From NCBI RefSeq assembly GCF_963921235.1, contig NC_086107.1, positions 93,808,001 to 93,872,000 of the forward strand: a stretch of 64,000 nucleotides of DNA, read 5' to 3'. The notes below the pieces were generated by a model, which did not search any database, was not told the DNA's origin, and was given only the letters and a program-made list of their open reading frames with translations. How positions within the stretch are numbered: position 1 is the stretch's first letter; the number at the start of each line of letters is the position of its first letter. The position numbers and the translations under genes were made by a program. This document shows positions 1 through 64,000 of the stretch, piece after piece. Source of the DNA: Mobula hypostoma (Eukaryota).

Positions 1-319
1 TCCACCAACACCACAAAACTCTGTGTCGGGCTAAACAGTTTCTCTGTCAGATTATTTTAAATTTGCTGGATTTTTTTTTATATACAAACCCAAGTTCCAC
101 AGGGATGGTGTGTTTGAATAATTGATCAATGGAGAAATATTGCTGATTGCAATGTTATTTTTGTGGCAGTCAGTCATGCAGCTTTGCTCTTGGGTCACAG
201 GGGTCATAGAGTTACTCAGCATGAAACAGACCCTTTAGCCCAGCTCATCTTCGCTGACCATGATGTCTAATCCCACTTGCCCCAAAACCTTTCCTTTCCT
301 AACCAACCCAAGTTTATTC

Positions 320-420
320 TCCTGATCTTCATCAGGGCCCTGGCCTGAAACGTCAGCTGTTTACTCCCCTCCATAGACTCTGCCTGACTTGTTGAGTTCC
401 TCCATCATTTTGTGTGTGTT
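320..420 (+). mobile_element. Penelope-like element (PLE) terminal repeat (pLTR) remnant
   Basis: ggcctgaaacgtcagctgtttac...ctgcctgacttgttgagttcctcc resembles the pLTR beside the GIY-YIG remnant at 41270-41400. Confidence 0.7.
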
Positions 421-579
421 TTCACCAAGTGAGGAGTTCTTACTTTTCTCTCGGAATCAGAGTCAAGTTTAATATCGCTGATATAAATGTTGTGAAATCC
501 ATTGTTTTGTGGCAGCAATACAGTGCAATACACAAAAAAAGTATTAATTACAATCAGAAATATTTATAAAATATAAATT

Positions 580-583
<4 letters not shown>

Positions 584-618
<35 letters not shown>
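584..618. repeat. (CA)n microsatellite abutting a pLTR remnant (626-710)
   Basis: Pure AC run of about 35 bp. Confidence 0.95.
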
Positions 619-623
<5 letters not shown>

Positions 624-739
624 TTGAGTCCTGAGGAAGGGTCTCAGCCCTTCTTGACTGCTTGTTCATTTCCACGGATACGACCTGACCTGCTGACTTC
701 CTCCAACAATCTTTATTTATTTTGATCTACTGAAGTACA

Positions 740-970
740 ACGCAGAGTAGGCCCTTGAGCCGTGCCACCCGGCAACACCCGAATTAACGCTAGCCTAATC
801 ACGGGACAATTCACAATGACCAATTAACCTACCAACTGGTACGTCTTTGGACTGCAGCAGGGAACCGGGGCACCCGGAGGTGATGGGGAGAACGTACAAA
901 CTCCTTACAGACAGCAGAGGGAGTGGATCACTGGAACTGTAAAGCGCCGTGCTAACCACTACGCCACCAT
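740..970 (-). mobile_element. tRNA-derived V-SINE (HE1-like)
   Basis: Minus strand: A-box-like gtagtggttagcac, then ctgtctgtaaggagtttgtacgttctcccc. Further copies near 24380-24545, 24785-24915, 43430-43600, 53750-54010, 62500-62760. Confidence 0.7.
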
Positions 971-1519
971 GTGTGTCGATTTGGATTTCCAGCATCTACA
1001 GAATTTCTGGTGTGTACAAATTTAGAAAGCAGTGCAAAAAGAGAGCCAAAAGATAGTGAGCTGGCGTCAGAAATCCAACGGTGAGGGGAAGAAGCTGTTC
1101 GTAAAACATTGAGTGTGTGTTTCTCCTTCCTGTTGGTAGTAACTAGAAGAGAAGATTTCTAATACAAGGTTAAGGTTTTTTTTAAGAATGTATTTGACCT
1201 CATCCTCTGGGTGTGGAGACTGATTCTGTCCTTAGGATCTGAAAAAGAGAAGGCAAGTGCAATAGAACCAATCCTGTGATGACACCTGTACACCCCTGCC
1301 ACATGTCAGGACCATATTAGGGGAAAGAAGAAAATTACAAAATAAGAGACAAACCGGAGGTCACCTGAAATCTATAAACAACTGAGGTCCAAATTGAAAA
1401 GCATCAAAAATCTTCCCCTTTGCCTCAGGATGTGAGGCCGGCCAGATCACCAGACACCTGGGGAGCTGTGAAGTATCAGTCTCCAAAAGTCCCGTATCCA
1501 GCACTTTGGAGAAAAGCGT

Positions 1520-2093
1520 CTGTTACATTATTGGCTAGAAGGGCTATTTTATTAAAATGGAAAGATGCTTCTGCTCCCACTTTGATACAATGATTCTCTC
1601 AGGTGATGTTATGTCTTAGTTTGGAGAAAATCAGGTCGAACTTTTGATCCTCAATTTGACTTTGAGAAAAGGTGGGGCTCTTTTGCCCGCTACTATCATT
1701 TGATTTGAGTTAATTAAGATGGTCCCCTTCTGATTCTTGGGTAAATGGATTTGGTTGGCGGATTGACGTCTTTCTTTTATGGAAGCTTGTATGGCGGATA
1801 GCTCCGGGTTTGTGCTCCAAACTTTTTTTTCTCTTTTTTTTGTTAGCAGGGTTTCTTTTTTGTTTTAGTTAGCAAGAGTTTTTTTTCCTTCATTCTTTTT
1901 TCCAAAAAAAATAACTTTAACATTTTGTTTTTTCTTATAATTATTATTATTATTATTATTGATATACTGTTTAGCTTGGCTAATAGTTTGACTCTTAATA
2001 TACATATTGCTATACTGACTTGATTATTTTAATGTTTTTTTGTTCTCGATTTTCAATAATAATTAATAAAAAGATTTTAAAATGAAATGAAAT
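1520..2093 (+). mobile_element. 5'-truncated L1-clade LINE (ORF2 C-terminus plus 3' UTR)
   Basis: Translates VTLLARRAILLKWKDASAPTLIQ*FSQVMLCLSLEKIR, like fish L1 C-termini; aataaa plus (aaatg)n tail; 9-bp TSD gaaaagcgt at 1511-1519 and 2094-2102. Confidence 0.8.
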
Positions 2094-2134
2094 GAAAAGC
2101 GTGGCCCAGCGGGTTATGACTGCCTGGTTTCCTA

Positions 2135-2280
2135 TCTCACACTGGGACCCCTACACTGCACTCTCTACTGACTCAACGGGACCCTCACACTACACTTTCG
2201 ACTGACTTAGCCGGACTCCTACACAACACAGTCTGCCAGGACACCCACACCACCTTCCAGCCTAACCCTCCGGGACCCTT
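2135..2280. repeat. Degenerate ~37-bp tandem repeat followed by AT-rich low complexity (to ~2495)
   Basis: Recurring gggaccc..cacactacact..ctgact units. Confidence 0.6.
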
Positions 2281-2794
2281 AAATTGGAAATATATTATAA
2301 TACTGTCATTATTATTAAAGTGCTTTTATAAAGCATGTTATATATAAAACATATGTAATATGTTATTTTATATAATCATAAAATATTATATAAAAATAAA
2401 CATATTTATATCAGTATATACTCATATAATACATTATATTAACACAATATGTAATAAAAATAAAATAAATATAATATAAAACTATAATTAAAAGCTATAG
2501 GACATAGAACATTACAGCACAGTACAGGCCTTCCAGAGCTTGATGTGCTAACCCTTTAACCTACTTCAAGATCATCTAATCCTTCTCTCACACAAAGCCC
2601 TCCATTTTTCTATCATCCATGTGCCTATCTAGGAGTTTCTAATATATTTGCCTCTAGCACCACCACTGGCAGTATGTTCCGTTCACCCATCTCTCTCTGG
2701 GTAAAAACTATATCTCTGACATTCCCTCTATCCATCACCATAAAATTATGCCCTCTCATATTAGCTATTGCTGTCTGTGAAAAGGCACTGACCA

Positions 2795-3118
2795 TCCACT
2801 CTTGGTTGTTCTTTGTAAATTTTTTTACAGAAGTGGCTTGCCAGTGCCTTCTGGGGAGTGTCTTTACAAGGTGGGTGACTCCAGCCATTATCAATACTCT
2901 TCAGAGATTGTCTGCCTGGCGTCAGTGGTTGCATAACCAGGACTTGTGATGTGCACAATATGACCATCCAGCACCTTCTCCCATGGCTTCACAAGACTCT
3001 GATCGGATGGGGGCCTAAGCAGGTGCTACACCTTGTCCAAGGGTGACCTACAGGCTAGCGGAGTGAAGGAGAGCTTTACACCTCCTTTGGTAGAGACGTA
3101 TCATCACACCGCCACCCA
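2795..3118 (-). mobile_element. Non-autonomous RTE-related retroposon inserted in a CR1 3' remnant (2495-3230)
   Basis: agaagtggcttgccagtgccttct resembles the reverse complement of BovB/RTE-type 3' tails; CR1 sequence resumes on both sides. Confidence 0.55.
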
Positions 3119-3794
3119 TATTCTCACCACACACGCCTCTAATGGAGGGAGAATCCAGGTAAGTCTCCTCTGCACCCTCTCTAAAGCTTCCGTATCCTAC
3201 CTGTAATGCAGCAACCAGAGCTGAGTACAATTTGGGGCAGCCCTTAAAAAGAGAAAGAAAAGAGAGAACAGAGGGCAGTGTAGGGGAGGTAGGACAAATT
3301 TGGATTTTTTTTTCTGGAGTAGCAGAGGCTCAGTGGTGACCTGATAGAAGCTTAGAAGATGATGAGAGACACCTGAGAGGTCGGGGTCGGTATCGTTTTC
3401 CTCACAGTAGAAATGTAATACTAGAGGGTGTTATTTAAGATAAGAGGAGCTAAGTTGAAAGGAGATGTGTGAGCCACATTTTTTTTATACAGAGAGTGTT
3501 GGGTGTCGGGAACGTGCTGCCAGGAGTAGTGGTGGAAGGAGATACGATAGAAGCATTTAAGAAGCTCTTAGTCAAGCACGTAAATGTGGAGAGAATGGAG
3601 AGTATGGACATCAATGTTTAAAGTTCAGAGTAAATTTATCATCAAAGTACGTATATCTCACCATTTACTACCTCGAGATTCATTTTCTTACAGGCATTCT
3701 AGACCCAAAATGTCAACTGTCCACTCCCCTCCACAAATGCTGCCTGACCCTCTGAGTTCCTCCAGTGTTTTGTGTGCTGCTCGATGTTCTCCTT

Positions 3795-4285
3795 CACATG
3801 TTCTGCTAGTCTGTTGTCGCCAGTACAATCTTCTATGCGGTGGTGTGCTGGGGCAATGGCATCAACATGGGTGATGCCATCCAACTCAATAAACTGATTA
3901 GAAAGTCTGGCTCTGTTATAGGAGTCAAACTGGACACACTAGAGGTTGTGGTAGAACAAAGAACCCTACGGAAAATCCTGGCAATTCTGGGCAATGTTCC
4001 TCATCCTCTGCATGCCACCTTGGCTGAACAGAGGAGCACTTTCAGTAATAGGCTAAGACAACCGCGCTGCTCCAAAGAGCGTTATATGAGGTCATTCTCA
4101 CCCTCGGCCATTAGGCTCTATAATGAGTCAACCTATAGCCGGGGAAGTGATGACCCCCTGTTTGACTAAGGTAACTTATTTTTTTATGCTTTCTTACTTC
4201 TCTTCTAATATTGTATATCTGTGCACTTGTAATGCTACTGTGACACTGTAATTTTCTTTGGGATCAATAAAGTATCTATCTATCT
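3795..4285 (+). mobile_element. Rex1/Babar-type LINE 3' end
   Basis: ORF 3840-4169 VCWGNGIN...LNKLIRK...HPLH...SAIRLYN; tail aataaagtatctatctat; second copy at 56570-57028 (-). Confidence 0.75.
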
Positions 4286-4461
4286 TTCTATTCCATTATC
4301 TACGGCCACTTACATCTCCAGTTGTTTGACATTTCCCTGAAGTACTGCTGAAGCTTGAAGGGAAACAGTGACACCACAGGTAGGGAAGTGCAATGACAGT
4401 GTGACATGTTTACGTTGACATTTAGTACCAGCAATGCACCGGGAGTGAGCTAGTTAGCAGA

Positions 4462-5470
4462 AGACATAGGAGCAGAATTAGGCCATTCGGCCCTTCAAGT
4501 CTGTTCCGCCATTCAATCATGGCTGATTTATTATCCCACTCAACTCCATTCACTGGCCTTCTGCCCGTAACCTTTGACACCCTTACTCATCAAGAACCTA
4601 TCAATCTCCACTTTAAATATACCCATTGACTTGGTCTCCACAGCAGTCCATGGCAATGAGTTCCACAATTTCACCATCTTCTGGTTAAAGAAATTCCACC
4701 TCATCTCTGTTCTAAAGAGACTCCCCCACCATAGGAAACATCCTCTCCACGTCCGCACTATCCAGGTCTTTCAATGTTCGATAGGTTTCAATGAGATTCC
4801 CCCCTCATTCTTCTAAATTCCATTGAATACTTAGTCAAAGCCATCTAATGCTTCTCATATCTTAACCCTTTCATTCCCAGGATCATTCTCGTGAACCTCC
4901 TCTGGACCCTCTCCAGTGCCAGCACACCTTTCTTAGATAAGGAGCCCAAAACTGCTCACCGTATTTCAAGTGCGGTCTGACCAATCACTTGTAAAGCCTC
5001 AGCAGAACTTCCTTGCTTTTATATTCTAGTCCTCTCGAAATGAATGCTGACTTTGCATTTGCCTTCCTCACCACCGACTCAGCCTGCAAGTTAACCTTTA
5101 GGGAACCTTGCACCAGCACTCCCACGTCCCTTTGCTCCTCTGATTTTTGATTCTTCTCCTCATTCAGAAAATAATCTATGCCTTTATTCCTTCTGACAAA
5201 GTGCATGACCAGACACTTCCTGACACTGTATTCCACCTGTCACTTCGTTTTCCGTTCTCCTAATCTGTCTAGGTCCTTCTGTAGTCTCCCTGCTTCCTCA
5301 ACACGACCTGCCCTTGGCCACAAAGCCATCAATTTCATCGCTCAGATCATTGATATGTAAAGGGAAAAGAAGGGGTCCCAACACCGACCCCTGCAGAACT
5401 CCACTAGTCACCAGTAGCCAACCAGAAAAGGCCCCCTTTATTCCCACTCTTTGCCTCCGGCCAGTCAGCA
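4462..5470 (-). mobile_element. CR1 LINE 3' remnant (decayed RT plus 3' UTR)
   Basis: Pieces VTSGVLQGSVLGPLLF, VRKANAKSAFISRGLEYKSKEVLL and NFFNQKMVKLWNSLP. Confidence 0.85.
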
Positions 5471-5960
5471 AATCTTCAAAGCAGAGGGAAGAAAGGTCCT
5501 TGCAACCTCTGAGATACAATGACTTCAGGACTGACCTGACAACTTAAATGTGGGCAGTGGAAATTATAGAGAGAAAGTTGACACAAGTGAGGCAGAGAAA
5601 GAGAATGGTAATAGGGAGCAAGGGGTCACAGAGAGTAATTAATTATCAACGTGCAGGGAGTGTAAATAAGAGATCGGTGATGTAATTTTGGGTAATATTT
5701 CACATAAAATGTGTAAGTTCATACCAACCCTACTAACCTGGATGCTGAGCTGCCAACTCTCGAATAAGAGCGAAAGCATGCTGTAACATTGCAATATCAG
5801 GTCAGTCATGTCTCACTCCAAAATAATCGACTTGTCAGAAAATAATTACCAAATTAAATTATAATTCACTGAAGCGGAACATACCAGAGCAGTCAGCTCC
5901 ATTTGTGAATGAAGTAATTTGTCACCAAGCTTCGTCCGAGCATCGTGGATGATGAGCGAC

Positions 5961-6110
5961 CGTGGGGCAGCGAGTAGTTCTGCTGCCTCCCTGCTCCCAT
6001 GCCCTGAGTTCGAGCCTGACCTCGGGCACTGTCTGTGTGGAGTGTGCACGCTCTCCCTCTCCCTGTTTGGGTGCTCCGTATTCGCAGCCACGCCCCAAAG
6101 ATGTGCGGTT
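5961..6110 (+). mobile_element. V-SINE (HE1-like)
   Basis: tRNA-like head (gagttcgagcc B box), then ctgtctgtgtggagtgtgcacgctctccc. Confidence 0.7.
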
Positions 6111-6291
6111 AACTAATCCCAGTAAGGTCCCCCAGAGGAGCCAGGGCGGAAAAGGTGGGCGCCTGAGGGAAAATTGGCTATACACAAGGAAATGAGAATG
6201 GGAAGATGGAGATTGATCTGAGACCTTGTATTGACTCAATAAGTCAAATGGCCTCCTCCTTTGTTGTATGCAAATATGAGAAATGTGAAAC

Positions 6292-6570
6292 CACTCTCAG
6301 TGGCCACTTTATTAGGTAATCTGGCTTGTTAATACAAATATCTAATCAGCCAATCACATGGCAGCAACTCAATGTATAAAAGCCTACTGACAAGGTCAAG
6401 AGGTTCAGATGTTCAGACCAAACATCAGAATGGGGCAGAAATGTAATCTAAGTGACTTTGATCATGGAATGATTGTTGGTGTCAGATGATTTTTGGTTTG
6501 AGTATCTCAGAAACTGCTGATCTCCAGGGATTTTCACCCACAGCAGTCTCTAAAGTGAAGAGAGAAATCG
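6292..6570 (+). mobile_element. Tc1-like transposon 5' fragment
   Basis: TIR ctcagtggccactttattaggta, then MGQKCNLSDFDHGMIVG (paired-like HTH start). Confidence 0.8.
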
Positions 6571-6959
6571 CAGGCTACTCTATGGTGACATATACTGTAC
6601 ACAGTTGGATATTAAACTTACTTTGACTGTGACTTTGAGCCTCTGCCCCAGCAGGCAGGGAAGGAGATCTCTGCTACCAGGTGGTGTCACTGCAAGGTAG
6701 TGTATAGACTGCTGAGCCCCGGGCAATGGTAAACCTGAGAGGGCAGTGTGGGGGCAAGTTCTTGCAGGAGGAGGCAAATTCCAGGGTTGTGACAGGTGTG
6801 AGCAGAGCCACGCAGAGAGTCAGCAGACCGGAGAGGCTGAAGGAGGAAGGGGTGAAGGGCTGACAGCCGACAAAGGCTACAGATTTCCTGCTGCTGTCCC
6901 CACAGCCGCTGTTTAGTAAGAAAGCTCCAGCCATAGACCGCGCAGAGCAAGGACACACA

Positions 6960-7580
6960 TCCATAGATTCATAGAGTCATACAGCTCAGAAACAGGCCAT
7001 TCAGCCCCACCGTTCCATACTGACCAAGATCTCCATCTACACTAATTCATTTGTCCTCATTTGGCCCATAACCTTCTAATCTTTCCTATCCTAGCACCTT
7101 TTAAGTGTTATTAATGTACCTGCCTCAACCACTTCCTCTATCGGTTTGTTCCATATACGGACTACTCTCTGGGTGAAGGAGCTGCCCCTCGGGTTCTTAT
7201 TAATCGGGGATATTTAAGAAACTGTTAGATAGTTGGTGGATGACCCCAAAACGGAGGGCTATGTGGGAGGGAAGCATTAGATTGATCTTAATGTAGATTA
7301 AAAGGTTGGCACACTATCATGGGCCAAAGGGCTTGTACTATTCTGTCATGATTTATATTCCGTGTTCTAAATCTCTTGCCTCTCTCCATAAGCCTGTGTC
7401 CTCTAATTCTTGATTCCCCAGTCCTGGGGAAAAGTGTGCACGTTCACCCTATCGATGCCCCTCATGATTTGGTACATCTCCATAAGATCACTCCTCATTC
7501 TCCTGCACTGTGAGGAATGAAGTTCTAGCCTACCCAGACCCTTTCCATAGCTCAGTCTCCCGGGCCCTGGCAACGTCCTG
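6960..7580 (-). mobile_element. CR1 3' remnant containing an opposite-strand CR1 tail fragment (~7205-7370)
   Basis: RRMRSDLMEMYQIMRGIDRVN; catagagtcatac tail. Confidence 0.75.
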
Positions 7581-8054
7581 AAGGCTTGTGGGAAGTAATT
7601 CAAAACTAGTTACTTCCCCCAACGCCTCAGGCTGCTCAACACCTCCACCCATCGAACCACCTCTCCACTTTATCATTTCCTGTCAAGCGTCACCTTGTGT
7701 ACAGATACTCTTGCACCTAACCTCACTTTATAGACCTACAGTCAATCTATGCGCATGAGCTAATATCTCAATTAGATAATCTTATTGTGTGTTTATTGTT
7801 ATTTATGCTGTTTGTGCTACATCATATCCGGGGGAACAATCATTTCCTTCTCCTTTACACTTGTGCACTAATGAATCACAATAAATAATCTTGAGGAGTA
7901 AAATCTTCTCTGCACTCTTTCCAATTTAATGGCATCTTTCTCACAGCAGGGGTGACCAAAAACTGATCAATTCCAGAGACGGTTTCACCAACATCTTGCT
8001 GGCTAATTAGTTTGGCACAACAAAATGGGCCTCAGGGCCTATTCCTGTGCTGTA

Positions 8055-8520
8055 CAAAGTCAAGAAAATCTGCAGATGCTGGCAATCCAAAGCAGCACAC
8101 ACAAAATGATGGAGGAACTCAGCAAGCCAGGCACCATCTATGGAATACAGTAAATTTTCAACGTTTTGGGCCGAGACTGGTGAAAAAAGATGAAAAGTCA
8201 GAATAAGAGGGTGGGGGGAGGGGAGGAAGAAGTACAAGATGGTAGGTGGTAAGTGAAACCAGGAGGGGTGGGGGAGTGAAGTAAAGAGCTGGGAAGCTGA
8301 TTTGTGAAAGAGATACAGGGCTGGATAAGGGGGAATCTGTTAGGAGAGGGTGGAAGGCCATGGAAGAAAGTGAAGGGGGAGGAGCGCCAGAGGGAGGTGA
8401 TGGGCAGGTGAGGAGAGGGAAACAGGAATGGGGGGCAATTATCAGAAGTCTGAGAAACCGCCATTCATGCCATCAGGGTGGAGGCTGCCCAGACGGATTA
8501 TAAGGTGTTGCTCCTCCACG
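8055..8520 (-). mobile_element. PLE 3' end (GIY-YIG C-terminus plus pLTR)
   Basis: Minus strand EEQHLIIRLGSLHPDGMN, pyrimidine-rich spacer and pLTR. Confidence 0.8.
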
Positions 8521-8666
8521 TTCTATAGTGTGGCAGGACTGTCGGAAGGGGCTGTGAAAGAGTTGACTGGTTCGGGAGTCTGACATCTCTGAAGATCTAT
8601 CCCGGGCCCAACATATTCAGGCATCCCAGTGGCTATACTTTATTAAGAGTTTGAGGAGATGTGGTA

Positions 8667-8975
8667 CGAGGGGTGATTGATAAGTTCATAGCCTAAAGTA
8701 GAAGGAGTCAATTTTAGAAAACCTAGCACATTTATTTTTCAACATAATCCCCTCCTACATTTACACACTTAGTCCAGCGGTCATGAAGCATACGGATCCC
8801 TTCTTTGTAGAAGTCGGCGTCTTGGACCTCCAGAAAGTGGTCCACAGCAGGGGTGATTGATAAGTTTGTGGCTTAAGGTAGAAGAAGATGAGTTATTAAC
8901 TTCAAACTTCCTGCATAATCACTCAAAGAGTTGAACTGCACGTGCATGTAACGAGAGCTGTATAACTCATCTCCT
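8667..8975 (-). mobile_element. Mariner deletion derivative (transposase C-terminus plus duplicated TIR)
   Basis: TA then TIR cgaggggtgattgataagtt; minus strand AVDHFLEVQDADFYKEGIRMLHDRWTKCVNVGGDYVEK*. Confidence 0.85.
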
Positions 8976-9289
8976 GCACAGGATCAGAAAAAGCTGTAGA
9001 GAGTTGCAAACTCAGCCATTTTCAGAAGAGGATGTCTCAAAAAGGCAGCATCCTTCATTAAGGGCCCTCACCCTCCAGGACATCTTCTCATCGCCACCAT
9101 CAGGGAGGAGGCACAGGAGCCTGAAGACACACACTCAGCATTTTAGTGACAGCTTCTTCCCCTCTACCGTCAGATTTCTGAACAGTCCATGAATCCATGA
9201 ACACTACCTCACTGCATTTGCTCTTTTTTGTGCTATTTATTTAATTTCATTTTATATACAGGAATTTATTTCTTATTTCTTATTTTTTT

Positions 9290-9490
9290 CCCCTTAACTC
9301 CAAGTGGAGTCATCAGGACGCCGTCATGACGGAGTTTTTTTAGCAGGCTTTCTTATTTTTACGAGTCCGAGTTGCTAGCTCAACGCTCAACCCAGCACCG
9401 ATGGAAAGCGTGCAAGGGGGCTGGCTGGATTCGAACTCGGGAGCCTTCACTCTGAGGTCCGGCGCTGATGCCACTACGCCACCAGCCAGC
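9290..9490 (-). mobile_element. tRNA-derived SINE inserted in a Rex1/Babar 3' UTR (host ~8620-9560, +)
   Basis: Minus strand ggtggcgtagtggc A box and gagttcgaatcc B box; atttcttatt on both flanks; related copy at 35485-35690 (+). Confidence 0.75.
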
Positions 9491-9566
9491 ATTTCTTATT
9501 ATAATTGAGAGTATTTTTTTGTATTGCGCAGTACTGCTGCCACAAAACATCAAACTTCACGGGATA

Positions 9567-10103
9567 CGGTACTGTGCAAAAGTCTTAGGTGCATGTATAT
9601 ATCTGGGTGCCTAAGACTTTTACACAGTACTGCGGTGATTCTATGTATTGCACTGTACTGCTGCCACAAAAAAAACAAATTTCATGACATATGTGAGCAG
9701 ATAGTGATGCTTCTGATAAGAGTATAGTGGACCTGAGTGGGAAGGGGGCATGGAGAGGGGAATCATACTTGGGAAAAGGGGAAGGGAGAGGGGAGGGAGT
9801 GGGAAGCACCAGAGAGATTCTGTAATGAACAATAAACCAATTGTTTGGAATCAAATGGCCTTGTCTGGTGTCTCAGGGGTGGGTGGGTCTGCACCCACAA
9901 CACCCCCCAGGCCCCAGCACTCAGCGTTCTTTCTCTGCCACCCGTCCCTCATCCCCCTCCCAAGCACTCCACCCTCGCCATTCCAAACATCCTTTGCTCC
10001 CGCCAGATTTACCAACTCGCTCTCCGCTCCACGTTGACAAATACAGTACTGTGTATATAGACCCTAGCGATATACGTGTGCCTGAGACCTTTGGGCAGTA
10101 CTG
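9567..10103 (+). mobile_element. Non-autonomous Tc1-type composite element, copy 1 (TIR hairpin at each end)
   Basis: TA-flanked; TIR cagtactgtgcaaaagtcttagg forms hairpins at 9567-9632 and 10044-10103. Confidence 0.75.
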
Positions 10104-10363
10104 TACATCAGTAACAATAAACATGGTTCTGTTGCTGATTCTGAGCAGTAGGGGAGAAGCTTTCCTCGAGAATGGTCGTACGAGCTTTCTAACCCCTGCA
10201 TCCCATCCCAGAAGGTCGAAGGGAGAAAAGGAACGGCCAGCGTGGCAAGCACCCTTGACGATACTGTTCATCTTCGTGAAGCCACACACCGTGGAGAGGG
10301 ACTGGCCGGTGAGCCTGTGATGTGTTTACAGTTCACTGCAGGCTCCGGCAGTCCAGAGCAGAG

Positions 10364-10898
10364 CAGCTCCTGTGCCAGGCTGAGGTATATCACAGACCTA
10401 AGACGTTCGCACGGTCCTGTATTTGTCAGCACGGAGCCGAGAGCGAGATTGTAAATCTGGCGGGAGCAAAGGGTATTGGCAAGGGTGGAGCACCACGGGA
10501 CGGGTGCGGGACAGGTGGCAGAGAAGGAATGCCAGTGGCGGGGTGGGGGGGTGGATGGCAAGGGAGCAGACACACCCAGCCCTGAGACACAGGCAAGGTC
10601 ATTTCATTCGAAACAATTGGTTCATTGACCATTACCGAATGTCTCTCTGGTGCTTCCCGCTCCCTTCCTTCTACCGTCCCCTTTTCCGAACCACGATTCC
10701 CCTCTCCCTGCCCCCTTCCCACTCTCAGTCCACAACAGCGACCCACATCAGAATCAGGTTTATCATCACTCACATATGTCATGAAATTTGATTTTTTTTT
10801 CAAATTGCAGTATAGTGCAATATTGCTACAGTACTGTGCAAAAATCTTAGCTACACTAGCTATATATAAGTGCCTGAGGCCTTTTTGGCACAAGACTG
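10364..10898 (-). mobile_element. Same composite Tc1-type element, copy 2 (inverted)
   Basis: 10420-10800 is the diverged reverse complement of 9640-10046; terminal hairpin ~10829-10898. Confidence 0.75.
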
Positions 10899-11452
10899 TA
10901 TATCAGGGTACTTTCTATATTGTATCCGTAGCAGGCACAGAGCATCATCTGAGCGATTGCGTCTATGCTGTTTGTAGAATGCTTCGTAGTTTGTGATATG
11001 TTTCCCGATGTTTCAAGGCTGTGACGAGCACCTTAAAAAACGTCAGGTCACGGCTTGGTACGGCGACTGTTGGGCCCGTGTCCACAAGGAACTGCAGAGA
11101 GTTGGGGGCACAGCTCAGCGTATCGCGAAACCAGCCTCCCCTCCACAGACCCTGCTGATCTTCTCGCTGCCTCAGTAAAGCAGCCGACATGATCAAAGGC
11201 CCCCACCCACCCTCGGCATTCTCTCTTCCCCCCTCTCCCATTGGGCAGAAGATATGGAAGTCCGAAAGCCTGTCCCACTAGACTCAAGAACAGTTTCTAT
11301 CACACTGCTCTAAGACTATTCAAATATTCCCTAGTGCCATAAGACCTCACAATCTAAGTTGCTTTCACCTTGCACCTTGAGATTTATTTTCTTGCAGGCA
11401 TTTAAGAAAAAAGAAATGTAATGGAATTTTACAAAAAACTATACATAACCAG

Positions 11453-11800
11453 AAAAACTCCTTGCCCGCCCATCACCTCCCTCTGGTGCTCCTCCTCCCC
11501 CCACCCCCACACCATTTTTCTTTCATCCATGGCTTTCTCTCTCTTCTACCAATCAACTTCCCAGCTCTTTACTTCATCCTGCCTCCTCCAGACTTCACCT
11601 ACCAGCTGGTGTGTCTCCCTCCCTCCCCTCCACCTTTTAAATCTACTCCTCAGCTTTGTTTCTCCAGTCCTGCCGAAGGGTTTCCGCCCAAAACGTTGAC
11701 TGTACTTCTTTCCGTAGATGCTGCCCGGCCTGCTGAGTTCCTCCAGCATTGTGCGTGCCTGTTGCTCGGATTTCCAGCATCTGCAGATTTTCTCTTGTTT
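11453..11800 (+). mobile_element. PLE pLTR insertion
   Basis: 8-bp TSD ataaccag (11445-11452, 11801-11808); degenerate hammerhead motif at 11665-11702. Confidence 0.8.
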
Positions 11801-12217
11801 ATAACCAGGCGAAGGCTGACAAACAGCCAATGTACAAAAGAAGACAAAATGTGTAAGTAAAACTAACACTGAGAACATGAGTTGTAGAGCCCTTGAAAGT
11901 GAGACTGGGAGGCTGTGGAATCAGTTCAGAGATGAGGCGATTGAAGTTGTCCACGCTGGTTCAGGAGCCTGATGGTTGTAGGGTAATAACTGTTCCTGAA
12001 CCTGGCAATGTGCACCTCCCGTCCAATGGTAGAAGCAAAAAGAGAGCATGGCCTGGATCTCGGGGATCTTCAATGATGGATGCTGTTTTCTCGTTGCAGA
12101 GCTCCTTGGGAATGTACTCAGCGTTCGGGATGGCTTTGCATGTGATGGACTGGGCTCTATCATCACATTCCGTTGCCTTTTCCATTCCTCCGCATCGGAC
12201 CAGTCAGGATACTCTCC

Positions 12218-12443
12218 GCACAAAACAGCGGAGGAACTCAGCAGGCCAGGCAGCCTCTGTGGAAGAGAGAACAGTCGATGCTTCGAGCCGCAGTCCTTCA
12301 TCAGGACGCATGAAAGGTCCTGGAGAAGGGTCTTGGCCCTTAATGTTGACTGTACTCTCTTCCATAGGTGCTGCCTGGCCTGCTGAGTTCTTCCACTGTT
12401 TCCTGGATTTCCAGCATCTGCAGATTTTCTCATGTTTGTGATT
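12218..12443. mobile_element. PLE fold-back insertion (inverted pLTR pair)
   Basis: 12-bp TSD aggatactctcc (12206-12217, 12444-12455); opposed hammerhead-like motifs at 12272-12308 and 12317-12352. Confidence 0.85.
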
Positions 12444-13439
12444 AGGATACTCTCCACTGTGCATCTGTAGAATGCCATATCTATGCAAACTTCTAAGAAA
12501 GTAGAGGCATTGTTGTGCCTTCTTTGTGTGGCACTTACATGCTGGTCCCAGGATGCAAGTGTGATCAACTCTGAGTCAGGGAGAAGCTCAGTTAGCTACA
12601 GGGGAAGTATTTAGAGTATCTTCTGATCCTCTGACACATTAACACCAACTATTGACCCTCTCCATCTCCAAACCCTGAATGAGGAATGTTTGATGAACCT
12701 CTGTCTTCCTCCTCTTGTAGTCGATATTCAGCTCTTTGCTTCAAGGGAATAATAATCACATTATGTTGCCTTTTCCCTAGAGGCCGCCATTAATCAAAGT
12801 CCAAGGCACATTTATTATCTCCTTACAGGCAACCAGAAAACAAAGAAACCCAGTAGAAGCCATTAAAAAAAAGACCGCCTAACTCCCAAGGTGCAGGGTG
12901 ATTAAAAACACAAATAGTGCAAACAATAAAAGAAGGCAAATAACATTCAGAACTGAAGTTCATGAAGGTGAGTTCACAGCCACGAAGCCAGTCACAGCCG
13001 ATCTAGGAGCCCGTTAGTTGCAGGCCACAGCCTCAGTTCAGCACAGAGATCAGTAAACCTCACGAGCAGCAGGCTTAACCCTGGCCCACCCCTTGCCTCC
13101 GGCCCAACACCCTGACTTCTTCAATCTTAAATCAGCCAAACCTAGGGTCACTCCTCGCTCCTGGGCCCAGGCTCCGCCCTTTGATACGCTCTCGGGCCTG
13201 GGCCCAGCCGCCTCGATTCGACCTGTCCCTGGCCTTTCCAATCTGGCCCAGCACTTAAAACAGTCAAACTTTGGGTTGGTCCTCACTCTTGGACCGAATT
13301 AATCCAAACTAGCCATTCTAACTGCTTCTTTATACTTCCCCTGCAGCTGACTGATTTTCTCCCTGACTCCGAGTTGATTACATTTGCACTCACTTTGTAA
13401 CTAGTTCTACTCTGGAGCATGGATGAGGGTGGGCAGCTG

Positions 13440-15115
13440 ATGAAACAGATCTGCAAACTGAACTTTCTCAAAGAACTTGATAGAATTTACTGCAGACAAG
13501 TGTGAGATGTTGCACTTTGGGAGGGCAAACCAAGGTGGGACTTACACAGTGAATGGTAGCACATTGAGGAGTGCGGAAGAACAGAGGGACCTTGGAATAC
13601 AGATCCATAATTCCTTGGAAGTATCACCTTTCTATTGAACATTAAATAGAATTCATGTCATTGTCTGCTCAGAAAAAATCTGATATGGTGAAAGGGGTGG
13701 AAAAAGTTGTTTCTAAAGCCTTGAGTGGTTAAGAATGTGTGCAACAGCTCTCTAGTAGTCAAAAAGTTAAAAAATCTGACAAAAATCATCACTAAAAATG
13801 CCTTTTCTGAGGTAAATTATGTTAAATTATCACCGCAGAATCGTTGCAGATGGAGTACCGATGCCCAGACATCTGGCCCAGCTGAGAGGTTGGATGCCGA
13901 GCTGATTTGAAGAGCTCGAGAGCGGCTTCAGGCTGGGTGGCGAAACCTGGGTCCCAAGTGAGTCACTGGGCAGTGTGGTCTAGGCCCTGAGCCCTTTGCA
14001 GTATTCTGGTCTTGGTGCGAGGTACAATACACTGTTTAGACAATTTAAAAGCTGGCCCAGTTCAGAGGTGAGAGCTGATTTCACTTGCCCTCCACGATGT
14101 TCACTCCTCTCTCCAGGGATTCGGAGCCTTTCCCTGTGCCTTCGTTTAGTCAATTTAAACACCAGCCCAGACAGACTGAAAAGACATTGTGTCGGTCAGG
14201 ATGAGAGCCGATTTCACTTACTCTTCGCGATGGTCATCTCCATGGCACTGAGGCTGTGAAGACTGCCCCGGTGGCTGTGCTCTGTGCCCGCTAATATGAT
14301 GAACTGATAAGTCAGGCTTTGGGCCTACTCTGGGGTTTGGATCTGAGGGCTCAATTTTGGTTCAGATTGTTGTTGCTCACTTCAATTGTTTGCATGATTT
14401 GTGTTTTTTTTCTTTCTCTTGCATACCTTTTATTTTTATTTTTATTTTTTTTAATTGGGTTCTTTTGGGTTTCTTGCTTCATGGCTACCTGTGAGCAAGC
14501 AAACCTCAAGGTTGTATAATTTATACTCTCTTTGGTAATAAATGTACTTGAATCTCTGAATCCTTGAGTGGGTGCCTTCAAAGTGAAGTTGTATGAGACA
14601 TTGGTGTGGCCTAATTTGGAGTATTGTGTGCAGTTCTGCTCATCTACCTGCATGAAAATATCAAAAGGATTGAAAGAATACAGAGAAAATTTACAAGAAT
14701 GTCGCTGGGACTTGAGGACTTGAGTTTAGGGAAAAGACTGACTAAGTTAAGACTTTATTCCCTAGAGCATAGAAGATTGAGAGGAGATTTGATAGAGAGA
14801 TACAAAATTTTGAAGAGTATAGATAGGGTAAATGCAAGCAGGTTTTTCTCCCCCCACTGAGGTTGGGCGAGACTGCAACTGAAGGTCATGGGTTAAGGGT
14901 GAAAGGTGAAGTGTTTAAGAGGAGCGTGAGAGGGAACTTCTTCACTCAGGGTAGTGAGAGTGTGGAACGAGCTGCCAGCGGACATGGTGGATGCGGGTTC
15001 AGTTTGAACATTGAAGTGGAGTTTGGGTAACTACATGGATGGAAGGTGCAGCCAGGACTAGGCAGAATAATAGTTCAGCAAAGACTAGACGGGCCGAAGG
15101 GGCTGTTTCTCTGCT
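13440..15115 (+). mobile_element. CR1 3' remnant interrupted by a non-coding retroposon (~13800-14545)
   Basis: DKCEMLHFGRANQG at ~13495; IERIQRKFTRM...LYSLEHRRLRGDLIE at 14624-14860. Confidence 0.75.
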
Positions 15116-15649
15116 CAAGGTAAAAGTTACCTTCTCGTACAAAAGCCACCATGGGGTTAAGGAACCAGGCAGCAGCTGAGGCATGAGGCAGTGTTTTGCG
15201 GTGATTCTGAGCAAGTTACAGAACCTTATTTGCACTGAGCTAATGTTTTTGGCCTCTTCTCTGACAGATGAAGCTGGTCGAACAGACAGCCGTAACAAAG
15301 AGAGTCGTTCAACTCCCGCTGCACTCTCTTTGTTTTGATATTTTGTCCAAACAACCAAAGGGGCTTTCACGGAACAACCTGGGCCAACCTATCGCCCAGA
15401 AGCAAGGCCGGTAAACAACAAAAGATGAAGATAATTACAGCCCTGGGTCACGAATAATTCAAACCAGCTCTGTTCTGCTGTCACCACCTAATTCCCCCTT
15501 TCCCTCGAAGTGTGTGTTAAACTCACACTCATGCTGTGACTGTGAAACAACCACGGATACTAAACAAATGGCTCGTCGATGTGCGGGGTGGGGGTCCCTG
15601 GAAGGTTCGAGAAAAGGGGCAAGAGAAAGGAACTAGAACTGGAATTGTC

Positions 15650-16370
15650 ATATGGCATAGAAACAGGACCTTCAGCCCATCTAGTCCATGCTGAATTATT
15701 ATTCTGCCTAGTCCCATTGACCTGTACCCAGACTATTTTCCGCCATACACCTCCCATCCATGTATCCAAATTTTTCTTAAATATTGAGCTCAAACCTGCA
15801 TCCAACATTTCCACTGGCAGCTCCTTCCACAATTGCACCAACTCTGAAGTTCCCCCTCAGGTTCCCCTTAAATAGTTCACCTTTCACCCTTAACCTACAA
15901 CCTCTACTTCTAGTCTCACCCAACCTTAGGGAAAAGGCTACTTGCATTTACCCTATCTATACCCCTCATAATTTTGTACATCTCTATCAAAACTCGTCCC
16001 ATTCTTCTACGCTCCAGGGAATAAAGTTCTAACCTATTCAGCCTTTCTCCCATAACTCAGTTCCTCAAGTCCCAGCATCATCCTCGTTATGTGTTGCAAC
16101 TCCAAAAGCTAATCAAAAGAAAAACATGGGAGCAGGGGGGTAAACGCATCCTCTTGGTTTTTACTTTAATTTCTCTTTTAGCGAGGCCCACACATGTGAC
16201 GCGGTGGCATAATAACGCATGTCATTCACGTACTTTTACAATAACCCATAATGAATTATGTAAACAAACAAAGGCTTAAATAAACAATATATTTACAATA
16301 TTACTCAAATATTATTGGTATATTAAATACAATACTATCCTTATAAATTTTCTCAGTACTTTTTCAATCT
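15650..16370 (-). mobile_element. CR1 3' remnant with a ~250-bp insertion (16085-16337, possible decayed solo LTR)
   Basis: CR1 tail catagaaacagg; insertion flanked by tcct on both sides. Confidence 0.65.
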
Positions 16371-16512
16371 TACTGGTTTATTATTGTCACATGATAGAAA
16401 AAAATCGGCTTTATTTTTTGTGTGTACATTGGAACATCGAAACACAGTGACTGCATTGTTTTGCATCAATGACCAACACAGTCCAAGGATTGTGCTTGGG
16501 ACAGCCTGTATA

Positions 16513-16918
16513 CAGTATTATACAAAAGTCTTAGGCACATGTAAAAAAATTCTGTAAAGCACAGATGCTTTCAAAATTAATGAAATATCAAAAAAAATAT
16601 AAAGAGCAGAGAACAGTAAAAAATTAAATTAAATCAATATTTGGTATGACTGCCCTTTGCCTTTCAAACTGCATAAATCCTCTTTGGTACACTGTGTGCA
16701 TTTTTATAATAAAATCAGCTGGTAGATTGTTACTAGCATCTTGGAGAACTTGTCACAGTTCTTCTGCAGACTTTGTCTGTCTCGCTTGCTTCTGTCTCTC
16801 CAGGTAATCCCAGACAGACTCGATGATGTTGAGATCAGGGCACTGTGGAGGCCATACATCCGAAACCATATATAAAAATAAATAAGTCGAGGATGCCTAA
16901 GACTTTTGCACGGTACTG
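16513..16918. mobile_element. Non-autonomous Tc1-type element
   Basis: TA-flanked TIRs cagtattatacaaaagtcttaggca / tgcctaagacttttgcacggtactg. Confidence 0.85.
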
Positions 16919-17019
16919 TATGCGCTGAGAGGTACAGTGAAAAATGTGCCCTCACTACAAAGGAAAACAATAACTGAGAGCAGGATAAAATGTGCCGGAC
17001 TCAGAGAAAATGCAGTGCA

Positions 17020-17690
17020 GGTTCAAAGTAAATTTATTATCAAAAGGCATACGTGTCGCCATGTACAACCCTCAGATTCATTTTCTTGCGGGCATACACA
17101 GTAATCTAAGAAACACAATAGAACCAATGAAAGACTGCACCCAGCAGAAGGGGCAAACAACCAGTGTGTAAAAGACAAAAAACTGCAAATACAAAAGAAG
17201 AAATACATAATCATAATAAATAAATAAACAATAAATATCGATTCATGAGATGAAGAGTCCTTTTTCGAGTCCATAGATTATGGGCACAGTTCAGAGACGG
17301 GGTCAGTGAAGTTATCCCCGCTGGTTCAATAGCCTGATGGTTGAGGGTAACTGTTCCTGAACCTGGTGATGTGAGTCCTGAGGCTCCTGTACCTTCGCCT
17401 TGATGGCAGGAGCAAGAAAAAAGCATGAACTGAACGGTGGGGCCCTTGGCGATGGATGCTTCTTTCCTGCGACAGCGCTCTGTGTAGACGTGATGAATGG
17501 TGGGGAGGGCTTTACCCATGATGGGTCTGGGCCATATCCACTACTCTTTGTAGAATTTTCCATTCAAGGGCATTGGTGTTTCCATACCAGGCTGTGATGC
17601 AGCCCGTCAATATACTGTCCACCACACATCTATAAAAAGTTTTACATGTCACACCGAATCTTCACAGACTTCTAAGGAAGTAAACAACAA
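17020..17690 (-). mobile_element. Rex1/Babar LINE 3' remnant
   Basis: MGKALPTIHHVYTERCRRKEASI; tail aataaatttactttgaac on the minus strand. Confidence 0.8.
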
Positions 17691-18519
17691 GGTGCAAGAT
17701 CAGAACAAGGTCGTTTATGAGGCCAAGAGTCCATCTTATCACATGTAAGTCTGATAACAACGGATAGAAGCAATACTTGAGGCTAGTGGGACGAGCTTTC
17801 AAGGCTTTTGTACCGTCTGCCTGATGGAAGAGGGGAGAAGAGAGAACGTTCAGGGTGGGTGCGAGCTTTGATATATTGCTGGCTTTGCTGAGACAGCAAG
17901 AAGTATAGACAGAGTCCATGTGGGTTGGGGGGAGAGGACCATGTCGATAACTCCCGATAGTTTCTTGCAGTCATGCACCGATCAAGCTGTGCCTGATCAC
18001 ACCCAAAGTCATTGTAGGGCTTCGAGGTACAATGAACTGGTTTGCGTCCAGGTGACTACTGTTTGAATGGGAACTGTTGCCGCTCTTTGACTGCACAGAA
18101 AGGTCCCAAGAAAAATAAGGAAGCAAAGCACGTTAATAGGACTGCAAATGTGTTTCTGAGGATTAAGGGAATAGTTCAAGGATGGGAAGGTACAAAGTAA
18201 TTTTTTAAGGGGACCAATGTGATGTGACAAATCAAAACAAGGTGTCATTTTTAAACACAAGAAATGGTTTCAGGTGCTGGAAATCTTGAACAACAAATTC
18301 AAAATGTTGGAGGAACTCAGCAGGCCGGGCAGCATCTGTGGAGAGGGAATAACAGTCAATGTTTTGGATGGAAACCCTTCACAGGATGGAAAAGAAGGTG
18401 GAAGTGTACAAGCTGGCAGGTGAGAGGTGAGACCAGGTGGGGTCAGTGGAGGGGAGACCGTTTTTCCTGATGGACTGGGTTAAGGAAACAGATTAGTTCC
18501 TGATTAGTTGAGCTCGTTC

Positions 18520-18950
18520 ATAAGACCATAAGATATAGGAGCAGAATGAGGCCATTCAGCCCATCAAGTCTGCTCTACATTCATTCTTGGCTGATTTATT
18601 TTCCCTCTCCTGCCTTCTTCCTGTAACCTTTGACACCCTGACTAATCAAGAACGTATCAACCTCTGCTTTAAATATACCCAATGACTTGGCTTCCACAGC
18701 TGTCTGTGGGAATGAATTCCACAGATTCACCACCCTCTGGCTAAAGAAATTCCTCCTCATCTCTGTTCTAAAGGAACATCCTTGTATTCTGAAGCTGTGC
18801 CTTTTGGTCCTAGACTCTCCCACTGTTGTAAACATGCTCTCCACATTCACTCTAGGCCTTTCAATATTCAAAAGATTTCAATGAGATCCCCCCTCACTCT
18901 TCTAAACTCCGGTGAGTACAGGCCCAGAGACGTCAAATACTCATCATTCA
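18520..18950 (-). mobile_element. CR1 3' remnant (pLTR remnant just upstream, 18262-18430)
   Basis: FRTEMRRNFFSQRVVNLWNSFPQ. Confidence 0.85.
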
Positions 18951-20070
18951 CTCAAAGACTTCTGTAGATGTACTGTGGAGAGCATTCTGACAGACTGCAT
19001 CACCGTCTGGTATGGTGGGGGGGGGGGGCTACTACACAGGACTGAAAGAAGCTGCAGAGGGTTGTAATTTTAGTCAGCTCTATCTTGGGTACTAGCCTAC
19101 AAAGTACCCAGGACATCTTCAATGAGCGGTGTCTCAGAAAGGCAGTGTCCATTATTCAGGACCTCCAGCACCCAGGACACGCCCTTTTCTCACTGTTACC
19201 ATCAGGTAGAAGGTACCAAAGGTTCGTCCATCATCATCGATGAAGACTTCAACACCATTTGATGGTGCCGAGATTAGCGCTTGATTTGGATTTAAGTGAG
19301 GGAGAGTTGTGCAGCGTCAGCCTCACTCTCTCTTCCCAATTCCCATCTGGATCCAGTGGCAAGACAGAGATGAGCTGGCTGGAGATGGAACTAGGCGCAG
19401 TGGATGACCAGGACGTCTTCTGTGTCTTGTTCTGCTCTACACATTCCACGACGCTTGCAGAGACCGCCTTCTTGACCGTTGGACCTTCCATTGGTCTCGT
19501 CCGCTCAATCTGCCGGAGTCTGTCTTCACGTGCTGGGATGGACAACTCCCTATCTCACCGAGGGTTTGAGACCCGTCAGCTACCCTCACCTGGTTTAGCC
19601 AGCTTGTCGAAGCCGTTGCCCGGGGTGTGGCCGCTGTCGCATGCAAACAGCTACGGGGAGCCATAGGTGAGAGCTGAGTGCCAGGTGGGGACCAAAGGTG
19701 GACTAATCGCCTTGAAAAGGGCGCGACATGTTCCCCCACCAGAGGTGCTACCCCTCCCTGACACCCTATACACCACTACAGGAGGTACAGAAGCCTGAAG
19801 GCATGCACTCAGCAATTCAGGAACAGCTTCTTCCCCTCTGTCATACAATTCCTAAATGAACATTGAACCCGTGAACACTACCTCACTTTTTAAATATATA
19901 TTATTTCTGTTTTTAGCGTGATTTAAAATCACATACACTGTAATTGATTTATTTATTATTATTATTATTTTCTTTTTCTTCTAGATTATGTATTGCATTG
20001 AACTGCTGCCGCTAAGTTAACAAATTTCATGACACATGCCAGTGATAATAAACCTGATTCTGATTCTGAT
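18950..20070 (+). mobile_element. Rex1/Babar LINE 3' remnant
   Basis: RCTVESILTDCITVWYG...DLQHPGHALFSLLPSGRR; tail aataaacctgattctgattctga. Confidence 0.85.
19217..19779 (-). mobile_element. Non-coding RTE-related retroposon
   Basis: Interrupts the Rex PSGRRY codons; TSD agaaggtac / aggaggtac (19208-19216, 19780-19788); (gat)n near the 3' end; RTE-like 5' UTR. Confidence 0.65.
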
Positions 20071-20159
20071 CCTGATACATTAACCCTTTCATTCTGGGAA
20101 TCACTCTTGTGCACTTCCCCTGGACCCTCCAGACTCTGTCTGCCTCTACAGAAGGAAAC

Positions 20160-20822
20160 CTCAGTAAGAGGCATTTCATCTGCTCCTGATGTGGCCTATT
20201 CTACATTGGTGAGACGTGACGTAAACTGGGGGACCACTTCATTGACCATCTCTGCTCCATCTGCCAAAAGCGGAATGTCCTGGTGGCCAAAAATTTTAAT
20301 TCCCATTCCCGTTCCCACATATCAGTCATGGCATCTTCTTGTTCCATGATGAGGCCACCCTCGGGGTGGAGGAGCAACACCTTATATTCCATCTGGGTAG
20401 CCTCCAACCTGATGGCATGAATACCGATTTCTCCTTCTGATAAAAAAAATTTCCCTCCCTCTCCCCTCTTTTTCAATTCTCCATTCTGGCCTCTTACCTG
20501 CAACTGCCTATCACCTCCCTCTGGGTCCCCTCCTCCTTCCCTTTCTCCTATGGTCCACTCTCCTCTCCTATCAGATTCCTTCCCCTCCAGCCCTTTACCT
20601 TTCCTACCCACCTTGCTTCACCTATCATCTTCCAGCTATCCTCCTTCCCCTTCCCCCTCCTTTTTAATCTGGCTTCTTCCCCCTTCCTTTCCAACCTTGA
20701 AGAGAGGATTCAGCCCAGAACTGTTTATTCATTTCCATAGATGCTGCCTGACCTGCTGAGTTCCTCCAGCAGTTTGTGTATTGTGCTCTGTATTTCCAGC
20801 TTCTGCCGAATCCCTTGCGTTT
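20160..20822 (+). mobile_element. PLE 3' end (decayed GIY-YIG plus pLTR)
   Basis: YIGET and DEATLGVEEQHLIFHLGSLQPDGMN. Confidence 0.85.
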
Positions 20823-21487
20823 AATCTCCCTAGTTCAGATGTGTTATCACCGACTTCCTTGTATCTCTGAGAAAAGATGACCTGAGGAAATTGTTCACCT
20901 GACTGGAGCTCACACACACACAGTGATGCTTGTGTGCTGGATCAATCTTCTCTGACTCTTAACGTTGAGATTTTGTCTAGTTTTTGATAGCTTGCATGAC
21001 TGACAAATTTCACTTCCGGCTCACAGTCCGTCTACTTGGGGAGAGTTGCTACCAGCACTGATCTTAACAAGACAGCTTCACAACCAGGACCAACTTGAAC
21101 AAGACAGTCTCACCTTTTAACAAGAGAGTCTCACAACAATGTCTCCCTTTAATGAGAGAATCCTAGCATGAATTCTTTTAATGGCGACATTCTGTTCTCT
21201 GGTTCTAGGCTCTCCGCGTACACTCAGTCAAGGCCTTTCAATATTCGATAGATTTCAATGAGATCTCATTCATTCTTCGAAACTCCAGCAAGTACAGGCC
21301 CAGAGTCATCAAACGTTCCTCGTGCATTAACACTTTCACTCCCGAGATCAATCTTGGGATTCCCTGTTTGGACTCTCTCCAATGCCAGCACATCTTTTCG
21401 TAGATAAAGGGTCCAAAGCTGCTCACAGTACTCCAAGTGCAGTCTGACCGATACCCTAAAAGGGCTCAAGTTAATGTGATATAGTGT

Positions 21488-21790
21488 GGGCACGTGGCCA
21501 AGTGGTTAAGGCATTCGTCTAGTGATTTGAAGGGCGCTAGCTCGAGCCTTGGCTGAGGCAGCATGTGTGTCCTTGAGCAAGGTACTTAACCACACATTGC
21601 TCTGCGATGACACTGGTGCCAAGCTGTATGGGTCCTAGTGCCCTTCCCTTGGACAACATTGGTGTTGTGGAGAGGGGAGACTTGCAGCATGGGCAACTGC
21701 CAGTCTTCCATACAACCTTGCCCAGGCCTGCGCCCATTTCCAAGGTGCAAACCCATGTTCTCACGAGACTAATGAACGCCTATAAATAGA
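21488..21790 (+). mobile_element. tRNA-derived SINE
   Basis: gtggccaagtggttaaggc A box; core tgtgtccttgagcaaggtacttaacc; second copy at 43095-43350. Confidence 0.8.
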
Positions 21791-23214
21791 CATATGAAGT
21801 AAGTAAGTTATCTGATTTTATAGTCAACACCTCTATTATTGAAGGCAAGCAAGCCACATGCCTTCTTTAGCACCTAAAACATTTTAGGGCCCAGAACATT
21901 ACTGGCCATGTCTGTATGTAGATGCTGCCTGGCCCACCGAGCTCCTCCAGCATTTTTAGGGGTGATTCTTGATCTTGTCTCTTACTGTACGGTGACAATG
22001 AGGGAGCTGAACACCTGCATTCCAAAATAAATAAAGGTAAAGAGGACTTTCTACATTTACACAAAGGGGCAAGTCAAAACTTGCCTCAACGCCACATCCA
22101 CAAACGACACCTCGGCGGATTTACCAGATCCTCAGTACTGCGCACAGAAGTGCTGGAGCTGGCTGACAGTCCATTGTAAAGTGCTGCTGATCAAGGCATG
22201 GCCGTCAACAACGAACTGAATCCCCTTCAGTGTGTTCCTGCTACTTATGAAAGGATTTAGTGTGTCAGAGGTGTGAGCCTGTTGGTATTCCTGGCATTGC
22301 TGGGCGAGTGGTTTGTTCAGGCTTTGGCAAGGTGACAGTAACAATGATTCGAACCTTTCACCCCCTCAACCAGCGATGGCGAGCCTCAAACATTCTGCAT
22401 ATGTCAGATGCCCGCCTTATTCCTTTGCATTAACAGCTTCTGCTCATAGAAATGAATGAGGGGCTGTGTCAGACTCTAAAATTATTCAAAAGAAGATACC
22501 CTCACGTCCCCCAAGGCACTATGACATCTTCCATGAGCTCTGCACGACCGATCTGAAAATCATTAAGGAGGGCAACATGAACACACTTTGGAAAAGTCAC
22601 AGCAAAAGCCTCCGACTTGTGTCCAGCACAGATATCATGGGTCAGAGCGCATGTTTCCTGGGCTGTGCTCTTCTGTGTCCTTACTGCTCCAAAGTCACAT
22701 CGCAGTGCCGTGGGACATAGGAATGCTGGCAATGTTTGACAACTTCTAGGCCTAACCCGTATAGAAACTTTTTCCCATGGGCAGGTCTGTGGCCCCAGCA
22801 GGAAGAGGATACACACAGGAGTCAGGTCTTCCAGAACCTGAAGAGACTTGAGTGGCTGTTGCACATGCTCCTAATGAGCCAGCTCCACAATCCATTGACA
22901 TTTCAAATGCCAACCCACCAACTGTGGATTAGAAATTAATATTGACTTTAATAGCTAGCTTTCATAGCGGTGCCCATGAAACATCCAGAGCATCCGAAAT
23001 CCCGAAATGGTTCACTGATGACCAAGAGACAGAGAGAGAAGAAAACAACAGAGAAAGAGAGGAGAGAAATGGGTAAATAAAGAAAGAAACTTAATGGGTT
23101 TTTATATTCTGTGCTTTTCGCCAGTTCCTTTCCATTTTGTTGGGCAAGGGGAAAAGGTTTGGTGGGGGGGGGGGTTGATGATCTTGTTGGGTTCTGTGCA
23201 GGGGAGGGGGCCTG

Positions 23215-23860
23215 GGGGTCAAAGTTCAAAGTAAAATTTATTATCGGAGTACATACACATCACCACATACAACCCCGAGGTTCTTTTTCCTGCGGGCGTT
23301 CTCAGCAAATCTACAAAACAGTAACTGTAAACAGGATCGATGAATAACAAACTGTGCAAATGCAGTTAATAGATAAATAGCAATAAATAATGAGCGTGAA
23401 ATAACAAGTCCTTAAAGTGAGATCATTAGTTGTTGGAACCCCAGAAACAGAATGAGTGTTGTTATCCCCTCTTGTTCAAGAGCCTGATGGTTGAGGGGTA
23501 GTAACTGTTCCTGAACCTGGTGGTGTGAGGCTCTTGTACCTCAATAACAGCAGTGAGAAAGGAGCATGGCCTGGGTGGTGAGGATCTTTAATGAAGGGCG
23601 CTGCTTTCCTGCGACAGCGTTTCACGTGGATGTGCTCAATTGAGAGGGCGTAACCCGTGATGTACTGGGCCGAATCCATTACCTTTTGTAGGATTTTCCT
23701 CTCAAAGACCTTAGTGTTCCCATTTCAGGCTATAATGCAGCCAGTCAATATACTTTCCACCACACATCGGTAGAAGTTTATCAAGGTTTTTGATAACATG
23801 CCAAATCTCTGTAGAGTCCTCAGTAAGTAGAGGCACTGTCATGCTTTTCTTTGTAATTAC
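23215..23860 (-). mobile_element. Rex1/Babar LINE 3' remnant
   Basis: SAQYITG...KRCRRKAAPFIKDPHHPGHAPFSLL. Confidence 0.8.
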
Positions 23861-25228
23861 GTGTATATGATAGGTCAATGTTCTTGCTACAAATTGTTCA
23901 GGGGGAGGGGGATATGGGGATCAATGTTCTTGTTCTGTTTTGTAGAGGAGGAGAGGAGTTTGGGGGTTGATGTTCTTATTTTGTATTGTATGGGGAGGGG
24001 ATTTGGGGGTTCAATGTTCTTGTTCCATTTTGTATGGGGGAGGGGGTTTCGGGGGGGTAATGTTCAGGAAGCCATTTTTGTGCGGGGGCAAATGAGTTTG
24101 ATGTTTCTCTCTGAACAACCTTCATGTTCTATCTTTGTTTCGTGGCTATCTGGAGAAGACGAATCTCAGAGTTGTGTGCTTTGATAAGAAGTGAACCTTT
24201 GAATCTTTGAAAATAGAGAGAGAAAAAAGACAAAGAAAGAAAGATTAGCGTTATTTGTCACACATGTATATAAAACAGTCAGAACTAGTTTTCAGCATAA
24301 AGACTGACCACAAGGTGAGATTTTTAATTTTTATTATTTTTACTTTGGAGATACAGCACAGTATCAGGCCGATGAGCCTGCACCACACAATTACAGCCAT
24401 GTGATCAACTAACCTACCAATCCATACGTCTTTAGAATGTGGGAGGAAACCCACACGGTCTCAGGGAGAACGTACAAACTCCTTATAGACAGAGGCAGGA
24501 ATTGAACCCCAATCACTGATGCTACCCGCCACACTACCACGACACCCCAAAGAAAGAAATGCTCTTTCTTTGCTCTTTACGGAGCGATAAAATCATAGAA
24601 CATTACAGCAGAGAAACAGGCCCTGCGGCCCATTTACCCCATACTAGCCCAGTCTTTCTTTGCGCTCTCTCTCTCTTTTCTCCTTACTTACAGTAGAGTG
24701 AGTTGATTACTGTTAGTTCTTTGTTAAGAGTATCTAGTAAAATGCTGCAGCCATAAGATTTGCATCTCATTCTTTTAAGCAGCAAGATGGTGTAGCAGTT
24801 AGCATAACGCTTTACCACAACAGTGACTGGGATTGTCTGTAAGGAGTTCTCGCTATGACAGTATGAGTTTCCTTCTGTTGCTTTGGATTCCTACCACTTT
24901 CCAATGACATGCAGATTCTTGTATAGATAACGTACAGGAACTTTGAATTATGATGCACAGTGACAGAAAATAGGAACTGCAAATTCAAAGCAGTGACAAA
25001 TTATTGCAAAAATAATATCTATTTAAAGCCACAAATAAAACGATTTATTTATTTAATTATAGTAAAAACAATTTTCAGACATACATTAGCAGTCCAACTA
25101 TTCAGTACTTCATTGCTTTTTCATCTTTCAATGAGATGGATGGGCTTGCTGCAGTGAGATCAGCTTCTCAGCAACAGGCTGAATATCACTCAGAAGGAGC
25201 CTCAGGTCCCCACATTCAGTAATTTGCT

Positions 25229-25310
25229 CAAGCAACACACATCAAAGTTGCTGGTGAACGCAGCAGGCCAAGCAGCATCTCTAGCATCTGCAGATTTCCT
25301 CGTGATTGCG
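25229..25310. mobile_element. 82-bp collapsed PLE fold-back insertion
   Basis: 14-bp TSD ttcagtaatttgct (25215-25228, 25311-25324); inverted pLTR piece fused to the pLTR tail at agcatct. Confidence 0.85.
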
Positions 25311-25915
25311 TTCAGTAATTTGCTGTCTGTTTCATTGCTCGGAGGGAAGTTGGGCGACTGCACTGAAACAGGCTCCATAAATATGATATTGGAAAGGCAA
25401 TAAAGAACATCTTGACCTTTTCCAGAATGCAGGGTAGCATTCATAGATTTCTTTCTGCAACCAAAAGTCTTGATATGAGTTTGTGAACATCAACTTCAGC
25501 TCAAAGTCATTTGGTAGTGAGATCAGTTCTTCCTCTGCCCTTCCTGTTAATTCCTCATTATAACTGTTCAGAAATGCATTTATTACCCAATCTGGAATTT
25601 GGATCGAGAGAAGATCCTGAAATCTCTCTGATATGTCTTTATGCAGTTCACTTAACGGGCACAGTATAGTTGTAGATCATCATCTGGTATTCTTTCTTTC
25701 CCCTCCAACTCAGAGAGGCTGGAAAAATGGAAGAGGTTATGGCTGCCAACGTTGCACTTAAATAGTGTTAACTTGGACAGAAATGTGGTGATGACTGACT
25801 TGGCTTTGATAAGATTCATATCATTTCCTTACATTTGAAGATTGATTTTATTAAATTTTGTGAATAATTCTGACAAATAAGCAATGTCATGCCTAATATT
25901 CTGGAGTTGATTGCA

Positions 25916-26620
25916 TCAGAGTCCTGATTAAGCAGGGTGTTAAAATGCTCAGCCCACCTCAGCAGAATGGTATTTTGATTCTTCAGAAGTGTCAGACCAT
26001 CTGCTGTTTTCAGGGGAGTAACGCATCGATTTATTGGGCCGTAGATGATTTTGACAGCATTGTAAAAACTATGCATGTCATTATTATCGGCAAAGGACTG
26101 GATTTCATGTGCCTTTTCAGTCCACCACTCATCTTGTATGGCTGTATTGCCTTTTGCACTTTCCTCTGAGCTGCTGCCAATGCTGCCTGATGCTGGTGGA
26201 TGACGGGTTGTCTAAAGTTGCCCAGTGTGCTTTGTGTATGTCCTTAAGCAAGTTGTGGGTGGTGTCTGAGTTATCGTCAAACCAGTCTTGGTGGTTACTG
26301 CTCTTATGGCCCATGGATTGGGCTGCTGCCTCATAGAGTGCAGAGCTGATATAGGTCCACTGTTGTTCCATGGTATTTTCTGAGCTCAGACAAGATTCCA
26401 GCTCCCTTAGTTTCTCAGTTAGGATGCATCGAAACTCACTTCTTGCTTCTGTGTTTCTCAGGTGATTGCAATTTAGCTGCTTTTTATTGGGTTTTTGCAG
26501 CTGCAAGGGGGGACGCACTTTCATATGGAGCTTGGCCACAATCATACGGTGGTCAGTCCAGCACTCTGCACCTCTCATGGCACGGGTGATGAGAACATCC
26601 TTGATGTCACTACGTCTCAT
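25916..26620 (-). pseudogene. Inverted 5' segment of an RTE-clade LINE (APE endonuclease C-terminus plus linker)
   Basis: ORFs 26129-26620 (VLITRAMRGAECWTDHRMI...HQDWFDDN) and 25816-26076 (FYNAVKIIYGP...LLRWAEHFNTLLNQDSD). Confidence 0.9.
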
Positions 26621-28280
26621 TCAGGACTCTGACACAGACCCCACCATCCTGGATGAACTGCCTGAACTTCCTCCTATTCACGACCTCAGTCTACCACCAA
26701 CCTTCCAGGAGGTTCTATCAGTTGTCCATTCCCTTAAGAACAAGTCCCCTGGCAGTGACAATATTCCTGCTGAGTTACTGAGGAACGAAGGGTACGTTTG
26801 TATGCGCACCCTCTACCAGTACATGACCAAGGCCTGGGCTGATGAGAACATCCCACAGCAATGGAGAAATGCAAACATCGTTGTCATTTATAAGAACAAG
26901 GGTGACAAGGCCATCTGCGGCAATAGTAGGGGCATATCACTCCTTTCTGTTGCTGGAAAGGTCCTGGCTAAGGTGATGCTTCAGAGACTCATCAGCAACA
27001 TCACCGAGTCAATGCTGCCTGAATCGCAGTGTGGATTTAGGAAGAACAGGAGCACGATCGACATGATCTTCTCAGCCCGGCAGCTTCAGGAAAAGTGCCG
27101 GGAGCAACATCAGGACCTGTTTATGGCCTTTGTCGACCTCTCTAAAGCATTTGACACTGTGCAAAGAGAGCGCTTATGGGATGTCCTTCTCAGGTTTGGC
27201 TGTCCCAATAAATTTGTTAACATCCTCCGCCAGTTCCATGATGCTCAGGTGACCATAGGAGGACAAGAGTCCGAGCCCTTCCTTGTATGCACAGGGGTGA
27301 GGCAGGGGTGTGTACTCGCGCCAGTGCTCTTTAACATCTTCCTCTTGTGTGTTACCAAGCTTCTCCACGAGATTGAAGACAGCAGCAGTGCGGCAGTGGA
27401 CGTCAGATTAGATGGCAACCTCTTTGACATCAGGAGGCTCCACGCAACCACCAAACTCCGTAGACAGCGGGTCCTGGATCTGCAGTATGCAGATGACTGT
27501 GCTCTTGTGGCCCATACTCCGGAGGATCTTCAGACTGTCCTTGCTGTGGCGGTGAGAGCGTACAGCAGGATGGGGCTGACTGTCAATACCACCAAGACAG
27601 AAGTGGTTTGCCAATGGAGTACCAGTGACCCACCCACTCTACCTGCCTTCACTGTTGGTGATGAAAAGCTGTCAGGAGTGCCATCTTTCAAATATCTGGG
27701 GAGCATTCTCTCTGAGGATAGCGGCATTGACATTGAGATCCAGAGCCACATTAAACAGGCATCAGCTGCCTTTGAGAGACTTCGGCGTAGAGTCTTTCAG
27801 AACGGGAGCCTTCGTCCCTCCACAAAGGTCGCCGTATACCAAGCAGTCTGTGTCACCACCCTCCTTTATAGCTGTGAAGCTTGGGTAACCTACAGCCATC
27901 ACATCAAGTCCTTGGAGCACTTCCACATAAGCTGCCTCCAGCGCATCCTGGGAATTACCTGGCGTGAACGGGTGCCTCACACTGAAATACTTGTAAAGAC
28001 CAACTGCAGGAGTATTGATCACCCAGTGCCAGACGCAATGGATGGGGCACGTGTTGAGGATGCCCCCATGTCGGCTACCCCGCAGAGTGTTATACGGCCA
28101 CCTACATCATGGTCAACGCTCAGCTGGAAGGCCGAAGAAGCGCTATAAGGATCAGATGAAGAATGCTTTAAGGAAGTGCAAGATCAGACCTGAGGACCTG
28201 GAGGATGTTGCTGCTGACCGTAACACTTGGCGACAGCTGTGTAGGGATGGGGATCATATTCTGGAGATGGAAAGAACACC
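26621..28280 (+). pseudogene. RTE-clade LINE reverse transcriptase (disrupted)
   Basis: KSPGSDNIPAE, PESQCGFRKNRSTIDMIF, FVDLSKAFD, GVRQGCVLAP, YADD, FKYLGS; frameshift near 28015; C-terminus GRPKKRYKD in ORF 28015-28302. Confidence 0.95.
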
Positions 28281-28671
28281 CATCGGCAGTGAATGGCAAT
28301 AGTTCATGGGCCAGGCCCGGATATACCACAATCTCCTCAGCTCAGATTTCTCATGATACTCCAAACAGAGAAGTGCCATGATGCTTCTCAACAACGTGCT
28401 TTGAGCAAAGACTACGAGAATGATGGGTGATTACATGATCATTACATGCTTCTAATAAGTAATCCATTTCTTAAATTTAGCCTGTAATTCCTCCGCTGCC
28501 CCCCCTGCCTTGCTATCGAGTAACTGCCCACCACCCCCAGGAGGGTGATATTACCCACTTCAGGAACCACTGGGTCAATGGGTTAATTGGTCACATAGGT
28601 GTAAATGGGTGGCAATGGTTCACTGGGCCGGATAAGCTTGTTACATAGAACACAGAACACTATGGCCCATG

Positions 28672-29265
28672 GTAAACACAAAATAACCTGCAGATGCTGG
28701 GGTCAAAGCAACACTCACAACACGCTGGAAGAACTCAGCAGGTCGGGCAGCATCCGTGGAAAAGATCGGGCCGGAACCCTTCATCAGGACTGAAGGGGGA
28801 AGGGGCAGAGGCCCTATAAAGAAGTTGCGGGGAGGGTGGGAAGGAGAAGGCTGGTAGGTTCCAGGTGAAAAACCAGTAAGGGGAAAGATAAAGGGGTGGG
28901 GGAGGGGAGGCAGGGAGGGATTAGGCAGGAAAGGTGAAGAAAGAATAGGGGAAAACACAATGGGTAGTGGAAGGAGGCAGAACCATGAGGGAGGTGATAG
29001 GCAGCTGGGGGAGGGGGCAGAGTGACATAGGGATAGGGGAAGGGAGGGGGAAGGAATTACCGGAAGTTGGAGAATTCTATGTTCATACCAAGGGGCTGGA
29101 GACTACCTAGACGGTATATGAGGTGTTGCTCCTCCAATCTGAGTTTAGTCTCATCATGGCAGTAGAGGAGGCCATGTATGGACATATCTGAATGGGAGTG
29201 GGAAGCAGAGTTGAAGTGGGTGGCTACTGGGAGATCCTGTCTGTTTTGGCGGATGGAGCGGAGGT
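28672..29265 (-). mobile_element. PLE 3' end (GIY-YIG C-terminus plus pLTR)
   Basis: Minus strand LPVATHFNS...RLEEQHLIYRLGSLQP; gcccatg on both flanks. Confidence 0.85.
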
Positions 29266-29489
29266 GCCCATGATGATGTGCCAGCCTTTTAAACTACTCT
29301 AAACAGCCTCAGACATAGCCCTCCATATTCCTATCATCCATTTAAGAATTTCTTAAATATCCCTAGTGTATCTGCCTGGCAGAACGTGCTGTATCGCTGA
29401 AGAGGAAATGAAAAAGATTAACCCTCTCGCACTGTCCAGCGAGTCAGCGTCGATTACAGATTTGAAGCTGAATGAAAGCTGCAATCACT

Positions 29490-30740
29490 GAGATTTCTTG
29501 CCGGCATACTCAATGAATTCATAATAGAATAAGTGAAAGACTACACCACCTTGGGCATTCAACCAGTGGTGCAACAAGCTGTGCAAATGCAAAAAGAAAG
29601 AAATATTAATAATAATAAATCAGCAATAAATATCGAGAACATGAGATGAAGAGTCCTTGAAGGTGAGTCCATAGGATTTGGGAACATTTCAATTCATGAG
29701 GCAAGTGAAGTTGAGTGAAGTTACCTACTTCGGTTCAAGAGCCTGATGGTTGAGGGGTAGTGACTGCTCCTGAACCGGGTGGTGTGAGCCCTGAGGCTCC
29801 TGTACCTTCTTCCTGATGGCAGCAGCGAAAAGAGAGCATGACCTGGGGTGTGGGGGTCCCTGATGATGGATGCTGCTTTCCTGCAACAACGCTTCATGTA
29901 GACATGCTCAATTGTGGGGAGGGCTTTACCAGTGATGGACTGGGCCATAACCACTACTTCTTGTAGGATTTTCCAGTCAAGGGCATTGGTGTGTCCATAC
30001 CAGGCTGTGACGCAGCCAGTCAATATGCATAAAGAATTCAGTAAAAACAATAAATATAAATACATAAGATTAGCTTATATACATAGACTGACTATATGTA
30101 CATGAAATGACACTAGGTACAGGAGTGTGTGTACATGAGGTGGCTGACAGGGACTGATAAAGTAGTGGTGGGGTAGGTTAATGGGTGGAGACGTTGATCA
30201 GCCTGATGGCTTGAACAAAGTAACTATTTTTGGTTCTGGTGGTCCTGGCATTGATGCTGCATAGCTTCTTCCCTGTTGGGAGTGGGACAAACAGTCCATG
30301 AGCAGAGTGGGTGTGATCCTTCATGATAGTGCTGGCCTCTTGCCAGCACCTTTCTGTATAGGTAGCACGTGGCCAAGTGGTTAGGGTGTTGGGCTCACAA
30401 TCTGAAGGTCGTGGGTTCGAGTCTCGGCCGAGGCAGCGTGTTGTGTCTTTGAGCAAGGCACTTAACCACAAACTGCTCCAGTCCACCCAGCTGAAAATGG
30501 GTACCGGCAAATGCTGGGGGTTAACCTTGCGATAGACCGGCGTCCTATCCCGGGGGAGTCTCGTACTCTCAGTCACTTCACGCCATGGAAACCAGCATAA
30601 GCACCGGCCTGATGGGCCACAAGGCTCGGGACAGACTTTAACTTTTTTTTCTGTATATACAGGTATATTCTTAATGGCAAGTACGCTGATGCTGGTGATG
30701 CCTTGAGCAGTTTTCACTACCTGTTGTAGAGCCAATAGAC
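29490..30740 (-). mobile_element. Two adjacent Rex1/Babar 3' remnants
   Basis: ORF 29721-30065 LTGCVTAWYG...PSGRRYRS...IRLLN; both ends of ORF 30178-30750. Confidence 0.8.
30361..30647 (+). mobile_element. Full-length tRNA-derived SINE
   Basis: A box gtggccaagtggtt, B box ggttcgagtc; 10-bp TSD tttctgtata (30351-30360, 30648-30657). Confidence 0.9.
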
Positions 30741-30894
30741 GATGCTTCATTTACCGGCATTGTAAAGCAGTTAACTAGGCCCCATTAGTTTACAAGCTCA
30801 TCCCAATTACTGCCATTACACTGAATGCCAGACACAATTGCAAAATGACAGTTATCACTTCCTAAATCATTGGATCAGTAAAGAAATACTCACT

Positions 30895-31463
30895 AGTATT
30901 AGGAACCTCCTGTACACTTGCTCATTAGAATCAGAATCAGAATTCCGATCGGCCAGTCATGTGGGAGAAACTCAATGCACAAAAGCATGAAGTGATGATC
31001 CAGAAGTTCAGTTGTTGTTCAGACCAAACATCAGAACGGGGAAGAAATGTGATCTAAGTGACCTTGACCGTGGAATGATTGTTGGTGCCAGACAGGGTGG
31101 TTTGAGTATCTCAGAAACTGCTGATCTCCTGTGGGTTTTCGTGCACAACCATCTCTAGAGTTTACAGAGAATGGAGCAAAAAAACAAAAAATAAATGTCC
31201 AGTGAGTTACAGTTCTGTGGGTGAAAATGCCTTGTTAATGAGAGAGGTCAAAGAAAAATGGCCAGACTGATTCAGGCTGACAGGAAGGTGACAGTAACTC
31301 AAATAACCACACGTTACACCACTGATGTGCAGAAGAGTATCTCTGTATGCACAACATGCTGAACCTTGACGTGAATGGACTACAGCACCAGAAGACCACG
31401 AGCATACACTCAGTGGCCACTTTATCAGGAACAGGCTGTACTTAATGAACTGGCCATTGAATA
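30895..31463 (+). mobile_element. Tc1 deletion derivative (HTH region only, hairpin right end)
   Basis: GKKCDLSDLDRGMIVGARQGGLSISETADLL; TIR copy at 31407 plus inverted TIR. Confidence 0.85.
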
Positions 31464-32011
31464 CAGTTGCTGCACTAGGAATTTTTCACTAAATTTTACA
31501 TTTTATAAATCATTCCCAATTTGTACCAGTTTCTTGTGCTTCTCCTGTTTCTGCTTAGGTTGAAGCGATGACTAAGGGTCAGAGATTTGGCAACAGACCC
31601 GTTTTAATCCACCATTTGCAGAAAACCCTAATGAACCAGAAGAATGTGTCAACTAATTAGTTTGTGGTTATCATACTTGGAATGTGCTCAGTTCGTCCCT
31701 GAGGCAGTGATCGAGCCCCAGACATACACAGCAAGCAGAGGCAAACCAATTCCTGACAGATTAGGAGGCATTTTGTAATCGATATGGGTGAAATGTATGA
31801 TTACCACTGTGTTCGAAGTGATGGAGCTCGTATCTGTCGCAGTAACAGATTTGACCTCAGATCTGATGAGGTTGCTACTACCAACGGGCAGGAGGCACAG
31901 GAACTTCAGGACCCACACCACCAGGTTCAGGAATAGTTATTACCCTACCAGCATCATGAACCGACATGGGTAACTTATTCAGCTCAACTCTAAACTGATT
32001 CCACAACCTAC

Positions 32012-32827
32012 TGTTGACCGTTCAGCAACAGAACTAGGTTAGGAAATTCACTACACAATTTATAATTAATCGAAGCTCGCACTTTATTGTCTCTGTAACT
32101 ATGTTCACCCCGGGTCAACAGTGTAGAACATGAATTCTACTGTCCCCTCGGTATCAATACTCACTTAGACCACTTGTCCAATTTATAACATCAAAATAGG
32201 GATCTCCATTGGCCAGACGACCGATCCTTTCTTCATCCAGTCCCTGGCATGGGGGTTCCTCCTTGCAATTGTGGGTCTCTCGAGAGAGTTATCACTGATA
32301 TCACACTCAAAGTGTCAACTTTTATACCTGTTCCTTACCAATTCAAATATTGTATTCCAGTATCATTGGCTGTAGGTCATCTGATTGACCTTTAACATTT
32401 TTTTATTGGCTTTTCTCCAGGCCAGCATCCATTCATTTCCCTCTTCCCAGCAAGTGACAATTAGTAATTTACGGGTCTTTGTTCTCCTCAGTAATGAGCT
32501 CAAATCACTCCTGGCAGGCACCAACCCCAAATTTCACAAACCTGCATGTTATGTTATATCAAAGAACACCTCACAAATAACCTCTTATCTGGAAACAATC
32601 TCCAGTCCAGCAGTTGACCTGAAACATCACTGTGTTTCCTTTAAAATACTGAAAGCAAAGCAACTCCATCTCACAAAATGCAGGAGGTAAAACAGTTCAA
32701 TAAAATGGTAGCCTCCATCTTCAAGCACACGGCAGGAACAAAGACAATTGATCTGTCTGCTTCCACCATCCTTGACCCATTCGAGTTCAATGTTTTCTTT
32801 CGTATTTTAAATCCACCATGGTTAACA
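32012..32827 (-). mobile_element. Probable solo LTR inserted in a Rex 3' UTR
   Basis: Ends tgttgacc...ggttaaca (TG..CA, short inverted repeat); minus-strand TATA (~32322) and AATAAA (~32083); host acaaccta|taggctcactttc resumes. Confidence 0.65.
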
Positions 32828-33477
32828 ATATAGGCTCACTTTCAAAAGCACTTTGCACCTTTGTGGAGTTAAATTATTTTGTCTTGCACATTGGTTGTTT
32901 GTAGGTCTTTGTTTATGTTTTGTTATTTTTTGTAAATTCTATCGTATTTCTTTTTTTCCCTGCATAAGCCAACAAGAAAATAAATCTGAAGGCGGTATAT
33001 AGTGACACGTGCACACCTCGATAAAAAATTTGCTTTCAACTTTGAATAGTGAGATACAAAAAAGCATGGTCACAAGAAAGCAGCTCCCACCATCAAGGAC
33101 CCCACCGTCCAGCCCATGCTCTCTTCTCCCTGCTGCCATCAGGAGGAGGTACAGGAGCCTTATGCCCCACGTCATCAGGTTCAGGAACAGTTATCACCCT
33201 ACAACCATCTGGTTCCTGAACCAGCGTGGATAACTTCCCTCAGCTCAACCCTGAACTGATTCCACAATCTATAGGTGCACTTTCAAGGATTCTACAACTC
33301 ATTTTCTCGGGATCATTTATTTACTTTTTAAAATCAATTGCATGATTTGCCTTCTTCACAATGGTTGTTTTTTAGTTTTTGTTTATGTGTGTATTTTTCA
33401 TAGGTTCTATTGCATTTCTTTATTTTCCTGCAAAAGCCTGGAAGAAAATGAGTCTCATGGTAACATATGGTGACATA

Positions 33478-34021
33478 CACTCAGTAGCTGCTTTATTAGA
33501 TACACCTGCTTGTTAATGTAAATATCTAATGTGGCAGCAACTCAATGCACAAAAGCATGCAGACATGGTCAAGAGGTTCAGTTGTTCAGACCAAACATCA
33601 GAATGGGGAAGAAATGTGATCTTAGTAACTTTGATCATGGACTGATTGTTGGTGCCAGATGGGGTGGTATGAGTATCTCAGAAACCGCTGAGATTTTCAT
33701 GCACAATAGTCTCTTGAATTTACAGAGAATGGTGCAAAAAAACAGAACAACACCCAGTGAGCGGCAGTTCTGTGGGCAAAAATGCCTTGTTAATGAGAGG
33801 TCAGATGAGAATGCTCACACTAGTTCAAGCTGACAGGAAGGCGACAATAACTCAAATAATGACATGTTACAACAGTGGTGTGCGATAGAGCATCTCTGGA
33901 AGCACAACACATTGAACCTTGAAGTGGATTGGCTATAGCTGTGGAAGCCCATGAAAATACACACAGTAGCCACTTTATCAGGGACAGGAGTTACTGTACC
34001 TAGTAAAGCAACCACGGAGCG
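33478..34021 (+). mobile_element. Tc1 deletion derivative (HTH region only, hairpin right end)
   Basis: TA plus TIR; ORF 33531-33833 contains MGKKCDLSNFDHGLIVGARWGGMSISETA; TIR copy at 33960. Confidence 0.85.
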
Positions 34022-35927
34022 TTTAAGTATTTTGCTAATAAACCTTCTTTTGACTTTTGCCAGTTTGGTGACTGAGGAGTAGAAGGAGATGGTGGCCTTT
34101 GAGTACTCTCAAGCTGCTCTTACCAATAACTTCAGCTGGAGGCAGAAGGCGCTGCAATTGCTGGAATCGGGAACAAGATGTTGGAGGATCAGTGGGTCAG
34201 GCAGCATCTGTGGAGTGAAGTGGACAGCCGATGATTCAGTTGGAAACCTCTCCTGTCTAGGTGAAAGGGTCGCAACCTGAAAAGTCAACTATTTCCCTCT
34301 GCAAACGCCACCTGACTTGACTGAGTTTCTTTTCTGCTCTACCTTCAGGCATCTGCCATGACTCAGTCACATCCTTCAGACAGAACGTCGAGAGTTCGAT
34401 CCCCTCTCCGGACTGGAATCCCTAACCTAGACAGGCACTTTAATCCATTCCCACTGGGATAGTGTTGCTAGGTATGCTGGTCTACAGCCTAGAAACTAAA
34501 CCATTGGCAGGAGGTACAGAAACCTGAAGTCCCACAGTACCAGCTTCAGGAACAGCTAGTTCCTTTCAACCATTCGATTCTTAAAGCAACCTAAACAACC
34601 CTAATCACTACATATTAGCAACACTATGAGCACTTTGATCGCTTGGCTCTACGATGGATTTTGGGATTTTTCTAATAGTTTTCTTTCTTTTGTAAAATGC
34701 GGCATAGTTTATGTTCTTCTTGTGAATGTTGTGTCTCTGATGCTACGTGCCTGTAATGCTCCTGCAGGCTTTTCACTACACCTGTGCAGATGACAATAAA
34801 CTCCCGGCCAAGAGCAAAGGAACCCCTAGTACAGATTGAAAGCATCGTTCCACATGGTGTTGTTGGATCTGATGACGTTGATCAGATCTACGCCGAGTGC
34901 CCTTAGCATTAATGGAGCAGTCCGCGAACGGCAGGTTGGGAACTCCTGATCCAGAGGTTTATCGGAAGTCAAGAATGAGGCATCAAAGTTGGTGGTTTCA
35001 GCCGTTTTATTAAATGTCAGAAGATCAAAGAACAAAGAAAAAGAAGTTGTGGTCCTCTCATACTCAGACTAGAGATAATAACTTTCCAGTGAGAACAATA
35101 CCCAGTATAAGGGTCTCGGCCCCAAACGTTGACTGCTTATTCCCCTTCATAGATGTTGCCTGTCCTGCTGAGTTCCTTCAGCATTTTCTGTGTGTTGCTC
35201 TGGATTTCCAACATCTACATTCTGGCTTCTTCCCCCTCCCCTTCCAGTCCTGATGAAGACCTGAAACGTCCATTATTTAACCCCCTCCATAGATGCAGCC
35301 TGACCTATTGAGTTCCTCCAGCCTTTTGTGTGTGTTACTCTGCAGAATCTCGTGTTTATGATGTGCAAGATTCAAGTGACGTGATGCCTGCTGCAGAAAT
35401 CTGAGAAGCTTCTAGAAAATAAAGATTCAGCTATACTACAATTACTAGAAAATTTACTCGACGTATATAGGTAATTACATTAGTCCACTGGTGGTGCAGT
35501 GTCATCCACGTTGGACTTTGAGGCGAGTGGTCCCGGCTTGAATCCAGCCAGCTCCCTGCACACTTTCCATCCGTGCTGGGTTGAGCGCCGAGCTAGCAAC
35601 TCAGCCTCGTAAAAAAAAAGACAAAAATGCCAAAGGAATGGCAAAGTTACTGCCCAATGAGCCACAGGCATGGAAAGGAACAACAACAAAGTGATTATAT
35701 AAGAACGATAAGCAAGTATAGAAAAGTTAAACTACAAGAAAAATACTAGTGAAATAACAATTCTGCACCCTGATCCAATATTGTCCTGGCCGGTGTCATC
35801 GCTCAACCAAAGTCACTGAAGAAAAATTGTCTGATTATTATCCTCCAAGTTTTGAGGGAAGTTACTGTGTGCCCATTGTACCACTATTTTCTTGTGTTAC
35901 ACATTAAAAAGCTACTTCATTCACAAT

Positions 35928-36279
35928 AAACACACACAAAAAATGCTGGTGAAAGCAGCAGGCCAGGCAGCATCTATAGGAAGAGGTACAGACAGTCGAT
36001 CTTTTGGGCCGAGACCCCTCGTCAGGACTAACTGAAAGAAGAGGTAGTAAGAGATTTGAAAGTGGGAGGGGGGTAGGGGGAGATCTATCATTTCGGATTC
36101 CCCTCCCCCCCCACTTTCAAATCTCTTACTATCACTTCTTTCAGTTAGTCCTGACGAAGGGTCTGGGCCCGAAACATCAACTGTACCTCTTCTTATAGAT
36201 GCTGCCTGGCCTGCTGCGTTCACCAGCATTTTCTGTGTGTGTTGCTTGAATTTCCAGCATCTGCAGATTTCCTCGTGTT
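35928..36279. mobile_element. PLE fold-back insertion (near-palindromic, non-coding)
   Basis: 12-bp TSD ttcattcacaat (35916-35927, 36280-36291); arms ~35930-36075 and ~36100-36243 are reverse complements. Confidence 0.9.
36146..36183 (+). ncRNA. Minimal type I hammerhead motif (slightly degenerate)
   Basis: tagtc-CTGACGA-a-gggtctgggccc-GAAA-ca-TC-aactg. Confidence 0.6.
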
Positions 36280-37799
36280 TTCATTCACAATTGGGACTTC
36301 AGGTTCTCATGAAAGATGCTTCTTGATTTCTGAAAGGCAAACAACGTATGTCTGTTAACTCAAAACTGACCTGAAAGTTGTTCAGTCTCCCATCAAGCAG
36401 AAGATGCAAACGCCTGAAAGCACGTGCCACCAGGCACGCGGGCAGCTTCCGTCCTGCTGTGGTCGGACTCGGTGAAACGATAAACATCACTTGTCACACG
36501 TACATTGAAGCATACAGCGAAATGCGTCGAACCAGATCAGCGAGGATTGCACTGGGCGGCCCTCACGAGAGGCGTCGCCACACCTCTGGCGCCAATGTGG
36601 AACGTACGAGCTCCTTACTGACGGCAATGGGAATAACCTGGGCTGCTGGCACTGTGACAGCAGCGTGCTTACTGCTGTGCTACGAGCCGCCCATACACTC
36701 AGACACTAAGATGAACTCCAACTTCACAATCTACCTCACTGTACATTATTGTTTGCCTGCACTGCACTTTCGCTGTAGCTTGTACCCCATTTATTCTGAT
36801 TTGTTACCCTTTGACCTTATTCCAGCTCCGTCATTGTACAATATTCTAGCTCGATGCTCTGTGTAATGATTTGATCTGTCTGAACAGCTTTTCATTATAT
36901 CTCAGCACAGGTGACAATAACCAACCAATACCAATTCCAAGCATGTCTCCACGCTGCCTGCTACGTAACACGAGGTGCTGCAATGTTGCTTGTTGGCTCT
37001 GGTGAGCAACTTTCTGGAAGAGTAACATTATAAAATGGAGTAGAGGGGCAGAGGGGAGAAACAGCGTTACACAGCAACAAACACATCTGCTGGAAGAACT
37101 CAACGGGTTGAACAGATGATGCTCGACCAGCTGAGCTCCGCCAGCAGATTCCAAGTCTTAGAGGTTCCAGCATCTGTCGCCCCTGGTGTCTCCAGTGGTA
37201 AACAATACACTAGAATGAAGAACAAGTACTAAATGCACATAGAACATAGAATGTAGAAACATACACATACAGAAACATAGTACAGGCCATTCGGCCCATA
37301 ATATTGTGCTGACTTTTTAACCTAGTCTAAAATCAATTTCACCTTTCCCTTCTACATAACACTCCGGTTTTCTTTCATCCATGTGCCTATCTCAGTCTCT
37401 TAAATATCCCTAATGCATCTGCCTCTACCACAATGTGTTTATTGTTTTGTGTCAGCGGTATAACATAAATTACAAAAATGAACTGAGCAAAAGAAAAAGA
37501 TCGACAAGATGGTTTTCGTGGGTCCGTGGACCGTTCGGAAATCTGACGGCACAGCAGGAAGAAGCTGTTCCTGAATCGTTGAGTGTGTGTCTTCAGGCTC
37601 GCGTACCTCCTCCCTGATGGTGGCAATCAGAAGGCAGCATGTCCCGAGGGTGAGGGTTTTTAATGCTAGATGCCACCTCCCTGAGGCCCCACTCCTTGAA
37701 GATGTTTTCGATAGTGGGTAGGACTGTGTCTGCAGGATGATTGTTTGTCATATGCTATCCCTGATCTCAGTCCCTCTGTCAACGTTAAGAATTTATCTG

Positions 37800-38083
37800 C
37801 AACGCACACAAAATGCTGGGGAACTCGGCAGGATCTACGGAGCTGAATAAATACTTGACAATTCGGGACAAAGCCCTTCATCAGGATTCGAATTTCCAGC
37901 ATTTTCAGAATTTCTTGTGTTTAAGAAATTATTTGACCATTTGATCATCAGGATGAGTCCTAATGACAGGTCTTGGCCCAAAACGTTGACTGTTTATTCC
38001 CCTCCATAGAGGCTGCCTGACCTGCTGAGTTTCTCTGGCATTAAGTGTGTTTTGTCCTGGATTTCCAGCATGTCTCCTGTGTT
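37800..38083. mobile_element. Two adjacent PLE pLTR insertions
   Basis: Inverted and direct pLTR pieces; flanking repeats ttaagaa(t/a)ttat and attatttga. Confidence 0.7.
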
Positions 38084-38329
38084 TATTATTTGAACCTTGA
38101 CGAGGGCTAGATTGTTCCTGGGGCTTATTGAGGACCAGTGTCCTGCATCACAGAGAGTAACAGAACAACACCACAAAGAAATAGGCTCTTTGGCCTATCT
38201 AGTCTGTGTTTTTTTTATATACACTATTTCTGTTTTTGCATATTTTTTAATCTATTCAATATACGTAATTGATTTACTTGTTTATTTATTATTATTGTTT
38301 TTATTTTATTATTTTTTTCTCTGCTAGAT

Positions 38330-40057
38330 ATAGAAACATAGAAACATAGAAAATAGGTGCAGGAGTAGGCCATTCGGCCCTTCGAGCCTGCATCGCCATT
38401 TATTATGATCATGGCTGATCATCCAACTCAGAACCCCGCCCCAGCCTTCCCTCCATACCCCCTGACCCCTGTAGCCACAAGGGCCATATCTAACTCCCTC
38501 TTAAACATAGCCAATGAACTGGCCTCAACTGTTTCCTGTGGCAGAGAATTCCACAGATTCACCACTCTCTGTGTGAAGAAGTTTTTCCTAATCTCGGTCC
38601 TAAAAGGCTTCCCCTCTATCCTCAAACTGTGACCCCTCGTTCTGGACTTCCCCAACATCGGGAACAATCTTCCTGCATCTAGCCTGTCCAATCCCTTTAG
38701 GATCTTATACGTTTCAATCAGATCCCCCCTCAATCTTCTAAATTCCAACGAGTACAAGCCCAGTTCATCCAGTCTTTCTTCATATGAAAGTCCTGCCATC
38801 CCAGGAATCAATCTGGTGAACCTTCTTTGTACTCCCTCTATGGCAAAGATGTCTTTCCTCAGATTAGGGGACCAAAACTGCACACAATACTCCAGGTGTG
38901 GTCTCACCAAGGCCTTGTACAACTGCAGTAGTACCTCCCTGCTCCTGTACTCGAATCCTCTCGCTATAAATGCCAGCATACCATTCGCCTTTTTCACCGC
39001 CTGCTGTACCTGCATGCCCACTTTCAATGACTGGTGTATAATGACACCCAGGTCTCGTTGCACCTCCCCTTTTCCAAATCAGCCACCATTCAGATAATAA
39101 TCTGTTTTCCTATTTTTGCCACCAAAGTGGATAACTTCACATTTATCCACATTAAATTGCATCTGCCATGAGTTTGCCCACTCACCCAACCTATCCAAGT
39201 CACCCTGCATCCTCTTAGCATCCTCCTCACTGCTAACACTGCCACCCAGCTTCGTGTCATCCGCAAACTTGGAGATGCTGCATTTAATTCCCTCATCCAA
39301 GTCATTAATATATATTGTAAACAACTGGGGTCCCAGCACTGAGCCTTGCGGTACCCCACTAGTCACCGCCTGCCATTCTGAAAAGGTCCCGTTTATTCCC
39401 ACTCTTTGCTTCCTGTCTGCTAACCAATTCTCCACCCACACCAATACCTTACCCCCAATACCGTGTGCTTTAAGTTTGCACACTAATCTCCTGTGTGGGA
39501 CCTTGTCAAAAGCCTTTTGAAAATCCAAATATACCACATCCACTGGTTCTCCCCTATCCACTCTACTAGTTACATCCTCAAAAAATTCTATGAGATTCGT
39601 CAGACATGATTTTCCTTTCACAAATCCATACTGACTTTGTCCGATCATTTCACCGCTTTCCAAATGTGCTGTTATCACATCCTTGATAACTGACTCCAGC
39701 AGTTTCCCCACCACCGACGATAGGCTAACCGGTCTATAATTCCCCGGTTTCTCTCTCCCTCCTTTTTTAAAAAGTGGGGTTACATTAGCCACCCTCCAAT
39801 CCTCAGGAACTAGTCCAGAATCTAACGAGTTTTGAAAAATTATCATTAATGCATCCACTATTTCTTGGGCTACTTCCTTAAGCACTCTAGGATGCAGACC
39901 ATCTGGCCCTGGGGATTTATCTGCCTTCAATCCCTTCAATTTACCTAACACCACTTCCCTCAGTGGTTTTACCTAACACCACTTCCCTCATCATTTCACT
40001 CAGTTCCTCCATCTCACTGGACCCTCTGTCCCTTACTATTTCTGGAAGATTATTTAA
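38330..40057 (-). mobile_element. Young 5'-truncated CR1 LINE (RT region, one frameshift near 39075)
   Basis: ORFs 39079-39954 (KSPGPDG, YLDFQKAFDKV, GVPQGSVLGP, FADD) and 38428-39063; (ctatgttt)n tail; agat on both flanks. Confidence 0.95.
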
Positions 40058-40658
40058 AGATTATGTACTGCATTGAACTGCTGCTGCTAAGTTAATAAAT
40101 TTCACGTCACGTGCCGGTGATAATAAAGCTGATTCTGATTCAAACTGTTATTTTGCCTACTTCTATCAATCTGCACCTGGACCATAGCCCTTCATACTCC
40201 TCACATCACTGTATTTATCCAAACTTCTCTTAAATGTTTAAATCAAAACCCCATCCACCGCATCACTGGCACTTGCTCACGTCACCACCCTCTCAAGTGC
40301 GCCTTAATCATTTCACCTTTGACCCTTGACCCATGACCTCTAGTTCTAGCCTCACCAAACCTCAGTGGGAAAAGCTTGCTTACATTCACCCTCTCTCTAC
40401 CCCAGGGCGCTATAGGAATGCGAACAGTTAGTAAGAAGGGGGAGAGAAGTGCGGACTCAAGTTTTGATTTCCTTCATAATTAACAGGGCGCACCACCGAA
40501 GTGATCTGAAACCATCAGCCGTGAAGGACAGTAAATGACAAACATGGCAACTATAATGATAGCAACACACATCAAAGTTGCTGGTGAATGCAGCAGGCCA
40601 GGCAGCATCTGTAGGAAGAGGTGCAGTCGACGTTTCAGGCCGAGACCCTTCGTCAGGA

Positions 40659-40978
40659 GCGTAGGTGTGAGGCAACATTTCACCTGTGAGTCGACTGGGG
40701 TGATATACTGCGTCCGGTGCTCCCGATGTGGCCTTTTATATATTGGCGAGACCCGACACAGACTGGGACATCTACACTCTGTCCGCCAGAGAAAGCAGGA
40801 TCTCCCAGTGGCCACACATTTTAATTCCACGTCCCATTCCCATTCTGACATGTCCATCCACGGCCTCCTCTACTGTAAAGATGAAGCCACACTCAGGTTG
40901 GAGGAACAACACCTTATATTCCGTCTGGGTAGCCTCCAACCTGATGGCATGAACATCGACTTCTCTAACTTCCGCTAA
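40659..40978 (+). pseudogene. Penelope-type GIY-YIG endonuclease C-terminal remnant
   Basis: FTCESTGVIYCVRCSRCGLLYIGET...H...PVATHFN...H...RLEEQHLIFRLGSLQPDGMN. Confidence 0.9.
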
Positions 40979-41268
40979 GGCCCCACCTCCCCCTCGTACC
41001 CCATCTGTTACTCATTTTTACGCACACATTCTTTCTCTCACTCTCCTTTTTCTCCCTCTGTCCCTCTGAATATACCTCTTGCCCATCCTCTGGGTCCCCC
41101 CCCTTGTCTTTCTTCTCGGACCTCCTGTCCAATGATCCTCTCATATCCCTTTTGCCTATCACCTGTCCAGCTCTTGGCTCCATCCCTCCCCCTCCTGTCT
41201 TCTCCTATCATTTTGGATCTCTCCCTCCCCCTCCAACTTTCAAATCCCTTACTCACTCTTCCTTCAGT

Positions 41269-41306
41269 TAGTCCTGACGAAGGGTCTCGGCCTGAAACGT
41301 CGACTG
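41269..41306 (+). ncRNA. Minimal type I hammerhead ribozyme motif (best-preserved copy)
   Basis: Stem I tagtc/gactg; core CTGACGA (41274-41280); stem II agggtctcggcct; GAAA (41294-41297); palindromic ACGT in place of stem III; predicted cut after GUC at 41301. Confidence 0.75.
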
Positions 41307-42123
41307 CACCTCTTCCTAGAGATGCTGCCTGGCCTGCTGCGTTCACCAGCAACTTTGATGTGTGTTGCCTGAATTTCCAGCATCTGCAGAATTCCTGTTG
41401 TTAACTATAATGATACTTAGTTGCTCAAAGGCTAAATATCAGATCATTTTCCCACATCAATCATTTATACAACTTTGAGTCATGAAATTAATCCACACTA
41501 ATTAAAACCTTTACAGAGAAGGTGAAGATCAGGCAGTAAGGCGGGCTGGAATGTGCTTCATGTCTCATCGATCGCTGGAGACAGCAGTGGTATCTTTTCT
41601 TCCCTGAATGGCAACGTGAATACCCCCACTCCCCCCACGGCATGAAGTCTACCATCTTAAAACTGGTAGCTACCTTTCAGTCAAAGAGGACGTAAAATCA
41701 TCCCTAATCCTCTTAACTCTGGTGTTAAATCCCCCTGCTAGGAGGGCCGTTATGAACGACAGGCTGCGCTGTCTGCTGATCTGTTTTCTAACATGTTATA
41801 TCTTATACCACACGGCGGCTGCGAAAGGAGCTTAAGGACGAGCCAATTAAATTCTGCACTGGAAATGTTACACGCTCGAGGAAGTAACGAGTCCTGAACT
41901 TTCAGGAGCAGTTTGACAGTGTGAACTTGCCACCAGCCCTGCAAATGCACCATTATTATGGGAGTTCACAACTGTAATGGCGATATTTCACTGCCGCTGC
42001 GCCAGATGCAGTCCACTGCGTGAAATCGGCGAGACGCTGCGGACTGGAAGCTGCCCCGGCGAGCACCTTCGCTCTATCCAGCATACCAAGCGGGTTCTCG
42101 CCAGTCAGCCACTTTAATTCCAT

Positions 42124-42311
42124 GAACAAAGAAATTCTGCGGATGCTGGAAATTCACAGCAATACCACACGGATGCTGGAGGATCTCAGCAGGTCGGGCA
42201 CTATCTGTGGGAAAGAGTCCTGAAGAAGGGTCTCGGCAACAACGTCGACCGCTTCACTCTTTTCCATAGATGCTTCTTGACCTGCTGAGTTCCTCCAGCA
42301 TTTCGTGTTAT
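42124..42311. mobile_element. PLE fold-back insertion nested in an older PLE GIY-YIG remnant
   Basis: 11-bp TSD tttaattccat (42113-42123, 42312-42322); host reads PVSHFNS...EARCRLEEQH. Confidence 0.85.
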
Positions 42312-44406
42312 TTTAATTCCATTAGCACGCTAACGTGTCTGTCCACAGCCTCCACCAACACCAGGTTGAAGCCAGATGCAGATTAGAGGAACAGCATCGA
42401 AAGATCATAAGACTTAAAAACAGTATTAGTCCATTTGGGCCATCAAGTTTGTTCCGCCATTCGATCATAGCTGATCAACCCCATTCATCTGTCTTCTCCT
42501 CGTAACCTTTGACACACTTACTAATCAAGAAACTACCAACCCTTGCTTAAGTATACCCAATCATCTTTGCCTTAAATATACCCTCAGCCTCAAATTCCAC
42601 AAATTCATCTCCCTCTTTCTAAAGAAATTCCTCAGCATCTCATATTCTGCCTTGATAATCTCCAACCCAATAGCACAAACATCATCTTCTCTAACTTCAG
42701 TAACCGCTCTCCACTGCGCCCTTTTTTCCCTTATCACACTGGTTCCATCACCCCATCTCCTCCCCTCACCCCTCATCTTCCCATCACCCACACACTACTC
42801 CCTCTGGATCCCCTCCCCAACTTTCTCCCTTTCTTCCATGCCCCACCTTCCTCTCCTATCAGATTCCATCTTCTTCAGCCCTTCATCACTTCCACCAATC
42901 ACCTGCCAGCTTCTGTCATCATTCCCACTCTTTCCTCTCCCTCACTTGCCTATCACGCCCTCACCTGGACCCAGCTATCACCTGTAGGTTCTTGGTCCAC
43001 ACCTTCCCCCTCCCAACCTCTTTAGACCAACTATCTCCCCGCTTGCTTTCTGTTTCAGGTGAAGATCAGCTTTTATTTGTAACATTTTCGGTGTGTGGCT
43101 CGTGGCCAAGTGGTTAAGGCGTTGGTCTAGTGATCTGAAGGTCACTAGTTCAAGCCTCAGCTGAGGCAGCATGTTGTGTCCTTGAGCAAGGCACTTAACC
43201 ACACATTGCTGTGCGTCGACACCGGTGTATGTGTCCTAATGCCCTTCCCTTGGACAATATCGGGCTCTTCCCTTGGACAATATTGGTGGCGCTGAGAGGG
43301 GAGACCTGCTTGTTTTCCTGCTGGTTTTCCATACAACCTTGCCCAGGCCTCAGTCAACATTGAAAATTGATGGACAGCCGAAGAAGAGTACTGTGGATTG
43401 TGCTGGGGCAGCCCACAAGGGACGCCATGTTTCTGGCACCAACATAGCACACGCACAACTTACGAACCCTAACTGGTGCATCTTAGGAATGTGGGAGGAA
43501 GCCCATGTGGCTATAGGGAGAATGTACAAATTCCTTACAGACAGTGGCAGATTAGTGGCACTGCAAAGCGTTACGCTAACCACTACACTACCATGTTGTC
43601 CACAGGTCGAGTCCTGAATCATTGACTGTCCATTTCCCTCCACAGATGCCATTTGGCCCACTGAGTTCCTCCTCTTCTTTTATTGTGTGAAATTTTCCGT
43701 CGTAAAAATCTCAACAGAAGGATAAATCTCACAGAGCTGGGTTTTGATGCAGTTCAGATTAATTTATTTATCACACGTACTGTACATTAATACATAGAGG
43801 GAAATCCAGTCACTTCCCTTAACAACCAACATGTACTGAGGGCAGCCTGCATGGACTGCTAGGAACTTCCAGTCAAGATGGTGCCGAGCTGCGATGTCCA
43901 GTGAGTCTGTGGCTCAGACTTAGTTGCTTTCTGGTTTTGGGGTCAGTGCGTGGAGTTGGGGGGTTGGGTTAGGGTTTAGGGATAGGAATGAGGGGAGTTA
44001 AAGGTTAGGGGCAGGAGCCGGTATTTGGGTCAAGATGGTGCCGAGCTGTGATGTCCACCATGGTCATGGCTCTGAGTTAGTTGTTTTTTTGTGGGTTAGG
44101 GATGGTGTAAGGGATATTGTAGGGAGTTACGTGACAGGGATGAGGTGTGTTAGGAGTTAGAGGCAGTATTATGAAGAGAATCCAGGTCACAGTGCTCCGC
44201 AGTGGAAGGCCAGTGATCCCTGTGGAAGCCCATGGGGGCAGGAGGCACAAAGCCGGAAATGTCGACAATTCCTTCCTTACTCGCCCCCAAACCCCCCCCC
44301 CCCACAGCGGCTGCTTGACCCTCTGAATTCCTCCAGCAGATTGTTTTTTGCTTCAGATTCCAGAAAAAGAGATCAAAGTTCAAAGTAAATTTATTATCGA
44401 AGTACA

Positions 44407-45277
44407 TGTAAAGTCCTGGTTAAGACTTCTACTGCGATGCTGTAGGTATTTCATTTCATTTAGCAGTTTTCTGCAAAAGCAGTTTGTCCTGCTGGTGGAA
44501 TGCTTTAGTTTTGGCTAAAGACGAGAAGCTCTGCTGTTCAACTTAGGGATGTTGTGCCAGCCGGTCAGGTTGGTGGGATATGGAGAAAGTTCTAGAGAGA
44601 GCCGGGCGGAGAGAATTTTGTGATGGACAGTAGTCTGGTTTGGCGGGAGCTGCAGAGTGGGGCACAAGGGAAGATGCTGCAGAATACCGTTGTAAGGAGA
44701 GACCCCATTGCAAAGAGAGACCCCATTGCAAGGTGTGCTTTGTGCAGATGAATAGCTTGAAGGAGGAAGGACAATACTCCTGAGCCAGTTTGCTCAAAGT
44801 GGTCTTCGAGGGGAGTTTGAAAATGTGGCGGGTGTTTTCACGCAGACTGTGGGTCCAGCGCGTGAGTAAGAGATACACCCCCGAATACCCAGCTTTGGAA
44901 GAGACGAGCTCCAATGTTCATGTGCGCATTGGACTGGTTTAACTGTAATGGGCCCTTTTATTTTTTTTCTTTCTTTTCTTTCTCTTAGTAACTGTTTGAT
45001 CAAGCTGAAATTAGCAAATACACTTTCTATATAATTTTATGCGCTGTACGATCTGTTATTTCTTGTCAACCAATAACTGTGCATGTGCAGTATTTGCACA
45101 GCATTCACTCAAATCGAGGTTTCTTTAATCGGAACATCACAACTTTCCTGTTTGGTTGAGCCCCAGATCATACCAACCCTTGACGTCTATTGTCTATGAA
45201 AGGTGGCCTTCTCACCGTTGAGTCACCTGGCTGTCAGCAGAGCTGAATTTGTATATGTGCCAGGTGAGAGGGTTACG
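44407..45277. mobile_element. Possible solo LTR
   Basis: Starts tgtaa and ends ttacg; interrupts a LINE tail (aagtaca|...taaatg); no ORF. Confidence 0.45.
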
Positions 45278-46194
45278 GACGTAAATGCTAACTTATTATA
45301 TACAACTAAATTTTTTACTTTAGCCAGAGGGTGGTGAGTCTGGGGAATTCATTGCCACAAATGACTGTGGAGACCAAGTTGTTGAGTGTACTTGGAGGTA
45401 GACAGGTTATTGATTAGTCAGGGTATGAAAGGTTACGGGGAGGAGGAAGGAGAATGGGGTTAAGGGGGATAATAAATCAGCCATGAGTGAATGACAGAGT
45501 GGACACAAAGGGTCAAATGGCGTAAGTCTGGTCCCATGTATTATGCTTGTAAATAGGAGAAAGACAGAAGACAGGTAGGAATGGTGAGCGCTGAGGCGAA
45601 CTTGAAAACCTGAGGGTTAAGAGCCGAGGGTACGGCCAACAACGGCGAGGCAAACAACTGGACAACAAATGAGAACCAGAATGGCTGTTCTGTGTGCTTG
45701 TGCACGTTTGCCAATGATGCCATTAGCAGAAGCAATTTGAGGTGGCAGATTAAGAACCTCACAGAAGCAGTGTCTAAGTGCAATTTGTCTCAAGGCAAAT
45801 AGGAACTATATAAGAAATAAATGTGGTGACAAGGCTTACTGTTTTTCAGCTGGCAGCCACAATCAAGCACGCCTCTTGACTTGCTAATCAGACAGACTAG
45901 CCAGTTTCATCACTCTCTCTTCATTAATCTAATGATGTGGCTCAGGTTCAGACCAGCCTAGTCTCTGCTTTCCGCTCACTGTATTATGGAACCTTTATGG
46001 GAGACTAATGGAGAGGGTTCAAAGGAGGTTCACAGGAATGAAAAGGTTAATGTACGAGGAGCGTTTGATTGCTCTAGGCCTGTAATCACTGGAGTTTAGA
46101 AGAATGAGGGGGGTGGGGGAGGGATCGCACTGAAAACTATCAAATATTGAAAGACCAATTTCGAGTAGATGTGGAGAGGATGCTTCCTATAGTG

Positions 46195-46261
46195 CAGGGA
46201 TTCCCAACCTTTTTTATGCCATGGATGGAGGGGTCCATGGACCCCAGGTTGGGAACCCCTC
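46195..46261. mobile_element. hAT-type mini-MITE inside a CR1 remnant (host ~46000-47110)
   Basis: TIRs cagggattcccaacct / aggttgggaacccct. Confidence 0.75.
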
Positions 46262-47734
46262 CTCTCATGGGAGAGTCTAAGAACAGGGACACAGCCTCAG
46301 AACACAAGGACATCCCTTCAGATCAGAGATGGGAAGGAATTTCTCAGCCAGAAGACGGTGAATCTGTGGAAGTTATTGCCGCAGACGGCTGTGGATGCCA
46401 TGCCATTCGGTATACTTGTGTAAAGTGGAGTTTAATGGGTTCTTGATTAGTGGGGGAAGCAAAGGTTACAGGGGGAAAGCAGGAGGATAGGGTTAAAAGG
46501 AATAGCAGTTTTGTATTTGCACAGTTTGTCAGTCCTTGTGTGTAGCTCTTCATTGATTCTATTGCATTTCTTTGTTCTACTACGAATTCCTCCAAGGAAA
46601 TACTTTATACTTTATACTTTATTGTCGCCAAACAATTGATACTAGAACGTACAATCATCACAGCGATATTTGATTCTGCGCTTTCCGCTCCCTGGAGTAA
46701 AAAATGAATCTCAGAGTAGTACAAGGTGACATATACTGTATGTACTTTAATAATAAACTTACATTGAACTTTGAACTTAAATCAGCCATGGTGAAATGGT
46801 GGGGCAGTATCAATTTCACCAACCAGCCTCCCAGCTCTTTTACTTCATCCCTCCCCCTTCATTTCACCTATCACCTTGTGCTTCTCTCTCCTCCCCTTCC
46901 TTTTAAATCTTCTCCTCAGTTTTTTAACTCCAGTCTTCCAAAGGGTCTCAGCCCGAAACGTCGACTGTTGACTCTTTCCCATGGATGCTGCCTGGCCTGC
47001 TGAGTTCCTCCAGCATTTTGTGTGTGTTGCTTGGATTTCCAGCATCTGCAGATTTTCTCTTGTTTGTCAATGGACCCAATGGCCTATTTCTGCTCCTATC
47101 TTGTGGTCTAATATCATTTTGGACCAAATCCAGCCAAAGTCCATTTCCAGGATCTTAAGATCTGCAAGGTATAGGCAATGTAAAAATAGAAACACAAGAA
47201 ACACAATAAAATCAATGAAAGACTGCACCCAACAGGAGGAACAACAATGTGCAAAAGGCAACAAACTGTGCAAATACAAAAAGTAAAAACAGAAGAAAGA
47301 ATAATAATAAATAAATAAGCAATAAATAGAGAACATGAGATGAAGAGCCCTTGAACGCGAGTCCATAAGTTGTGGGAATAGTTCAGCAATGGAGCCAGTG
47401 AAGTTGATTGAAGTTATCCACTCCGGTTTAAGAGCCTGATGGCTGAGGGGTAATAACTATTCCTGAACCTGTTTGTATGGATCCTAAGGCTCCTGAACCT
47501 TCTTCCTGATGGCAGCAGCAGTAACAATGGATACAGCCACGTCCACCATGGGTAAAGCCCTCCCCACCATTGATCATACCTGCAGAGTGCTGTGGCAGGA
47601 AAGGGCATTGGTATTTCCATACCGGGCCATAATTCAATCAGTCAATACACTCTCCAACACACATCTACAGATTTGCCAAAGTTTTAGATGACATGCCAAA
47701 TCTTCAGACTTCCACAACCAACTAGTCTGCTGGC

Positions 47735-49660
47735 GAATGTATAGTCTCTGAAACATAAAATTGAAGACCTCAGAACAAGATTGCTGTACCAGCAGGACAT
47801 CAGGGACTGCTGTGTACTTTGCTTCACAGAAACATGGCTATCCTGCACCATCTCGGACACAACACTGCAGCCCAATGGCTTCACCATTCTCTGCAAAGAT
47901 AGAACAGCCCGGTCTGTTAAAAGTAGAGGAGGTGGAGTATGCTTTATGGCCAACTTATCGTGGTGCACAAATGTGGTGGTCCTGTCTCAGTCCTGCTCAC
48001 CTGACCTGGAGCATCTAAAAGCCAGATCTCATCCATTTCATCTGCTGAGGGAGATTTACGCCATGATTCTTGTAGCTATGTATATTCCACCTCAGTCCAG
48101 TGTCAGGCAGGCTCTGGAGGAACTGAGCAACATAATCAGCAGGAATGAAATAGCCTGCCCTTTCATTTTGGGAGCTATCAACCAGGACAGCTTGAAAAAG
48201 TCTCTGAACAACTACCACCTACATTTCACTTGTGGAAACAGAGGAGCCAACACACTTGAGCACCATCAAAAATACCTACCATACCATCCTATGCCCACAC
48301 TTTGGGAAGTCCAATCACCTGGCTGTAATACTCCCAGCGCATAGGCAGAGACTAAAGACCACAGCACCAGTGGTGAGGACCAAGAAGGTATGGTCAAAGG
48401 AGGCAGAAGAGCACTTACAAGACTGCTTTGAGTCGGTGAACTGGACAATATTCAGGAACTCATCTCTGAGTCTGAATGAATACACCAGAGTTATCACCAA
48501 CTTCACAACAATCTGTGTGAATGAGTGCGTGCCTTTGGGAACATTCCATGCGCATCCCAAGTCAAAAGCCATAGATGAACCAGGAGAGTCTGCTGAGGGC
48601 TAGAACTGTGGCATTCAAGACCGGTAATCCAGAACTATACAAGAAGTCCAGTTACGACCGAAGGAAGGCTAGCTTAAGAGTGAAAAAACACAGGATTGAA
48701 AAAAGCGGCAGAGAGTTGCAAACGCAGCCGGCTCCATCATGGGCACTCGGCTCCCCAGCATTCAGGACACCATCAAAAGGCGATGCACCAAAAAGGTGGC
48801 ATCTATCACTAAGGACCCAGCATCACCCAGGGCATGCCCTCTTTTCATTGCTACCATCAAGGGTGGCATCCATCACTAAGGACCCAGCATCACCCAGGGC
48901 ATGCCCTCTTTTCATTGCTACCATCAAGGGTGGCATCCGTCACTAAGGACCCAGCATCACCCAGGGCATGCCCTCTTTTCATTGCTACCATCAAGGGTGG
49001 CATCCGTCGCTAAGGACCCAGCATCACCCAGGGCATGCCCTCTTTTCATTGCTACCATCAAGGGTGGCATCCGTCGCTAAGGACCCAGCATCACCCAGGG
49101 CATGCCCTCTTTTCATTGCTACCATCAAGGGTGGCATCCGTCGCTAAGGACCCAGCATCACCCAGGGCATGCCCTCTTTTCATTGCTACCATCAAGGGTG
49201 GCATCCGTCACTAAGGACCCAGCATCACCCAGGGCATGCCCTCTTTTCATTGCTACCATCAAGGGTGGCATCCATCACTAAGGACCCAGCATCACCTAGG
49301 GCATGCCCTCTTTTCATTGCTACCATCAAGGGTGGCATCCGTCACTAAGGACCCAGCATCACCCAGGGCATGCCCTCTTTTCATTGCTACCATCAAAATT
49401 AGTAAAAGAGCCTGAAGGCCCCCACTCAACGTTTTAGGAACAGCTTCTTCCCCTCCGCCATCATATTTCTGAATGGACAATGAACCCATGAACACTTCCT
49501 CAGTACTTATGTCCGTCCCTTGTTTCACTACTTGTTTGATTTTTGATAATATATATATTATTGTAATTCATAGTTTTTATTACTATGTATCGCAATGCAC
49601 TGCTGCCACAAAACAAAAAATTTCACGACATATCCTGGTGATATTAAACCTGATTCTGAA
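47735..49660 (+). mobile_element. Rex1/Babar LINE with endonuclease remnant, RT core missing, 3' end retained
   Basis: DCCVLCFTETWL, SRGGGVC, YIPP, PHFGKSNHL, LQDCFESVNW; jumps near 48700 to C-terminal sequence; aaacctgattctga tail. Confidence 0.85.
48795..49396 (+). repeat. Minisatellite, 9 x 67 bp, derived from LINE coding sequence
   Basis: Units start at 48795, 48862, 48929, 48996, 49063, 49130, 49197, 49264, 49331. Confidence 0.97.
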
Positions 49661-49685
49661 TCACATTAGCTTAAGAAGCCTTTCA

Positions 49686-50760
49686 AGTCAAGTCACTTTT
49701 TATTGTCATTTTGACCATAACTGCTGGTACAGTACACAGTAAATATGAGACGACGTTTTTCAGGACCATGGTGCTACATGAACTACACTGAACTACGTAA
49801 AAAAAACAACACAAAACTACACTAGACTACAGACCTACCCAGGACTGCATAAAGTGCACAAAACAGTGCAGGCATTACAATAAATAATAAACAAGACAAT
49901 AGGCACAGTAGAGGGCAGTAGGTTGGTGTCAGTCCAGGCTCTGGGCATTGAGGAGTCTGATGACTTGGGGGAAGAAGCTGTTACATAGTCTGGACGTGAG
50001 AACCTGATCACTTCGGTGCCTTTTGCCATATGGCAGGAGGGAGAAGAGTTTGTATGAGGGGTGCGTGGGGTCCTTCATAATGCTGTTTGCTTTACGGATG
50101 CAGTGTGTGGTGTAAATGTCTCTAATGGCAGGAAAAGAGATCCCGATGATCTTCTCAGCTGACCTCACTATCCGCTGCAGGGTCTTACGATCAGAGATAA
50201 TGCAATTTCCAAACCAGGCAGTGATGCAGCTGCTCAGGATGCTCTCAATACAACCTCTGTAGAATGTGGTGAGGATGGGGGGGTGGGAGATGGACTTTTC
50301 TCAGCCTTCGCAGAAAGTAGAGACACTGCTGGGCTTTCTTTGCTATGGAGCTGGTGTTGACGGACCAGGTGAGATTCTCCACCAGGTGAACACCAAGAAA
50401 TTTGGTGCTCTTAATGATCTCTACGGAGGAGTCGTCGATGTTCAGTGGAGAGTGGTCATTCCGTGTCCTCCTGAAGTCAACAACCATCTCTTTTGTTTTG
50501 TTCACATTCAGAGACAGGTTGTTGGCTCTGCACCAGTCCGTTAGCCGCTGCATCTCCTCTCTGTATGTTGACTCATCGTTCTTGCTGATGAGACCCACCA
50601 TGGTCGTGTCATCGGCGAACGTGATGATGTGGTTCGAGCTGTGTGTTGCAGCACAGTCGTGGGTCAGCAGAGTGAACAGCAGTGGACTGAGCACACAGCC
50701 CTGGGGGACCCTGTGCTCAGTGTGATGGTGTTGGAGATGCTGCTCCCGATCCGGACTGTA
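49686..50760 (-). mobile_element. Rex1/Babar LINE RT plus 3' end
   Basis: PQGCVLSPLLFTLLTHDC, FADD, LNVNKTKEMVVDFRR, KFLGV; IMKDPTHPSYKLFSLLP. Confidence 0.9.
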
Positions 50761-50865
50761 GTCACTAATAAACCAGCAACTCACTGTCTGCTGATTCGTC
50801 ATCTCGAACTTAGAACAGTACAGCGCAGGAACAGGCCTTTGATCCCACAATGTTATGCTGAACCA

Positions 50866-51436
50866 AACTCAGTGGCCACTTTATAAGGTATTAGAGTGTA
50901 CCTAATAAAGTGGCCACTGGAGTGGAACCCGGTTTGGTCTTCTGCAGCTGTAACCCACCCACTTCAAGGCTCAACGTGTTGTGCGTTCAGAGATGTCCTT
51001 CTGCACACCACTGTTGTAATGCATAGTTACCTGAGTTACTGTCACCTTCCTGTCAGCTTGATCCAGTTCCCCACCTCCACCACAACCTTTCTCATAAACA
51101 CGGTGCTTTCACTCACTGAACTGCCACACTCTGCATGGCTTTTGTTTCTCACGCCATTCTCTGCAAACTCTAGGGACTGTTATCCATAAAGATCCCAGGG
51201 GGTCAGCAGTCTCTGAGATACTCAAACTACCCCATCTGGCACCAACAATCATTCCTCAGTCAAAGTCACTTAAATCACATTTCTTCCCCCAACCTGATGT
51301 TTGCTCTGAACAACTGAACCTCTTGCTAATGTCTGCATGCTTTTATGTAGTTAATTGCTGCCACATGATAGGCTGATTAGATATTTGCAGTAACAAGCAG
51401 GTGTGGAGATATATCTAATAATCTGGCTACTGAGTG
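50866..51436 (-). mobile_element. Tc1 deletion derivative with hairpin end
   Basis: Hairpin cagtggccactttataaggta...tacctaataaagtggccactg (50870-50920); TIR plus TA at 51436. Confidence 0.85.
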
Positions 51437-51619
51437 TAATTTAGCTAATGACACCTAATTAAAACTAATCCTTTCTGTCGGCACATGGTCGCGATCCCTC
51501 CGCTCGGCACATTCATGTGCCTATGTAAGAGCCCCGTAAACACCTATTTCGTATCTGTTTCCACCAGCACCTCTGGCAGCACGCTGCAGGTTCTCACCAC
51601 TCATCTCCTTTAAACTTCC

Positions 51620-52180
51620 TAAACACGAGAGGCTCGGCAGATGCTGGAAGTCCACAGCAACACACGCAAGATGCTGGAGGAACTCAAGAATGTCAGGAAA
51701 CGTCAAAGGAGGGGAATAAATTGCTGACGTTTCGGGCCGAGGCCTTTCATCGGGGCTGGAAAAGAGAGGGGAAGACGCCAGAATGAAAATGTGGGGGAGG
51801 GGAAGGAATACAAGCTGGCAGGTGATAGGTGGGTGTGGGGATAAAGTAAGAAGCTGAGAGGGGATTGGTGAGGGGCTGAAGAAGCAATATGATAGGAGAA
51901 GAGAGTGGACGGTGGGAGATAGAAGAGGAGGAGGGACACCAGAGGGAGGTGATAGGCAGTTGAGGAGAAGAGAAGAGGTAAGAGTTGAGTCAGAATGGGG
52001 AATGGAAAAAAGAAGACGGGGGGGGGAAATGATCAGGGGTTAGACAAACCGATGTTCATGCCATCAGGTTGAAGGCTACCCAGATGGAATATGACGTGCT
52101 GCTCCTCCAGCCTAAAAGTGGCCTCATCCTAGTGGTAGAGGAGGCCTTGGAATAACAGATTGGAATGGGAATGGGACTTG
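51620..52180 (-). mobile_element. PLE 3' end inserted in a CR1 tail
   Basis: Minus strand LEEQHVIFHLGSLQPDGMN plus pLTR. Confidence 0.8.
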
Positions 52181-53139
52181 CCCCCTCAACTTAAATCTAT
52201 GCCCTCTAGTCTTAGACATTTCAAACCTGAGGAATCTCACTAAATTGTTGCAGAATCCGGTGTGTGGGGAACCCTATATCCAGCAGTATTCTGATTTTAC
52301 CTCTATCGTCTAGCCCCAAAACCACTAGCACCATCTTTTCCTGCTGAACCCCATTATAATCATCTGCTTGGTGAACTAATATTGTTATCAACACATTTAC
52401 ATAGAAACCCTCTCCCTCTCGCTCGCTGCTTCCAGAGGAAGGTGCAGGAATATTGGGTCTTGGGCAAGGCTTGATTGGTACGGTTTGTGGATTGGAATCA
52501 TTTTAAGAGGACTCTGCAGTTCATGTTATACGTGTTACTCCTTTTTTTAAATTGCCCTTTTGATCAGGGTGGACCGGCTGTGTGGCTGCAGTCGATGATC
52601 GACATAGTGCTAAATTAAACTGAATTGAACTGAACATTCCTAGTCTGTTTCAAAGACTCTGTGGTTTGATGTTTAATATTCTGTGCGTTATTCACTCGTT
52701 TTTTGCCAATTGCACGATTTGTTCTATTTTTCTGCGCTTTGGGTGTTTGATATTTTCTTCGAATGGATTCCATGATGTTTCTTTGTTTCATGGCTGTCTG
52801 TGGGAAGACAAATCTCAGGGTTGCATACTGCATACGTACTTTGAGGATAATGTACTTTGAATCTGTGAAAAGCTTATCTTGTATACTGTTTATTTAGAAA
52901 TTACAATTACAAATGCAGAATTTAGAATGAAGGGACATATGATGCATGATACAGAACCTTATTTTAAAGCAGTGATTGACAACCAAGCATGCAGACTCTT
53001 TAGGGGTTGTGACTTCTGCTTCTAATCACCTACCTTCTCAAGGCAAGGTAACGGGTCTCTGCTGACCACAAACACAACAGCTGCACAGGTGTTCTATCTT
53101 TAAGATCACATTGAATGTTAATTATATCTTTGCGGTATC

Positions 53140-53245
53140 ATCTATCCATCTATACACTTATCCATCTATCCACCCATCCATCTGTCCACCCATCTTTCTA
53201 ATCCATCCAACCATCCATTTATCTATCCAACTATCCACCATCCCC
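53140..53245. repeat. Degenerate (CCAT/CTAT)n microsatellite
   Basis: Directly visible. Confidence 0.85.
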
Positions 53246-53379
53246 TATGCACCCTCTCTAAAGCTTCCACAATGAGACAACCAAAACAGAATACAATATT
53301 CCATCTCATTACCATTCATTGGCATTGTTCCTTAATTATAAAACATCTCAAAAACTCTAAGATAGCTATTAAGAATGGC

Positions 53380-53620
53380 GACACAAGAGATTCTGCAGGT
53401 GCTGGAATCTGGAGCAACGAACAAAATGCTGGATGAACCCAGCAGGTCAGGCAGCATCTGTGGAGGGAAATGATGATCGATGTTTTGGTTTGAGAACCTT
53501 CACCTAGACTGAAAGATAGAATATTGGTAAAGTTCAGATGAAGGGTCTCAACCCGAAATGTTGACTGTCCATTCCACTTCAACGACGCTGGCTGAGCTCC
53601 TCCAGCACTTATGTTTGTTC
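53380..53620. mobile_element. Older PLE inverted pLTR pair
   Basis: Inverted pLTR at 53380-53510 and direct gatgaagggtctcaacccgaaatgttgactg. Confidence 0.75.
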
Positions 53621-55309
53621 CTAGCTGAAACAGAGTGTTGTTCTAAGATCGTGACTGCAATCCTTTCTTTCTTTCTTCCAACTTCCCAATCACCTCTGCT
53701 CTTCTATTCTAATACAGATTAGCTTTATTTATCACACGTATTTCAAAACATGCTGTGAAATGCGTTGTTTGCGTCATCGAGCAGCGCGGTCCCAGGATGC
53801 GCTAAGGGCAGCCCGCAAGTGGTGCCGTGCTTCCGAGGCCAACGTAGCACGCCCACGACCTATAACCCTAACCCGTACGTCACTGGAATGTGGGAGGAGC
53901 CAGAGCGTCCACGCGGTCACGGGGAGAACGTGCAAGCTCCTTGCAGACGCCAGCAGGAATGAACCACAATTGCTGGTGCTGTAAAGCACTGCACTCACGG
54001 CTTCACCGCCAAGCTTCTGGGCAATTAGAAAAGTCACCTAACAAGCCCAAAAGTGAGTCAACTCTGTGCTGGTCTCCACATTCAGAGCTCAAAGTAAATT
54101 TCATATGAAAGCATGTTGCCCTATATTACCTTGACATTCATTTTCTTGCAGGCGTGTACAGGAAAACGAAGAAATACAATAGAATTAATGGAAAACTATA
54201 CATGAGCAAAGACTGATGAACAATCATGTGCAGAATACAAATTATGCAAAGTAAAATAAATAGACAGATAGATTAATTAATTAATTAAGCTGCGAGCAAC
54301 CAGCCAAGTTACAGGGTTTGAGGGACACCACGATATAGTTAGCTCACTTTCTCCACTGTGCCACACAACCACCCACTCAAAGCCCTGAACACAGCTCCAC
54401 AGAACATGGACCACTCCCACACTCACCCCCACCACCATTACCACACATCCCTCTCCCTCTCCCCCACCCCCTCCTTCTCCCCCTCCCTCCTCTTCCTTCT
54501 CCCTGTCTCTCTCTCTCTCTTCTCCTCTCCTTCTCTCTCTCTCTCACTGGCACACTATCTCCTGACAGAGCATATCTAAATATAGGAAACCTTTTGCTGA
54601 AGCTTGAGGATTGATGTCGGACAGAAATCAGTCATTACATAATGGGATTACTATTAGAAAGCTGCACTTAATGATGTTACAGCAGATTGCAGGGCAAATA
54701 TAGTGTGTAAAATAATTTCAGGTATGTGCAGAATCCATTGAAGTCTCAAAATAATTGAGCTTAAGGCCAAAGAGTTGCATTACTGCCAGTAACCTGGATA
54801 ACCTGTCAAATCAAGTTGGTGTTAAATGCCACCAAGTCCTTTCCACTCATTAGCCGACAGCCTTTCATTATATAAAAGGGACATCTACGATTAGCCTCAA
54901 ACTAGGATCCAGATACTGAACGATAAGTGCTTTCCTGGAAGCTAAGGACAAATCCGACCTTCATTACTCTCCTCCGGATACTCAGGGAATAATATATAAG
55001 TTTGGGTAGGTTAGGGGGGTGATATGATGGGGAAAGGGCACTGGCCGGTGATACCTGTTCTACACACCCTGGTATTAGTCTCATCTGAAGGGTTACGGCC
55101 TCAAGACCCACCCAGACTTTATTGCACACAATTCTAAGCTTACAGCCATTAACAAGCAGTAGTTAACAGCAGTCAGTTAATTTTCTAGCATAACCCTGGG
55201 GTGTGACCATGATGTCCTCATTGATATCAGGGACAGGAAAGCTCACCAATGCCTCTAATTCCTCAGGAAGCTAAAGAAATTCAGCATGAACCCGTTGACT
55301 CGTACCAAA

Positions 55310-56345
55310 AAATATAAATATTGAGGTAGTAAGGTGGATTTGACATTGGGTTTGCAAGAGAAGCCAGAGAGTGATAGTAGCTGGTTGCCCCTCTCTGGAC
55401 TGGGCACCTGTGACTAGTGGAGTGCCACAGGGATTGGTGCAGGGATTATCCATATCAATGATCTGTATGATAATGCGGTAAATCAGATCAGCGAATTTGC
55501 AGGTGACGCCAAAATTGGGGGTGTGGCTATCAAAAGCTAGCAGCAGGATCTTGACCAGCTGGGAAAATGGCAGATGAAGTTTAATGCAGACAAGGGTGAG
55601 GTGTTGCACTTTGGGTGGACAAACCAGGTTAGGGTTTACATGGTTAGTGTTAGGGCACTGCAGAGTGTGGTAGATAAGAGGGATCTGGGAATACAAATCC
55701 ATAACCCCTTAAAAATTACATCACAGGTAGATAGGGCTGTAGAGAGAGCTTCTGGCACATTGGCCTTTATAAAGCAGCTATTGAGTACAGGAGTCAGCAT
55801 GTTATGTTGAAGTTGTGTAAGACTCGAAGACTAATATGGAATATTATGTGTAGTTTTGGTTATTTACCAAGAGGAAAGATATCAATAAGATTGAAAGAGT
55901 ACAGAAAAAAATAACAAGGATGTGGCTGGGACTTCGGGACCCGAGTTATAGGGAAAGGTTGAATTAGGTTAAAACTTTATTCCCTGGAGAAAAGCAGAAT
56001 GAAGGATGTTTTGATAGAGGTATACAAAACTATGAGGGGTACAGATAAGGTAAATGCAAGCAGGCGTTTTCCACTGAGGTTTGGTGAGATGAGAACTGGA
56101 GGTCGTAGGTTAAGGGCAAAAGGTGAAATGTTGAATGTTTTACTCAGATGGTGGTGCAAGTGTGGATCAAGCTGCGAGCGGAAGTAGTGGATGCGGGTTC
56201 AATTGTAACATTTAAGAGAAGTTTGAATAAGTACGGGATCGGAGGGGTATGGAGGGCTGTGGGCCGATGGAACTAGGCATGGCTTGGCATGGACTAGATG
56301 GACTGAAGGGCCTGTTTCTCTGCTGTAGTGCTCTATGACTCTATA
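55310..56345 (+). mobile_element. CR1 3' remnant
   Basis: VTSGVPQG, KFNADKGEVLHFG; ctctatgactctat tail. Confidence 0.85.
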
Positions 56346-57139
56346 TTATTCCAAAGGTATAGAAACCAGAACTTTATGCAGCTCTCACCGTGCCTACCCT
56401 TAAGGCATTATGTAAAGGCACTTCAAATTCTCCCCCAATATACCCTTCAATAAAAGGACAGCAATCTAACAGCCCGCTTACTTGATGTACCTCCCTGCTA
56501 ACCTTGTGTTTCATGTACCAGAGCTCCCAGATCTTCACGTACTACAACATAGACACCGCGATAGTGCAGCTAGATAGATACTTTATTGATTCCAAAGGAA
56601 ATCACAGTGTCACAGTAGCATTACAACTGCACAGATGCACACATATACAAATATTAGAAGAGAAGTAGAAAGAATAAAGATAAGTTATCTCAACCAGTCT
56701 ACCAGGAGGGGGTCATCACTTCCCTGGCTATAGGTTGACTCATTATAGAGCCTGATGGCCGAGGGTAAGAATGACCTCATAGCGCTCTTTGGAGCAGAAC
56801 AGTTGTCTTAGTCTGTTACTAAAAGTGCTCCTCTGTTCAGCCAAGGTGGCATGCAGAGGGTGAGAAACATTGTCCAGAATTGCCAGGATTTTCCGTAGCG
56901 TCCTTTGTTCTACCACAGCCTCCCGTGTGTCCAGTTTGACTCCTATAACAGAGCCAGACTTTCTAATCAGTTTATTGAGCCTGTTGGCATCAGTCGTGTT
57001 GATGCCATTGCCCCAGCACACCACCGCAAAGCAATTCACCTCACCATGTGTGAGTTGGAGGTCTGGATCAAAGCCCGGTAGATCGAAGGTCCAGATCAAA
57101 GTCCGAAGGCCGATTGTAAGTCCAGAAACTGAGGCCCAG

Positions 57140-57900
57140 TAAAACCAAGGAGCTGATTATGCACTTCAGGAGGAGGAAACCAGAGGTCCATGAGCCAGTC
57201 CTCATCGGGGATCAGAGGTGGAGAGGGTCAGCAACTTTAAATCCCTATATTTCAGAGGACCTGTCCTGGGCCCAGCACGAAACTGCAATTACAAAGAAAG
57301 CACGACAGCACCTCTACTTCCTTAGGAGTTTGTGAAGACTCGGTATGACATCTAAAATTCTGACAAACTTTTCTTCTTGTGTGGTGGAGGGTATGTCAAC
57401 TGGCTGCATCACAGTCTGGTATGGAAACACCAATGCCCTTGAACAGAAAATCCTATGAAAAGTAATAAAGTAATGGATACAGTCCAGCCAATCATGGGTA
57501 AAGCCCTTCCCACCATTGAGCACATCGACATGGAGCATTGTTGCAGAAAAGCAGCATCCATCATCAGGGACCCCCATCACCCAGGACATATTCTCTTCTT
57601 GCTGCCGCCATCAGGAAGGTACAGGAGCCTCAGGACTCACACCACCAGTTTAGGAACAGTTATTACCCTTCAACCATCAGGCTCTTGAACCAAAGGGGAT
57701 AACTTCACTCACCCCAACACTGAACTGTTCCCATAGCCCATGGACTCACTTTCAAAGACTCTTCATCTCATGTTCTCGATATTTAATACTTTTTGTCTAT
57801 TATTATTTTTCTGTGTTTGCATATTTTGTTGTCTTTTAAACACTGTTTGAACTCACTAAATGTACTTTGATAATAAATTTATTTTAAATGTTGAACTTTA
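57140..57900 (+). mobile_element. Rex1/Babar LINE 3' remnant
   Basis: KARQHLYFLRSL, TGCITVWYGN, IIRDPHHPGHILFLLPPSGRYRS. Confidence 0.85.
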
Positions 57901-58002
57901 CAGACTTGTGGTTCTACATTCACAAGGTAAATGAAGACAAATCCAAATTTGTATCCAAATGCAAATTACCAACAACATCATGTTCCTAAGCATAACAAGT
58001 AC

Positions 58003-59220
58003 ATGCAGCAGCTGCTTAATATCTACGTCCTGTACCTAATAAAGTGGCCACTGTATGTATGTTTGTGGACTCCTGCAGTCGTAGCCCATCTACTTCAACG
58101 ATCGATGTGTTGTGCGTGCAGGCATGTTCTTCTGCACACCACTGTGGTAACCGTCAACACAAGGAAATCTGCAGATGCTGGAAATTCAAGCAACACACAT
58201 AAAAAATGCTGCTGGAATGCAGCAGGACAGGCAGCATCTCTAGGAAGAGGTACAGTCGATGTTTTGGGCCGAGACCCTTTGTCAGGACTAACTGAAAGAA
58301 GAGATAGTAGGAGATGTGGAAGTGGGAGGGGGAGGAGGAGATCCGAAATGATAGGAGAAGACAGGAGGGGGAGGGATGGAGCCAAGAGCTGGAAAGTTGA
58401 TTGGCAAAAGGGATACGAGGCTGGAGAAGGGAGAAGATCATGGGACGGGAGGCCAAGGGAGAAAGAAAGGGGGAGGGGAGCCCAGAGGATGGGCAAGGAG
58501 TTATAGTGAGAGGGGCAGAGGGAGAAAAAATAGAGGGGGGGGAATTAAATAAATAGATAGATATTTAAATAAATAAATAAGGGATAGGGTACGAAGGGGA
58601 GGTGGGGCATAAACAAAAGTTAGAGAAGTCAATGTTCATGTCATCAGGTTGCAGGCTAACCAGACGGAATTAGGTTGGAGGCTACCCAGATGGAACTCTC
58701 TTACTATCTCTTCTTTCAGTTAGTCCTGACGAAGGGTCTCAGCCCAAAACGTCGACTGTACCTCTTCCTATAGATGCTGCCTGGCCTGCTGCATTCACCA
58801 GCACTTTTTATAACTGTTGTAACCGTGGTTTTTTGAGTTGCTGTCACCTCCTTGTCAACTTGAACCAATCTGGCCATTCTCCTCTGACCTCTCTCATTAA
58901 AAAGTGCCCACAGAACTGCTGCTCTCTGGATGTTTTTTTGTTTTTCAAACCATTCTCTGTAAACTCTAGATACTGTTGCGTGTGAAAATCCCAGGAGATC
59001 AACAGTTTCTGAAATAATCAAACCACCCCATCTGGCACCAACAATCATTCCACTGTCAAAGTCACTTAGATCACATTTCTTGCCTATTCTGATGTTTGCT
59101 CTGAACAACTGAACCTCTGCATGCTTTTAAGCATTGAGCTTCTGCCACATGATTGGCTGATCAGATATTTGCAATAACAAGCAGGTGTACAGGTGTCACT
59201 AATATAGTAGCCACTGAGTG
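58003..59220 (-). mobile_element. Tc1 deletion derivative split by a PLE insertion
   Basis: ORF 58716-59108 GKKCDLSDFDSGMIVGARWGG...LLGFSHATVSRVYREW; TIR plus TA at 59220. Confidence 0.85.
58155..58812 (-). mobile_element. PLE insertion with inverted partial pLTR
   Basis: 14-bp TSD actgt(g/t)gtaaccgt (58141-58154, 58813-58826); opposed hammerhead-like motifs at 58253-58289 and 58721-58757. Confidence 0.9.
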
Positions 59221-59440
59221 TATGCCTTTCAAATCCAAGGACGACAGGAATCATCAGGTGAAGTATGGAAGCAGTTAGACTGTTTTCATCACTTCCCTCA
59301 CTGTGCTCTTCTTGCTAATGAGGCAAAGTAAAAATTCAAGGGCCTAGATACTGAAACTAATTGTCAATGGAAATTGTCAGTGTTGATCACATGGGTCTGG
59401 GAATAACACACTACATTTTCATAGAACCATAGAACCATAG

Positions 59441-62265
59441 AGGGCGTGGATTGACACGTGGAATTATGATGTTGTAGCAATTAGTGAAACTTGGCTACAG
59501 GAGGGGCAGGACTGGCAGCTTAATATTCCAGGGTTCCGATGTTTCAGATGTGATCGAGGCAGAAGAATGAAAGGTGGGGGAGTAGCATTGCTTGTTAGGG
59601 AAAATATTACAGCAGTGCTCAGGCAGGACAGATTAGAGGGCTTGTCTACTGAGTCCTTATGGGTGGAGCTGAGAAACAGGAAAGGTATGGCCACATTAGT
59701 GGGATTGTATTACAGACCACCCAATAGTCAACGAGACTTGGAAGAGCAAATCTGCAGAGAGATAGCAGGCAACTGCAGGAAACATAAAGTTGTGGTGGTA
59801 GGGGATTTTAATTTTCCATACATTGATTGGGACTCCCATACTGTTAGGGGTCTAGATGGTTTAGAGTTTGTAAAATGTGTTCAGGAAAGTTTTCTAAATC
59901 AGTATATAGAGGAACCAACTAGAGGGGATGCAATATTGGATCTCCTGTTAGGAAACGAATTAGGGCAAGTGACACAAGTCTGTGTAGGGGAGCACTTTGG
60001 TTCCAGTGATCATAACACCATTAGTTTCAATTTGATCATGGACAAGGATAGATCTGGTCCTAGGGTTGAGGTTCTGAACTGGAAGAAGGCCAAATTTGAA
60101 GAAATGAGAAAGGATCTAAAAAGCGTGGACTGGGACAGGTTGTTCTCTGGCAAAGATGTGATTGGTAGGTGGGAAGCCTTCAAAGGGGAAATTTTGAGAG
60201 TGCAGAGTTTGTATGTTCCTGTCAGGATTAAAGGCAAATTGAATAGGAATAAGGAACCTTGGTTCTCAAGGGATATTGCAACTCTGATAAAGAAGAAGAG
60301 GGAGTTGTATGAAATGTATAGGAAACAGGGGGTAAATCAGGTGCTTGAGGAGTATAAGAAGTGCAAGAAAATACTTAAGAAAGAAATCAGGAGGGCAAAA
60401 AGAAGACATGAGGTTGCCTTGGCAGTCAAAGTGAAGGATAATCCAAAGAGCTTTTACAAGTATATTAAGAGCAACAGGATTGTAAGGGATAAAATTGGTC
60501 CTCTTGAAGATCAGAGTGGTCGGCTTTGTGCGGAACCAAAGGAAATGGGGGAGATCTTAAATAGGTTTTTTGCGTCTGTATTTACTAAGGAAGCTGGCAT
60601 GAAATCTATGGAATTGAGGGAATCAAGTAGTGAGACCATGGAAACTGTACAGATTGAAAAGGAGGAGGTGCTTGCTGTCTTGAGGAAAATTAAAGTGGAT
60701 AAATCCCCGGGACCTGACAGAGTGTTCCTTCGGACCTTGAAGGAGACTAGTGTTGAAATTGCGGGGGCCCTGGCAGAAATATTTAAAATGTCGCTGTCTA
60801 CGGGTGAAGTGCCGGAGGATTGGAGAGTGGCTCATGTTGTTCCGTTGTTTAAAAAAGGATTGAAAAGTAATCCTGGAAATTATAGGCCGGTGAGTTTAAC
60901 GTCAGTAGTAGGTAAGTTATTGGAGGGAGTACTAAGAGACAGAATCTACAAGCATTTGGATAGACAGGGGCTTATTAGGGAGAGTCAACATGGCTTTGTG
61001 CGTGGTAGGTCATGTTTGACCAATCTGTTGGAGTTTTTCGAGGAGGTTACCAGGAAAGTGGATGAAGGGAAGGCAGTGGATATTGTCTACATGGACAAGG
61101 CCTTTGACAAGGTCCCACATGGGAGGTTAGTTAGGAAAATTCAGTCGCTAGGTATACATGGAGAGGTGGTAAATTGGATTAGACATTGACTCGATGGAAG
61201 AAGCCAGAGAGTGGTGGTAGAGAATTGCTTCTCTGAAGGAGGCCTGTGACTAGTGGTGTGCCACAGGGATCAGTGCTGGGTCCATTGTTATTTGTCATCT
61301 ATATCAATGATCTGGATGATAATGTGGTAAATTGGATCAGCAAATTTGCTGATGATACAAAGATTGGAGGCGTAGTAGACAGCGAGAAGGGTTTTCAGAG
61401 CCTGCAGAGGGACTTGGACCAGCTGGAAAAATGGGCTGAAAAATGGCAGATGGAGTTTAATACTGACAAGTGTGAGGTATTGCACGTTGGAAGGATAAAC
61501 CAACGTAGAACATACAGGGTTAATGGTAAGGCACTGAGGAGTGCAGTGGAACAGAGGGATCTGGGAATACAGATACAAAATTCCCTAAAAGTGTCGTCAC
61601 AGGTAGATAGGGTCATAAAGAGAGCTTTTGGTACATTGGCCTTTATTAATCGAAGTATTGAGTATAAGAGCTGGAATGTTATGATGAGGTTGTATAAGGC
61701 ATTGGTGAGGCCGAATCGGGAGTATTCTGTTCAGTTTTGGTCACCAAATTACAGGAAGGATATAAATAAGGTTGAAAGAGTGCAGAGAAGGTTTACAAGG
61801 ATGTTGCTGCGACTTGAGAAACTCAGTTACAGAGAAAGGTTGAATAAGTTAGGACTTTATTCCCTGGAGTGTAGAAGAATGAGGGGAGATTTGATAGAGG
61901 TATCTAAAATTATGATGGGTATAGACAGAGTGAATGCAAGCAGGCTTTTTCCACTGAGGCAAGGGGAGAAAAAAACCAGAGGACATGGGTTAAGGGCGAG
62001 GGGGGAAAAGTTTAAAGGGAACATTAGGGGGGGCTTCTTCACACAGAGAGTGGTGGGAGTATGGAATGAGCTGCCAGACGAGATGGTAAATGCGGGTTCT
62101 TTTTTAACATTTAAGAATAAATTAGACAGATACATGGATGGGAGGTGTATGGAGGGATATGGTCCGTGTGCAGGTCAGTAGGACTAGGCAGAAAATGGTT
62201 CGGCACAGCCAAGAAGGGCCAAAGGGCCTGTTTCTGTGCTGTAGTTTCTATGGTTCTATGGTTCT
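59441..62265 (+). pseudogene. CR1 LINE, nearly complete ORF2 (APE plus RT), inactivated
   Basis: YDVVAISETWL, YYRPP, GDFN, SDH; RT KSPGPD, QHGF, PQGSVLGP, FADD; YMDKAFD lacks two residues; stop at 61187-61189 then frameshift; (tctatggt)n tail. Confidence 0.95.
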
Positions 62266-62879
62266 GAGCCACCAGGGTATCCCTGCACACAATACAGCTG
62301 TACGGCTTGATCGGCAGAGATGTCACTCACTCGGTGTGCCAGCCAGAGAAGTGCTGATTGGGTTGCAATTTTCAGGGGCACTAACCAATAAACCATTTCA
62401 CCCTCCACTGAGATCATAGCTAATCTTCTGTCTTGATGACGTTTCCCCACTCTATCCCTCAGTTCCCAGAACGATATCCTCGTGCTGCAACGCTGCTAGA
62501 GGGCTGACTGTTAAATCGCAGTTCAATTCAGCCACCGTCAGTAAGGAGTTTGCACGTTCTGTTCATGACCGCGTGGGTTTCCTCCCACATTCCAAAGGCG
62601 TATAGGTTAGGGTTAGTAAGTTGTGGGCATGCTATACAGGCGCCGGAAATGTGGCAACACTTGCGGCTGTCCAGAAGAAATCCACATTGAATTGATCTGA
62701 TGCAAAATTATGCATTTCACTGTATGTTTTAACGTACATGTGACAAATAAAGCTAATTTTTCTTTTTATTCCAGAAGATTCAAAAATCACTCATGGTTTT
62801 GAACTAATTTAAGAGAATTCCAAAGGTTTGTCACCGCGTGGATGAAGAAACCTGTCCTTCAGTCAGTCCAAAACAACTG

Positions 62880-63054
62880 ACACACACACACACACACACC
62901 TGGAGGAACTCGGCAGGTCAGGCAGTATCTATAAAGGAAAATAAGTTGTTGACAATTCGGGCCAAGACCCTTCATCAGGGCAATGAAAGGTTTCTGCCTC
63001 AGTCGTCAACTGTTCATTTCCCACTATACATGCTGCCGCCTGACCTGCTGAGTT

Positions 63055-63085
<31 letters not shown>
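62880..63085. mobile_element. Old PLE inverted pLTR pair bounded by (CA)n and (TG)n
   Basis: cacaca-ctggaggaactcggcaggtc ... gacctgctgagt-tgtgtg. Confidence 0.75.
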
Positions 63086-64000
63086 AGATAACATGCATGA
63101 TAACAGTCTTTACCTCAAGGTAGGGGATTTAGGGTAAGAGAGGAAAGATTTAAAAAAGATCGGGGGGGGTAACTTCATGGGGATAATGATGAGTAAATGG
63201 ACAAGCTGCCAGATGAAGTGGTTGAAGCACTTGGATATATATGTGGATGGGAGGGATATGAACCAAATGCAGCAAATTGGATCTAGCTGGTCACCATGGG
63301 CTGGATGGGCCAAAAGACCTGTATCACTCTATGACTCGAGTAACATACTGTTTGCTGAGGTACAGAAGCCTGAAGACACACAAAACATGTTTTAGGAACA
63401 GCTTCTTCCCCTTTGCCATCAGGTTTCATGAACCCATTCATGCTACCTCACTCTTTGCACTGTTGATTATTGTAAATTATAGTCATTATTTATGTACCGC
63501 TGCCACAAAAGCACAAATTTCACGACATATGTCAGTGATATTCAGTTGCCAAGTCATCGGGCATATATAAGGCAGAGGTTGATAGGTTCGTAATTAGTAA
63601 GGACATCAAAGGTACAGGGAGAAGGCAGGAGAATGGGAATGAGAGGGATAATAAATAATCTGCCCAGCTCATGGACTATCTGTCCCACTCCCATCAGGGA
63701 GGAGGCTACACCAAGACCACCGCACTTTAAAACAGTTACTTCCCCCAAAGCTGAGGGGCTGATCAACACCTGCACCCATTAACCCACCACACAACTACTT
63801 TATCATTTCCAGTCAGAGTCACCTTATGTACAGATAATCCTGCAGCCAGCATCAGTTTATGTACATACAGTCCATGTATAAAAGCTAATCTTCTGTATTT
63901 ATATTTCTTGTGCTCCTTATGCTCATTGTGACATTTTTTCCTGCTGCATCATGTACTGGACAGTGCCAAATGAAAAGATCTTCAATCTTGAAATCAGCCA

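What the first reader, a model, noticed from the sequence alone, without database searches (positions are those of the whole stretch)
41269..41306. Minimal hammerhead ribozyme motif in the Penelope terminal repeat, about 20 copies in 64 kb
Seen: stem I (tagtc/gactg), core CUGACGA, stem II, GAAA, a palindromic ACGU replacing stem III, and a GUC site. Intact-to-decayed copies lie near 330, 630, 8160, 11670, 12280, 12320, 18360, 20700, 28770, 35110, 35250, 36000, 36150, 37870, 37960, 40630, 42220, 46940, 51730, 53540, 58260, 58725, 62960. In most copies stem II is GGG..CCC with one extra A after the core. Established: PLEs carry minimal type I hammerheads with a palindromic stem III that can cleave as dimers (Cervera and De la Pena 2014). 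Inference: this genome holds a very large reservoir of such motifs, and intact ones could cut host pre-mRNA or pair in trans.
Basis: partly seen in the sequence, partly recalled or inferred. Interest (0 to 1): 0.75.

Follow-up and report, generated by a model that had tools for sequence, protein, structure and literature searches.

The report
Penelope retroelement minimal hammerhead motif
The flagged 38 bases are a complete copy of the small self-cutting RNA motif (minimal hammerhead) that Penelope-like jumping genes are already known to carry near their ends; this genome holds tens of thousands of them, but whether they cut was not tested.

Summary
Confirmed, but of a known kind. Window 41269-41306 (+) has every hammerhead core base, a 5-bp helix I, a 4-bp helix II after a bulged A, and a palindromic ACGU in place of a helix III hairpin.

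It lies 290 nt after the stop of a GIY-YIG endonuclease frame and 65-104 nt before the 3' end of a 5'-truncated Penelope-like element.

Only one copy passes a full descriptor.

Genome-wide, the core occurs 61,487 times and the core with both helix I strands 45,183 times. The reversed control gives 0.

Between subfamilies the conserved block ends exactly at the motif's edges. This matches Cervera and De la Pena 2014.

Not supportive: Rfam hammerhead models do not match, no covariation was seen, and the active dimer fold is predicted unfavourable. DNA traces of in-vivo cutting are weak.

Cleavage, and any effect on host RNA, remain untested. This scan noted the same kind before on other shark-like DNA.

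The parts
41269..41306 (+). Complete minimal hammerhead motif. Helix I 41269-73 with 41302-06. Core C3-A9 41274-80. Bulged A 41281. Helix II 41282-85 with 41290-93, loop 41286-89. G12-A14 41294-96. Palindromic A15.1-C-G-U16.1 41297-41300. C17 41301. Predicted cut 41301|41302.
   Evidence: 58.5 bits, E 7.6e-13
40655..40978 (+). C-terminal part of the element's ORF (GIY-YIG endonuclease region) with its stop codon. The copy is 5'-truncated here.
   Evidence: Pfam GIY-YIG is only E 0.091 on this fragment. The same region in the near-complete copy L038 scores 23.0 bits against a cut-off of 22.6.
40979..41268 (+). 3' untranslated stretch between the ORF stop and the hammerhead. It diverges between subfamilies.
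   Evidence: identity 0.33 over 41240-41269 in 22 older copies
41307..41405 (+). Tail beyond the cut site up to the 3' end of the copy (long-tail form). Contains a strongly conserved block at 41319-41339.
   Evidence: 3' ends of 38 copies fall about 65-67 or about 101-104 nt after the cut site.
40561..40664 (-). Inverted 5'-truncated partner copy, head-to-head with the copy above. Its core is at 40629-40656 (-). The helix I 5' strand was lost at the junction.
   Evidence: 51 bits
35988..36188 (.). Head-to-head pair of decayed copies: 35988-36033 (-) and 36143-36188 (+, GAAACATC). As one strand it would fold into a long hairpin.
58248..58293 (-). Decayed copy (core CTGACAA, G12 to A)
   Evidence: 61.6 bits
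58718..58763 (+). Decayed copy (G12 to A)
   Evidence: 63.9 bits
11662..11707 (+). Decayed older-subfamily copy
12267..12357 (.). Head-to-head pair of decayed copies: 12267-12312 (-) and 12312-12357 (+)
37952..37997 (+). Decayed copy. A weaker one lies at 37849-37892 (-).
53469..53572 (.). Pair of decayed copies: 53469-53514 (-) and 53527-53572 (+)
51716..51761 (-). Decayed copy, downstream of a GIY-YIG remnant at 52039-52176 (-)
46928..46972 (+). Decayed copy (core lost, 3' half intact)
18348..18392 (-). Decayed copy
28760..28795 (-). Decayed, partly deleted copy downstream of a GIY-YIG remnant at 29060-29278 (-)
35100..35279 (+). Two weak copies: 35100-35140, and 35242-35279 (core boxes intact, helix II collapsed)
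326..665 (+). Two weak copies: 326-364 and 623-665
62941..62986 (-). Weak copy
42212..42255 (+). Weak copy at a head-to-head junction
34250..34296 (+).
   Evidence: 24.7 bits, E 0.0005

Best explanation
The motif is the minimal hammerhead (min-HHR) that canonical endonuclease-bearing Penelope-like elements carry in their terminal region. Here the element looks Neptune-type.

Shown:
- The element's single ORF (RT, then a CX4CxxC linker, then GIY-YIG) ends 290 nt upstream of the motif.
- Inserted copies run 65-104 nt past the predicted cut site.
- Most copies are 5'-truncated, and many sit head-to-head with an inverted partner.
- Between subfamilies the conserved block has exactly the motif's borders.
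- The genome holds about 45,000-61,000 intact copies.

Inferred from the family's published behaviour, not shown here:
- In a transcript of the element, the RNA cuts itself after C17 (41301|41302). That requires two copies to pair through the palindromic ACGU, with helix I also formed in trans, or the element's own protein to assist folding.
- That cut would trim long or multimeric element RNA.
- After insertion the copies are under no constraint and decay, mostly at the CpGs of the motif. About 23 of the 24 copies in this window are therefore dead relics.
For: Motif:
- All 13 conserved core positions plus helices I and II are present.
- 3 matches against 0.01 expected. 27 descriptor hits against 0 in 20 shuffles.

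Element:
- A GIY-YIG frame lies just upstream in the window and in 20-odd loci.
- The near-complete copy L039:1-1926(-) plus L038:9338-10000(-) is open for 862 aa. RVT_1 scores E 2.5e-5 and GIY-YIG 23.0 bits against a 22.6 cut-off.
- It carries the DKG motif and the CKRNKCYTC linker, which Craig 2021 names as PLE and Neptune/Nematis marks.
- 5' truncation, inverted adjacent copies and heterogeneous tails are seen, as that paper describes.

Abundance:
- 61,487 core matches and 45,183 with helix I; reversed control 0.

Conservation:
- In contigs from 4 coded organisms, alignments break at 41270 (99, 67, 10 and 24 loose ends) and at 41306 (106, 53, 15 and 17).
- 22 older copies, chosen by downstream marks only, are 0.33 identical upstream, 0.71 in the motif and 0.43 in the spacer.

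Literature:
- The Anolis Poseidon element's hammerhead cuts only with its protein, and core mutants abolish the cut.
Against: - No Rfam hammerhead family matches at gathering score, at E<=10 over the whole window, or at E<=10 on 101 bases.
- The 10.1-11.1 pair is G.U in this copy and in 79 of the 100 listed genome copies. The 2014 paper stresses G-C there.
- No covariation: 85.3% of cells are paired against 84.9% in shuffles (198 of 500 reach it), and there are 3 double-sided changes (99 of 500).
- The monomer's minimum-energy fold pairs core G5-G8 with C15.2-C17 (-12.2 kcal/mol, z -0.36).
- The designed double hammerhead scores -12.9, against -24.4 for two monomers and -32.7 for the best dimer.
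- All inserted copies extend past the cut site, so their templates were uncut there.
- Copy starts exactly at the cut site show at most a two-fold excess: 16 against 10 and 6 AT-flanked junctions. Tail-to-cut-site joints number 4 in the whole genome.
- The doubly changed stem III (ACGU to AUAU) occurs 598 times against about 414 expected.
- Craig 2021 notes that PLE clades without hammerheads proliferate well.
Confidence: 0.85

Rival explanations
1. The conserved block is kept by the element for a reason other than cutting. It could be a binding or folding site for its RT-endonuclease, or part of the region where reverse transcription starts. The hammerhead likeness would then be a passenger or a relic.
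For: - The block just downstream (41319-41339) is conserved at least as well: 0.86 identity, though inflated because it was part of the query.
- Templates of all copies were uncut at this site.
- In the Anolis element, core mutants do not affect insertion in vitro, and no RNA-seq reads start or end at the site.
- Craig 2021 raises the idea that hammerheads may simply parasitise PLEs.
- The predicted stable fold hides the core.
Against: - The conserved island ends exactly at the two helix I strands.
- All core positions are kept across subfamilies, apart from CpG decay.
- Published PLE hammerheads do cut, weakly or with protein, and core mutations abolish that.
Confidence: 0.12
2. The copies are a separate non-autonomous family: animal non-LTR retrozymes, short tandem repeats with hammerheads that make circular RNAs. 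On this reading they are not fragments of the autonomous element.
For: - Many copies are very short, only the last 100-250 nt.
- A 2026 preprint relates vertebrate retrozymes to PLE pLTRs.
Against: - No tandem array containing the motif appears among the window's 15 tandem-repeat rows.
- Same-strand pairs are rare: 1 within 3.5 kb among 100 listed places.
- Copies of all lengths are collinear with the ORF and 3' UTR of the autonomous element.
Confidence: 0.03
3. Intact copies act on host RNA, cutting pre-mRNAs that contain them or pairing in trans.
For: There are about 45,000 complete motifs. The palindromic ACGU could in principle pair between molecules.
Against: - Nothing here bears on host transcripts.
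- A dimer is required.
- The usual neighbour is an inverted copy, which on one transcript gives a hairpin and not a double hammerhead.
- The active fold is unfavourable.
- Activity in vitro is low in the literature.
Confidence: 0.04
4. Chance resemblance in a repeat.
For: None beyond the lack of an Rfam match.
Against: (controls 0), and the position in a PLE.
Confidence: 0.01

Closest known systems
Minimal hammerheads (min-HHR) of metazoan Penelope-like elements (Cervera and De la Pena 2014, PMC4209133; parts 1-2 of 4 read)
   Same: - Type I order.
- No helix III hairpin.
- Palindromic 15.2-16.2.
[quoted passage not shown]
- Short helix I (5 bp).
- Sits in the terminal region of a PLE.
- Mostly single motifs in truncated copies, plus pairs on opposite strands (here 645 bp apart: 40629- and 41274+).
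- Massive copy number.
   Different: - Helix II is only 4 bp with two wobble pairs, against 7-8 bp reported for Schistosoma.
- The 10.1-11.1 pair is G.U in the dominant young subfamily.
- One nearly uniform family, not many covarying families.
- 45,183-61,487 copies, against about 4,000 (coelacanth) and about 9,000 (Xenopus) quoted there. The counting rules differ.
Hammerhead of the Poseidon element PAc of Anolis carolinensis (Mob DNA 2024, PMC11167929; passages read)
   Same: - The motif has only helices I and II.
- Genomic copies end in a tail downstream of the motif, consistent with internal initiation of reverse transcription.
- Extension of both target strands would explain the head-to-head copies.
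   Different: - In PAc the ORF starts inside the motif.
- Here the only ATG after the motif (41321) opens 16 codons and then stops.
- The tail is not followed within 30 nt by the 5' part of the ORF (0 matches).
- I could not place the motif relative to the 5' end of a full-length unit.
Canonical type I hammerheads of animal satellites and non-LTR retrozymes (newt, Schistosoma; Rfam hammerhead families)
   Same: Same catalytic core. Weak helix III and a proposed dimeric active form.
   Different: - No helix III loop at all.
- No tandem arrays.
- Not matched by any Rfam model.

Membership tests
Hammerhead ribozyme (general definition) | Core C3 U4 G5 A6 N7 G8 A9 ... G12 A13 A14, A15.1-U16.1, and H17 not G | tested here: met
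   41274-80 CTGACGA, 41294-97 GAAA, T41300, C41301
Hammerhead ribozyme (general definition) | Helices I and II flanking the core | tested here: met
   Helix I is 5 bp (U.G, A-U, G-C, U-A, C-G). Helix II is 4 bp (G.U, G-C, G-C, U.G) with loop CUCG. Pairing holds in 85.3% of cells over 25 copies.
Hammerhead ribozyme (general definition) | Helix III closed within one molecule | tested here: not met
   A15.1-C-G-U16.1 are contiguous with no loop. Helix III can form only between two molecules.
Hammerhead ribozyme (general definition) | Match to a curated Rfam hammerhead covariance model | tested here: not met
   No hammerhead family at gathering score, at E<=10 on 64 kb, or at E<=10 on 101 bases
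Hammerhead ribozyme (general definition) | Site-specific self-cleavage | not testable with these tools
   No RNA run on record. The runs laid are contigs, so they show no molecule ends.
min-HHR of metazoan PLEs (Cervera and De la Pena 2014) | [quoted passage not shown] | tested here: met
   A41281. Criterion.
min-HHR of metazoan PLEs (Cervera and De la Pena 2014) | Conserved G10.1-C11.1 pair | tested here: inconclusive
   This copy has G.U. Among 100 listed genome copies, position 11.1 is T in 79, C in 19, G in 1 and A in 1. It is G-C in 18 of 24 distinct rows of A1.
min-HHR of metazoan PLEs (Cervera and De la Pena 2014) | Palindromic 15.2-16.2 | tested here: met
   C41298 and G41299
min-HHR of metazoan PLEs (Cervera and De la Pena 2014) | Consensus families with covariation and compensatory changes | tested here: not met
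   One family only. No covariation above shuffles. The AUAU double change occurs 598 times against about 414 expected.
min-HHR of metazoan PLEs (Cervera and De la Pena 2014) | Lies in the terminal non-coding region of a PLE | tested here: met
   290 nt after the GIY-YIG ORF stop and 65-104 nt before the copy's 3' end
Endonuclease-bearing Penelope-like element (Neptune-type) | Single ORF with RT followed by a C-terminal GIY-YIG endonuclease | tested here: met
   The L039/L038 copy has an 862-aa open frame. RVT_1 scores E 2.5e-5 (24.5 bits, below the 29.6 cut-off) and GIY-YIG 23.0 bits against 22.6.
Endonuclease-bearing Penelope-like element (Neptune-type) | DKG motif in the RT; CX2-5CxxC linker before the endonuclease (Neptune/Nematis) | tested here: met
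   ADKGG and CKRNKCYTC. Criteria taken from passages of Craig 2021. No phylogeny was made.
Endonuclease-bearing Penelope-like element (Neptune-type) | Heavy 5' truncation, adjacent inverted 5'-truncated copy, tail extension | tested here: met
   There are 8 head-to-head pairs within 1.3 kb among 100 listed places.
Endonuclease-bearing Penelope-like element (Neptune-type) | Partial tandem giving direct pseudo-LTRs | tested here: inconclusive
   No direct pair in the DNA I held. One direct pair at 1.67 kb among 100 places. No tail-to-5'-ORF adjacency.
Animal non-LTR retrozymes | Tandem arrays of short units each holding a hammerhead | tested here: not met
   None of the 15 tandem-repeat rows in the window holds the motif.

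The most novel reading that the evidence does not exclude
The young subfamily (about 45,000 complete motifs, mostly with G10.1.U11.1) still cuts itself in vivo, and the genome keeps a DNA record of it. In a list that excludes intact copies, starts of copies and junctions peak at G+1, the first base after the cut site: about 16-24 of 100 rows, against 0-6 at neighbouring positions. AT-flanked simple starts number 16 at +1, 10 at +2 and 6 at +4. If this survives a full-genome tally that removes microhomology junctions, it would be genome-scale in-vivo evidence that PLE minimal hammerheads cleave. The Anolis study looked for such evidence in RNA-seq and did not find it.
Probability: 0.15. Interest if true: 0.6.

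Novelty: new member of a known kind. Interest (0 to 1): 0.25.

Why it matters
It holds 45,183-61,487, against about 4,000 and 9,000 in the 2014 paper and a maximum of 14,255 'active retrozymes' in the 2026 preprint. The definitions differ between these counts.

Biologically it adds a case, not a principle. Its practical value is as material. A very young, nearly uniform family with thousands of near-full-length copies (2,487 candidates for the 5' ORF part at 96-97% identity) suits an open question: whether PLE hammerheads cut in vivo, and what they do for the element.

Tried and rejected
- Rfam: 0 matches at gathering score, and no hammerhead at E<=10. The sub-threshold miRNA-like hits at 36025-36151 are the hairpin made by two head-to-head copies.
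Loci were not cut out, so the 5' end of a full-length unit could not be read.
- RNA evidence: no RNA holder listed. The four runs laid are contigs of uncertain kind, so nothing on expression or RNA ends follows from them.
- Idea that the conserved ATG at 41321 starts the element's ORF, as in the Anolis element: rejected. The frame stops after 16 codons in the window and in the long-tail copies.
- Idea that the tail runs straight into the 5' ORF part: 0 matches within 30 nt.
- Covariation in helices I and II: none above shuffles.
- Compensation in the intermolecular stem III: CG to TG 9,127; CG to CA 10,672; TA 598. The control rate is 105 of about 5,020 (2.1%), which predicts about 414. That is 1.4-fold, so not convincing. 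The denominator is estimated from 55 T rows among the 100 listed.
- Thermodynamic support for the double hammerhead: none.
- Fossil 5' ends at the cut site. The VD/DH counts (804 against 458) are polluted by mutated canonical copies. The peak at +1 is largely explained by microhomology:
  - the reverse complement of helix I (GACT);
  - GAC repeats;
  - CGTC with the reverse complement of core GACG (7 of 100 rows read TTCGTC/TTCATC then GACTG or AACTG);
  - the palindromes ACGT and GTCGAC.
- Joints 41375 to 41302 and 41301 to 41368/9 in single contigs: the first type occurs only 4 times in the genome.
- Fold of the tail 41302-41405: z -1.10, not notable.
- The tallies were made by hand on the listed rows and may be off by a row or two.

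Full report
**1. The observation**

Window 41269-41306 (+) reads TAGTC CTGACGA A GGGTCTCGGCCT GAAA CGTC GACTG. In hammerhead numbering this breaks down as follows:

- Helix I 5' strand, 41269-73.
- C3-A9, 41274-80 (N7 = C).
- One extra A, 41281.
- Helix II G.U/G-C/G-C/U.G with loop CUCG, 41282-93.
- G12 A13 A14, 41294-96.
- A15.1 C15.2 G16.2 U16.1, 41297-41300. These four are contiguous and palindromic, so no helix III hairpin can form.
- C17, 41301.
- Helix I 3' strand, 41302-06.

The motif is well above chance. The strict pattern CTGANGA-N6-30-GAAACGTC has 3 matches in the window against 0.01 expected, and 0 of 100 shuffles reach 3. My own full descriptor asks for helix I of at least 4 bp, the core, an optional bulge, helix II of at least 3 bp, GAAA, a palindrome of 0, 2 or 4 nt, U and H. 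It gives 27 hits in the 254,840 bases I held and 0 in each of 20 shuffles. 25 of those 27 hits lie in loci that were fetched by the core pattern. The unbiased 164 kb holds 2: window 41274 and L038 9041.

**2. Copies in the window**

- blastn of 41150-41450 against the window gives 22 HSPs.
- A covariance model was built from 25 family copies, 13 of them from this window, so those match by construction. With filters off it gives 24 matches at E<=0.05 and 26 at E<=1.
Places 8160 and 20700 show only the downstream flank with a truncated or decayed motif.
- Four family copies keep both core boxes: 35250+, 36151+, 40629- and 41274+. Copy 35250 has lost helix II, 36151 reads GAAACATC, and 40629 lost its helix I 5' strand at a junction. 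Only 41274 passes the full descriptor.
- The decayed copies differ mainly by C-to-T and G-to-A changes at the motif's CpGs.

**3. What carries the motif**

On the + strand, 40655-40975 encodes the C-terminal part of a GIY-YIG endonuclease domain, followed by a stop at 40976-78. The Pfam match on this fragment is only E 0.091. After the stop come 290 nt of non-coding sequence, then the motif, then a tail.

The same protein segment lies at the same distance upstream of the motif in many loci fetched from the genome. Remnants also lie in the window at 29060-29278(-), 52039-52176(-), 20181-20434(+), 8445-8537(-), 58616-58669(-) and 42633-42698(+).

A near-complete copy lies just beyond the window: L039:1-1926(-) continued by L038:9338-10000(-). 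Its features:

- It is open for 862 codons.
- RVT_1 scores E 2.5e-5 (24.5 bits, below the 29.6 cut-off). GIY-YIG scores 23.0 bits against a 22.6 cut-off.
- It has an ADKGG motif and the linker CKRNKCYTC before the endonuclease.

Passages of Craig et al. 2021 name the DKG motif as a PLE mark and the CX2-5CxxC linker as a mark of the Neptune and Nematis clades. I made no tree, so 'Neptune-type' is a reading of motifs only. The other reverse transcriptases in the window are LINE-like and unrelated to the motif.

**4. Architecture of the copies**

All copies are collinear with the 3' part of that element and stop at about the same 3' end, while their 5' ends are scattered.

The 3' ends of 38 copies fall into two groups. 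One ends about 65-67 nt after the cut site (...GTGTGTTGC) and the other about 101-104 nt after it. Every copy therefore extends past the predicted cut site.

Many copies abut an inverted 5'-truncated partner, head to head, with junctions at many different positions. In the window these are 40561-40664(-) with 40667-41405(+), 35988-36033(-) with 36143-36188(+), and 12267-12312(-) with 12312-12357(+).

Among the first 100 genome places of the core pattern:

- 8 pairs within 1.3 kb, all in (-,+) order.
- No same-strand pair within 1.3 kb.
- One same-strand pair at 1.67 kb (my tally of the listing).

This is the published picture of PLE insertions: heavy 5' truncation, an adjacent inverted truncated copy, and a tail. 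It also fits the finding that the Anolis Poseidon protein cuts and extends both target strands and starts reverse transcription inside the template.

**5. Genome scale**

The window lies in a 3.48-Gb assembly.

- The 28-base core pattern with three free positions occurs 30,675 + 30,812 = 61,487 times. The reversed control gives 0.
- With both helix I strands (35 places) it occurs 22,530 + 22,653 = 45,183 times. The control is again 0.
- Of the 100 listed, position 11.1 is T in 79, C in 19, G in 1 and A in 1.
- The 5' part of the ORF has 2,487 first-look candidates. The 40 that were scored are 96-100% identical, so the family is young.

**6. Is the motif itself conserved?**

Contigs of four runs from four coded organisms were laid on 40980-41420. 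Whether these runs are RNA is only a guess.

- Loose ends pile up before 41270 (99, 67, 10 and 24) and behind 41306 (106, 53, 15 and 17). Diverged subfamilies thus share a block with exactly the motif's borders.
- Inside the block, the listed variants are 41293 T>C (11.1), 41294 G>A, 41298 C>T and 41299 G>A. Ten rows of that table were not shown, so absence elsewhere is not proven.

In my own sample, 22 older copies were chosen only by the downstream flank and two downstream diagnostic letters. Their identity to the window copy is:

| Segment | Identity |
|---|---|
| Upstream, 41240-69 | 0.33 |
| Motif | 0.71 (0.74 without CpG columns) |
| Spacer, 41307-18 | 0.43 |
| Downstream, 41319-39 | 0.86 |

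The last value is inflated because that segment was part of the query.

The motif is therefore a conserved island. It is not the only one, since the tail block is conserved at least as well.

**7. Tests that did not support a working ribozyme**

- No Rfam hammerhead family matches at any threshold tried. That these models expect a helix III hairpin is my inference.
- Covariation over 25 copies is absent. With a single lineage decaying neutrally, this says little either way.
- The monomer's minimum-energy fold keeps helices I and II but pairs core G5-G8 with C15.2-C17 (-12.2 kcal/mol, z -0.36 against 300 shuffles).
- The designed double hammerhead scores -12.9 kcal/mol, against -24.4 for two monomers and -32.7 for the best dimer. 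Tertiary contacts and proteins are not modelled.

**8. A search for DNA traces of cutting**

If element RNA were cut at 41301|41302 and then copied, copies or junctions should start at G+1.

- In a list that excludes intact copies (non-A at -6; 4,957 matches, first 100 rows tallied by hand), +1 is the commonest start. I count about 16-24 rows at +1, against 0-6 at +2 to +6, about 9 at +7/+8, and 3-8 at -2 to -4.
- Most of these junctions can be explained by microhomology, which a self-complementary motif necessarily offers. The sources are the reverse complement of helix I, GAC repeats, CGTC with the reverse complement of core GACG, and the palindromes ACGT and GTCGAC.
- Simple starts with an AT-only hexamer upstream number 56 at +1. 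Forty of these begin with AA and look like decayed intact copies, 27 of them reading AATATT. That leaves 16 at +1, against 10 of 14 at +2 and 6 of 9 at +4.
- Tail-to-+1 joints occur 4 times in the genome.

Overall this is at most a two-fold excess, which I do not count as evidence of cutting.

The doubly changed stem III (AUAU) occurs 598 times. About 414 are expected from the single changes (9,127 and 10,672) and a control rate of 2.1%. This is also unconvincing.

**9. Comparison with what is known**

Cervera and De la Pena 2014 (parts 1-2 of 4 read) define this motif. It is a minimal type I hammerhead without helix III in the terminal repeats of PLEs. [quoted passage not shown] It is found mostly as single motifs in truncated elements and as pairs on opposite strands 100-700 bp apart. 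It occurs in fishes (Xena, Poseidon, Neptune), coelacanth (about 4,000) and Xenopus (about 9,000). Self-cleavage in vitro is low and seen only in dimeric or extended forms.

The Mob DNA 2024 paper (passages) shows protein-assisted, core-dependent cleavage in an Anolis element. It finds no need for cleavage in insertion in vitro and no RNA-seq ends at the site.

Craig 2021 (passages) states that the function of the motif in endonuclease-bearing PLEs is still unclear.

A 2026 preprint (abstract and the first part of Results) relates vertebrate retrozymes to PLE pLTRs and sampled one cartilaginous fish.

A paper by Lunse and co-workers on dimeric PLE hammerheads is recalled only. It was not in the library, and I saw only a fragment of its title among citing papers.

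Two library searches for Penelope elements in cartilaginous fishes gave no paper on their hammerheads. That is a thin basis for saying it is not in print.

Notes of this scan on other shark-like genomes describe the same kind. Other notes call this genome a cartilaginous fish, which I did not test.

**10. Verdict**

The thing is a new member of a known kind. Whether it cuts, and whether the copies matter to the host, is open. In this window all copies but one are decayed relics.

Noticed in passing
window 36025-36151: Two head-to-head element copies form a near-perfect 125-nt inverted repeat. It draws sub-threshold matches to a dozen miRNA precursor families (best 45.3 bits against a gathering score of 96). 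If transcribed it would be a long hairpin, a plausible small-RNA source.
   Followed up: partly
L010:1-1603 and L030:1426-3028: Two loci 1.4 Mb apart share the same inverted junction, joining element position about 335 (inverted) to about 2165 (direct). Either the composite itself was copied or the region was duplicated.
   Followed up: no
genome-wide (listing): A recurrent junction joins an inverted copy ending in ...CCCTTCGTC directly to GACTG... (7 of 100 rows). It uses the 4-nt complementarity between core GACG and CGUC at the cut site. That is the same pairing that hides the core in the predicted monomer fold.
   Followed up: partly
genome-wide (listing): 27 of 56 AT-flanked rows read AATATT before GACTG. 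This is the motif's ACGTC changed to ATATT: still palindromic at 15.2-16.2 and still with H at position 17. It could be a small propagating variant or triple CpG-type decay.
   Followed up: partly
window 41319-41376: The tail holds the best-conserved block of the terminal region (AGATGCTGCCTGGCCTGCTG...). It has a 16-codon ATG frame (MLPGLLRSPATLMCVA, stop). Short-tail copies end next to the loop of a predicted hairpin (fold z -1.10). It is a candidate site for protein binding or for the start of reverse transcription.
   Followed up: partly
window 48795-49396: Tandem repeat of a 67-nt unit, 9.0 copies, 98% matches. Its origin was not examined.
   Followed up: no
window 59441-62181 (+), 38428-39972 (-), 26466-28148 (+), 50245-50868 (-): LINE-type retrotransposon remnants. 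One has an AP-endonuclease plus RT; the others are RT frames of 297 and 560 aa and an RT end with an ALKBH8_N-like match. They are unrelated to the hammerhead family.
   Followed up: partly
L039:1790-1870 (-): The near-complete element copy begins with a 35-nt direct duplication (ATTCAAAACCCGGACTCCAGCAACGACCATGGACA twice). Other copies match only from the second unit on.
   Followed up: no
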